Source of the DNA: Minisyncoccia bacterium
Lineage (GTDB): Bacteria; Pseudomonadota; Gammaproteobacteria; Burkholderiales; Burkholderiaceae_D
DNA: 64,000 nucleotides
Direction of reading: 5' to 3'
Assembly: GCA_047621345.1 (NCBI GenBank)
Contig: JBLHLW010000016.1
Span: forward strand, 4,592-68,591
Shown here: piece after piece, positions 1-64,000 of the stretch
How the letters are laid out: each line of letters starts with the position of its first letter
Numbering within the stretch: the first letter of the stretch is position 1
Notes under the pieces: generated by a model
The model's input: the letters and a program-made list of their open reading frames with translations, nothing else
What the model was told of the DNA's origin: nothing
Database searches by the model: none
Made by a program: the position numbers and the translations under genes

Positions 1-95
1 CGGGCTTGTGAAGGGCGCGACAGACCTTCGAACAAATTTATTAAAGGCATTCTTCTAATCCTGCGCAGGGCGACTTTTCGGGAGGCCCCATCTTG

Positions 96-1454
96 CTACC
101 GCATCATCGGTGCAGCATCGTCCAGATGCCTTCGTGCTATCGCTTTGAAGTCATCGGAAACCCTGTCGTCGGCAAGTACGGCCCTCCAGAACTGGCCGGC
201 CAGCATCGCGGCGCGCGGCAGTTGTTGCAGATTCAGTTTGTCCATTGCGTCGAGAGACAGTCGTCGATCAACGACTTCACCTTGCATGTTTGGCCGATAG
301 AGCATCGGTAGCATGTCGTAGCAGGGCAGCAAGGAAAACTGCGGCCCGGGACGCCAGCTCAACGAGAGATTTCCCTGATGCCTGTCGGTATTGCCGATGA
401 GTGCGCCGTACAGGTCCAGCAACTGGATAACGCCGAGATCGGATGGCGTTAATTGGCGCTGGTTACAGAGCAAGCCTGCCACGGTGGACCACGATTTATC
501 GAGCGCGCCGGTTTCTCCTGCCAGGCTGGCCAATGACAGCATCGGGAGTCGGCCTTGAAGTCCCTGCCGGTCAAATCGGGTCGATTCCAGAAACACCCGA
601 TTTTGCGATATCAGGAGTTCCGACTTCGCGGCCGCAATACCGTTGAGTTCGAGCGTTGTCAGCGCATGGTGTTCGGCAATCAGGAGGTCCCCCCATCGCC
701 GCCCGCCTGGCGTGTCGATTCCCGCTGAAAATTTGACGATGACATGGCGGGCAGGTTGGTCCGCTGCATCGCCTGAGATCGTGGCGAGAAATTTAGGTTG
801 CTCACCGCCGGCGGAAGATCCGGGCAAATCCCCCCGCAAGGCCCGTCCGGCAAGCTCCGGGTAGCGAATACATCGATCGGTTTTGGGAATGATGTCCTGC
901 GCATTCTTCGCGAGATCCTGACGGTGACGACGATAGGACTCATTGCCGACGAGTAGATCGCCCACGCCATTGTTGCCGCGACGCGCAAGATAATAGAGCA
1001 CATCATCATCGCTCCACATCAACACATCCATCGGTAGATCCAGATCGGCATGTTCTTTCGGCACCGTCCGGCCTAAAAAACCTTGTGGCCGCAGATCCTG
1101 AAGAAAATAGGGCAACCCTTCGCACAGGGTGATGGCAGCACTTTCGCTCAATTGAACCGCATACCAGTGTCCGGCGAGGACGATCAAGTTGCAGAAATGG
1201 TCAGTGGCACCCATTGCATCGATGCGATAGACAGGCAATGTACTTCCAAGGTCACGCACAGGGCGACTCAAGCCGTATTTGGTCGACCGTGCAGCGCCCA
1301 GTACGCAGATGTCATTGCCCGCCGCCGGCCAGAGTCGTGAGAACGTCGGCTGGCTGATGCCCAATTCGGACGACAGCGTTTTTGCATCTGCCGGCTGGCG
1401 TGTCAAGAGGCGGCGAAGCGTCGCTATTTTGTCGTCAATTTTAATTTTTTTCAT
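96..1454 (-). CDS. yjjJ: HipA-family Ser/Thr kinase toxin, YjjJ-like, with N-terminal HTH
   Basis: 452 aa. N-terminal HTH (LSSELGISQPTFSRLW), SSAGGEQPKF loop, catalytic NTDRHQGN and YDMLPM motifs. No hipB-like ORF immediately upstream. Confidence 0.88.
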   Translation of the reverse strand: MKKIKIDDKIATLRRLLTRQPADAKTLSSELGISQPTFSRLWPAAGNDICVLGAARSTKYGLSRPVRDLGSTLPVYRIDAMGATDHFCNLIVLAGHWYAVQLSESAAITLCEGLPYFLQDLRPQGFLGRTVPKEHADLDLPMDVLMWSDDDVLYYLARRGNNGVGDLLVGNESYRRHRQDLAKNAQDIIPKTDRCIRYPELAGRALRGDLPGSSAGGEQPKFLATISGDAADQPARHVIVKFSAGIDTPGGRRWGDLLIAEHHALTTLELNGIAAAKSELLISQNRVFLESTRFDRQGLQGRLPMLSLASLAGETGALDKSWSTVAGLLCNQRQLTPSDLGVIQLLDLYGALIGNTDRHQGNLSLSWRPGPQFSLLPCYDMLPMLYRPNMQGEVVDRRLSLDAMDKLNLQQLPRAAMLAGQFWRAVLADDRVSDDFKAIARRHLDDAAPMMR

Positions 1455-1460
1455 AAAGGA

Positions 1461-1537
1461 TGAATAGATAAAAAATAGACTTCTTTAGTCGTGAGTAGAC
1501 CTTATTTGACCATAAATGAATGAATTTTGAATAGATA
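1461..1537. promoter_or_regulatory. AT-rich yjjJ upstream region with direct repeats
   Basis: TGAATAGATA at 1461-1470 and 1528-1537; AATAGA/AGTAGA cores at 1463, 1474, 1494 and 1530. Confidence 0.45.
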
Positions 1538-1709
1538 TTATTGTATTGAAGGCGCTAACGCGAGACGGCCAGCGGCGGCCGTTGGCGTGGCTTTGGAGAG
1601 GCGGGAACGAGCAGGATGCAGGGAGGTCAGACTAGTCGCACGCACCGTGCAGCAGGCAAGTGTCGAACGGACGTTGCTCAAGGCACACCGCGTCCCTGCC
1701 GGCACAACG

Positions 1710-1735
1710 AAAAAACCCGGGAACAAGTCCCGGGT
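1710..1735 (-). terminator. Intrinsic terminator of the TonB-dependent receptor gene
   Basis: Stem ACCCGGGA/TCCCGGGT with a 5-nt loop, followed by a T-run on the minus strand, about 70 nt past the stop codon. Confidence 0.75.
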
Positions 1736-1802
1736 CAAGGTGCTACTGGTATCAGTTTCCTGCCGTTTCCGGCTGGGTTGCTGACTTATTTTTTATGCTG
1801 CA

Positions 1803-4655
1803 TTAGAACTTGTACTTGACGCCGACATTCAGGTAACGGCCGAGCGCACCGCTGTAGTCCAGCGGGTTGTACGACTGGGCACCGTAGGTCAGTGGATCGA
1901 GTGGCGGGATCCGGTCAAACAAGTTCTGGATCGTTCCGAAAATTTCCACGTTCTTGTTGGCCATCCAGCGGAAGCTCATGTCGACCGTTGTGAAGGACGA
2001 TAATTTGCAGCCATTAGGTGCATCGGTACCGTCAGCGAAAACGCTGGCGCAACCAGCGGGGTCATTTTTGAACAGCTTGTTGTCGAGCTTGCCGCGGTAG
2101 TTGACGATGGTCGAGACACGAATCGCGTCGCGTTCCCAGGTTGCTCCCAAGTTGACGCGGTCTGCTGGCGTACCGATACAGTTGGTGACGTCGCAGTTGC
2201 CATGTGTGCCAGCAAAATCATACTCTGAGCCATCTTTTTCCTTGCGCATGAATTTGAACAGATGGGTCCATTTTGCATCCATGGTCAGTTTGCCATTGCC
2301 GGTACCCAGATCGAAGCCCTGACGGAAGTCGAGGTCGGCACCTTGCACGGTAGTCGAGGCAGAGTTGACATATTTCGCCAGCACTGCAGTGATACCACCC
2401 GGATCGCCTGGAATCGCTGTTGCTGTGGAAGGGTCGCGTGACACCTGGCCCGCTGCAATTGACGCAGAAGTCTGTTCCTGATTAATCTCGTTCTTCCGCT
2501 TGATCTGGAAGAAGTCGAGCGACATGCTGGTCTTCGGCAGTGGATCCCAAACGAAGCCGAGGGTCGTACTCTCGGATTTTTCTGGTTGCAGGTTTCTGTT
2601 CGGTGAGGTGATCACCGCCACGCTGGCAGGCGAACAAGCTGAAGTGACACCGAGAGCGCAACGAGTTGGATCAATTGCGCTGGAGAATGCAGCCAGGCCG
2701 CCGTCGCCGTTTTCTGCTGCACTAGGTGCCCGGAATCCACGAGCTACAGTTCCACGGATCGCAAATTCTTTGACCGGTGTCCATTTAGCGCCAATTTTTG
2801 GGGTGAAAGCATTGCCAACATCGGAGTAGCGGTCAGCACGTACGGCAGCTGACAACTCAAGGGATTTGGCAACAGGTGCTAAAACTTCCGCATACAAAGC
2901 ACCGACGTTGCGGCTGCCTTTGTAGGCAGAGTAGCCTAGCCCGATAACATCACCGACTTCTGTGCCGCTGGATGGGTCGAGTTGGACCGACTCGTGACGG
3001 AATTCACCGCCAACGGCCAAGCCGATCGCACCACCGGCAAGCTTGCCGAGTTCGCGCGACGCCTTGAAGTCGATTTGGGTGACCTGCGTCTTCGCATCGT
3101 TGCTGACTACGGGTGACAAAGCAGCATAGACAGCTGCAGAATTGAGGCCCGCATTTTCGGCGATACGCCAGTAGGTTCCGGCAGGCAATGCTGCATAGGC
3201 CGGGCTTCTGGCTCTAGCGGCAGCGACGTTGGCGGCGGTCGGATTGAGCAATGCGAAGGTTGCTGCCCGTGCCAGGTAGCCGGTGCGGGAATTTGAAACC
3301 TTGTTTTCCGAGTAAAGGAAGGCCGTGTCAAAGTCCCACGCGCCTTGAGTGCCCTTCAGACCGGCAACCAACCGTGTGAAGGTCGAGTCAATACTGCTGA
3401 CGCGGGGGCCGACATCGGCGGCGATATAACGCAAGCGTGCTGCTGTGCCGAAGTACGGGTTATCAGGATGAGCAGCACCAAGTGCGACACCGGCGTTGCT
3501 AACCGGGCCGCCCGGGTAACCGACACTGCCACTGACACCTGATGGTGTGGAGTAAGAAACCGACTCGCTCTTGTAGAGGTTGTACTCGACATAGGCTTGC
3601 AGGTCCGGATTGATCTGGCGTGTGCCGCGACCAAAGAAGTTAAACGTCTCCTGTTTAGGCTGAATTTGGTTGTAGTCTTGCGCCGAATCGGTCAGGCATC
3701 CACCGAGCGGATCGCCTTGCGGATGTGTCGTAAAGTTGCCGCACGCTGCCCCAGGGAAAAGACGGCTGAAGCCGGCGCCAGCGAGGTTGCCGCGGTTGTA
3801 GTAGTCCAGCGTTGTTGGGTTGCGGACATTTCCGTTGACAGCGCTGCTGGCGAGATTGTTGTCAATAATTGCACCGGCACCACTCAAGTTTTCTTGTGCG
3901 CTGAAGCCATACCCACGCAAATCAGATTTTCCAACCTGGCGACGGTCGCTGCGATCACGGTAGTACGCATCGCCCTTGTTGCCATATTCGAAGTTCAGCA
4001 AGACATTGTATTTATCCGTATCGATGTCGCCAAAGCCGTGGGTAATCGTAGCGCGGACATCCTTGCCGTCGCCGTAGCTAGCGGTCTGACCGTAGCTTAT
4101 CTTGGCCGTTGTACCTTTATAATCTTTGCGAAGGATGACGTTGACTACGCCGGCAATGGCGTCAGAGCCATAAATGGCTGATGCGCCGTCTTTCAGGATT
4201 TCAACGCGCTCGACAGCTTCCAGTGGAATCAGGTTGAGGTCTGCAAAGACTTTTTGACCATCGTCGGCCAAACCGTAGGGCGCAACGCGGCGGCCATTGA
4301 CCAGTACCAATGTCGAAGCGGTGCCGAGGCCGCGCAGCGAGATACCCGATGCACCGGCAGCAAAACCGTTACCAAAGGTGGTTGGTACTGAACCCTGGTT
4401 GTCAACGGCGAGCGATTGCAGCAATTCAGCAACACTGGCCTTGCCGGATTTCTCGATGTCGGTACGGCTCAGTATCTGAACGGCGGAGGCAGTTTCTGCC
4501 TGTGCCCGACGGATGTTTGACCCTGTCACTTCGACGCGTTGTGTGGCTGCAGCTTCTTGAGCCAAGGCAGGCATGGCGATCATGCCCAGTCCCATGACGA
4601 CACTGCCTGAAAACATCAGGCGCATCGACCGTGACAATACGGTTTCCTTCATCAT
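1803..4655 (-). CDS. TonB-dependent outer-membrane receptor
   Basis: Signal peptide, TonB-box-like QRVEVTGS, plug motifs (ISLRGLG, TLVLVNGRR, VERVEILKDGASAIYGSDAIAGVVN), C-terminal YKF. AAGGAG lies 7 nt before the ATG at 4655. Confidence 0.95.
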   Translation of the reverse strand: MMKETVLSRSMRLMFSGSVVMGLGMIAMPALAQEAAATQRVEVTGSNIRRAQAETASAVQILSRTDIEKSGKASVAELLQSLAVDNQGSVPTTFGNGFAAGASGISLRGLGTASTLVLVNGRRVAPYGLADDGQKVFADLNLIPLEAVERVEILKDGASAIYGSDAIAGVVNVILRKDYKGTTAKISYGQTASYGDGKDVRATITHGFGDIDTDKYNVLLNFEYGNKGDAYYRDRSDRRQVGKSDLRGYGFSAQENLSGAGAIIDNNLASSAVNGNVRNPTTLDYYNRGNLAGAGFSRLFPGAACGNFTTHPQGDPLGGCLTDSAQDYNQIQPKQETFNFFGRGTRQINPDLQAYVEYNLYKSESVSYSTPSGVSGSVGYPGGPVSNAGVALGAAHPDNPYFGTAARLRYIAADVGPRVSSIDSTFTRLVAGLKGTQGAWDFDTAFLYSENKVSNSRTGYLARAATFALLNPTAANVAAARARSPAYAALPAGTYWRIAENAGLNSAAVYAALSPVVSNDAKTQVTQIDFKASRELGKLAGGAIGLAVGGEFRHESVQLDPSSGTEVGDVIGLGYSAYKGSRNVGALYAEVLAPVAKSLELSAAVRADRYSDVGNAFTPKIGAKWTPVKEFAIRGTVARGFRAPSAAENGDGGLAAFSSAIDPTRCALGVTSACSPASVAVITSPNRNLQPEKSESTTLGFVWDPLPKTSMSLDFFQIKRKNEINQEQTSASIAAGQVSRDPSTATAIPGDPGGITAVLAKYVNSASTTVQGADLDFRQGFDLGTGNGKLTMDAKWTHLFKFMRKEKDGSEYDFAGTHGNCDVTNCIGTPADRVNLGATWERDAIRVSTIVNYRGKLDNKLFKNDPAGCASVFADGTDAPNGCKLSSFTTVDMSFRWMANKNVEIFGTIQNLFDRIPPLDPLTYGAQSYNPLDYSGALGRYLNVGVKYKF

Positions 4656-4744
4656 TGCCAAACTCCTTCGGGGGTAGTGTTTTTTAACAACCGATTTTTA
4701 TTCGCTGGTTATTTCCAGCTCTACAAACAATTTCCTTGGGAAAT

Positions 4745-4796
4745 TGATTTTGTGAATCACATGGAACCATTTGCTGCAGATCAATGTCAATCTGCA
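4745..4796. promoter_or_regulatory. Candidate operator palindromes in the receptor/ABC divergent region
   Basis: TGTGAATCACA (4751-4761), overlapping TGATT-N5-AATCA (4745-4759), and TGCAGAT-N8-ATCTGCA (4775-4796). Confidence 0.35.
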
Positions 4797-5199
4797 AAAT
4801 AGAACGGGTGTTCGAAAAAACAACAGGTTTTTTGTTGAGGAATTGAGGTGTCGGGACCGCCCGATGCAGAGCCAAACAGTGCAGATATATTGTCGATGTT
4901 GAATTACGCTAAATTTTATAAATCGATTTTTGACTTGAGGCGGCACTTGAATTTAGGCTTTTAATTCGCGGAAGGCGACAGGGGTAGGTGAACGTGAAAT
5001 CTTGTGCGCAGCAGCATAAAAATATAATTCTCACACTCCCGAATCGTGTTGACTTGCGTTATCTTTACGGCCTTTTACGTCTCGGCCACATGCTGAGGCG
5101 CAACGGTCCAACGATCAATCGGGCCATCCGGTTCAGGCGTGCGATCAGGCATAGTCAGAGCAGGCCCGCATGGCCGCAGCGTATAGAGGATGTCGATCG

Positions 5200-6987
5200 A
5201 TGTGGAAATTTGTAGCGCACGCGTGCGTCTCCCTGTTGCTGGTTGCCGGCCCTGCCCGTGCCGTTAGTCCGGCCGACCCTGACAAGGTCATCCATTACGC
5301 TATGCCGGCGGCTGATGATGGTTTCGATCTGGTACGTACCGCGAACTATTATTCCGGCGTGATTGCTGAATCCATTTACGAGACGCTACTCACTTACGAT
5401 TACCTGGCCAGTCCGGCCAAGCTCGTGCCGAAAGTGGCCGAGGCGATGCCCGAGATCACCGACGGCGGCAAGACCTATACCTTTCATCTCAAGAAAGGGA
5501 TCTTCTTTACTGACGATCCCGCCTTCAAGGGCAAGCCACGAGAACTGATTGCGCAAGACTTTGCCTATGCGTTTCGTCGCCTGCTTGATCCGGTTAATCG
5601 CTCGCCTTCAGCGGGTTTTCTGCAAGGAAAAATCGTCGGCATGGATGCCGTTGTCGCTGCTGCAAAGAAGAGCGGCAAGTTCGATTACGACGCGCCAGTT
5701 GCCGGTTTGCAGACGCCCGACCGCTACACCTTGCAAGTGCGTCTGAATGCCCCCGACTACAATTTCCTGTACGTGATTGCCTACAGTGCGCTCGCCGGTA
5801 GCGCGCGCGAAGTCATTGATGCCTACGGCTTGCAAAGCGGCCAGCATCCGGTCGGTACCGGTGCTTACATGCTGGAGAGTTACGTTCCGCGCAGCAAGAT
5901 CGTCCTCGTCGCCAACCCGGGCTATCGCGGTTCGATCTGGAATTTCGAACCTTCATCGGACCCGATGGACCAGCAAATCGTGCGTGACATGAAGGGCAAG
6001 AAAATGCCGCAGGTCGGGCGCATCGAGATCAGCGTGATCGAAGAAGAGCAGGCGCGCTGGCTGGCATTTCAGGACAAGCAGATCGACATCGACTGGATAC
6101 CGCAACTGGCATCGCGCACCGCGCTCGATGGGGCCAAGCTCAAGCCCGAATTCGTCGCGCAAAAAATCCGCCTGCAACGCTTTATCGAACCAGCCATCAC
6201 CTACACGTTCTTCAACATGCATGACCCCATCGTCGGTGGGTATACAAACGAAAAAAATGCGCTGCGTCGGGCGATCGCGATGTCCTTCAATACTGCCGAA
6301 GATGTGGCGCTTATTCGTCATGGTCAAGCGATGAATGCCGAGATGATCATCCCGCCGGGTGTCGTCGGTTACGACCCGAGCTATCGCAGCAGCATTGGTT
6401 ACGACCCGGTACTGGCCAACAAACTGCTCGACCACTTTGGCTACAAGCGTGGTCCCGACGGTTATCGCACGCTGCCCGATGGCAAGCCACTACGTCTGAA
6501 AATCAACCGCGAATCGTCGGTGATTTCGAAGGAATTGTCCGAGATGTGGAAGCGCGGGCTCGACGAGATTGGCGTTCATGCCGAGTACCCGGTCAGCAAC
6601 TTTGCCGACAACCTCAAAGCCGCCAACAAGTGCGAACTGATGATGTGGGGCGGTGCCTGGAGCGTTGATTACCCGGATGGTGAAAATTTCCTGCAACTGT
6701 TGTATGGACCGAATGCCCATCAGGGCAATAACGGTTGCTACGAGTCGGCCGCTTATGATGCGCTATTCACGAAAGCGATCGCGTTGCCGCCGGGGGGCGA
6801 ACGCACTGCGCTGTATGCCCAGATGAACCGGCAGATGGAAGCCGATACGGCCTGGCATCTTGGCGTACTGCGCATCCGCAACTGGGTTAGTCGGCCGTGG
6901 GTGCTGGGTTTCAAGAAGCATCCGTTGCTGCATACCGGCTGGGAATATATTGACGTCGACAAGCGGCTGGTGGAGGAGGGGCGTTGA
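5200..6987 (+). CDS. ABC transporter substrate-binding protein, family 5 (Opp/Dpp-like), copy 1
   Basis: Signal peptide from MWKFV; ETLLTYDY, PVGTG, ALRRAIAM, DYPDGENF motifs. Start moved from 5170 to the ATG at 5200, after GAGGA. Confidence 0.9.
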   Translation: MWKFVAHACVSLLLVAGPARAVSPADPDKVIHYAMPAADDGFDLVRTANYYSGVIAESIYETLLTYDYLASPAKLVPKVAEAMPEITDGGKTYTFHLKKGIFFTDDPAFKGKPRELIAQDFAYAFRRLLDPVNRSPSAGFLQGKIVGMDAVVAAAKKSGKFDYDAPVAGLQTPDRYTLQVRLNAPDYNFLYVIAYSALAGSAREVIDAYGLQSGQHPVGTGAYMLESYVPRSKIVLVANPGYRGSIWNFEPSSDPMDQQIVRDMKGKKMPQVGRIEISVIEEEQARWLAFQDKQIDIDWIPQLASRTALDGAKLKPEFVAQKIRLQRFIEPAITYTFFNMHDPIVGGYTNEKNALRRAIAMSFNTAEDVALIRHGQAMNAEMIIPPGVVGYDPSYRSSIGYDPVLANKLLDHFGYKRGPDGYRTLPDGKPLRLKINRESSVISKELSEMWKRGLDEIGVHAEYPVSNFADNLKAANKCELMMWGGAWSVDYPDGENFLQLLYGPNAHQGNNGCYESAAYDALFTKAIALPPGGERTALYAQMNRQMEADTAWHLGVLRIRNWVSRPWVLGFKKHPLLHTGWEYIDVDKRLVEEGR

Positions 6988-7041
6988 AGGTGGTGGTTTT
7001 TGTCGGTGGGGGGCGCATGGGGGCGCGGTCGGTGGGACGCG

Positions 7042-7074
7042 CGCGTGGGCACGATAAGTCCGTGCCCACCCTAC
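7042..7074 (-). repeat. REP family 1 (GTAGGGTGGGCAC-loop-GTGCCCACGCG)
   Basis: GTAG-headed palindromic unit between the two binding-protein genes; matches the other copies in the window. Confidence 0.85.
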
Positions 7075-7191
7075 GGGCAGCGCACGCGCGCGCCATCGAA
7101 TGCCCACCCGCGCGACCTGGCGACGTTCGCCACACTGGCCCGGCGCACTGCACCGACAACAATGACATCGCTCTGACATGCTAGGAAACAC

Positions 7192-8982
7192 ATGACATCA
7201 CTCTGGTTACGCACCCTAATTCTGGCCGGCGCCACGGCGCTGCTGCCGTTGGCATCTCACGCGGCCGGTTCAGCCGATCCCGCCAAGGTCTTGCGCTATG
7301 TCTTCCCGGCCGCCGAATCCGGTTTTGATCCGGCCATCGCGCGGGATCTGTATTCGGCACAAGTGCTGCAATCGGTGTTCGAGACGCTCTATACCTACGA
7401 CTATCTGGCCCGTCCCGCCAAGCTGGTGCCGCTGACCGCCGATGGCATGCCGGAGGTGACCGAGGAAGGCAAGGTCTACACAATCCGTCTGAAGAAAGGC
7501 ATCACCTTTTATCCCGACGCCGCCTTCAAGGGTAAGACGCGCGAACTGACGATGGCCGACTATATGTATTCGTTCCGTCGCCTGTTCGACCCGAAACTGG
7601 CATCGCCACACACCTGGCTGTTCGAGGGCAAGGTCATCGGCCTCGACGACCTCGCCAAGGAAGCCAAAAAGACCGGCAAGTTTGACTACGACACCCCGAT
7701 CGCCGGTTTCGAACTGCTCGATCCGTACACGTTGCGCATCCGCCTGACCCAGCCCGATTTTAATCTCGGCATGATTCTGGCGCACATCCCCACTGGCGCC
7801 GTGGCACGCGAAGTGATCGAGAAATACCACGATACCGGCGGCCAAGTGATGGCCAATCCGGTCGGCACCGGGCCGTATCATCTAACTGAATGGGTACGCT
7901 CGTCTCGCATTGAACTGACTGCCAGCCCGGCGTATCGCGGCTTTACGTGGGATTTCAAAGCCGGCAGCGATCCCGAAGACCAAGCCATTGTTGCCAGCCT
8001 CAAGGGCAAGCGGATGCCGCAAATCGGCCGTGTCGAAATCGCCGTGATGGTCGAAGACCAGTCGCGTCTGCTGGCCTTCCAGAACGATGAAATCGACCTG
8101 TTCGAATTGCAGGGGCCACTTGCGCCGCAACTGCTGGTGCGCGGCAAGCTCAAACCCGAGTTCGCCAAAAAAGGCTACCAGCTCTCGCGCATCGTCGATC
8201 CCGAATCGAGCTACTACTACTGGAATATGGAAGACCCGGTACTGGGCGGGTTTGACAAGCACAAGATTGCGCTGCGCCGCGCCATCGCGATGGCCCACAA
8301 CGTCGATGAAGAAATTCGCCTGATCTGGAATGGCGAAGCCACCGCGCTGGAATATCCGATCCCGCCCGGTGTCGTCGGCCATGACCCGTCGTACAAGAGT
8401 TCCATCCAGTACGACCCGGTCGCTGCCAATGCCCTGCTCGACAAATTCGGCTACAAGAAAGGCGGCGACGGTTACCGCAATCTGCCTAGCGGCAAACCGT
8501 TCACGATCCGTTATTCGGCGCGCAACGACAGCACCGGCCAGCAGCAAGCCGAGATGTGGAAAAAGACCTACGACTCGATCGCCATTCGCATGACCGGCGA
8601 TGTGCGTCCGTTTCCGGATTTGCTGAAAGCCGAAAAATCCTGCCAGCTGCAAACCCGCACCTCGCCGTGGATTGCCGACTATCCCGATGGTGACAATTTC
8701 ATGCAGTTGTACTACGGCCCGAATACCGGCCAGAACAACAATGGCTGCGTCAAGATCCCGGCCTACGATGAGCTGTATCGCGCCTCGCAAAAGCTGGCGG
8801 ATGGTCCCGAGCGCGATCTGATTTATCACAAGATGACCCGCATCATGGAGCTGTACTCGGCCCAGCGGATGGGCTATGCGCGCTTTCGCAACATGGTGTC
8901 GCAAGCACGCGTGATCGGCTACAAGAAACATCCGATCCTGAGCGCCGAGTGGATGTACTTTGATATCGAGAAAAACAAATGA
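7192..8982 (+). CDS. ABC transporter substrate-binding protein, family 5, copy 2
   Basis: Signal peptide; shares long blocks with copy 1 (AFKGKxREL, GKFDYD, IPPGVVGxDPSY, NNGC, KKHP). Confidence 0.92.
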   Translation: MTSLWLRTLILAGATALLPLASHAAGSADPAKVLRYVFPAAESGFDPAIARDLYSAQVLQSVFETLYTYDYLARPAKLVPLTADGMPEVTEEGKVYTIRLKKGITFYPDAAFKGKTRELTMADYMYSFRRLFDPKLASPHTWLFEGKVIGLDDLAKEAKKTGKFDYDTPIAGFELLDPYTLRIRLTQPDFNLGMILAHIPTGAVAREVIEKYHDTGGQVMANPVGTGPYHLTEWVRSSRIELTASPAYRGFTWDFKAGSDPEDQAIVASLKGKRMPQIGRVEIAVMVEDQSRLLAFQNDEIDLFELQGPLAPQLLVRGKLKPEFAKKGYQLSRIVDPESSYYYWNMEDPVLGGFDKHKIALRRAIAMAHNVDEEIRLIWNGEATALEYPIPPGVVGHDPSYKSSIQYDPVAANALLDKFGYKKGGDGYRNLPSGKPFTIRYSARNDSTGQQQAEMWKKTYDSIAIRMTGDVRPFPDLLKAEKSCQLQTRTSPWIADYPDGDNFMQLYYGPNTGQNNNGCVKIPAYDELYRASQKLADGPERDLIYHKMTRIMELYSAQRMGYARFRNMVSQARVIGYKKHPILSAEWMYFDIEKNK

Positions 8983-10985
8983 TGCTACGTACTTTGAGCC
9001 TGACCACCCTGATGCTGGTTGTTCCGCTGGCCGTTGCTGCGCCAGAGCGTGCGCTGGTTCCGTTGATCGATGCAGCGCAAGTTGCACCGCTGTGCCAGTC
9101 CAGCCTGACCGACTTGCGTCAGCGTGTCGCCGCCATGGTGGCGTTGCCGCCGGAGCGCGCGCGGGATGTCGCGGTCGTTCTCGACGAATGGAATCGGCTG
9201 CAGATGGCGATGCAGGATGTCGACGGTCCGCTCTCGATTCTAAGTAATGTCTCGCCGGACAAGGCCACGCGCAGCGCGATGGAAGCCTGCCTCGTTGAGC
9301 TCGGTCAGTTCGAGACCGATCTCAACCAGAATCCGGTCGTCTATGCGCAATTCAAAGGCATCACGCCGCGCGACGCCATCGAAACCAAGCTGCGTCAGGA
9401 CGTGCTCGATGGCTTCGAGGATACCGGTGCCGCGCTCGCGCCGGCGCAACAGGCGCGCCTGAAAGCGATCCTGAAACAACTCGAAGAACTCGGTCAAGCC
9501 TTCGCCCGCAACGTGCGCGACAACAGTACGCAACTGGTCTTTAGTGCACAGGAAGTCACCGGCTTGCCGGCCGATTATCTGGCGCGTGCCAAGCGCGATG
9601 ACAAGGGCAATTATTTGCTCGGTTACGCCACGCCGGAATACCTGCCGTTCATGGAGTACGCCGACGACGCCAACGCCCGCAAGCGTTATCAGGCGGCCTA
9701 CACCAATCGTGGCACCGCAGCCAATCCGCCCATGCTGAAAGAGGCAATGGCCTTGCGCCAGGAACTGGCAAGCTTGTTCGGTTTGCCGACCTATGCAGAT
9801 TTCGCGATCCGTCGCCGCATGGCAAAAACACCCGGGGCGGTCTTCACCTTCCTCGATGAAGTTCAGGCCGCCGTTACCGAGCTGGAGAAAAAAGAAATCG
9901 CCGAACTGCGCGCCTTCAAGGCCGAGACCCTGAAGACCACGCTGGCCGACACCCGCATCGACCGCTGGGACGCCGGCTACTGGCAGCAGAAATTGAAGAA
10001 GGCGCGCTACAACGTCGACCAGAATGCGCTGCGCGCGTACTTCCCGACCCCGGCTGCGCTGGCCTGGATCATGGATATTTCCTCCCGCCTGTACGGTATC
10101 AGTTTCACCCGCGTCGAGGTGCCAGTCTGGCATGCCGACGTGCAGTACTACGATGTCTTCGACACCAAATCAGCGCAACGCATCGGCGGTATCTACCTCG
10201 ATCCGTTTCCGCGTGAAGGCAAATATGGCCACGCCGCCGCCTTCGGTGTTCGCGGTGTCAGTACGCTGGCCCAGCGCACGCCGGTCTCGGTACTGCTGAC
10301 CAATTTCAATCGCACCGGCCTGTCGAGCGATGAGCTCGAAACCATGGTTCATGAATTCGGCCACGTGCTGCATGGTGTGCTGTCGCAGACCCGTTACGTG
10401 TCGCAGGCCGGTACTCGTGTCGAGCGCGATTTTGTCGAAGCGCCGTCGCAAATGTATGAAGAATGGGCCCGTCGCAAAGAGTCGCTGGGTTCGCTGGCCA
10501 ACTTCTGCAGCACGCCGTGTCCGGTCGTCGATGACGCGTTGCTGACGCGCCTGACCGCCGCGCACAACTTCGGTCGTGGCCTGCGTTACGGTCGTCAGTT
10601 GCTGTACGCGCGTTATGACATGAACGTCTACTCAGTGACCCCCGCCATGAAGGCCGGCGATCCTCTGGCGATCTGGAACACGATGGAAGCGGCGACCCCG
10701 CTCGGTCACGTCGCCGGCACCGAATTCCCCGGCCAGTTCGGCCACATCATGGGCGGTTATTCAGCCGGCTATTACGGTTACATGTGGTCCGAAGTACTGG
10801 CGCTCGACATGCTGTCGGCTTACCAGGACAAGCTGATGGACCCGGCCGTTGGCCAGCGCTACCGGCAAACTATTCTGGCCCGCGGCGGTGAAGCGCTCGG
10901 CGCCGACATGGTGCGTGAATTCCTCGGACGCGCGCCGGACAGTAAGGCATTTTTCGACGAAATTTCCGGCCAGCGGCTGCACTGA
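8979..10985 (+). CDS. M3 family (thimet/oligopeptidase A-like) zinc metallopeptidase with signal peptide
   Basis: HEFGHVLH zinc motif, DFVEAPSQMYEEW, GYSAGYYGYMWSEV. Hydrophobic N-terminus ending AVA-A. ATGA overlap with the upstream gene. Confidence 0.93.
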   Translation: MMLRTLSLTTLMLVVPLAVAAPERALVPLIDAAQVAPLCQSSLTDLRQRVAAMVALPPERARDVAVVLDEWNRLQMAMQDVDGPLSILSNVSPDKATRSAMEACLVELGQFETDLNQNPVVYAQFKGITPRDAIETKLRQDVLDGFEDTGAALAPAQQARLKAILKQLEELGQAFARNVRDNSTQLVFSAQEVTGLPADYLARAKRDDKGNYLLGYATPEYLPFMEYADDANARKRYQAAYTNRGTAANPPMLKEAMALRQELASLFGLPTYADFAIRRRMAKTPGAVFTFLDEVQAAVTELEKKEIAELRAFKAETLKTTLADTRIDRWDAGYWQQKLKKARYNVDQNALRAYFPTPAALAWIMDISSRLYGISFTRVEVPVWHADVQYYDVFDTKSAQRIGGIYLDPFPREGKYGHAAAFGVRGVSTLAQRTPVSVLLTNFNRTGLSSDELETMVHEFGHVLHGVLSQTRYVSQAGTRVERDFVEAPSQMYEEWARRKESLGSLANFCSTPCPVVDDALLTRLTAAHNFGRGLRYGRQLLYARYDMNVYSVTPAMKAGDPLAIWNTMEAATPLGHVAGTEFPGQFGHIMGGYSAGYYGYMWSEVLALDMLSAYQDKLMDPAVGQRYRQTILARGGEALGADMVREFLGRAPDSKAFFDEISGQRLH

Positions 10986-11002
10986 AAGGGCACGAGCACA
11001 CT

Positions 11003-11941
11003 ATGACTTCCTACATATTGCGGCGCCTGTGGCAAATGCTACCGACCATGCTGGGCGTGATCCTGCTGGTCTTCATGCTGTTCAACTGGGTGGGTGGCGA
11101 TCCGGCCTACATCCTGGCCGGCAAGATGTCGAACGCCGAACAGATTGCCAACATCCGCACCCAGCTTGGCATCGACCAGCCGTTCTACGTGCAGCTATGG
11201 ATTTTCATCAAGCAGATCGTCACCTTCGATTTCGGCAGTAGCTGGAGCACCGGCGAAAAAGTCTCCAGCGTGATCCTGTCGCGCCTTGGGCCATCGCTCA
11301 CCGTACTCATTCCATTGACCATCCTCGAAACCGTGATCGCCATCGGCCTGGCGCTGGGTATTGCCTTTGTGCGCGGGTCACTCACTGACCGCGCCGTGAT
11401 GGTGGCTTGTACCGTCGGTATGTCCATCAGCATTTTGGTCTACATCATCGTGTTCCAGTACTTCTTTGCCTACAAGCTCGGCATGTTCCCGGTGCAGGGT
11501 TGGGGCGATAACTTCCTCGAAAACCTGTTCAAGTATGCGCTGCTGCCTATCCTCATTGGTCTGGCCGTCAGCGTGGCGCCGACGTTGCGCTTGTTCCGTA
11601 CCTTCGTGCTCGATGAAGTCAATCAGGATTACGTGCGCACCGCGCGTGCCAAGGGCGTTTCCGAGCGCCGCATCCTGTGGGTGCATGTATTGCGCAACGC
11701 GGCTATTCCGATCATCACGCACGTGATGTCGAACTTGCCTGCACTGCTGATCGGCGCCTTCCTGATCGAACGCTTTTTCTCGATCCCGGGGATTGGTCGC
11801 GAAGTCATTCTGGCTGTTGAGCGCAGCGACTTCCCGGTCATCAAGGCGATCACTGTCTACGTCGCCGCCGCCACGATGATCTTCAATTTGCTCACGGACT
11901 TGCTGTATCAGGCCGTTGATCCACGCGTACAACTGAAGTAG
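11003..11941 (+). CDS. Peptide ABC transporter permease (OppB/DppB-like)
   Basis: YILRRL start, DYVRTARAKG EAA loop, HVLRNA, RDFPVI-type C-terminus. Confidence 0.93.
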   Translation: MTSYILRRLWQMLPTMLGVILLVFMLFNWVGGDPAYILAGKMSNAEQIANIRTQLGIDQPFYVQLWIFIKQIVTFDFGSSWSTGEKVSSVILSRLGPSLTVLIPLTILETVIAIGLALGIAFVRGSLTDRAVMVACTVGMSISILVYIIVFQYFFAYKLGMFPVQGWGDNFLENLFKYALLPILIGLAVSVAPTLRLFRTFVLDEVNQDYVRTARAKGVSERRILWVHVLRNAAIPIITHVMSNLPALLIGAFLIERFFSIPGIGREVILAVERSDFPVIKAITVYVAAATMIFNLLTDLLYQAVDPRVQLK

Positions 11942-11952
11942 GAACCGGATTC

Positions 11953-13083
11953 ATGACACAGATCGAATCACAAATTGCACCCGGCATGTCGCCAGGACTG
12001 TGGGTGCTGGCATGGCGCCGGTTGCGCGCCGACACCGTCGCCATGGTGGCGCTGGCCATCGTGGTCGCCTATCTGGTGACGCTGGCGCTGTCGGCCACCG
12101 GATTGGTGGCGTCCAACTGGGCCGACGAAGTCGGCGTCAATTACGCACCACCGACGTTCATGGGGCCGCAATCAGCTGCCGAACGCGGCGCCTCGCCGAT
12201 CGAGCCGGGTCTGCCGGCACTGCCGCCGGAGAACCCGCTCGATCCGTTGAAAGACATCATCCGCGAGCTGCGTGCCCAAACGGCGTCGCCGCAACCGGTG
12301 ATCGTTAATGACTACGGTATCCCCGATCCGATTGGTCCGGAGCTGGCCGAAGTACGGGCCGAACTGGCCAAGGGCGGTGCCGCCAAAGAAGTCGTGGCGC
12401 GCAAGCAAACGCTGCCATTCGGTGCCGACAAGTGGGGCCACGACATCATTCAAAAAACCATCAAGGGCGCTGAAACCTCGATCGTCGTCGGTCTGGTCGC
12501 CGCCGTGCTGGCGACCTTTCTCGGGACGATTTTTGGCGCCTTCTCGGGCTACTTCGGCGGCAAGGTCGATGACTTGTTCAACTGGTTCTACAGCATCTTC
12601 ACGTCGGTGCCGTACCTGTTGCTGATCCTTGCCGTGGCCGCCGTACTCCAGCAAAAAGGCGTCGTCACCATCGTGCTGATTCTTGGATTGACTGGCTGGA
12701 CTGGCACATATCGCCTGATCCGCGCCGAGTACCTCAAGCACAAGAACCGCGAATACGTCTGGGCAGCCGATGCGATTGGCGCGTCGCACATGCGCAAGAT
12801 GTTCACGCATATTTTCCCGAACGTCAGCCACGTCGCGCTGGTGCAGGTGTCGATCCTGGTGGTGGGTTTTATCAAGGCCGAAGTGATCCTGAGCTTTCTG
12901 GGTTTCGGCGTGCCGGTCGGTACCGTCTCGTGGGGCAGCATGCTCAATGAAGCACAGAACGAACTGATCCTCGGCAAGTGGTGGCAACTGGTGGCGGCGA
13001 GTGCCGCGATGGCGCTACTGGTGACAGCGTTCTCGCTGTTTACCGACGCGTTGCGCGATGCGCTTGATCCGAAGCTCAAATAG
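11953..13083 (+). CDS. Peptide ABC transporter permease (OppC/DppC-like) with a long periplasmic insert
   Basis: WRRLR N-terminus, LPFGADKWGHD motif, REYVWAADAIG EAA loop, DALRDALDPK end. Confidence 0.92.
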   Translation: MTQIESQIAPGMSPGLWVLAWRRLRADTVAMVALAIVVAYLVTLALSATGLVASNWADEVGVNYAPPTFMGPQSAAERGASPIEPGLPALPPENPLDPLKDIIRELRAQTASPQPVIVNDYGIPDPIGPELAEVRAELAKGGAAKEVVARKQTLPFGADKWGHDIIQKTIKGAETSIVVGLVAAVLATFLGTIFGAFSGYFGGKVDDLFNWFYSIFTSVPYLLLILAVAAVLQQKGVVTIVLILGLTGWTGTYRLIRAEYLKHKNREYVWAADAIGASHMRKMFTHIFPNVSHVALVQVSILVVGFIKAEVILSFLGFGVPVGTVSWGSMLNEAQNELILGKWWQLVAASAAMALLVTAFSLFTDALRDALDPKLK

Positions 13084-13085
13084 GA

Positions 13086-14780
13086 ATGACGATGACCTCC
13101 CCCCTGCTCTCCGTAAAGAACCTGCGCGTCAGTTTTTATACCGACAAGACCCACAGCGTCGAAGCCGTCAAGGGCATCTCGTTCGACATTCCGCGTAATG
13201 CCACCATCGCGCTGGTCGGCGAATCCGGTAGCGGCAAGTCGGTCAGTTCGCTGGCCGTGATGGGGTTGCTGTCGCCCGATAATTCCTTTGTCGATCCGGC
13301 TAGTGTCATCGAATTCGAGGGGCGCAACTTGCTGGCCCTGTCGATTGCCGAACGACGCAACCTGTGCGGCAAGGAAATCTCGATGATTTTCCAGGAGCCG
13401 ATGACCTCATTGAATCCGGTCTTCACGGTCGGTTTTCAGATTGCCGAAGTGCTCAAGCTGCACATGAACATGGATAGCCGGCAGGCGCGCGTGCGCACGC
13501 TGGCATTGCTCGAAGAAGTCGGCATTCCATCGCCGTTGACCAAGATCGACGACTATCCGAGCCAGCTCTCGGGCGGCCAGCAACAGCGCGTGATGATCGC
13601 GATGGCGATTGCCTGCGAACCGAAGCTACTCATTGCCGACGAGCCAACCACCGCACTCGATGTGACGATCCAGAAGCAGATCATCGACTTGCTCGACGCG
13701 CTGCGCAAGAAGCGTCAGATGTCGGTGCTGTTCATCACGCATGACCTCGCGCTGGTGGGCGAAATTGCCGATGCCGTCATCGTCATGCGCAATGGTGAAG
13801 TGCGCGAAAAAGGCGAGATCCATCAGATCTTCGAAGCGCCGAAAGACCCGTACACGAAAGCCTTGCTGCGCTGCCGGCCATCGCTCGACGAACGCCCGAT
13901 GCGCTTGCCGGTGATTGCCGATTACCTCGAAGGCGATGGCGAACCGGCCGGCTTGCTCGAGCAGCGCAGCCGTGGGCTGACCGGCAGCGAAGACATCGTG
14001 CTCGATGTGCGCAACCTCGGCAAAAGTTTTTACACCCGTGAGGGCCTGTTCGGGCGCAAGGAATTCAAGGCTGTCAGCGATGTCTCGTTCAAGCTGGCGC
14101 GTGGCAAGACGCTGGGCGTGGTCGGCGAATCTGGCTCCGGCAAGACCACGGTCGGGCTGACGCTGCTGCGCTTGCATCAGGCCACTTCAGGCCAGGCGCT
14201 GTTTGACGGCAAGGATATTCTGGCCATGTCGAACAAGGAATTCATGGCCTACAAGCGGCGCATCCAGATCATTTTCCAGAACCCGTATGCCTCGCTCAAT
14301 CCACGTTTCACGGTCGGCCAGATCTTGCTTGAACCGATGCAGATCCACGCCATCGGCCGCGACGACAAGGAGCGGGTCGGCATGGCCTACGCGCTGCTGA
14401 AAAAAGTCGGTTTGCCGGAAGCGGCCTTCCATCGCTATCCGCATGAATTTTCGGGGGGGCAGCGCCAGCGTATTGCGATCGCGCGCTGCCTGACCTTGAA
14501 GCCCGAAGTGCTGGTCTGCGATGAGTCGGTATCGGCGCTCGATGTCTCGGTGCAGGCCCAGGTGCTCAACTTGCTGCAGGATTTGCAGGAAGAATTCAAC
14601 ATGAGCTACATCTTCATTTCGCATGACCTCGCGGTGGTCAAGTACATCGCCGATCAGGTGATGGTGATGAATCAGGGCAGCGTGGTCGAACTGGCCAATT
14701 CCGACGAGCTGTACCGCAATCCGCAGCATGCTTATACGCGCACCTTGTTGAGTGCGATACCGAAGGGGTTGAAACATTGA
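13086..14780 (+). CDS. Fused dual-domain peptide ABC ATPase
   Basis: Two Walker A motifs ([16 protein letters not shown]), two signatures ([16 protein letters not shown]), HPYT-like oligopeptide-type tails. Confidence 0.95.
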
Positions 14781-14957
14781 AGTTTTAAGCGGTGAAGCGC
14801 CCGGCGTCCTGTTGTCACGCCGTGCCGGTTTCAGGTCGCTGCGGCACACATTTGCAACAGGTCGCGTATCATCACGGCGCTATCGGACGTCAATGCTGAA
14901 ATGACGCTTGCCGACGCCGGAACCTTCCCTTTTTACTAATTAGAGCCTTTAACTGTC

Positions 14958-15731
14958 ATGAGCAATATGAACGAAGAGCGCGTGCTGAGCGTGCATCACT
15001 GGACCGACCGGTTGTTTTCCTTTACCACCACGCGCAGCCCGTCGCTGCGTTTTTCCAACGGCCACTTCACGATGATTGGCCTGCGCATCAACGACAAACC
15101 GTTGTTGCGCGCGTACAGCATTGCCAGTGCCAATTACGAAGACCATCTCGAATTCCTGAGCATCAAGGTCGATGGCGGCCCGCTGACTTCGCACCTGAAA
15201 AACATCCAGGTGGGCGATCCGGTGATCGTCGGTCATAAGCCGACCGGTACGCTGGTCGTCGACTATCTGTTGCCCGGCAAGCGGCTTTACATGCTCTCGA
15301 CTGGCACCGGGCTGGCACCGTTCATGAGCATCGTGCGCGACCCCGAAATTTACGAAAAATTTGACCAGGTCGTGCTGGTGCATGGCGTGCGTCAGGTCGA
15401 TGAGCTGGCTTATCACGACATGCTGCTCGAACACTTGCCGAATCATGAATTGATCGGCGAACTGGTATCGAGCAAATTGCGTTATTACCCAACCGTCACG
15501 CGTGAGTCTTTCCGTAACAACGGACGGGTGACCGATCTGATCGAGAGCGGCAAGCTGTTCGAGGACCTGGAAGTGCCACCTTTTGACCCGGCAGTTGATC
15601 GCGTCATGATCTGCGGCAGCGCCGACATGCTGCGTGACCTCAAGGTCATTTTGGAAGCCCGCGGGTTCAAGGAAGGTAACACCTCGATACCGGGCGATTT
15701 TGTTATTGAACGGGCGTTTGCGGAAAAATAA
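14958..15731 (+). CDS. fpr: Ferredoxin--NADP+ reductase
   Basis: RAYSIAS FAD motif, GGPLTS, TGTGLAPF, MICGS, ERAF C-terminus. Confidence 0.96.
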   Translation: MSNMNEERVLSVHHWTDRLFSFTTTRSPSLRFSNGHFTMIGLRINDKPLLRAYSIASANYEDHLEFLSIKVDGGPLTSHLKNIQVGDPVIVGHKPTGTLVVDYLLPGKRLYMLSTGTGLAPFMSIVRDPEIYEKFDQVVLVHGVRQVDELAYHDMLLEHLPNHELIGELVSSKLRYYPTVTRESFRNNGRVTDLIESGKLFEDLEVPPFDPAVDRVMICGSADMLRDLKVILEARGFKEGNTSIPGDFVIERAFAEK

Positions 15732-15893
15732 AGCGCGCGGTTGTGTCTGCAATCCGCAAGCAGAGTCAGAGTGATTTCCGCGCCGTAGCGTTGAGAAATA
15801 AAGCGATGATTCTGGTTGCGGCCGTTGTGGTGTGCGGCGATTAAAAAAACGTTCTGCTGCGTCATTTTTTCTGAACTTTCGAGGCCTCCATTC

Positions 15894-17327
15894 ATGTTCG
15901 ACACACTGCGTCACCTCTTCAAGACCCTCGCTCCCGCGGTCGACTTTTGCTCACTGCGAATAGTCGACGAATCTGGCGAGCAGATCACCGTCCGCCAGAA
16001 CATCCTGCAACCACTGACCACCAGCATCGACCGGGGTGCAATGGTCACCATCATCCATCGCGGTGGTTACGGCTACGCCGCCACCAGCGACTTGAGCAGT
16101 GCCGGTCTGAAAGACGCAATAGCCCGCGCGCAGGCATGGGCCGCCGCCAGCGCCGGGCGCTCGGTGGTCGATTATTCGGCGATCACGATGCCGCATCCGG
16201 TGGGTCATTACGCCAGCGTCCCCAGTGCCAGCACCAATCGCAAGGACCTGATCGCGCTGCTGATGCAAGAGTCGCAGGCCTGCCAGATCGATGCGCGCAT
16301 TGTCGACTGGTCGGCTTCGGTCGGCACCATCACCACGCATCAGTTGTACCTGACCAGCGGCGGTGGCGACCTCGAACAACAGTTCCGCTACGTGATTCCG
16401 AACTTATCCGTGACGGCCAATGAGGGTGCTGAAACGCAGACCCGCAGCCTGGGCGGCCAGTACAACGGTTACTGTCGGCAGGGTGGTCTCGAAGTACTGG
16501 CCGATGCCAGTTTTTATGGCAGCGGCGCACGTGTGGCAAGGGAGGCGATTGCCTTGCTGTCCGCGCCGAACTGTCCTAGCGGCTCGATGGATGTGCTGCT
16601 GATGCCGGAACAGATGATGTTGCAGATCCACGAGTCGATCGGTCATCCGATCGAACTTGACCGCATCCTTGGCGACGAGCGCAATTTTGCCGGCACCAGC
16701 TTCGTCACGCTCGACATGTTCGGCACCTTCCAGTACGGCTCGCCACTGCTCAACGTGAGCTACGATCCGACCCGCAGCGAACAGTTCGCCAGCTACGGCT
16801 GGGACGACGAAGGCCATCCGGCGGAGAAGACTTACGTGATCCGCAACGGCGTACTGGAACGTCCGCTGGGTGGCGCGATTTCGCAGGCCCGCGCCGGTAT
16901 CGACGGCGTCGCCAATGCGCGCGCTTGCAGCTGGAATCGGGCGCCGATCGACCGCATGGCCAACCTCAATATCGAACCCGGCAACAGCACGCTCAACGAC
17001 ATGATCGGCTCGGTCGAGCGCGGCGTGCTGATGGATACCAATGTCTCGTGGTCGATCGATGACTCGCGCAACAAGTTCCAGTTCGGTTGCGAAACTGGCC
17101 AGCTCATCGTTGATGGCGAGCTTAAGGGGATGGTCAGGAATCCGAATTATCGCGGCATCTCGGAGTCCTTCTGGCGCTCGCTGAAAGCCGTTGGCAATGC
17201 CGCTACCGTCGATGTGATGGGCACGCCGTTTTGCGGCAAGGGTGAGCCCTCGCAAGTGATCCGGGTCGGCCATGCGTCACCGGCCTGCTTGTTTGCCAAT
17301 GTCGATGTGTTTGGCGGAGAAGCCTGA
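15894..17327 (+). CDS. tldD: TldD-family metalloprotease
   Basis: HESIGH zinc motif, WDDEG, RMANLNIEPG, CGKGEPSQ. Start placed at the ATG at 15894. Confidence 0.9.
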   Translation: MFDTLRHLFKTLAPAVDFCSLRIVDESGEQITVRQNILQPLTTSIDRGAMVTIIHRGGYGYAATSDLSSAGLKDAIARAQAWAAASAGRSVVDYSAITMPHPVGHYASVPSASTNRKDLIALLMQESQACQIDARIVDWSASVGTITTHQLYLTSGGGDLEQQFRYVIPNLSVTANEGAETQTRSLGGQYNGYCRQGGLEVLADASFYGSGARVAREAIALLSAPNCPSGSMDVLLMPEQMMLQIHESIGHPIELDRILGDERNFAGTSFVTLDMFGTFQYGSPLLNVSYDPTRSEQFASYGWDDEGHPAEKTYVIRNGVLERPLGGAISQARAGIDGVANARACSWNRAPIDRMANLNIEPGNSTLNDMIGSVERGVLMDTNVSWSIDDSRNKFQFGCETGQLIVDGELKGMVRNPNYRGISESFWRSLKAVGNAATVDVMGTPFCGKGEPSQVIRVGHASPACLFANVDVFGGEA

Positions 17328-18649
17328 TGAAAACCTATTTTTACCAATTGGCTGATTTCGTCAGCGCACGCCTGCAGGGCAACGAACAATATCAATGCTG
17401 GTACTCGGCCGAGGCCTCGGACTTCGTGCGCTTTAATCGCAGTGCGATCCGCCAGAGTGGTCATGTGCGACAAGCCGCGCTGACCCTGCATCTGATTGAT
17501 GGTCGTCGTCACGGTTCGGCCACGGCGGCACTGACCGGGCACATTGAGGCCGACAGCGCGACCATCGAACAGTTGATGGCAACACTGCGCGCGCAATTGC
17601 CCGATCTGCCGGAAGACCCGCATTTGCTGGTCGCCACTGAAGTCCACTCGACTGAATTCATCGAACCGTCGCGCCTGCCGGAGGCGGCAGTCATCGTCGA
17701 TCAGGTACTGCGTGCCGCCACGGGCGTCGACCTCGTTGGCATCCTTGCGATGGGCCCGATGATGCGCGGTTTCGCGAATGCGGCCGGGCAGCGCAACTGG
17801 CATCAGAGCGCCACCTTCAACCTTGGCTGGAGTCTCTATCAAAGTCGCGACAAGGCGGTCAAGTGTGCCTATGCCGGCAGTGACTGGAGCAGTCTTGAAT
17901 TCGCCGCAAAAATGCAGGACGCAACCGCCCAGCTGGCGATGCTGCAACGCACGCCGGTCACGGTCAAGCCAGGCGGCTATCGCGCGTTCCTGACGCCGAC
18001 GGCGCTGCAGGAAATCATCGGCATGTTCAACTGGGATGGCCTGTCGGAGAAGTCGTTGCGTACGCACCAGAGTGCATTGCGGCGCATGCGCGACGACGGG
18101 CTGCGCCTCAATCCGGCGATCACGCTGTGCGAAGACACGCTGGGCGGCGTCGCGCCGGGTTTCGGTGCCGACGGCTTCATCAAGCCGCCACGCACTGCGC
18201 TGATCGAGCAAGGCGTGCTGACCGGCAGCATGATTTCTCCGCGCACGGCGATGGAATACGGACTCGTCAACAACGGTGCCGGCAGCAGTGAAGCGATGGT
18301 GTCGATGGATCTTGCCGGGGGCACGCTGCCGATGGCGAGCGCGCTGGCCGAACTGGGTACCGGGATTTTTGTCAGCAATCTCTGGTACCTGAATTTTTCG
18401 GATCGGGCCAGTTGCCGGATTACCGGCATGACCCGCTTTGCGACGTTCTGGGTCGAGGATGGCGAGATCAAGGCGCCGCTCAATGTGATGCGCTTTGATG
18501 AGTCGGTGTTCCGTCTGCTGGGCGATAAATTACTGGCGTTGACGACCGAGCGCGAATTGTTGATCGATAGCGATTCGTGGGGCGAGCGGGCCAATGGCAG
18601 CGCGCGCTTGCCGGGCGCGCTTGTGAAGGATTTCATGTTCGTGTTGTAA
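17327..18649 (+). CDS. TldE/PmbA-family partner subunit
   Basis: TGATG overlap with tldD; FVRFNRSAIRQ, TGMTRFATFWVEDGEI, MRFDES motifs; no HExxH. Confidence 0.87.
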   Translation: MKTYFYQLADFVSARLQGNEQYQCWYSAEASDFVRFNRSAIRQSGHVRQAALTLHLIDGRRHGSATAALTGHIEADSATIEQLMATLRAQLPDLPEDPHLLVATEVHSTEFIEPSRLPEAAVIVDQVLRAATGVDLVGILAMGPMMRGFANAAGQRNWHQSATFNLGWSLYQSRDKAVKCAYAGSDWSSLEFAAKMQDATAQLAMLQRTPVTVKPGGYRAFLTPTALQEIIGMFNWDGLSEKSLRTHQSALRRMRDDGLRLNPAITLCEDTLGGVAPGFGADGFIKPPRTALIEQGVLTGSMISPRTAMEYGLVNNGAGSSEAMVSMDLAGGTLPMASALAELGTGIFVSNLWYLNFSDRASCRITGMTRFATFWVEDGEIKAPLNVMRFDESVFRLLGDKLLALTTERELLIDSDSWGERANGSARLPGALVKDFMFVL

Positions 18650-18676
18650 TGTTTTAGAGCGCACGCGTGGGCCACC

Positions 18677-18707
18677 GTAGGGTGGGCACGGTTTTTGTGC
18701 CCACGCG
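18677..18707 (+). repeat. REP family 1
   Basis: GTAGGGTGGGCACGGTTTTTGTGCCCACGCG; the flanks also resemble those of the copy at 7042. Confidence 0.85.
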
Positions 18708-18754
18708 CGCGCCCCACCGTCACGCTTATCCATCTCTGACCGGCCACAATAACC

Positions 18755-28681: not shown

Positions 28682-29086
28682 ATGAACTCTCCTTTCAATG
28701 CCCCCCAATCGGTCAGTGTTTTCTTCGATGGCTCTTGCCCGATGTGCCAACGCGAAGTACGCATGTACCGAAAAATTCCGTCGACTGTTCCGATACAGTG
28801 GGTCGATGTCTCCTCCAATCTGCAAGACAACACCACCGGTCGCAGTTGTACCGAGTTGATGGCGCGGTTTCATGTCCGCACGGCGGACGGCGCCGTACTA
28901 AGTGGCGCGCGCGCCTTCGTCGCGCTGTGGTTGCTGTTTCCGAGTTGGCGCTGGCTGGGTCGGATCGGCTCGCTGCCATTGATGCCTGCCATTCTCGAAG
29001 TGGCCTACCGTGGCTTTCTGCTCATCCGCCCGGGAATTCAGTGGATATTCCGAAAAATCTATCCTGATCCGATGCCAGGAAAGTAA
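28682..29086 (+). CDS. DUF393 / DCC1-like thiol-disulfide oxidoreductase
   Basis: FFDGSCPMCQRE (DxxCxxC), RFHVRTADG, GARAFVALW. Confidence 0.88.
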   Translation: MNSPFNAPQSVSVFFDGSCPMCQREVRMYRKIPSTVPIQWVDVSSNLQDNTTGRSCTELMARFHVRTADGAVLSGARAFVALWLLFPSWRWLGRIGSLPLMPAILEVAYRGFLLIRPGIQWIFRKIYPDPMPGK

Positions 29087-29142
29087 GGGTCGCGCCAACT
29101 CCGATGCGCCGCATGGTGCGGCGACTATGTGCCTGTCAGCGC

Positions 29143-29183
29143 AAAAAAAAGCCGCGCTCTCATGATGAGGAACGCGGCTTTTT
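29143..29183. terminator. Bidirectional terminator between convergent DUF393 and tRNA
   Basis: A-run, AAAAGCCGCG/CGCGGCTTTT stem, T-run. Confidence 0.85.
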
Positions 29184-29213
29184 AACATTACGGCACTTCT
29201 TGAAACGTGTTCT

Positions 29214-29290
29214 TGGTGGTGATAGGTGGATTTGAACCACCGACCCCAGCATTATGAGTGCTGTGCTCTAACCAACTGAGCTATATCACC
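29214..29290 (-). tRNA. tRNA-Met (CAT), elongator type
   Basis: Reverse complement reads GGTGATATAGCTCAGTTGGTTAGAGCACAGCACTCATAATGCTGGGGTCGGTGGTTCAAATCCACCTATCACCACCA: 77 nt, CAT anticodon, encoded CCA. Confidence 0.96.
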
Positions 29291-29327
29291 AAACAGCCCG
29301 AGAGTATCGTGTTTCCGGCTTTTGCTG

Positions 29328-30293
29328 TCAAGGCGAAATTTGCTGTTGACGGGCAATTTCTATTTGGGCAAGTACCAGCGCATTCGCAGCCGGGTCGAGG
29401 CAGTCGATTACGTGCCGCTCCGGCATCGCGCGCAGCCACGTCAGTTGGCGCTTGGCGAGCTGGCGCGTGGCGGCGAGACCTTTTTCGCGCAGTGTGGCCA
29501 GGTCAATGTGGCCGTCGAGGTATTCCCAGGCCTGACGATAGCCAACGCAGCGCATCGATGGCAGTCCCGGATGCAGGTCGCCGCGTCGGCGCAGACCAAT
29601 GACTTCATCGATCAGGTTGGGGTCGCCCGGTGCCAGCATCGCATCGAAGCGGTTGGCGATGCGCCGGTGCAGCGCGCTGCGGTCCGATGGTTCCAGCCCG
29701 ATTGGCAGTAGCGTGAATGGCAGTTGCACCGGCGCAGCTTGAGCCAGCTGGCTGCTCATTGGCTGGCCGGTCAGTTGGTGGATTTCGAGGGCGCGCTGGA
29801 TGCGTTGTGCATCGTTGGGCTTGAGTCTGGCAGCGGTGACCGGATCGATCCGTGCCAGCCGGGCATGCATGCCGGGTGAGCCGATCAGGGCGGCCTCGGC
29901 ATCGAGTGCGGCGCGTACTTCCGGGTCGGCTTCGGGGAGCGTGTCAAGGCCATCGCGCAATGCCTTGAAGTACAGCATGGTGCCGCCCACCAGCAACGGT
30001 AGATTGCCGCGTGCGAGGATCTCGCTGACCAGTTGCAGCGTCGCGGTCCTGAATTGCATCGCTGAATACGACTCCGCCGGATCGAGGATGTCGATCAGGT
30101 GATGTGGTGCTGCAGCACGTTCGGCGGCCGTCGGCTTGGCTGTACCGATGTCCATGCCGCAATACACCAGCGCGGAATCGACCGAAATGATTTCGGACGG
30201 AATCACGCGGGCGATGGCCAGCGCGGCGGCAGTTTTTCCGGAGGCGGTCGGCCCCATCAGGGCGATGGCCAGCGGCAGAGGTGGCATCGTCAT
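29328..30293 (-). CDS. miaA: tRNA dimethylallyltransferase
   Basis: [34 protein letters not shown]. Start at the ATGA overlap with mutL. Confidence 0.97.
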
Positions 30294-32140
30294 TGGCCTC
30301 GCTGGAACAGCCGGTCGAGGTCGGACAAGGCCATCTGTACCCACGTTGGTCGGCCATGATTGCATTGGTCAGCGCGTTCGGTGGCTTCCATCTGGCGTAG
30401 CAGCGCGTTCATTTCGGGTAGGGTCAGGATGCGATTGGCACGCACGGCGGTGTGGCAGGCCAGTGTGCCGAGCAACTCGTTGCGCCGCTCCAGCAGCACG
30501 CGCGAGCCGCCGAATTCGCGTACATCGCGCAAGACATCGCGTGCCAGCGATTGCGCATCGGCGTTCTTCAGCAAGGCCGGAATAGCGCGCACCGCCAGCG
30601 TAGTGGGCGACAGCGCAGCAATGTCAAAACCGAGTGCCGCCAGCGTGGCCTGATTTTCTGCGGTGGTCCCGACCTCAACCGCATCGGCATGGAAGGTCAC
30701 CGGGATCAGTAGCGGTTGCACGACGACGGCATCGGTATCGAGCGCGGTCTTGAATTGCTCGTACAAAATGCGTTCGTGCGCGGCATGCATGTCCACCAGC
30801 ACCAGTCCGGTCAGGTTTTGCGCGAGGATGTAAATGCCTTGCAACTGGGCCAGCGCAAAGCCGAGCGGGAATTCAGCACTGCCCGATGACGTGCCCGGCG
30901 ACGTCGCCACCGGCGTGGGCTGCCAGCCCGCTACCGCGATCTGTTCGAACGGTTCATTGCTATCGCCAAACAGGGCGCCATAACGGGCGCTGCTTTGTGC
31001 CACACCCGGCTCGGGTTGCTGGCTGAAGCTGCCTTGTTGGGTGTAAGGCTGCGCGTAAGCCGGGGACGGTTGTTGCGGCGGTTTCTGCCATGGCAAGGCA
31101 CCAGCCGGTTGTGGTGCCGGCACCGAGCCGTCGGCAGTAGCCGAGGTCTGCGACAGCGCTCGCGTGACTGCATGGAAGACAAACTGATGGACGGCGCGGC
31201 TATCGCGAAAGCGGACTTCGATTTTCGACGGATGGACATTGACGTCGACGAGCGCCGGGTCGAGGTCGAGCGCCAGCACATATGACGGATAGCGGTCGCC
31301 GTGCAGCACATCCTGATAGGCCGAACGCACGGCATGCGTGAGCAGTTTGTCGCGCACAAAGCGACCGTTGACGTAAAAATATTGCGCATCGGCGCGCCCG
31401 CGCGACGCGGTCGGCAAGCCGGCGTAGCCATGCAGACGTAGCGGTCCGGCGGCTTCATCGAGCGGCAAGCGGGCCGCGCTGAAATCGCTGCCGAGAATGT
31501 GCGCGCTGCGCCGGTCCATGTCGGTCAGCGTCCAGTGATCGACGGTTTTGCCGTTATGCGTGAGCGAGAAGGCGACGTCCGGGCGCGACAGCGCGATGCG
31601 CCGTACGATTTCGGCACAGTGGCCGTATTCGGTCTGGTCGGATTTGAGAAATTTGCGTCGCGCTGGCGTGTTGTAGTACAGGTCCTGCACGTCGATGGTG
31701 GTACCGGTCGCGCCGGACGAGGGCACCGGTGCGGGTTGGTTGCCACTCATTTCCCACGCGTGCGCGGCAGTGGCGGTACGGGTGGTCAGGGTCAGCTGCG
31801 CAATCGAGGCGATCGACGCCAGTGCCTCGCCGCGAAAGCCCAGCGTGGCGACGTTTTCAAGGTCGGACAATGACGTGATCTTCGAGGTTGCATGGCGCGC
31901 GAGTGCCAGCGGAATTTCATCGGCCGGAATGCCGCGGCCGTTGTCGGTGATGGCGATGCGCTTGATGCCGCCCTGTTCAAGCCGGATGGTGATCTGGGTA
32001 GCGCCAGCGTCGAGCGCATTTTCGAGCAATTCCTTGACGACAGCGGACGGACGTTCAACCACCTCGCCAGCGGCAATCTGGGAGATCAGTTGGTCGGGCA
32101 GGGCGGCAATCGAACGGGGGGCGGTCAGAGAAGAAGTCAT
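30290..32140 (-). CDS. mutL: DNA mismatch repair endonuclease MutL
   Basis: [47 protein letters not shown]. Confidence 0.98.
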
Positions 32141-32254
32141 CGACCGATTATACCGGTGCGCGGCGGCCAAATCGGGTGGGGTGAAATGTCTGTAGTGTAC
32201 TATTCCCGCTCAAGCTGTCTTCGGCTCTCTTGCAAGACCCCACTCAGGAAAACT

Positions 32255-32908
32255 ATGGATTTCATGCAATTGCTCGATATGCTCATGCACATCGACAAAT
32301 ATCTCGGCGCCTTTATTACCGAATATGGCTCGCTGGTGTACGCAGTCCTGTTTGCGATCATCTTTGGCGAAACCGGGCTGATTGTCTTGCCGTTTCTGCC
32401 GGGCGATACCTTGCTCTTCATTGCCGGTGCATTCAGTGCCGAAGGCCAGATGAACCTGCTAGTACTCAATGTCTTGCTGATCACTGCGGCCATTACCGGT
32501 AACACGCTTAATTACTACGTTGGCCGCGCAATCGGACAGAAAGTCTTCACCCACAACTATCGCTGGCTCGATCAGGCTGCGTTGATCCGAACCCATGCTT
32601 TTTATGAAAAACATGGTGGTAAAACGATCGTGTTGTCGCGCTTCGTCCCGATTGTGCGGACCTTCGCGCCCTTCGTTGCCGGCGTTTCCGGCATGCGGTT
32701 TGCCAGCTTCCAGTTTTACAATATTACCGGCGCGATTGCTTGGGTCACGGGCTTGACCGTGGCGGGCTATTTCTTCGGCAACATTCCGATCATCCGCGAC
32801 CACCTCAGTCTGATTGTGCTCATCGGTGTCGGTGCGGCGGTCGTGCCGGTGGTCCTGGGCGGTTTGTGGAAGGTCTACCGGAAAATGACGCGGGTGCGGG
32901 TGAGTTGA
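32255..32908 (+). CDS. dedA: DedA/VTT-domain membrane protein
   Basis: FGETGLIVLPFLPGDTLLF, RFVPIVRTFAPFVAG. AGGAA precedes the ATG at 32255. Confidence 0.93.
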   Translation: MDFMQLLDMLMHIDKYLGAFITEYGSLVYAVLFAIIFGETGLIVLPFLPGDTLLFIAGAFSAEGQMNLLVLNVLLITAAITGNTLNYYVGRAIGQKVFTHNYRWLDQAALIRTHAFYEKHGGKTIVLSRFVPIVRTFAPFVAGVSGMRFASFQFYNITGAIAWVTGLTVAGYFFGNIPIIRDHLSLIVLIGVGAAVVPVVLGGLWKVYRKMTRVRVS

Positions 32909-32946
32909 TCGGTTGTAAGGGCCTTGGCGACGGCCACGTATGGATT

Positions 32947-33138
32947 CGGTGCAATGCCGCCGTACGGCTTTCGGAGGGTGGGTGCAGCCTTACCGTGCCC
33001 ACGCGCGCGTAATAGACATGCCGGTTAATTGCGATTACGCCGCTGCGCGATGGCACTTTCGCGTGGGCACGATAACCCTGTGCCCACCCTACCAAGTACC
33101 AATTTTCGCAGGGTGCCATTACCGCAGGGCATTGCATC
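32947..33138. repeat. Composite REP cluster (BIME/REPIN-like)
   Basis: Inverted family-1 pair (32973-33005 plus, degenerate; 33060-33092 minus), a degenerate family-2 copy (33108-33138) and a family-2 fragment (32947-32958). Confidence 0.78.
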
Positions 33139-33210
33139 GCAAGCGTTCACTCCATCACTGACAGTCGCTGCCTGCTTGGCGCGTCACAAAATAGGGCTGA
33201 CGACCGTGTC

Positions 33211-34899
33211 TCAGAACTCTTCGAAGTCATTTGTCGTGCCGTTCCTGACGGGATTGGCCAGTGCTCTCGGCGCGGGCCGGAGCGCTGGTTTGACCTTGGC
33301 AGTCATTGGTGTCGGTGCCGCTGCGGACCCACCGCTCACCTGAAAAACACTGACTACATCCGAGAGCAGCACGGCTTGCTCCTGCAGGCTCTGCGCCGCA
33401 GCCGCAGCCTGCTCGACCAGCGCGGCGTTCTGCTGGGTGACTTCATCCATCTGTGCTACGGCCTGATTGATTTGCTCGATACCGGCGGTCTGTTCCTGGC
33501 TGGCCGACGTGATTTCACTGATGATATCGCTGACCCGTTTGACGCTGTCGACGATGTCGCCCATGGTCTGGCCAGCGGCATCGACCAGCTTCGTGCCATT
33601 GTCGACTTTCTCGACCGAGTCATCGATGAGCAATTTGATTTCCTTGGCGGCAGCTGCCGAACGTTGCGCCAGATTGCGGACTTCGGAGGCCACCACCGCA
33701 AATCCGCGACCCTGTTCTCCGGCCCGTGCGGCTTCCACGGCTGCGTTCAGCGCCAGGATATTGGTCTGAAAAGCGATGCCGTCGATGACGCTAATAATGT
33801 CGGCGATTTTTTTCGACGAATCATTGATCGAGCTCATCGTGGTGATCACCTGGGAGACCACATTGCCACCCTTGGTGGCAATGTTGGACGCGGAGAGCGC
33901 CAGCACGTTGGCTTGTCGCGCATTGTCGGCATTTTGCTTGACGGTGCTGGTCAATTCTTCCAGCGACGAGGCGGTTTCTTCGAGCGAACTGGCTTGCTGT
34001 TCGGTGCGCGATGACAGGTCGAGATTGCCGCTGGCGATTTCGGCCGAGGCAGTGGACATCGTGTCGGTGCCCTGGCGCACTTGACCGACGATCTCATTGA
34101 GGTTGGTGCGCATCTGGTCCATGGCAAACAGCAGACTGCCATTGTCGCCGTGACGCAAAGCAACCTGGACGGTCAGGTCGCCAGCCGCGATCTGGTTGAC
34201 GATGTCGGCCGCGTAGCCCGGCTCGCCGCCCAGTTGGCGCATCAGCGTTCGGGTAATCGTGACGGCGGTGGCGATGCCGACCAGCAGTGCCAGTGCGACA
34301 AAGGCCAGCATCAGGGTGCGTGCGCTGGCGTACTCCTGCGCGGCAATCAGTGCATAGGTTTCGTTCTGTTTTTTCTCGATATCGATCAGGTTGCCGAAGG
34401 CTTCCAGCCACTTTTTCTGCACCGGGCGCACCTCCTTGAACAAGACCATGCTGGCCTCTTCGTTCTTGTTCTGTAATCCTAATTCGGTCGCTTTGGCAAA
34501 TAATGGCAAGGCGGTAGCCCGCAATGCACTGATGGTCTCCAGCGCTGTTTTCTGCTCTGTGCTGTTATCACCTGTGACGGCAATCAGCGTGGTCAGTTTC
34601 GCCTCTGCGTTGTCATATTTCAGTGCGCCGTTCTTGATTCGGTCTTCTTCCGACTTCATTTCGTCGATGTCCGTCAGCAAAATGATATTGCGCATGGCAA
34701 CCATTCGGTCGTACACCGTCAGGCGCATTTCCAGGATGTAGCTCAGTTCGACGTTGTTGACGCTGACAATTTTGTCAAGCCGCTGCTGGATCTGTCCCAT
34801 GCGGCTTAACCCGATACCGGTGGCGATGGCGAGCAATAACAACAACAGGGAAAAACCGATCGTCAGAAGGGTGCTGACTTTCAATGTGGTCGATTTCAT
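33211..34899 (-). CDS. Methyl-accepting chemotaxis protein (4HB sensor, HAMP)
   Basis: Two TMs; [35 protein letters not shown]-terminal pentapeptide DFEEF. Confidence 0.96.
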
Positions 34900-35113
34900 G
34901 GAAAAACTCCGGAGACGGCGATGGGGGCGGCAAAATGTTGCTTCATAGAATGTTGCACGCGCTAGTTTATTCTTATGCGCTACTCTACTTGATTACTATG
35001 AGCGAGTGACCTAAAGAATAATGTTGACCTGCTGGTGCGTCAAACTTTCTTGCTGGCTATTATTGCTTCAGGTTGTTCCTGATACGCGTCATCGGATTGC
35101 CGCGTGGGACCGA

Positions 35114-36478
35114 TCAGGTCATGCGGTTCTTCGACAGAGGGGGATTTTTGGCGAAGTAGATGCGAATACCCTTGAGTATCGCAATAGCCATCTGATCTTG
35201 ATAGGCCTCATCGTTGAGCTTGGCTTCTTCTTCCGGATTTGAAATAAAGGCGGTCTCGATGAGGATGCTAGGGATATCTGGTGCCTTGAGTACCGCAAAA
35301 CCAGCCTGCTCGACCGAATTTTTGTGCAAGCGGTTGATGCCGCCGATCTCGCCGAGCACGGCTTTGGCGACCTTCATGCTGTCGCTGATCTGTGCCGTGG
35401 TCGACAGGTCCAGCAACACACTGGCCAGTTGCCGATCATGGTTCTTGATATTGACACCGCCGATCAGATCGGCTGCGTTTTCCTTGTTGGCCATCCAGCG
35501 CGCGGCGGTCGAAGTGGCACCTTTTTCGGACAGGGCAAAGACCGACGAGCCGCGCGCAGTCGGTTCGATCCACGCGTCGGCATGGATGGAGACGAACAGG
35601 TCGGCCTGCACCTTGCGGGCTTTTTCGACGCGCATGTTGAGGGGCACAAAGTAGTCGCCATCACGGGTCAACATGACGCGCATGTTCGGCTGTTCCTCGA
35701 TCTTGGCTTTCAGGCGCTTGGCAATGGCCAGTACGATGTCTTTTTCGTAGCTGCCGCCGCGACCGACCGCACCTGGGTCTTCACCGCCATGGCCGGGATC
35801 GAGCGCGATCGTCAGCAAGCGCTTCAGCGGAGGAATTTTTTCTTCGCGCGGTTCGAAGCGGGCCACGTTCGGATCGAGGAATTTCAGGCGCGGATCATTC
35901 CTGCCGCTTGGCTTGGATTCGGGTTTTGCTTCCGCAATCTGCGGCGAAGGGTCGAATTGCTGGTCCTTTGACCACTCGCCTTTTTTGATCAGCTCGGCAA
36001 TCGGATCGAGTGCTTGCGCCGGGTACAGGTCGAACACCAGTCGGTACTGATAGTCACCAACCGGCTTGAGCGTGAACACTTGCGGCGTGATTTCGGCTTT
36101 CAGATCGAACACAAGGCGCACCACGTTCGGCCGGTTCTGACCCACCCGGACCTGTGTGATGTACGGATCATTGGGCTGGATCTTGGCGATCAGGCCCTTC
36201 ATGGTGGAATTGAGTTCCAGTCCCTCGATGTCAATGACCAGCCGTTCCGGATCCTTGATCACGAAGTGGGTGGCTTTCAGGTCGCTATCGTTTTCGAGCG
36301 TGACGCGGGTGTAGTCGTCCGAAGGCCAGACCCGCACGGCAACAATTTGCGCAGCGCGGGCGAGGCCGGGCGCGATCACCGATAACAGCAGCGTGCCACC
36401 GGCTTGGAGGACGGTGCGGCGCAGTCGGCTGGAAATCGGTGCTACAGGTTTGGGGCGAATTTGAGACGATCGAGACAT
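35114..36478 (-). CDS. amiC: N-acetylmuramoyl-L-alanine amidase (AMIN + Amidase_3), Tat-exported
   Basis: RRTVLQ twin-arginine signal, VRVWPSDDYTRVTLE, DPGHGGEDPGA, FVSIHADA, LIETAFISNP. Confidence 0.95.
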   Translation of the reverse strand: MSRSSQIRPKPVAPISSRLRRTVLQAGGTLLLSVIAPGLARAAQIVAVRVWPSDDYTRVTLENDSDLKATHFVIKDPERLVIDIEGLELNSTMKGLIAKIQPNDPYITQVRVGQNRPNVVRLVFDLKAEITPQVFTLKPVGDYQYRLVFDLYPAQALDPIAELIKKGEWSKDQQFDPSPQIAEAKPESKPSGRNDPRLKFLDPNVARFEPREEKIPPLKRLLTIALDPGHGGEDPGAVGRGGSYEKDIVLAIAKRLKAKIEEQPNMRVMLTRDGDYFVPLNMRVEKARKVQADLFVSIHADAWIEPTARGSSVFALSEKGATSTAARWMANKENAADLIGGVNIKNHDRQLASVLLDLSTTAQISDSMKVAKAVLGEIGGINRLHKNSVEQAGFAVLKAPDIPSILIETAFISNPEEEAKLNDEAYQDQMAIAILKGIRIYFAKNPPLSKNRMT

Positions 36479-36927
36479 TGAAAACCCTGGTCAGAATGCG
36501 CGACCAATTCTACCTCACGACCTGCGCCGGCGACGGTCAAAAATACGTCGATATCGGCCGGAGGCAGCACGCCGTCGGCCTTTTCGGGCCATTCGACGAT
36601 ACAGATGTTGCTGTTGTTGAAATATTCCCGGAAGCCGGCGTCGAGAAAGTCATCGGCGCTGATCATCCGGTACAGGTCAAAATGAATGACGTCCACCTGA
36701 CTATCGTGCAGTTGAATGGTGTACGGCTCTGCCAGTGTGTAGGTCGGACTCTTGACATGGCCGGTGTGGCCGGCGGCGTGCAACAGCGCGCGCGTCAGGG
36801 CCGTCTTGCCGGCGCCGAGGTCGCCATGCAGGTAGATTGTCAGGCCCGGTGCGAGGGCACGCGCCAGAGCGGCGCCTAGCGCGAGGGTACCTGCTTCGTC
36901 TTTCAGGTGGGCTGTCATGTGCTGCAT
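36442..36927 (-). CDS. tsaE: t6A biosynthesis ATPase TsaE
   Basis: GDLGAGKT, VKSPTYTL, HFDLYR, VEWPE. Confidence 0.96.
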   Translation of the reverse strand: MQHMTAHLKDEAGTLALGAALARALAPGLTIYLHGDLGAGKTALTRALLHAAGHTGHVKSPTYTLAEPYTIQLHDSQVDVIHFDLYRMISADDFLDAGFREYFNNSNICIVEWPEKADGVLPPADIDVFLTVAGAGREVELVAHSDQGFQCLDRLKFAPNL

Positions 36928-36977
36928 CTCGTAGAATGACCTTTCATTTTTATTGTGACTTGTTCCATGACGTTTCT

Positions 36978-38066
36978 ATGACTCTGCCGGCTACCGATCT
37001 GTTTGCGCTCGCCACCACCATTAAAGCCTGGGGCCAAGAGTTGGGCTTTGCCGAATTGCGCATTGCCGATATCGACCTGCAACATGCCGAGGCCGGATTG
37101 CTGGCGTGGCTGGACGCAGGCTACCACGGTGAGATGGAGTATATGGCAGCCCATGGTACCAAGCGCGCCCGTCCGGCTGAGCTGGTGCCGGGCACCTTGC
37201 GCGTGATTACGGCGCGGATGAATTATTTGCCGGCAGACAGTGGTGGCGATTGGCGTGAGCGCGAAGCCGTACGACTGACCGAGCCGGGCGCGGCGGTGAT
37301 TTCACTGTATGCCCGGGGGCGGGATTATCACAAAATTTTACGGGCGCGACTGCAGCAACTGGCTAGCCGAATCAGCGCTGAAATCGGGTCGTTCGGCTAC
37401 CGGGTATTTACTGATTCGGCGCCAGTGATGGAGGTCGAACTGGCCACGAAGGCCGGGCTGGGTTGGCGCGGCAAGCATACCTTGCTGCTCAATCGCGAAG
37501 CCGGATCGATGTTTTTTCTGGGCGAACTAGTGACTGATTTGCCGCTGCCGATTGATGCGCCGATCAGCGCCCATTGCGGTGGTTGCCATGCTTGTATTGC
37601 GGCCTGTCCGACTGGTGCGATCATCGGTCCGTATCGGCTGGATGCGCGGCGCTGTATCTCCTACCTGACCATCGAACTCAAGGGCAGCATCCCGCTGGCA
37701 TTGCGCCCGTTGATCGGCAACCGTGTGTATGGTTGCGACGATTGCCAGACGGTGTGTCCGTGGAATAAGTACGCACAGCGCGCGGTGTTGCCGGACTTCG
37801 ATGTGCGAAATGGACTGGATCAGGCGGAGTTGGTGAGCTTGTTTGCGTGGAGCGAGGAAGAGTTCAATCGGTATCTGGAAGGCAGTCCGATCCGGCGTAT
37901 TGGGCATGAACGATGGTTGCGCAATATTGCGGTCGGGTTGGGTAATGCGCTGACGGCGGGCGCATCACCGGAGCCGCTGTTGGCGGCGCTTGCGGCGCGG
38001 CGGGGACATGCTTCCGAGCTGGTGCGCGAGCATGTGGAGTGGGCGATGGCTTGTGGGCTGGGGTGA
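36978..38066 (+). CDS. queG: Epoxyqueuosine reductase
   Basis: YARGRDYH, DSAPVME, CGGCHACIAACPT and GCDDCQTVCPWN Fe-S motifs. Start at 36978. Confidence 0.96.
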   Translation: MTLPATDLFALATTIKAWGQELGFAELRIADIDLQHAEAGLLAWLDAGYHGEMEYMAAHGTKRARPAELVPGTLRVITARMNYLPADSGGDWREREAVRLTEPGAAVISLYARGRDYHKILRARLQQLASRISAEIGSFGYRVFTDSAPVMEVELATKAGLGWRGKHTLLLNREAGSMFFLGELVTDLPLPIDAPISAHCGGCHACIAACPTGAIIGPYRLDARRCISYLTIELKGSIPLALRPLIGNRVYGCDDCQTVCPWNKYAQRAVLPDFDVRNGLDQAELVSLFAWSEEEFNRYLEGSPIRRIGHERWLRNIAVGLGNALTAGASPEPLLAALAARRGHASELVREHVEWAMACGLG

Positions 38067-38133
38067 CGATATCGTTGTCTGTGCCTACGCGAATGGACCG
38101 CAATGATTGTCTTGACGGACACTGCGGGACGCT

Positions 38134-38166
38134 CGCGTGGGCACGATGTTGCCGTGCCCACCCTAC
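38134..38166 (-). repeat. REP family 1
   Basis: Reverse complement GTAGGGTGGGCACGGCAACATCGTGCCCACGCG, between convergent queG and the AEC gene. Confidence 0.85.
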
Positions 38167-38182
38167 GGGGGTTGTCCTTGCC

Positions 38183-39073
38183 TCACCCAATCACCCCTAA
38201 CCACAACGGCAACGTCAGCACCGACATCAACGTCCCCGCCGAAATCAAAAACGCCACGAACGGTCCATTGCCGCCCATGCGTGCAGCTAGCACGTAGGCG
38301 CTGGAAGCCGTTGGCAGGGCGCTGAACATCACGACGATTTGCAGTTGTAGCGGCGGCAAGCCGAGACTTCTGCCCAGGAACCAGGCCAGTGCCGGCAGTG
38401 CCAGCAACTTGATGGCGATGAAATAAGCCGCCATGCCTTTGGCCTGATGCAACCCGGACAATCGCAGCCCCGCACCGACCGTGATGAGGCCGATGGCAAT
38501 CGCGGCATTGCCGATACGCGAGAGTGTGGCGCCGATGAAGTCGGGGATTGGCACGCCGGCAAAGTTACACGCCAGGCCCAGCACAGTCGCCAGCAACAGC
38601 GGATTTTTTATCAGTTCGCGCAGCAGGCCACCCTTGCGATGGACCAGCGCATGGACTGCTGCGACATTGCACAGCGGGACAGAAAAGCCAATGATCAGTG
38701 CCATCAGCGCAGTACCCGTATCGCCGCCTAGCCGCGATGCCACAGCCAGCGCAATGTACGAATTGAAGCGAAAGGCGGTTTGTACGCCGGACTCGAACAG
38801 CATCGGTCCGGGCCGGAACAATGGCTTGGCCAGCCATCCAAGGGCAACCCCGGACAGGCAGGTGAGCAACGCAACCTGCAGCATCTTGCCGGTGCTGGCA
38901 AAGTCGAGAGGCGCGCGCGCGGTGGCGTAAAACAGCAGGCTCGGGAAGAGCACGTAGTACACCAGCTTTTCCAGACCAGTCCAGAATGCCGGCTCCCAGC
39001 GGGTGATGCGAAACAGCACGAGGCCCAGCAGGATCAGCGTGAAATCGGGAAGCAGCAGGAAAGCAAGAGACAT
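38183..39073 (-). CDS. AEC (auxin efflux carrier/MdcF-like) family transporter
   Basis: LVYYVLFPSLLF, FRFNSYI, NPLLLATVLG, LPTASSAYVLA. Confidence 0.9.
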   Translation of the reverse strand: MSLAFLLLPDFTLILLGLVLFRITRWEPAFWTGLEKLVYYVLFPSLLFYATARAPLDFASTGKMLQVALLTCLSGVALGWLAKPLFRPGPMLFESGVQTAFRFNSYIALAVASRLGGDTGTALMALIIGFSVPLCNVAAVHALVHRKGGLLRELIKNPLLLATVLGLACNFAGVPIPDFIGATLSRIGNAAIAIGLITVGAGLRLSGLHQAKGMAAYFIAIKLLALPALAWFLGRSLGLPPLQLQIVVMFSALPTASSAYVLAARMGGNGPFVAFLISAGTLMSVLTLPLWLGVIG

Positions 39074-39089
39074 GGATGGTCGATCAGGG

Positions 39090-39677
39090 TTATTTCAGCA
39101 AGACTGCCAGTTCGACAGCGGTCTTCACATTCATCTTGTCGAAGATATGGGCGCGGTGGACTTCGACGGTGCGCATGCTGATGCCGAGTTGGTCGGCGAT
39201 GACTTTGTTCATTTTGCCGATCAGAATTAACTCCAAGACTTCGCGTTCACGTGCCGACAGGCTCTCTAGCCGCACCTGCACCAGCGCCCGGACGCCCGCG
39301 TCGCGCGACGCCGCCAGCGCTTCTTCGACGCGGTCGATCAGTTTGTTATCGTTGAACGGTTTTTCAAAAAAGTCGAAGGCGCCGCGCTTGAGGCTGTCGA
39401 CGGCCATCGGCACATCACCATGGCCGGTCAGGAAAATCACGGGTAGCCGAAGGGTCAGCTTGCGCTTGGCCATGATGTCAAACAGCACGGCGCCGCTGGT
39501 TTCTGGCATGCGGATATCGAGCAGTACGCAGTCACCCTGCGGGTCGAAGACAGCTTGCTCGACCGCTGCCAGAAAGGTATCGGCACCGTCATAGGCTTTG
39601 GCGGTGATCCCACGCGAGCGGGCCAGCCAGCTCAGCGAGTCGCGGATCGCTTCTTCATCATCAACGATATGCAGCAT
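39090..39677 (-). CDS. dctR: FixJ/LuxR-type response regulator (DctR-like)
   Basis: VDDE, LDIRMP, LTGHGDVPMAV, TVEVHRA HTH; linked to a TRAP dct operon. Confidence 0.85.
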   Translation of the reverse strand: MLHIVDDEEAIRDSLSWLARSRGITAKAYDGADTFLAAVEQAVFDPQGDCVLLDIRMPETSGAVLFDIMAKRKLTLRLPVIFLTGHGDVPMAVDSLKRGAFDFFEKPFNDNKLIDRVEEALAASRDAGVRALVQVRLESLSAREREVLELILIGKMNKVIADQLGISMRTVEVHRAHIFDKMNVKTAVELAVLLK

Positions 39678-39707
39678 CGGAAATCCTGTCTCTGAAAGTG
39701 GGCGCCG

Positions 39708-41753
39708 TTAGGTCCGTGGCGGGATGGCCAACTCGTCGTCGGCGAACGGCAGGGCGAACTGAAAAATAGTGCCTCCGGCCGGGTTGGTCGCGTGGGTCAA
39801 CCTGCCGCCGTGGAACTCGATGGCGGTGCGGCAGATGTTGAGGCCCATCCCCATCCCTTCCGATTTAGTCGAAAAGAACGGCGAGTATAGTCGCTCCGCA
39901 ACATTTTCCGGTATGCCGTGGCCTTGATCAATGATCTCGATCAGCACGGCCGGCTGGCCGGCCGCCGTCAACGTGCGGCTCAGGCAAAGACGCAGCAGAC
40001 GTTGTCTGGACGGCATCTGCTGCATCGATTCGATTGCGTTACGGGTCAGGTTGAGGATGACTTGTTCGAGCAGGACGCGGTCACCTAGCACCATCGGCAG
40101 GTCGGCTGCGACGGTGATCACGATTCTGGTGACCGACGGTTGGGCCTGCAAAGCAATCAGTGGCTCAAGGGTGTCGAGGATGGCGGCCATGCTGACCGCT
40201 TCGCGCAGCGGTTCGCGCTGCTTGACGAACGCATGCACGCTGCGAATAATCTGGCCGGCGCGCAGCGCTTGGGCGGCGGCTTTTTCGAGCGCCGGTTTAA
40301 GTAGCGCGCGATGGTCGTCGCCACTGTTGGTCGGGTCACTCAACAAGTTCAGCGCGCCGGTGGTGTAGCTCGAAATGGCGGCGAGTGGCTGATTGAGTTC
40401 ATGCGCTAGCGTTGACGCGATTTCGCCCATGCTGGCCAGACGTGCGCTGGCCTGCAGTTTTTCTTGCTGGCGCAAATTGAGGTCTTCGGCTTGCTTGCTC
40501 TCGGTGATGTCGAGTATGGAACCCATCCAGCCGGTCTGTTTGCCGTCGAGGTCGCGCAGGGCCGATTCAAAAATCAGGACGGGAAAGCGTTCGCCATTGG
40601 CGCGCTGAAAAATCGTCTCGAAGCCTTTCTGGGTGACCGTGCCCGCCATGACTTCGGCAAAGCGCTTCTCGTAATCCGGCGTCGCTTCCGGGGCCCAATA
40701 GGGCATCGGTGGCAACTTGCCGATCAAGCTTTCGGCTGGCATGTCGACCATTTTGCAGAAGGCCGGATTGGCGTAGGTGACGCGTCCTTCCAGGTCGCGT
40801 GCGCGCAAGCCTGTTACCAGGGAGTTTTCCATGGCGGTACGAAAGGTCACCTGTTCGCGCAAGGCGCCCTCGGTGGCGAGGCGGCGGTTGATGTCGCGCC
40901 ACAGCGCCCACAGACTCCAGACCAATCCCAGCGACAGGGCAATGACCGAACCCATCAGCAGGTTAGGCAGCAAGCGTGGTGCTGCCTTGACGCTATTGGT
41001 GCGCAGCGTCACGGTTTGACCGTTCAGGTCGAGCGTACGCTGATGGGTGTAGACGCCGCGTCCGGGACCGCCGGCCGCACGCCGTGCGATCAGTTTGTCG
41101 TCGATGTCGAGCAGATCGATCTGATTATCTTGGGCAAACCACCACGGCACCATTTCGTCGAGGATGGCACTGGTGGAGTACGACAGCATTAGCGCACCAC
41201 GATATTTTTTTTCTGTAAACATGGGGACGAAATAGTCGAACAGCACCGGGCTTGCCGCCCCTAATTGCGCCATTGGTCGGCTATAGCTCGGCACCTTGCT
41301 ATCGATCGCGTGGGCCAGCGCTTCTTGTGCCGGCAACGGCCATTGCGTCAGCGTCTGCGGCAAATCGTTGTAGCCGTTGCTGGCAAGGGTGTTGCCTTCG
41401 GCATCGAGCCAGCCGATGCGCTTGATTTCCCGGGTTCCGGTCAGCAGCGTCGCCGCGCGATCATTGAATTTTTGAGGCGGCAGCTGACCGTCGAGGATTT
41501 CGGAGGCGATCAGTCGCAGGCTTTCGTTGCTGCGATCGAGCTGGAAGCGGATGGTTTGCTCGACCCACAAGGTATCGGCGATCAGTTGTTCCTGGCGTTC
41601 GTTACTTTCCATCCGTTGGGCCTGCCAAGGCAGTCCGGTCAGGATGCCAAGGAATAACAACACCAGCACACCCGGCAGCACCCAGCGCCATGTCTGGCGG
41701 CGCACTGCTGCGAGCGGATTGAACAAAGAGGGCAGCGGCGTCATGGTCAGCAT
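39708..41753 (-). CDS. dctS: PAS-domain sensor histidine kinase (DctS-like)
   Basis: Two TMs, PAS domain, AHELNQPL H-box, NLTRNA, DQGHG, GMGMGL. Confidence 0.87.
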   Translation of the reverse strand: MLTMTPLPSLFNPLAAVRRQTWRWVLPGVLVLLFLGILTGLPWQAQRMESNERQEQLIADTLWVEQTIRFQLDRSNESLRLIASEILDGQLPPQKFNDRAATLLTGTREIKRIGWLDAEGNTLASNGYNDLPQTLTQWPLPAQEALAHAIDSKVPSYSRPMAQLGAASPVLFDYFVPMFTEKKYRGALMLSYSTSAILDEMVPWWFAQDNQIDLLDIDDKLIARRAAGGPGRGVYTHQRTLDLNGQTVTLRTNSVKAAPRLLPNLLMGSVIALSLGLVWSLWALWRDINRRLATEGALREQVTFRTAMENSLVTGLRARDLEGRVTYANPAFCKMVDMPAESLIGKLPPMPYWAPEATPDYEKRFAEVMAGTVTQKGFETIFQRANGERFPVLIFESALRDLDGKQTGWMGSILDITESKQAEDLNLRQQEKLQASARLASMGEIASTLAHELNQPLAAISSYTTGALNLLSDPTNSGDDHRALLKPALEKAAAQALRAGQIIRSVHAFVKQREPLREAVSMAAILDTLEPLIALQAQPSVTRIVITVAADLPMVLGDRVLLEQVILNLTRNAIESMQQMPSRQRLLRLCLSRTLTAAGQPAVLIEIIDQGHGIPENVAERLYSPFFSTKSEGMGMGLNICRTAIEFHGGRLTHATNPAGGTIFQFALPFADDELAIPPRT

Positions 41754-41874
41754 ACAAAATCGGGCCTCCAGTGTAGCCGAGCGCGACTGCGGTTATCCAC
41801 AGTTGATTCGGATAAGGCCGGTCACGACAATAGCGACTGAAAAAAATCACCCGACGAATCACCCTGGAGATCTC

Positions 41875-42888
41875 ATGCAACGACGTACATTCACCCTGTC
41901 TACTCTGGCCCTGTCGGCAGCCTTGCTCATGAGCAGTAACGCGATGGCGCAAACACCGATCATCATCAAGTTCAGCCACGTGGTGGCCAACGATACGCCG
42001 AAGGGTAAGGCTGCAGAGCGATTCCGGGAATTGGTTGAAAAAAACCTGAAAGGTCGCGTCAAGGTCGAGTTGTATCCGAACAGCACGCTCTACAAAGACA
42101 AGGAAGAGCTCGAGGCGCTGCAGCTTGGTGCTGTTCAAATGCTGGCACCGTCGCTGGCCAAGTTCGGTCCACTGGGCGTCAAGGAATTTGAACTGTTCGA
42201 CCTGCCGTACATTTTTCCGGGTAAGGACGTGTTGTACCGCGTCACCGAAGGTCCAATCGGCAAGGATCTCTTCAATAAGCTTGAAACAAAAGGCATTACC
42301 GGGTTGGCTTTTTGGGACAATGGCTTCAAGGTCATGTCCGCCAACAAGCCACTGAAAACACCGGCTGATTTCAAGGGCCTGAAGATGCGTATCCAGTCAT
42401 CCAAGGTACTCGATGCCCAGATGCGCGCACTGGGTGCGAACCCGCAAGTGCTGGCTTTCTCCGAGGTCTATCAGGCGCTGCAGACCGGCGTAGTTGATGG
42501 CACTGAAAATCCGCCTTCGAACCTGTACACCCAGAAAATGCATGAAGTCCAAAGTAATGTGACGGTCTCGAACCACGGTTACTTGGGCTACGCCGTCATC
42601 GTCAACAAGAAGTTCTGGGATGGCTTGCCGGCTGATGTGCGCACTGGTCTCGAAGCAGCAATGAAAGACGCCACCAAGTACGCCAACGCGATTGCCCAAC
42701 AAGAGAACGACAAGGCACTCGACGCAGTTCGCAAGTCTGGCAAGACGGATGTTTACGTCTTGAACGAAACCGAAAAAGCCGAATGGCGCAAAGCCTTGCT
42801 GCCGGTCCGTAAAGATATGGAGTCGCGTATCGGCAAGGATCTGATCAATTCCGTTGCCAAGGAAGCGACGACGCTCGGTTACAAGTAA
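41875..42888 (+). CDS. dctP: TRAP C4-dicarboxylate binding protein
   Basis: KFSHVVANDTPKG, WDNGFK, KMRIQ, TGVVDGTEN. GGAG precedes the ATG at 41875. Confidence 0.96.
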   Translation: MQRRTFTLSTLALSAALLMSSNAMAQTPIIIKFSHVVANDTPKGKAAERFRELVEKNLKGRVKVELYPNSTLYKDKEELEALQLGAVQMLAPSLAKFGPLGVKEFELFDLPYIFPGKDVLYRVTEGPIGKDLFNKLETKGITGLAFWDNGFKVMSANKPLKTPADFKGLKMRIQSSKVLDAQMRALGANPQVLAFSEVYQALQTGVVDGTENPPSNLYTQKMHEVQSNVTVSNHGYLGYAVIVNKKFWDGLPADVRTGLEAAMKDATKYANAIAQQENDKALDAVRKSGKTDVYVLNETEKAEWRKALLPVRKDMESRIGKDLINSVAKEATTLGYK

Positions 42889-42948
42889 TCGGACATGGCT
42901 GGCTGAAATAACTGCATGAAGTCACTGCAGCCAAGCACTTGCAGTCAC

Positions 42949-42972
42949 GCAGCGGGACGCTCGTCCCGCTGC
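42949..42972 (+). other. Perfect 10-bp stem-loop between dctP and dctQ
   Basis: GCAGCGGGAC-GCTC-GTCCCGCTGC with no U-tract; probably an mRNA-stability or processing hairpin. Confidence 0.65.
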
Positions 42973-43058
42973 AGAACGACCTACGTATCAACAGCATCAC
43001 CCGCCTCACAGTAAGTTTGTACAGCACAATAAAAACAACCATTTGCAGGGAGTTCCCC

Positions 43059-43619
43059 ATGAAATTGCTCGACCATCTCGAGGAGTGGCTTATTGCCGCA
43101 CTGATGGCGTCGGCCACCGTGATCATTTTTGTCGCTGTGATCCATCGCTATCTGTCCGGCTTGCCGATTCCCTACATGCAGGATTACCTGATCAGCCTCA
43201 ATACCAGCTGGGCTCAGGAGCTGTGCATTTATCTATTCGTCTGGATGGCCAAATTCGGCGCTGCTTATGGTGTGCGTACTGGCATCCACGTTGGCGTCGA
43301 TGTCCTGATCAACCAGCTCAATACGCCATGGCGCAACAAGTTTGTCGTCTTCGGCTTACTTTCCGGCGCGACGTTTACCGCCATCGTCGGCACGCTGGGA
43401 GCGAGTTTTGTCTACCAGATTGCGCAGCATTCCAGTACGTCCGAAGTGATGGAGGTCCCGATGTGGATCGTCTATCTGGCCGTGCCGCTCGGCTCGTACC
43501 TGATGTCGTTCCGTTTCCTGCAAGTGACCTGGGCTTTCATCAAGACCGGCGAGTTGCCCAAGCATGACCATTCGTTTGTCGAAGGTCTCGAAGAAGAAGT
43601 TGCAGGGGGCAAGGCATGA
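43059..43619 (+). CDS. dctQ: TRAP transporter small permease
   Basis: LEEWLIA, WAQELCIYLFVW, GIHVGVD. GGGAG precedes the ATG at 43059. Confidence 0.94.
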   Translation: MKLLDHLEEWLIAALMASATVIIFVAVIHRYLSGLPIPYMQDYLISLNTSWAQELCIYLFVWMAKFGAAYGVRTGIHVGVDVLINQLNTPWRNKFVVFGLLSGATFTAIVGTLGASFVYQIAQHSSTSEVMEVPMWIVYLAVPLGSYLMSFRFLQVTWAFIKTGELPKHDHSFVEGLEEEVAGGKA

Positions 43620-44896
43620 ACGCACTGATTATTTTTGTATTGTTGTTCACGTTGATGTTGACGGGCATGCCGATCTCGATTTCGCTCGGTCTGACGGTAC
43701 TGACGTTCCTGTTTACGATGACCGATGTGCCGATCGAATCGGTGGCCCTGAAGCTGTTCACCGGCATTGAGAAATTCGAAATCATGGCGATCCCGTTCTT
43801 TATTCTGGCGGGAAATTTCTTGACCCACGGTGGGGTAGCGCGACGCATGATTAACTTCGCCTCGTCGATGGTCGGGCACTGGCATGGTGGTCTGGCGCTC
43901 GCTGGCGTGATGGCTTGTGCATTGTTCGCGGCGGTTTCGGGTTCGTCGCCAGCGACCGTCGTGGCGATTGGCTCGATCATCCTGCCGGCGATGGTGAAGC
44001 AAGGTTATCCGAAGAGTTTCGGTGCCGGCGTCATTACCACCTCCGGTGCGCTCGGCATCCTGATCCCACCCTCGATCGTGATGGTGATGTATTCGGTTTC
44101 GACCAACACGTCGGTTGGCAAGTTATTCATGGCCGGCGTGATTCCCGGCATCATGCTGGCGTTTTTCCTCGGACTGACGACTTGGTATCTGGCGCGCAAA
44201 AACAATTATCCGAAGCTCAAGAAAGCGACCTGGGCGGAGCGCGGCGCCGCCTTTCGCAAGAGCGCCTGGGGTCTGCTGCTGATCGTTATTGTCATGGGCG
44301 GCATCTACAGTGGCAAGTTCACGCCGACCGAAGCCGCAGCAATGGCCGCAGTCTACGCGTTCGTCGTAGCGGTGTTCGTCTACAAGGACATGAGCATGAA
44401 GCAGGTGCCGAAGGTCTTGCTGGATTCGGCAGCGATGTCGGCGATGCTGCTCTACATCATCACGAATGCGGTGCTGTTTTCGTTCCTGATCACCAGCGAA
44501 AATATTCCGCAATCCATGGCTGCCGTGATCACTGACATGGGCATGGGGCCGATCGGTTTCCTGCTGGTCGTGAACGTCCTGTTACTGCTGGCAGGTAACG
44601 TGATGGAGCCCTCATCGATTGTGCTGATCATGGCGCCCATCCTGTTTCCGGTGGCGATGAAGCTGGGTATCGACCCGGTCCACTTCGGCATCCTGATTAT
44701 CGTCAACATGGAAGTCGGCATGTGCCATCCGCCGGTGGGGTTGAACCTGTATGTCGCGTCCGGGATTACCAAGATGGGTATTACCGAGTTGACTGTGGCG
44801 GTCTGGCCATGGCTGCTGACAATGCTGGCTTTCCTCGGATTGGTGACCTATGTGCCTGCGATTTCACTGTGGTTGCCTAACTTGATTTACAACTGA
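43616..44896 (+). CDS. dctM: TRAP transporter large permease
   Basis: AIPFFILAG, SGSSPAT, LIPPSI, DPVHFG, HPPVGLNL. Confidence 0.96.
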   Translation: MNALIIFVLLFTLMLTGMPISISLGLTVLTFLFTMTDVPIESVALKLFTGIEKFEIMAIPFFILAGNFLTHGGVARRMINFASSMVGHWHGGLALAGVMACALFAAVSGSSPATVVAIGSIILPAMVKQGYPKSFGAGVITTSGALGILIPPSIVMVMYSVSTNTSVGKLFMAGVIPGIMLAFFLGLTTWYLARKNNYPKLKKATWAERGAAFRKSAWGLLLIVIVMGGIYSGKFTPTEAAAMAAVYAFVVAVFVYKDMSMKQVPKVLLDSAAMSAMLLYIITNAVLFSFLITSENIPQSMAAVITDMGMGPIGFLLVVNVLLLLAGNVMEPSSIVLIMAPILFPVAMKLGIDPVHFGILIIVNMEVGMCHPPVGLNLYVASGITKMGITELTVAVWPWLLTMLAFLGLVTYVPAISLWLPNLIYN

Positions 44897-44908
44897 CCCG
44901 TGAGTCAC

Positions 44909-44936
44909 TTTCATGGTGCGTTGCAGCACCATGAAA
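44909..44936. terminator. Probable terminator hairpin after dctM
   Basis: TTTCATGGTGC-GTTGCA-GCACCATGAAA, 12 nt after the stop. The plus-strand U-tract is weak. Confidence 0.55.
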
Positions 44937-45238
44937 AGATTGTGCACAATGTGAAATATCTTGCTTGACGGCAGATTCAATATGTCCGAGACTCCGGTCA
45001 GCGTTGAGGAAATGGCATTCAAATGGTGCAACCAGCCAGCCATGGATTTTCGATGAGCAGGTAAGGCAGGTCAGAATCATGAGGTGGATGGCGCTGATAA
45101 AACGGTATCGATACCGCAGTGAAGAGGAGACGCGTGTTTCGATAAAGCTGTTTAAACAGCATGGAGACACAAGCATGGCTTAAGGCGCATCAGATGATGC
45201 GCCTTTTTTATTGGCTTATTTGTTCTATCCTTCCTGTT

Positions 45239-45736
45239 ATGAAAACACGCTCAAGCAGCACCCTTTTTTCCGTGATCGTCCCGGCTCCTTTCGGTGCGAT
45301 CGGGTTGCGTACTGGCACTGACGTGGTGCAAGAGTTGGTCTATTTGCCGCCTTCATTTCCAGCCCGTCCAGCCACTGACGCGCTCGCTGAACGGGCTGGA
45401 AAGCAGATTAACCGTTATCTGTCCGACCCGGATTTCCGTTTCGATTTACCGTTGGCCGATGTCGGTACAGCGTTTCAGCGCAAGGTGTGGGCCGTCATTG
45501 CCGCGATCCCGCGCGGCGACGTGTTGACGTATGGCGAGGTCGCGAAGATCATCGGTTCGGCACCGCGCGCGGTGGGTCAGGCCTGCGGTGCCAATTGGTT
45601 TCCGCTGCTCATTGCCTGCCACCGCGTGACGGCCGCCGGCGGATTGGGCGGTTTTTCGCATGACGACAATGCCGCCGGATTTCATCTCGGCGTGAAACGT
45701 TGGCTGCTCGCCCATGAAGGCGTGACCGATGTCTGA
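45239..45736 (+). CDS. ogt: Methylated-DNA--protein-cysteine methyltransferase
   Basis: GTAFQRKVW, IPRGDVLTYG, RAVGQACGAN, active site ACHRV (canonical PCHRV). Confidence 0.9.
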   Translation: MKTRSSSTLFSVIVPAPFGAIGLRTGTDVVQELVYLPPSFPARPATDALAERAGKQINRYLSDPDFRFDLPLADVGTAFQRKVWAVIAAIPRGDVLTYGEVAKIIGSAPRAVGQACGANWFPLLIACHRVTAAGGLGGFSHDDNAAGFHLGVKRWLLAHEGVTDV

Positions 45737-46652
45737 TGCGGCCACCCTGAGTGCCGACAGTCGCCAGCACATCGATGCTTTTTGCGACACGCTGTGGCTA
45801 GAGGATGGTCTGGCGAAAAATTCGCTGGAGGCCTACCGCCGTGACCTGACGGCGTTCGCGCTATGGCTTGCTCAGCCTGCTCGGACTGAGCAGACGGGTT
45901 TGCTGACGGTGGCAGCGGCGGACATCAACGGCTATTTTGCAGCGCGTCATGACGCCTCCAAAGCCACCACGGCGAATCGTCGGCTGGCAGTGCTCAAACG
46001 GTTCTATCAACTGGCGCTGCGCAACAGCCAGATCACCGAGAATCCTTGCCTCAAGCTTCATTCGGCCAAGCAAGCGCCGCGCTTTCCGAAAACGCTGTCG
46101 GAAACCAATGTCGAGGCGCTGCTGGCGGCGCCCGATGTGACGACGCCTCTCGGACTACGCGACCGGACGATGCTTGAACTGATGTACGCCAGCGGTTTGC
46201 GCGTGACCGAACTGGTGTTGCTCAAAGCGATCGAGGTCAGCCTCAATGACGGCGTGGTGCGTGTCACCGGCAAGGGCAACAAGACGCGCCTGGTACCGTT
46301 TGGCGAAGAAGCACGCAGCTGGATTGAACGCTATCTGGCAGAGGCCCGTGCGCAGATTCTGGCCGGACAGATGGACGATGCGTTGTTCGTGACCGCGCGC
46401 GGTGGACCAATGACGCGGCAGATGTTCTGGGTGGTCGTGAAAAAATGTGCCGCACGCGCCGAGATCACTGCACCGCTGTCGCCGCACACGTTGCGTCATG
46501 CGTTTGCCACACATTTGCTGAATCACGGCGCGGACTTGCGCGTGGTGCAATTGCTGCTCGGTCATGCGGATATCTCGACTACGCAAATTTATACCTATGT
46601 CGCGCGCGAACGACTCAAGGTTCTGCACGCGGCGCACCATCCGCGCGGCTAA
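45729..46652 (+). CDS. xerD: Site-specific tyrosine recombinase XerD
   Basis: WLEDGLAKNSLEAYRRD, GLRVTEL, GKGNK, HTLRH, LGHADISTTQIY, HHPRG end. Confidence 0.96.
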   Translation: MSDAATLSADSRQHIDAFCDTLWLEDGLAKNSLEAYRRDLTAFALWLAQPARTEQTGLLTVAAADINGYFAARHDASKATTANRRLAVLKRFYQLALRNSQITENPCLKLHSAKQAPRFPKTLSETNVEALLAAPDVTTPLGLRDRTMLELMYASGLRVTELVLLKAIEVSLNDGVVRVTGKGNKTRLVPFGEEARSWIERYLAEARAQILAGQMDDALFVTARGGPMTRQMFWVVVKKCAARAEITAPLSPHTLRHAFATHLLNHGADLRVVQLLLGHADISTTQIYTYVARERLKVLHAAHHPRG

Positions 46653-46805
46653 CCTGCCAATGCAGGAAATAATATAAACGATTTCATGCCGGTGGTTTCT
46701 CGGGCGGTCGGAATCCTGTATCCTCCGATGAACGGCTGTGCACCATCAAGCCAGTCAGGTGGTGGCACTTTATTTCCTATCGGTATCGCTTAAAAGGGTG
46801 AGACA

Positions 46806-47015
46806 TTGGCAAAGACAAATTTCCAGTACGAACGTCGACAAAAAGACCTCGAAAAAAAGCGCAAGAAAGAAGAAAAACTCAAGCGCAAAGCCGACAAGAA
46901 GGATGAGCCGGGCGAGGGCGTCGAAGGCGCGGAACCGGTTGATGGGGTCGATTCGGACGATGCGGATGACACGGATGATACGGATGGCGTAGAGCCGGCT
47001 GCAGAGCCCAAATAA
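46806..47015 (+). CDS. Small charge-polarised hypothetical protein
   Basis: 69 aa from TTG with an upstream AAGGGTGAG. Basic N-half (QYERRQKDLEKKRKKEEK) and acidic C-half. Confidence 0.75.
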   Translation: MAKTNFQYERRQKDLEKKRKKEEKLKRKADKKDEPGEGVEGAEPVDGVDSDDADDTDDTDGVEPAAEPK

Positions 47016-47021
47016 TAGCGA

Positions 47022-48008
47022 TCAGACGGACTCGGTGTCGGCGTGCTTTCCGAACAGCCTGATACGCACCAATACCTGACCATGATCGGACGCCGCCGCC
47101 AAGCGTAATCCGACATGGTCGTTGAGGTACAGCACTTCCAAGACCTCCCCGATCGCATAGTTCGAGCCGGGATGAAATTCCTCTGACACCAGCACATGAT
47201 CGAGCGTCTGGTAAGCACCGTCATGCAGATGGGTGTACCCGATGTCGCGCGAGCGGTCCCGTCCGGTCTGAATGCGGGTGCTGTCGAATAGCCGTTCGTA
47301 GAGCGCGCTCTTGCCATGCCGGCCCGTGCCCATCACCATCTGGGTCGAGACGGCGCCAGCATCATCATTGAAATCTCCCATCACTACTAGTGGGCCGCGC
47401 TGCGCCAGTTGCAGGTCGGTCAGCAGATAGCGCAGACCGAGTGCATCGGTGCCGCGCTTGATCAGCGAGCGCAACGACGCCATGCCCAGGTGGTAGGGGT
47501 CGTCCTCGGTTTCGTCGGCATTCCAGTCGGGACGTTTCGACTTCATGTGTGTCACGAATGCCTGTAGCGTGCCGCCACCGGGTAGGGTCAGCGGGACTTG
47601 CAGGACTGGTCGTGTGAATTGCGTCATCGGTGCTGGGGTCCCAGGCAGCGTGATCGACAGCTGGCGCGGCAACGCCTGGTGCAATATCGGCAAGCCCGCT
47701 AGTGGCAGGCGCGACACCAGTGCGACACTGGGCGTGAGCTGGCCATCGCGCGGCTGCGGATCGCTGCCGGCGTGATGCGCATGGCGGTAATGCTGGGTCC
47801 GGGCCAGCACATCGCGCAGTGCATCCTGCGAAAAAATTTCTTGAAAACCAATCACGTCGGCATCGAGCCGATCAATCTGCTGTGCCAGCCAGCTGATCTT
47901 GTCATCGTATTGGCGGATCGAGTAAGGTTCCTGCCCGTCATAAAAACGCGCGCCCGGTAGCGCAAGATTCAAGACATTGAAGGTTGCGAAGCGGATTTCA
48001 TGCTGCAT
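47022..48008 (-). CDS. Endonuclease/exonuclease/phosphatase (EEP) family protein
   Basis: ATFNVLNL, DVIGFQE, THMKSKRP, GDFND, LDHVLVS, SDHG. Start at MQHE (48008). Confidence 0.9.
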   Translation of the reverse strand: MQHEIRFATFNVLNLALPGARFYDGQEPYSIRQYDDKISWLAQQIDRLDADVIGFQEIFSQDALRDVLARTQHYRHAHHAGSDPQPRDGQLTPSVALVSRLPLAGLPILHQALPRQLSITLPGTPAPMTQFTRPVLQVPLTLPGGGTLQAFVTHMKSKRPDWNADETEDDPYHLGMASLRSLIKRGTDALGLRYLLTDLQLAQRGPLVVMGDFNDDAGAVSTQMVMGTGRHGKSALYERLFDSTRIQTGRDRSRDIGYTHLHDGAYQTLDHVLVSEEFHPGSNYAIGEVLEVLYLNDHVGLRLAAASDHGQVLVRIRLFGKHADTESV

Positions 48009-48045
48009 AATCAGGCTCCTTATTTGACGGATCAGCGTAGCACGC

Positions 48046-48540
48046 ATGGCAAAAAAAGATCACATCAGCGCAACCCCGGCCACGGCCTTGCTGCGCAAGC
48101 TCGGAGTCGCTTTCAGCGAGCACCCGTATGACTACGAAGACCACGGCGGTACGGGTGTCTCTGCGCGCGAACTTGGCGTCGCCGAACATGCGGTCGTGAA
48201 GACGCTGGTGATGCAGGACGATGGCGGCCATGCGCTGATCGTGTTGATGCATGGCGACTGCAAGGTCTCGACCAAGAATCTGGCGCGCCAGATCGGCTGC
48301 AAGTCCGTCGAGCCGTGCAAGCCGGAGGTAGCACAACGTCACTCCGGTTATCAGATCGGTGGCACCTCGCCGTTCGCGACGCGCAAGGCGCTGCCGGTCT
48401 ATGTCGAGGAAGGCATTCTGGCGCTCGATAAAATCTACATCAATGGCGGGCGGCGCGGATTCCTGATCGGCATTGCACCGGCAGTCCTGACGCAGGTGGT
48501 GGCCGCGATCGCGGTCCACTGCGCGCTCGACGACCAATAA
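48046..48540 (+). CDS. ybaK: Cys-tRNA(Pro) deacylase
   Basis: VVKTLV, HSGYQIGGTSPF, INGGRRG. Confidence 0.94.
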   Translation: MAKKDHISATPATALLRKLGVAFSEHPYDYEDHGGTGVSARELGVAEHAVVKTLVMQDDGGHALIVLMHGDCKVSTKNLARQIGCKSVEPCKPEVAQRHSGYQIGGTSPFATRKALPVYVEEGILALDKIYINGGRRGFLIGIAPAVLTQVVAAIAVHCALDDQ

Positions 48541-48561
48541 AAAATTCAATTCGGAGCATCC

Positions 48562-49167
48562 ATGATTACTTTGTTTTCTGTCCTCGCCGCCTATTTGGTC
48601 GGGTCTATTTCCTTTGCGGTTGTTGTCAGCAAGCTGTTTGGTTTGTCCGACCCGCGCACGTATGGATCGAAAAATCCCGGCGCCACCAATGTCCTGCGCA
48701 GCGGTAACAAGGCCGCTGCGGTGCTCACCTTGCTGGGCGATGCCTTCAAGGGTTGGCTGGCGGTCTGGCTGGCCTACCGGTTCGGACCACAGTCCGGCAT
48801 GCCTGACAGCGGGATTGCGCTGGTCGCGCTCGCGGTATTTATCGGCCATCTGTGGCCGGTGTTCTTTCGCTTTGTCGGTGGCAAGGGCGTCGCCACGGCG
48901 CTCGGCGTACTGATCGGGATTAACCCGTGGCTCGGCTTGGGCACGGCGGTAACGTGGATGGCGGTGGCGTTCGCGTTTCGCTATTCCTCTTTGGCGGCAT
49001 TGGTGGCGAGTATTTTTGCGCCGTTTTATTACGGCTTGCTGTTTGGTGTCAATGCGATGTTGATGGCGGTGCTGGTAATGAGTGCGCTATTGATCTATCG
49101 TCATCGCGCCAACATTGCGAATTTGTTGAGCGGGAAGGAAGGGCGGTTAGGTAAGAAGAAGGGGTAG
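48562..49167 (+). CDS. plsY: Glycerol-3-phosphate acyltransferase
   Basis: [32 protein letters not shown]. Confidence 0.97.
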
Positions 49168-49210
49168 GGCGGACTACTTGGTGGTATTTGCGACCGTCAT
49201 CGGTGCATTT

Positions 49211-49431
49211 GGTGCAATGCCCTGCGGTTATTGCACCCTACTTGTCGAGCAAGCCACGATCCAACCGGTCCCGACTGCTTTTTTTGTAGGGTGCAATAAC
49301 CGCAGGGCATTGCACCGAGCGCACTGCGTGCAGGATCAAGGCCGTGGTGCTTCCAGCGACGTAGGGTGCAATAACCGAAGGGCATTGCACCGAGCGCTCC
49401 GCGTGCAGGATCAAGGCCGTGGTGCTTCCAG
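49211..49431. repeat. REP family 2 cluster with a 75-bp-period tandem duplication
   Basis: GTAGGGTGCAATAACCG(C/A)AGGGCATTGCACC at 49211-49241 (minus), 49286-49316 and 49361-49391 (plus). Blocks 49286-49356 and 49361-49431 are near-identical. Confidence 0.9.
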
Positions 49432-50445
49432 TTCGGCCAGCGGCCAGCGTGGCCGGACATTGAAGGCGTAATCGCGTACCGCCAGCGTTGGGTCCTGCGC
49501 CAGCCGCAAACCACCGGCGAAGGCAATCATCGCGCCGTTGTCGGTACAGAATTCCAGCTCCGGGTAGTACACACGGAAGCGCTTTTTCAGGCCGGCCGCA
49601 TCCAGCGCCGCGCGTAATTGCCGGTTGGCACCGACGCCACCGGCGACCACTAGCCGGTTCAGGCCGGTGTGCTTGAGCGCGCTCAGTGATTTGGCCACCA
49701 GCACATCGACCATCGCATCAACAAAGCCGCGTGCGATGTTGGCCTTGTCCTGTTCACAGACGGTGCCGGGATGGTTTTTGACTACCGTCAACACCGCCGT
49801 CTTGAGTCCCGAAAAGCTGAAATTGAAATCCTTCGAATGCAGCATCGGGCGCGGCAGCTTGTAGGCCAGCGGGTCACCGAACTCGGCCATCCGTGAGATT
49901 GCCGGACCGCCGGGATAGCCGAGACCGAGCAATTTGGCCGACTTGTCGAACGCTTCACCGGCGGCATCGTCGAGGGTCTCCCCGAGCAGCGTGTAGCGAC
50001 CGACACCATCGACCCGCATCAACTGGGTGTGGCCGCCTGACACCAGCAGCGCAATGAACGGGAATGCTGGCGGATCGCTAGCCAGCAAGGGCGACAGCAA
50101 ATGGCCTTCGAGGTGATGGATGCCCAGCACCGGTTTGTCCAGCGCCAGTCCGAGGCCGCAGGCAACGGAAGCGCCGACCAGCAGCGCGCCGGCCAGGCCC
50201 GGACCTTGTGTGTAGGCGATGGCATCGATGCAGTCGCGCGTGAGCGCCGCCTCGTGCAGTACCTGTTCTAGCAACGGAATAGCGCGCCGGATGTGGTCGC
50301 GCGAGGCCAGTTCCGGCACGACGCCGCCGTATTGTTCGTGCATGGCGACTTGCGAGTAGAGCGCGTGCGAGAGCAAACCGGCGGTCGTGTCGTACAGCGC
50401 GAGGCCAGTTTCATCGCAGGAAGATTCAACGCCGAGAACAATCAT
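49411..50445 (-). CDS. tsaD: t6A synthase TsaD
   Basis: [38 protein letters not shown]. Confidence 0.98.
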
Positions 50446-50511
50446 GGTGGGAGCAGGGGACTAAATTTGAAAGAGCGCCATTGTAAGGGATAGCGGTCGA
50501 TGTGCCGCTGC

Positions 50512-50546
50512 GGCACTGTGATGGTGCGACGCACAATCGTGGCGCG
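50512..50546 (+). promoter_or_regulatory. Tandem NtrC-like enhancer sites
   Basis: GCAC-N7-GTGC (50513-50527) and GCAC-N7-GCGC (50531-50545), about 50-85 nt upstream of a sigma54 promoter. Confidence 0.62.
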
Positions 50547-50596
50547 GAAATGACCTTTTTTTGACCGTGTTTTCACTGGATTCAGGGCGATCGGGC

Positions 50597-50612
50597 TGGC
50601 ATACCAATTGCA
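50597..50612 (+). promoter_or_regulatory. sigma54 -24/-12 promoter of nrtABD
   Basis: TGGCATACCAATTGCA: GG-N10-GC spacing. Confidence 0.8.
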
Positions 50613-50681
50613 AGGCGTAAGCCAGTGCGGCACTCATTGCAGAGCCGTTATGCGTTTTTATGTCGTCTCCCAGAGGATTTC

Positions 50682-51932
50682 ATGACCAGCAAACTTCCGC
50701 ATCCCGATCTGAGCCGTCGCAACATACTGAAAGCGGGTGCCGTAGCCAGTGCCGGCGTCTTCGGCGGGCTCGCCACACAAGGTGTCTGGGCCGCCGGTTC
50801 TGACAAGCCAGAAAAAGAAGAAGTCAAAGTTGGTTTTATCCCACTGACAGATTGCGCATCGGTGGTCATGGCTTCGGTACTTGGCTTCGACAAGAAATAC
50901 GGCATCAAGATCGTGCCCACCAAAGAGTCGTCGTGGGCCAGCGTGCGCGACAAGCTCGCCAACGGTGAGCTTGATGCAGCCCATGCGCTGTATGGCCTGA
51001 TCTATGGCGTGCATCTCGGCAATGGTGGCGCCAAGAAAGACATGGCGGTCCTGATGACGTTGAGCCAGAACGGTCAGGCCATCTCGCTATCGAAAAAACT
51101 GGCCGACAAGGGTGCCGTCGATGGCGCCTCGCTGGCCAAGCTGATGCAGACCGAGAAACGCGAATACACCTTCGCCCAGACTTTCCCGACCGGCACGCAT
51201 GCAATGTGGTTGTACTACTGGCTGGCAGCCAACGGCATCAATCCGATGAAAGACGCCAAGGTCATCACGGTGCCACCACCGCAAATGGTCGCCAACATGC
51301 GGGTCGGAAACATGGATGGGTTTTGTGTCGGCGAGCCGTGGAACCATCGTGCGATAGTCGATGGCGTCGGCATCACAGCCATCACCACGCAAGACATCTG
51401 GAAAGACCATCCGGAAAAAGTTCTGGGCACCACCGGCGAGTGGGTCAAGAAATATCCGAACACGGCGCGTGCACTAACGGCAGCAGTCCTTGATGCCAGC
51501 CGATGGATCGATGCGTCGCTGTCGAACAAGAACAAGATGGCCGACACCATCGCCGAAAAATCGTATGTCAACACGTCGGTCGATGTGATCAACCAGCGCA
51601 TCCTCGGACGCTACCAGAATGGTCTAGGCAAGACCTGGGATGACCCGAACTGCATGCACTTTTTCAGTGACGGGGCAGTCAATTTTCCGTACCTGTCAGA
51701 TGGCATGTGGTTCCTGACCCAGCACAAACGCTGGGGCCTGCTCAAGGCCGATGTTGATTATCTCGCCGTGGCCAAGGCCATCAACCAGATCGACGTCTAC
51801 AAGGACGCCGCCGCGATGGCCAAGGTCAGCGTGCCAAAAGACCTGATGCGCTCCAGCAAGCTGATGGATGGTACGGTCTGGGATGGCAAAAATCCGCAAG
51901 CCTACGCCGCTTCATTCAAGATCAAAGCCTGA
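50682..51932 (+). CDS. nrtA: Nitrate ABC transporter binding protein (NrtA/CmpA/NasF)
   Basis: Tat signal SRRNILK, GFIPLTDCA, FPTGTHAMW, GFCVGEPWN. Confidence 0.92.
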   Translation: MTSKLPHPDLSRRNILKAGAVASAGVFGGLATQGVWAAGSDKPEKEEVKVGFIPLTDCASVVMASVLGFDKKYGIKIVPTKESSWASVRDKLANGELDAAHALYGLIYGVHLGNGGAKKDMAVLMTLSQNGQAISLSKKLADKGAVDGASLAKLMQTEKREYTFAQTFPTGTHAMWLYYWLAANGINPMKDAKVITVPPPQMVANMRVGNMDGFCVGEPWNHRAIVDGVGITAITTQDIWKDHPEKVLGTTGEWVKKYPNTARALTAAVLDASRWIDASLSNKNKMADTIAEKSYVNTSVDVINQRILGRYQNGLGKTWDDPNCMHFFSDGAVNFPYLSDGMWFLTQHKRWGLLKADVDYLAVAKAINQIDVYKDAAAMAKVSVPKDLMRSSKLMDGTVWDGKNPQAYAASFKIKA

Positions 51933-51942
51933 GGAAATCACC

Positions 51943-52866
51943 ATGAGTGCCGTCATCGACACCCTGAACCATGCCCCGGCTGAGCCGGTCTTTCCTTCTG
52001 CCGTGAGTGGGGCGTCGGCCTCGTCCGAAGGCCAGCGCCGTCGCACCGTCGGTGCCGATTTGCCGCGTACTGTGCCGCGCAAATCGTTGCTGCGGCCTTA
52101 TGTGATGGCCGTATTGCCACCCTTGGTCGGACTGGCCTTGCTGATACTGGTGTGGCAGATCGTTGCTTCGCGCAATAGCGGTTTTCCGACGCCGATGGTC
52201 ACGCTGACCGAAGCGATCAAGCTGTTTTCCGATCCGTTCTATCGCAACGGTCCGAACGATCAGGGCATAGGCTGGAATATCCTGGCCTCGCTAAAACGCG
52301 TCGGCATGGGTTTCGGTCTGGCTGCCGTGGTCGGTATTCCGCTGGGGTTTGCGATTGGCCGCTTCAAGTTCATGTCCGGCATGTTTGGCCCGATCATCAG
52401 TTTGCTCAAGCCGGTATCGCCACTGGCCTGGTTGCCGATCGGCCTGCTGGTCTTCAAGGCGGCTGACCCGGCGGCAATCTGGTCGATCTTCATTTGTTCG
52501 ATCTGGCCGATGATCATCAATACCGCCGTCGGCGTACAGCGTGTGCCGCAGGACTACATGAACGTGGCGCGGGTTCTCAACCTGTCGGAATGGAAGGTAC
52601 TGACCAAGATCCTGTTTCCATCGGTGCTGCCCTACATGCTGACTGGCGTACGGCTAGCTATTGGCACCGCCTGGCTGGTGATTGTCGCAGCGGAAATGCT
52701 GACTGGCGGCGTCGGTATCGGTTTTTGGGTTTGGGATGAATGGAACAACCTCAACGTGCCGCACATCATCATCGCCATTGTCGTCATCGGTGTGGTCGGG
52801 CTGATCCTTGAACAGGCACTCGTCGCATTGGCGCGGGCTTTTACTTACGAAGATGCAGGGAGCTGA
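51943..52866 (+). CDS. nrtB: Nitrate ABC transporter permease
   Basis: [34 protein letters not shown]. Confidence 0.93.
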
Positions 52867-52868
52867 AC

Positions 52869-53675
52869 ATGAACGATAAATTTATCGACATCCAGAACGC
52901 CAGCATGGCCTTCCCGGTCAAGAAGGGGAGTTTTCAGGCGCTGGTCGACGTCAACCTGCATGTCGCCAAAGGCGAATTCATCACGCTGATCGGTCATTCC
53001 GGTTGCGGCAAATCGACGCTACTCAACATGATCGCGGGGCTGACTATTGCGACCGGCGGCATGCTGCTCTGTGCCAATCGCGAAATTGCCGGGCCATCGC
53101 CAGAACGCGGCGTCGTCTTCCAGAACCATTCGCTGCTGCCGTGGTTGACCTGTCACGACAATGTCTACCTGGCGGTCGAGCGGGTCTTCGGTGCGCTCGA
53201 ATCCAAGACCCGTTTGCAGGAGCGCACCCGCGCCGCACTCGCGCTGGTCGGCCTGACCCATGCCGAACACAAGCGGCCGAATGAAATTTCCGGCGGCATG
53301 AAGCAGCGCGTCGGTATTGCGCGCGCGTTGTCGATGGAGCCGAAAGTCTTGCTGATGGACGAGCCGTTTGGCGCTCTCGACGCGCTTACGCGTGCGCATC
53401 TGCAGGATGAATTGCTCAAGATCGTTGCCGCCACCGGATCGACTGTGGTGATGGTCACGCATGATGTCGATGAAGCGGTACTGCTATCGGACCGCATCGT
53501 GATGATGACCAATGGGCCGTCCGCCACCATCGGTGAAATCCTGTCGGTCAATCTGCCGCGCCCGCGCGAACGGGTTGCGTTGGCGGCAGACCCGCAGTAC
53601 ATGGCGTACCGGACCTCGGTGCTGGAATTTTTGTATCACCGGCAAGCACGGCCGGCAGCAAAGGAAGCCGCGTAG
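52869..53675 (+). CDS. nrtD: Nitrate ABC transporter ATPase (NrtD/NasD-like)
   Basis: [38 protein letters not shown]. Confidence 0.9.
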
Positions 53676-53719
53676 GCGCAGTGCGTTGCTTGCCGTGACG
53701 GGGAAATGTCCAGCGTCAT

Positions 53720-53754
53720 AAAAAAAGCCACCTGAGTAGCCAGGTGGCTTTTTT
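53720..53754. terminator. Bidirectional terminator
   Basis: AAAAAAAGCCACCTG-AGTAGC-CAGGTGGCTTTTTT between convergent genes. Confidence 0.9.
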
Positions 53755-53795
53755 GCGTGGAAGCACCGTGATCTTGTCACGTAGCTGGGGCAGTG

Positions 53796-55160
53796 TTACT
53801 CGACCCGGACCAGCTTCTTGTTGACGAACTCCTGGATACCGGCACGCGACAGTTCGCGTCCGTAACCGGAATTTTTGATGCCGCCGAACGGCAATTCCGC
53901 CGAGGTGTTGGTCGGCGTGTTGATGAACACCATGCCGGTCTCAATCTGGCTGGCGACCCGCTTGCCACGTGCGATGTCTTTGGTGAATATCGATCCGCCG
54001 AGGCCATACGGCGAGTCATTGGCCAGCGCAATGGCAGCAGCTTCGTCGGCAACGCGGAAGAACAGCGCGACCGGGCCAAAGAATTCTTCCTTGTAGGCCG
54101 GGTTGGTCTTGTCGATGTCGGTCAGGATGGTCGGTTGCATGAAGACACCCGGCACATCAAGACGTTGGCCGCCAATCACGGCTTTAGCACCCGCGGCAAC
54201 GGCACGTTTGACCTGATCCAGCAAATTGTCGAGGGCTTCCTGCGATGACAATGGCCCCAGATTGGTCTTCGAATCGAGCGGGTTGCCCGGCTTGAAGTCG
54301 GCCAGTGCTGCCATGAATTGCGCCAGGAAACGGTCGGCCATTGGTTCGACGACGATGAAGCGTTTAGATGCGGTGCAAGCCTGACCGGCATTGCCCATCC
54401 GGCCAATCACGGCTTGCTTGACGGCTAAATCGAGGTCGGCATCGTCGAGCACAATGAAGGCATCGCTGCCACCGAGTTCCATCGTGGTTTTCTTCAGGTT
54501 CTGTCCGGCACGTGCTGCAACAATGGCGCCAGCGCCTTCGCTACCGGTCAGTGCCACACCCTTGATGCGCGGATCGTCAATGATTTGGCTGACCTGGTCT
54601 TTCGAGATGTACAGGTTGGTGTAGGCGCCAGCCGGTGAACCGGCTTCGGCCATCAGTTTTTCGAAAGCGCGCGCGCATTGCGGCACGTTCGACGCATGCT
54701 TGACCATCACAACATTGCCCGCCATCAGATTCGGGGCAGCAAAGCGGACGATCTGGTAGTACGGGTAATTCCATGGCTCGACGCCGAACAGCACGCCGAC
54801 CGGGGCGCTTTCGACGTGGGCTTCACCGGATTTGACGGCGAGCTTTTCAGGGGCAAGAAATTCTTCGGCATGCTGCGCATAGTAGTCAAGGATAGACGCG
54901 CTCAGTTCGACTTCGCCGCGGCTCTGGTCGATCAGCTTGCCCATTTCGAGCGTAATCAGGGTAGCGAATTCCTCGCTGCGTTCGCGCATCAGTGCGGCGG
55001 CGCGTGACAGCACGGTGCTGCGTTCGGCAAAGCTGGTAGTGCGCCACGTCGTGTAGCAGCTAGCAGCGAGTGCCAGCCGGGCTTCGAGTTGTGCGCCGTC
55101 GAGTTCGGTAAATTTTTCCAGTACTTTTCCATCGTAGGGATTGGTGCTTTGATAGGCCAT
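53796..55160 (-). CDS. NAD(P)-dependent succinate-semialdehyde dehydrogenase-like ALDH
   Basis: PWNYP, LTGSEGAG, ELGGSD, catalytic GQACTA, EEFFGP, GYGRELS. Substrate inferred from the Sad-like length. Confidence 0.88.
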   Translation of the reverse strand: MAYQSTNPYDGKVLEKFTELDGAQLEARLALAASCYTTWRTTSFAERSTVLSRAAALMRERSEEFATLITLEMGKLIDQSRGEVELSASILDYYAQHAEEFLAPEKLAVKSGEAHVESAPVGVLFGVEPWNYPYYQIVRFAAPNLMAGNVVMVKHASNVPQCARAFEKLMAEAGSPAGAYTNLYISKDQVSQIIDDPRIKGVALTGSEGAGAIVAARAGQNLKKTTMELGGSDAFIVLDDADLDLAVKQAVIGRMGNAGQACTASKRFIVVEPMADRFLAQFMAALADFKPGNPLDSKTNLGPLSSQEALDNLLDQVKRAVAAGAKAVIGGQRLDVPGVFMQPTILTDIDKTNPAYKEEFFGPVALFFRVADEAAAIALANDSPYGLGGSIFTKDIARGKRVASQIETGMVFINTPTNTSAELPFGGIKNSGYGRELSRAGIQEFVNKKLVRVE

Positions 55161-55299
55161 AATTCCTCTTCACGTTGCGGTAAGTGGAAGTCCATCATCT
55201 GCGCATTGTTTGGAGATTGCCGTGCGCTGGCGCACTTAGGTGGTGCGGGAGATTTATTGGTCTCGTATTGCAGCGAGGTGACGGACATGCCGTATCTGA

Positions 55300-55455
55300 T
55301 TACTCCAGCCGTGATCTTTGCTCAGAAAGCCTTTGGAAGTCAGGTATTAATGTGCTTGCATTCTTGTTCACCGAGTAGACAAGACGGGCGATTCTCTCAG
55401 AGCACGCGGAAAGGTTGTCATGCAAGAGGCGTCGGCTGGCATCAGGTCGGGTCAT
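55300..55455 (-). pseudogene. Truncated partner of the MNT, probable HEPN-toxin N-terminal remnant
   Basis: 51-codon ORF (MTRPDASRRLLHDNLSACSERIARLVYSVNKN...) coupled by an ATGA overlap to the MNT stop. No RX4H motif in it or in the following frames. Confidence 0.5.
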
Positions 55456-55736
55456 AATGAAATCCCTTTTCGCGCAATCCCATAAATGGTTTTTTCTTCG
55501 TCTTCCGGTGTCTTGACCAAGAGGTCAACGTGCGTATCGCATTGCGATGCCAGCCGGTATTGCATGGCCAACTGACTTTTGAGAGGAATTGCCAGGGAGG
55601 CGTCGAGGAACAGATCGATATCGCCGCCGCGTCGCAAGTCATCACTGCGAGAGCCGAACAAATAGATTTTTCCGTCCGGATCGATGGCATGGATGACCGA
55701 TCGGATGATGTTGACTTCTTTTTCCAGTAGTCTCAT
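55452..55736 (-). CDS. Minimal nucleotidyltransferase (MNT)
   Basis: 94 aa from MRLLEKEV; IYLFGSRSDDLRRGGDIDL (GS...DxD) and third Asp in VDLLV. Confidence 0.9.
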   Translation of the reverse strand: MRLLEKEVNIIRSVIHAIDPDGKIYLFGSRSDDLRRGGDIDLFLDASLAIPLKSQLAMQYRLASQCDTHVDLLVKTPEDEEKTIYGIARKGISL

Positions 55737-55857
55737 GAAATACCTTGATGACGGGTAAGGCGATGCGGTGACACATCGCTTCCTCAATCATACTGGTTGA
55801 TCAGCCGTCGTCAATGTGTCAAGTCGTGGTGTGGGTGAAGCTTTTGGTGGAAATCTA

Positions 55858-57558
55858 TTAGCGCAGCACCAGCAAATACAGCAACAACAGATTGAGCACC
55901 ACCGAAACCACCGCCACGCTGCGCCAGATCGACAACGGATCGCGTTGCAGCAGCGGCAGCGCGGGCGCCCTGTCGAGCGCGCGGGTGGCGCCGCGTTCGA
56001 GCGCCAGCAGGAATTCCTCGGCGGTTTCAAAGCGGTTGACAGTATCGCGTGCGACCGCTTTCAGGACCACGTTTTCCAGCCAGTGCGGAATCTCGGGACG
56101 GGTGCGCGTTGGCGGAACCGGTTCATTGAAACGCGGTCGCTGGAAGGCTTCGATCTCACCGTACGGATAACGTCGGGTCAGCAGTTGGTAGAGCGTGACG
56201 CCGACGGCATACAGGTCGGTCTGGCGTGAGGCGGGCGCGTTATCGAACTGTTCCGGCGCGAGGTAGGACGGTGTGCCGGCCTGCGTGCTGGCTTGTTGCG
56301 GGCCGTCCAGTCCGGATTGCGCGACGCCAAAATCGAGTAGCCGCAATTCGCCGTCGCTACCGATATGCACGTTGGCCGGTTTGATATCGCGATGCAGGAT
56401 GCTGCGTCGATGCAGCGCGCCGACGGCACGGACCAGTTTCGTACCCTGCGCGATGACATCGGGAATCGTGAAATGGGTCGCCGCGTCGAGCTGTTGCTGC
56501 AGCGTGCTGCCCTCGTGCCAGGTGGTCAGAAAATACAGCGCGCTGCGTTGGTCGGGCGTGATCACCTGAGCAAAAAAACGCGCCACGGCGCGCCGTGCCA
56601 GCCATTCTTCATGGGCAAAAGCGGCCCGCTCTTGCGGGTCGCTGCCGCAGCCCGGTTGCAGGGTTTTCAACACCAGCGCACGTTGCGTGCGCAGATCGGT
56701 AACGCGATACAGCAGCGTGCTGCGCGAGTCGTGCAGCACGCTGTCGATCCGGTAGCCATCGATGGTCTGGCCGGGTTTGAAGCGCGGTGGCACCGGCAGC
56801 GCTTGCAGGCTGGACAACGCATCGCGCAAATTCTGTTCTGGTAGCGCATCGATGCGCAGCACCATGGCGCTGGCGTTGTCGCCGCCGCCGGCGTCGAGTG
56901 CGGCTTGCACCAGTGCTGCCGCACAGGTGTCGGCGTCGCATTTTTCCTGTGCTAGTCCGGATAAATGGCTGCCAAGGTCATGGTCGCGCAAGGCACTCCA
57001 CACGCCATCGGTGACCAATAGCAGCACATCGCGCACCAGCAGTTCGCCCATGCCATGATCGACCGCCAGCCGCGAATCGAGACCGATGGCGCGGGTCAGC
57101 ACATGCTGCATTTCTGGCTTGTCCCAGACGTGATCGGTTGTTAGTCGGGTCAGTGCGCCGGCGCGCAGCAAGTACAACCGGCTATCGCCGACATGCGCAA
57201 AATAATAGAAGCCGCCGCGCAGCACCACGCAAGTCAGCGTGGTGGCCATGCCTGTCAGTTCGGTGCGCACCGAGCCCTGATGCTGAACCCAGCTGTTGGT
57301 CGCCGTCAGGACCCGGTCGAGCGCTTGCGATACCGGCCAGGTGTCCGGCGTCGCGTAGTAATCCGACAGCAGGCCGCGCACCGTGTACTCGGCGGCCTCG
57401 CGACCGCCCTCGTTACCCGAGACGCCATCGGCAATCGCCGCTAGCACGCCCTTGGTCAGCAAGTCCGATTCGCGCGGCGTGACCACGCCGACGAAGTCTT
57501 CATTGCGCGCGCGTGGCCCGACCTGTGTGGCGTGGCCGATCGCGAGGCTCAGTCCCAT
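55858..57558 (-). CDS. Bifunctional PP2C phosphatase / Hanks-type Ser/Thr kinase with C-terminal TM
   Basis: RNED, ADGVSG, HVGDSR, TDGV, DNASA, then LVLK, HRDIKPAN, DFG, GTPSYLAPE. Hydrophobic tail. ATG 1 nt after the narK stop. Confidence 0.93.
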   Translation of the reverse strand: MGLSLAIGHATQVGPRARNEDFVGVVTPRESDLLTKGVLAAIADGVSGNEGGREAAEYTVRGLLSDYYATPDTWPVSQALDRVLTATNSWVQHQGSVRTELTGMATTLTCVVLRGGFYYFAHVGDSRLYLLRAGALTRLTTDHVWDKPEMQHVLTRAIGLDSRLAVDHGMGELLVRDVLLLVTDGVWSALRDHDLGSHLSGLAQEKCDADTCAAALVQAALDAGGGDNASAMVLRIDALPEQNLRDALSSLQALPVPPRFKPGQTIDGYRIDSVLHDSRSTLLYRVTDLRTQRALVLKTLQPGCGSDPQERAAFAHEEWLARRAVARFFAQVITPDQRSALYFLTTWHEGSTLQQQLDAATHFTIPDVIAQGTKLVRAVGALHRRSILHRDIKPANVHIGSDGELRLLDFGVAQSGLDGPQQASTQAGTPSYLAPEQFDNAPASRQTDLYAVGVTLYQLLTRRYPYGEIEAFQRPRFNEPVPPTRTRPEIPHWLENVVLKAVARDTVNRFETAEEFLLALERGATRALDRAPALPLLQRDPLSIWRSVAVVSVVLNLLLLYLLVLR

Positions 57559-57559
57559 C

Positions 57560-64000: not shown

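Follow-up and report, generated by a model that had tools for sequence, protein, structure and literature searches.

What does an outer-membrane receptor import when its gene lies back to back with an operon for an Opp-type ABC transporter and a peptidase? The question is raised by a 64,000-nucleotide stretch (hereafter, the window) from the 4.19-Mb genome of an Actimicrobium (G000). All seven genes recognized in the first-pass annotation are located at the positions given there, and each was confirmed by Pfam. The TonB-dependent receptor TBDR-A occupies the minus strand (ORF 1803-4661; Plug and barrel domains in a 952-aa frame), with ATG 4655, preceded by AAGGAG 7 nt upstream, as the likelier start of a product of ~950 aa. 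The plus strand carries the genes for two binding proteins, SBP1 (5200-6987 in an ORF open from 5170; SBP_bac_5, 220 bits; ATG 5200, with AGAGGA upstream, is the likelier start) and SBP2 (7192-8982; SBP_bac_5), an M3A oligopeptidase (8979-10985; Peptidase_M3, 345 bits), the OppB-type permease PermB (11003-11941; BPD_transp_1), the OppC-type permease PermC (11953-13083; OppC_N and BPD_transp_1), and a fused double ABC ATPase (13086-14780; two ABC_tran domains and oligo_HPY). The end of SBP2 overlaps the start of M3 by 4 nt, and the following gaps measure 17 nt (M3-PermB), 11 nt (PermB-PermC), and 2 nt (PermC-ATPase); SBP1 is separated from SBP2 by 204 nt, so that the earlier description of the operon as tightly coupled is true of five of its six genes. 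The divergent arrangement stands as described, with the intergenic region shortened from 545 to 544 bp between the likely true starts. The locus is larger than first delineated: a dedicated TonB-ExbB-ExbD-ExbD set is encoded just left of the window (G000:C16:1700-4243), past a HipA/YjjJ-like gene.

The first-pass annotation knew of no characterized system of this kind. However, on the evidence of gene order and protein identity, the window locus is the Actimicrobium copy of a conserved locus named the hemT cluster, or heme cluster 1, in Acinetobacter baumannii (PMC10483418, PMC8560813). The hemT cluster (A1S_1603-1613), described in 2011, comprises tonB1-exbB1-exbD1.1-exbD1.2, hemTR, two "haem-binding proteins," an oligopeptidase, ABC permeases, and an ATPase, and agrees with our locus in gene set and order, in having ExbD twice, and in its divergent layout. 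The Acinetobacter loci that we analyzed have the arrangement ExbD-ExbD-ExbB-TonB-receptor divergent from SBP-SBP-M3-permease-permease-ATPase, matching in content the gene list of heme cluster 1 (Table 1 of PMC10483418), and the A. geminorum copy shares clusters of at least 90% identity with A. baumannii proteins. Identity between the window and Acinetobacter proteins is ~80% for PermB, ~71% for the ATPase, 53-56% for M3, 54-59% for the binding proteins, 67% for ExbB, and 66% for ExbD. The window differs in its clade-A receptor, the lack of the receptors TBDR-B and TBDR-C, and the HipA/YjjJ-like gene between receptor and tonB; furthermore, its host is a free-living freshwater/soil betaproteobacterium, whereas the hemT cluster belongs to a pathogen.

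A synteny survey anchored on the permease gene covered 23 informative genera of the host family. In 16 of them, one to three TonB receptors are encoded directly upstream of the orthologous importer, and in one further genus the TonB module alone is found there. These receptors belong to at least five clades (A, B/HemTR, C, Oar-like, and another), indicating that the receptor slot has been refilled rather than merely inherited. Seven of nine Acinetobacter loci likewise have a receptor upstream of the importer, followed by TonB-ExbB-ExbD-ExbD. The functional tie between receptor and ABC importer proposed in the first-pass annotation is thus supported. Periplasmic trimming by M3, part of the scheme put forward there, is not an obligatory step: of 33 orthologous loci, 13 have M3 and 20 lack it, including that of G001, from the same genus as the window genome, so that M3 is an accessory component. 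The number of binding-protein genes varies from none to five, and none adjoins the permease genes in G014, G023, G048, and G060; consequently, no single peptide-trimming scheme fits the whole locus family.

TBDR-A starts with a signal peptide (...MPALA, then QE) and a QRVEVTGSNIRR TonB-box-like motif. In the phylogenetic tree it falls into clade A, the sister group of the clade containing HemTR, TBDR-B, and TBDR-C (support 100/99), and it is 95% identical to receptor no. 2 of the array in G002. It is not the canonical partner: the HemTR-type TBDR-B of the sister species has been deleted here, with window positions 4774-4999 replacing the 3.6 kb that carry TBDR-B in G002 (blastn junctions), and TBDR-C, the third receptor of the sister species, is also absent from the locus. 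The slot changes rapidly: the TBDR-B proteins of G002 and G006 share 44% identity, whereas the sequences flanking them share >90%.

Given the name of the Acinetobacter cluster, the first candidate cargo is haem, which the receptor would import and the family-5 proteins would bind for delivery to the cytoplasm by the ABC importer; the binding proteins would then act like DppA and MppA of Escherichia coli, with the peptidase incidental or stripping peptide from haem-peptides. Among NCBIfam families, the receptors do score best on the haem and haemoglobin receptor subfamilies, and the PDB relatives of the binding proteins include structures named "Heme-binding protein A." Moreover, a hemTR hphR double mutant of A. 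baumannii grows poorly on 1 uM haemoglobin, an abundant supply, and neither single mutant does so, which implies that HemTR is able to pass haem; the authors nevertheless suggested that the primary substrate is something other than haem (Bateman et al., PMC8560813), and the haem role of the cluster is described as unconfirmed by experiment (PMC10483418). Against this reading, the curated models of haem receptors give the receptors 64-123 bits, about one third of the cut-offs (317-324), and A1S_1603-1613 are not induced under low iron (PMC3055841), tonB3 being the only iron-induced one of the three tonB systems of A. baumannii (PMC3859900).

The control region (4656-5199) tells the same story. 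The best match to a Fur box within it (12/19) is at chance level, ten orthologous control regions yielded none, and the hemT cluster likewise has none, whereas the same scan recovered a 15/19 site upstream of another receptor gene of the window genome; an Rfam search of the region gave no riboswitch at E<=1. On both points the first-pass annotation was right. Conserved with G002 are ~113 bp proximal to the receptor and ~200 bp proximal to SBP1. Upstream of SBP1, an AT-rich block, GCTAAATTTTATAAATCGAT (4908-4927, plus strand), is nearly invariant among six Actimicrobium genomes (alignment A2) and represents a candidate regulator site, and the conserved block TTGTGCGCAGCAGCATAAAAATATAATT (5002-5029, plus strand; same alignment and sequence) is a candidate operon promoter. 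It contains a perfect TATAAT at 5023-5028, which would produce a 5' leader of ~165 nt, and a weak -35 element accounts for the failure of the promoter scan to flag it.

Haem-degrading genes are missing in or near every copy of the locus; HemS was not found in the window genome, and its sole haem oxygenase gene adjoins that of a bacteriophytochrome. Receptor turnover and the presence of as many as three divergent receptors in one array would be odd for a single cofactor, and the locus is frequent in free-living soil and freshwater Betaproteobacteria. Collectively, the genes of the locus and their regulation are more in line with import of oligopeptides than of haem, and we regard haem as an unlikely main cargo.

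The transport genes bear on whether the cargo is a peptide at all. SBP1 belongs to family 5 (cluster C) of the periplasmic binding proteins (signal peptide MWKF...GPARA, then VS), and its nearest solved structures are peptide binders, OppA and DppA among them. Its W-S-V-D motif aligns with WCAD of OppA and WTGD of DppA, retaining the aspartate of the W-x-x-D pattern that anchors the amine of the ligand in those proteins. SBP2 is a paralogue (48% identity), and each of the two types is conserved separately, out to Acinetobacter. PermB is the best conserved gene, at 78-96% identity family-wide; in PermC, an unusually long segment (approximately residues 60-150) separates the first membrane helix from the core domain, and NCBIfam matches start only at residue ~150. 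The ATPase is of the GsiA/YejF type, with an oligo_HPY C-terminal region. None of these proteins reaches the NCBIfam equivalog cut-offs for Opp, Dpp, Gsi, Nik, or Yej. Family-5 binding proteins also include binders of nickel, opines, glutathione, and oligosaccharides, and the VEVTGS-type N-terminal motif borne by the receptors occurs in nutrient, non-siderophore receptors. Hence the cargo could be a non-peptide nutrient (oligosaccharides, opines, glutathione-like thiols, or metallophores), with M3 a later add-on in some lineages, as its patchy presence and the fluctuating number of binding-protein genes might suggest. We consider this rather unlikely, since the nearest solved relatives and the conserved aspartate point to peptides, and the enzyme embedded in the operon, where there is one, is always an oligopeptidase, with no glycosidase or other catabolic gene recurring across the surveyed loci.

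The peptidase itself retains an intact active site (HEFGH and the downstream EAPSQ glutamate ligand). Its nearest relatives are thimet oligopeptidase and neurolysin of family M3A (PDB match to thimet oligopeptidase 1.8e-95, spanning residues ~87-659 of 668, versus 6.5e-60 for OpdA), and it scores under the OpdA and Dcp equivalog cut-offs of NCBIfam. The substrates of M3A enzymes are limited to short peptides, roughly 5-17 residues long. The N-terminus, MMLRTLSLTTLMLVVPLAVA followed by AP, is signal-peptide-like, operon-linked orthologues have equivalent hydrophobic N-termini, and four cysteines are invariant among eight aligned orthologues, which fits a periplasmic protein; accordingly, an exported, active enzyme is predicted, as previously proposed. 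The M3 gene is translationally coupled inside the operon, and M3 and ABC genes co-occur in two gene orders in many lineages. Thimet oligopeptidase, neurolysin, OpdA, and Dcp share the HEXXH + E active site with it but lack the signal-peptide-like N-terminus, the four conserved cysteines, and the location in a transporter operon.

A further concern is that receptor and importer might be uncoupled in this genome, the operon taking peptides from porins or the periplasm and TBDR-A being an unrelated neighbor. Its position next to the operon is, after all, the result of the 3.6-kb deletion, and a terminator-like hairpin (1714-1736, minus strand; 9-bp stem with 6 GC pairs, then the T-run TTTTCGTTGT), beginning 67 nt past the stop codon, suggests that the receptor is transcribed alone. 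Operons without a nearby receptor occur in six genera, Sterolibacterium, Oxalobacter, and two Acinetobacter species, and one Acinetobacter has retained the operon after recent loss of the receptor/TonB module. However, clade-A receptors are immediate neighbors of the orthologous importer in G014, where three adjoin the permease genes, G017, G048, G060, and G045; in the latter, from another genus, a 74%-identical receptor is divergent from an SBP-M3-ABC operon, which is the layout of the window. TBDR-A adjoins the M3-containing operon in every Actimicrobium genome that has this operon on a long enough contig, and TonB-ExbBD is linked to the operon even in G015, which lacks the receptor gene. 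With only 11 Plug-domain genes in the 4.19-Mb genome, chance adjacency is unlikely, and the adjacency is seen again in relatives. We therefore hold the uncoupled scenario to be quite improbable and infer that the importer of the window genome is supplied by TBDR-A, in place of the lost HemTR-type receptor.

In another reading, the locus would take up or detoxify peptide antibiotics or bacteriocins in the manner of Yej or Sap, and M3 would degrade these compounds in the periplasm. The fused ATPase and the ~600-aa binding proteins, which resemble those of Yej-type systems, would agree with this, as would the fast receptor turnover, a common trait of receptors that phages and bacteriocins exploit. 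The reading is nevertheless very improbable, given that the YejB, YejE, and YejF models score far under their cut-offs, genes for immunity, toxins, or biosynthesis do not recur in the neighborhood, toxin import makes little sense as defence, and, a weak point as this protein is not shown to be one of the binding proteins of the locus, a distant A. baumannii YejA homologue likely fails to recognize microcin C-type carrier conjugates (PMC11725936).

Partial parallels to oligopeptide uptake through both membranes exist elsewhere. E. coli Dpp with DppA/MppA combines an Opp/Dpp-family importer with family-5 binding proteins, and Bateman et al. (PMC8560813) cited it as precedent for a single importer that carries both peptides and haem; unlike the window locus, it has no linked receptor, TonB set, or periplasmic peptidase, and its ATPases are separate proteins. 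RagAB of Porphyromonas gingivalis (SusCD-like), the functional analogy drawn in the first-pass annotation, performs TonB-dependent oligopeptide uptake across the outer membrane, as proposed here, but the window has no gene for a RagB/SusD-like lipoprotein, receptor class and phylum differ, and its receptor scores 51 bits on the SusC/RagA model against a cut-off of 368. FusA/FusB/FusC of Pectobacterium comprises a receptor, a TonB homologue of its own, and a metalloprotease that processes the cargo in the periplasm, a role that we propose for M3; there, however, the protease is of family M16, the cargo is a folded iron protein, and no Opp-type importer takes part. FusA was not among the PDB matches at E<=0.001.

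Judging from sequence and gene neighborhoods, we consider it the likeliest reading, with about even chances, that the locus is a conserved two-membrane system for TonB-energized oligopeptide import with optional periplasmic trimming. The TonB-ExbB-ExbD-ExbD set would energize the receptor or receptors, in the window genome TBDR-A alone, which would pull oligopeptides excluded by porins across the outer membrane; M3, where present, would cut them in the periplasm to sizes fitting the binding proteins, from which the Opp-type importer with its fused ATPase would then take them into the cell. Haem may be a low-affinity side cargo of such a system, as in the homologous hemT cluster of A. baumannii.

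All seven genes called in the first-pass annotation proved real and correctly placed: a TonB-dependent receptor of 952 aa (TBDR-A; 1803-4661, minus strand, likely true start 4655) and, on the plus strand, the family-5 binding proteins SBP1 (5170-6987, likely true start 5200) and SBP2 (7192-8982; both Pfam SBP_bac_5), an M3 peptidase (8979-10985; Pfam), the Opp-type permeases PermB (11003-11941; BPD_transp_1 with BPD_transp_1_N) and PermC (11953-13083; BPD_transp_1 and OppC_N), and a fused double ATPase (13086-14780; two ABC_tran domains and oligo_HPY). Measured from the likely starts at 4655 and 5200, the divergent region between receptor and SBP1 spans 544 bp; SBP2 and M3 overlap by 4 nt, the next three junctions measure 17, 11 and 2 nt, and SBP1 and SBP2 are spaced by 204 nt. 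A strong terminator-like hairpin lies directly 3′ of the receptor gene. The locus is larger than originally described, since an energising set on the receptor's strand adjoins the left edge of the window (G000:C16:4592-68591) in the source genome G000, an Actimicrobium relative: TonB (G000:C16:3572-4243), ExbB (G000:C16:2586-3533) and two ExbD genes (G000:C16:2154-2582 and 1700-2125), with a gene for a TPR protein beside them. Between this set and the receptor stands a YjjJ/HipA-family kinase gene (window 96-1454, minus strand; NCBIfam NF007297, 450 bits against a cut-off of 401), which fills the place held by a further receptor, TBDR-C, in the sister species G002, occupying ~1.7 kb instead of ~3.6 kb. 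Downstream of the operon, window positions 14958-18649 hold a ferredoxin-reductase-like gene and a TldD/PmbA-like pair. TldD/TldE was rejected as part of the pathway, neither the pair nor the ferredoxin-reductase-like gene being kept beside the operon in Acinetobacter or in the betaproteobacterium G014, where rluB and scpB (in Acinetobacter also scpA) follow the importer instead. Separately, in G011, G014, G022 and G023 the receptor arrays are flanked by another tldD, which scores higher and neighbours yhdP. The succession of importer, pseudouridine synthase and scpB is found both in Acinetobacter dispersus (L049 15835-18215) and in G014 (L134 8161-11101); such an rluB/scpB flank common to two classes may reflect an ancient location or a transfer in which neighbouring genes moved too.

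Aligned M3 orthologues, used together as the query, retrieved 80 loci. Seven of the nine Acinetobacter loci among them read ExbD-ExbD-ExbB-TonB-receptor, divergent from SBP-SBP-M3-permease-permease-ATPase. The window with its left flank has the same gene content and order as these loci and as Table 1 of PMC10483418, which describes the A. baumannii cluster named hemT there, heme cluster 1 in PMC8560813 and A1S_1603-1613 in PMC3055841; of the two, G000 alone has the HipA-like gene interposed. The A. geminorum copy (L052) shares clusters of at least 90% identity with A. baumannii proteins. Identity between the window locus and the Acinetobacter cluster is ~80% for PermB, ~71% for the ATPase, 67% for ExbB, 66% for ExbD, 54-59% for the binding proteins and 53-56% for M3, against 28% for the receptor; the remaining ExbB copies in G000 give only short matches (84-104 aa) of at most 50% identity. 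In the receptor tree, TBDR-A belongs not to the clade of the A. baumannii receptor HemTR but to clade A, the sister (100/99 support) of a clade comprising the Actimicrobium receptors TBDR-B and TBDR-C, the Collimonas and G011 receptors and Acinetobacter HemTR. By gene content and orthology, then, the window locus belongs to the hemT-type clusters, with a receptor from a sister clade. Since gene order and orthology both match, the locus type had already been described and named, and the earlier statement that no such system was known does not hold.

Within the genus, four sister genomes (G002, G004, G005 and G006) carry a receptor array beside SBP1, with TBDR-B first and TBDR-A next; in the complete genome of G002 the array is seen in full, TBDR-A being followed by TBDR-C and then TonB-ExbB. 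TBDR-B is missing from G000 and G008, and in G000 226 bp (window 4774-4999) stand in place of the 3.6 kb that hold it, so that TBDR-A became the operon's neighbour through deletion of TBDR-B. The first position of the array changes quickly: the TBDR-B copies of G002 and G006 share only 44% identity (L031 15175-18000, L032 15173-17956), against more than 90% for the operon genes flanking them. Among A. baumannii isolates, the identity threshold for hemTR had to be relaxed (PMC10483418).

We surveyed one genome per genus of the family, anchoring on PermB with an orthologue threshold of at least 78% identity. PermB orthologues were found in 33 of the 61 genomes, and 23 genera were informative for upstream gene content. 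At least one receptor lies immediately upstream of the importer in 16 of these 23 genera, which are related and hence not independent samples (g1, G011, G014, G016, G017, G022, G023, G042, G045, G046, G048, G053, G060, G070, G071 and G082); one (G015) has only TonB-ExbB-ExbD-ExbD there, and six (G043, G044, G061, G063, G081 and G084) have neither. The importer-adjacent receptors fall into clades A, B/HemTR and C, besides an Oar-like and one further type. G045, of a different genus, reproduces the window's own layout: a clade-A receptor 74% identical to TBDR-A stands divergent from SBPx3-M3-permease-permease-ATPase. In G022, G014 and G023, which lack M3, an orthologous importer (PermB 80-85%, ATPase 72-76%) lies directly beside receptor arrays. 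G000 has only 11 receptor genes in its 4.19 Mb. The coupling of receptor and importer proposed at first pass thus gains support from both the 16 genera and the shared clade and layout in G045. That the slot has been refilled from different clades speaks for selection maintaining a receptor next to the importer; TBDR-A is accordingly a plausible genuine partner in G000, even though it became adjacent via deletion. Two further arrangements were observed. Two or three receptors are directly divergent from PermB-PermC-ATPase in G014 (L134), G023 (L133), G060 (L155) and G048 (L157), and the operon in these four contains no binding-protein gene. In G015 (L036, G015:C15:94943-114900; 2596-14855), TonB-ExbB-ExbD-ExbD is directly divergent from SBP-SBP-M3-ABC with no receptor between; a search of the whole G015 genome at E<=1e-50 found no clade-A/B/C-like receptor.

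The M3 peptidase has the full-length domain of family M3A (Pfam 345 bits, residues 224-661), its HEXXH being HEFGH at 458-462 and its downstream glutamate ligand E487 in FVEAPSQ, both invariant in the alignment. Four cysteines are invariant among the eight orthologues aligned, and the nearest solved relatives are thimet oligopeptidase and neurolysin (1e-95). Sequence matches to solved structures were decisive for M3 but uninformative as to the specificity of the receptor. The N-terminus is signal-peptide-like, as in the operon-linked orthologues. M3 and the ABC genes occur in two orders, with M3 either between binding proteins and permeases or after the ATPase, and M3 is also found alone, in Acidobacteriota. 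In the M3 tree, every receptor- or TonB-linked locus lies within one 20-row clade (SH-aLRT 99); in one locus, L056 of Acinetobacter sp. ANC 4173, an ExbD remnant is all that is left of the outer-membrane module, indicating its recent loss. The gene is missing from 20 of the 33 PermB-positive genomes and is therefore accessory rather than core. G001, of the same genus as G000, provides a natural M3-less variant: TPR-ExbD-ExbD-ExbB-TonB-receptor stands divergent from three binding-protein genes and permeases (L127, G001:C21:4000-23900; 5248-19900), and the whole genome contains no M3 gene at orthologue level. The trimming of peptides in the periplasm proposed at first pass would be an optional step.

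The principal alternative would have haem as the main cargo of the locus, as annotated for the hemT cluster. The role of the A. baumannii cluster in haem uptake was a purely sequence-based prediction (Antunes 2011, cited in PMC8560813). Experimentally, a hemTR single mutant has no defect, whereas a hemTR hphR double mutant, the observation in favour of haem, shows one at 1 uM haemoglobin; Bateman et al. considered that haem is perhaps not the main substrate, the machinery being possibly co-opted, as for E. coli Dpp (PMC8560813), and the haem role was called unconfirmed in PMC10483418. Against haem, the window receptor scores 123 and 112 bits on TIGR01785 and TIGR01786, whose cut-offs are 317 and 324, and the same models give 64-115 bits for HemTR, TBDR-B, TBDR-C and the receptor of Collimonas; membership of the haem/haemoglobin receptors was rejected on these scores, about one third of the curated cut-offs. 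Fur control is likewise missing. The best match to the 19-bp Fur consensus in ten orthologous intergenic regions was at most 12/19, no better than in shuffles, with 12/19 in the window's own divergent region, and the same scan recovered a 15/19 site upstream of another receptor gene in G000 as positive control; Rfam at E<=1 returned no riboswitch or leader RNA in the divergent region, so that the initial failure to recognise either kind of element was confirmed. Consistently, A1S_1603-1613 was not induced under iron limitation (Eijkelkamp et al., PMC3055841), and among the three A. baumannii tonB systems iron induction is given for tonB3 alone (PMC3859900, citing Zimbler 2013). Haem-degrading genes occur in no copy of the locus, the hosts are free-living, and HemS was not found in the G000 genome. 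Its only haem oxygenase gene lies in a stretch with sensor kinases (G000:C41:20928-26610; L130 4929-10611) and adjoins one of them, a bacteriophytochrome (PHY + GAF + kinase); the product is probably a BphO that makes the chromophore, not an enzyme for iron release. Haem receptors of the HemR kind have a histidine conserved in the segment from the FRAP to the NPNL box. Neither the window receptor nor the two Acinetobacter HemTRs have a histidine there, an absence that carries little weight.

Two blocks upstream of SBP1 (4908-4927 and 5002-5029) are nearly invariant in six Actimicrobium genomes, the M3-less G001 included; the second contains a perfect TATAAT, and no known regulator site was recognised in either. 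An 18-nt direct repeat (4682-4699 and 4914-4931; 83% identity) was set aside as a motif common to the receptor and operon promoters and taken as chance, because its core was not found upstream of other receptors or tonB in sister genomes.

The locus resembles a two-membrane nutrient route to which RagAB and FusA/FusC offer analogies only, membership of both having been rejected. FusA/FusC employs an M16 protease where the window has M3, and no FusA chain is among the PDB matches at E<=0.001. As for RagAB/SusCD, the receptor scores 51 bits on TIGR04056 against a cut-off of 368, and no extra gene that could encode a SusD/RagB lipoprotein lies between or beside receptor and operon. YejABEF membership fails at the NCBIfam equivalog cut-offs.

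The importer has the domain set of the Opp/Dpp type (PepT family): SBP_bac_5, OppB/OppC-type permeases and an ATPase with oligo_HPY (Pfam). Its binding proteins and permeases missed all NCBIfam equivalog cut-offs for OppA-F, DppA-F, GsiA-D, NikA-E, YejABEF and SapA-F, for example with 84 against 1005 on the DppA model and 84 against 947 on that of OppA. The fused ATPase falls below the equivalog cut-offs for GsiA (593 against 1077) and YejF (563 against 834); it does pass the cut-off of a generic model for the dipeptide-ATPase subfamily (532 against 408), as well as those for NikD/NikE and CntD/CntF, because it has two conserved ABC domains, which does not amount to assignment to one system. 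Judged by sequence, the importer is a distinct subfamily of Opp/Dpp-type systems. PermC (11953-13083) has a proline-rich insertion of ~90 residues (~60-150) separating the first membrane helix from the conserved core, and matches to family models begin only at residue ~150. Among solved structures, peptide, OppA and DppA binders come closest to the binding proteins. In OppA and DppA structures, the aspartate of a W-x-x-D motif anchors the peptide N-terminus. This aspartate is kept in SBP1 (AWSVDYPDGENF), aligned with OppA (GWCADYNEPTSF) and DppA (GWTGDNGDPDNF); SBP2 has WIADYPDGDNF. Across the loci compared, no enzyme other than the oligopeptidase is ever encoded within the operon.

The embedded oligopeptidase, its kinship with thimet oligopeptidase and neurolysin, the relatives of the binding proteins with the retained aspartate, and the evidence against haem together make peptides a plausible cargo of the window locus. 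That oligopeptides are the primary cargo, with haem a possible side cargo, we consider an even proposition. Somewhat more tentatively, hemT-type loci could represent a proteobacterial peptide-utilisation system. Its hub would be the conserved, sequence-tolerant Opp-type importer, fed by interchangeable receptor cassettes (clades A, B/HemTR, C and Oar-like), each of which would admit a different class of long peptides; a dedicated TonB-ExbB-ExbD2 motor would power the receptors, and an optional periplasmic thimet-like peptidase would trim the cargo to importable size.

The hemT cluster is present in ~98% of A. baumannii isolates and counted among the iron-uptake systems of the species, and HemTR has been tried out as an antigen for vaccination, yet the describing papers call the haem role of the cluster unproven. 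The comparative picture, with the same locus in free-living Oxalobacteraceae, no iron control, an embedded, probably exported oligopeptidase and multi-clade receptor arrays, makes a concrete alternative directly testable, namely energised uptake of long peptides in Proteobacteria, and opens the existing haem annotation to a clear-cut experiment. Should the peptide reading fail, the locus would remain an ordinary cluster for the uptake of haem or a nutrient, and one that already has a name. If it is correct, this would be the first TonB-dependent oligopeptide route outside Bacteroidota, and the textbook view of Opp/Dpp uptake would gain a step at the outer membrane; the name of a much-cited A. 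baumannii cluster, known for iron uptake and as a vaccine antigen, would be wrong, and a role would be explained for a large, uncharacterised clade of ~900-950-aa receptors.
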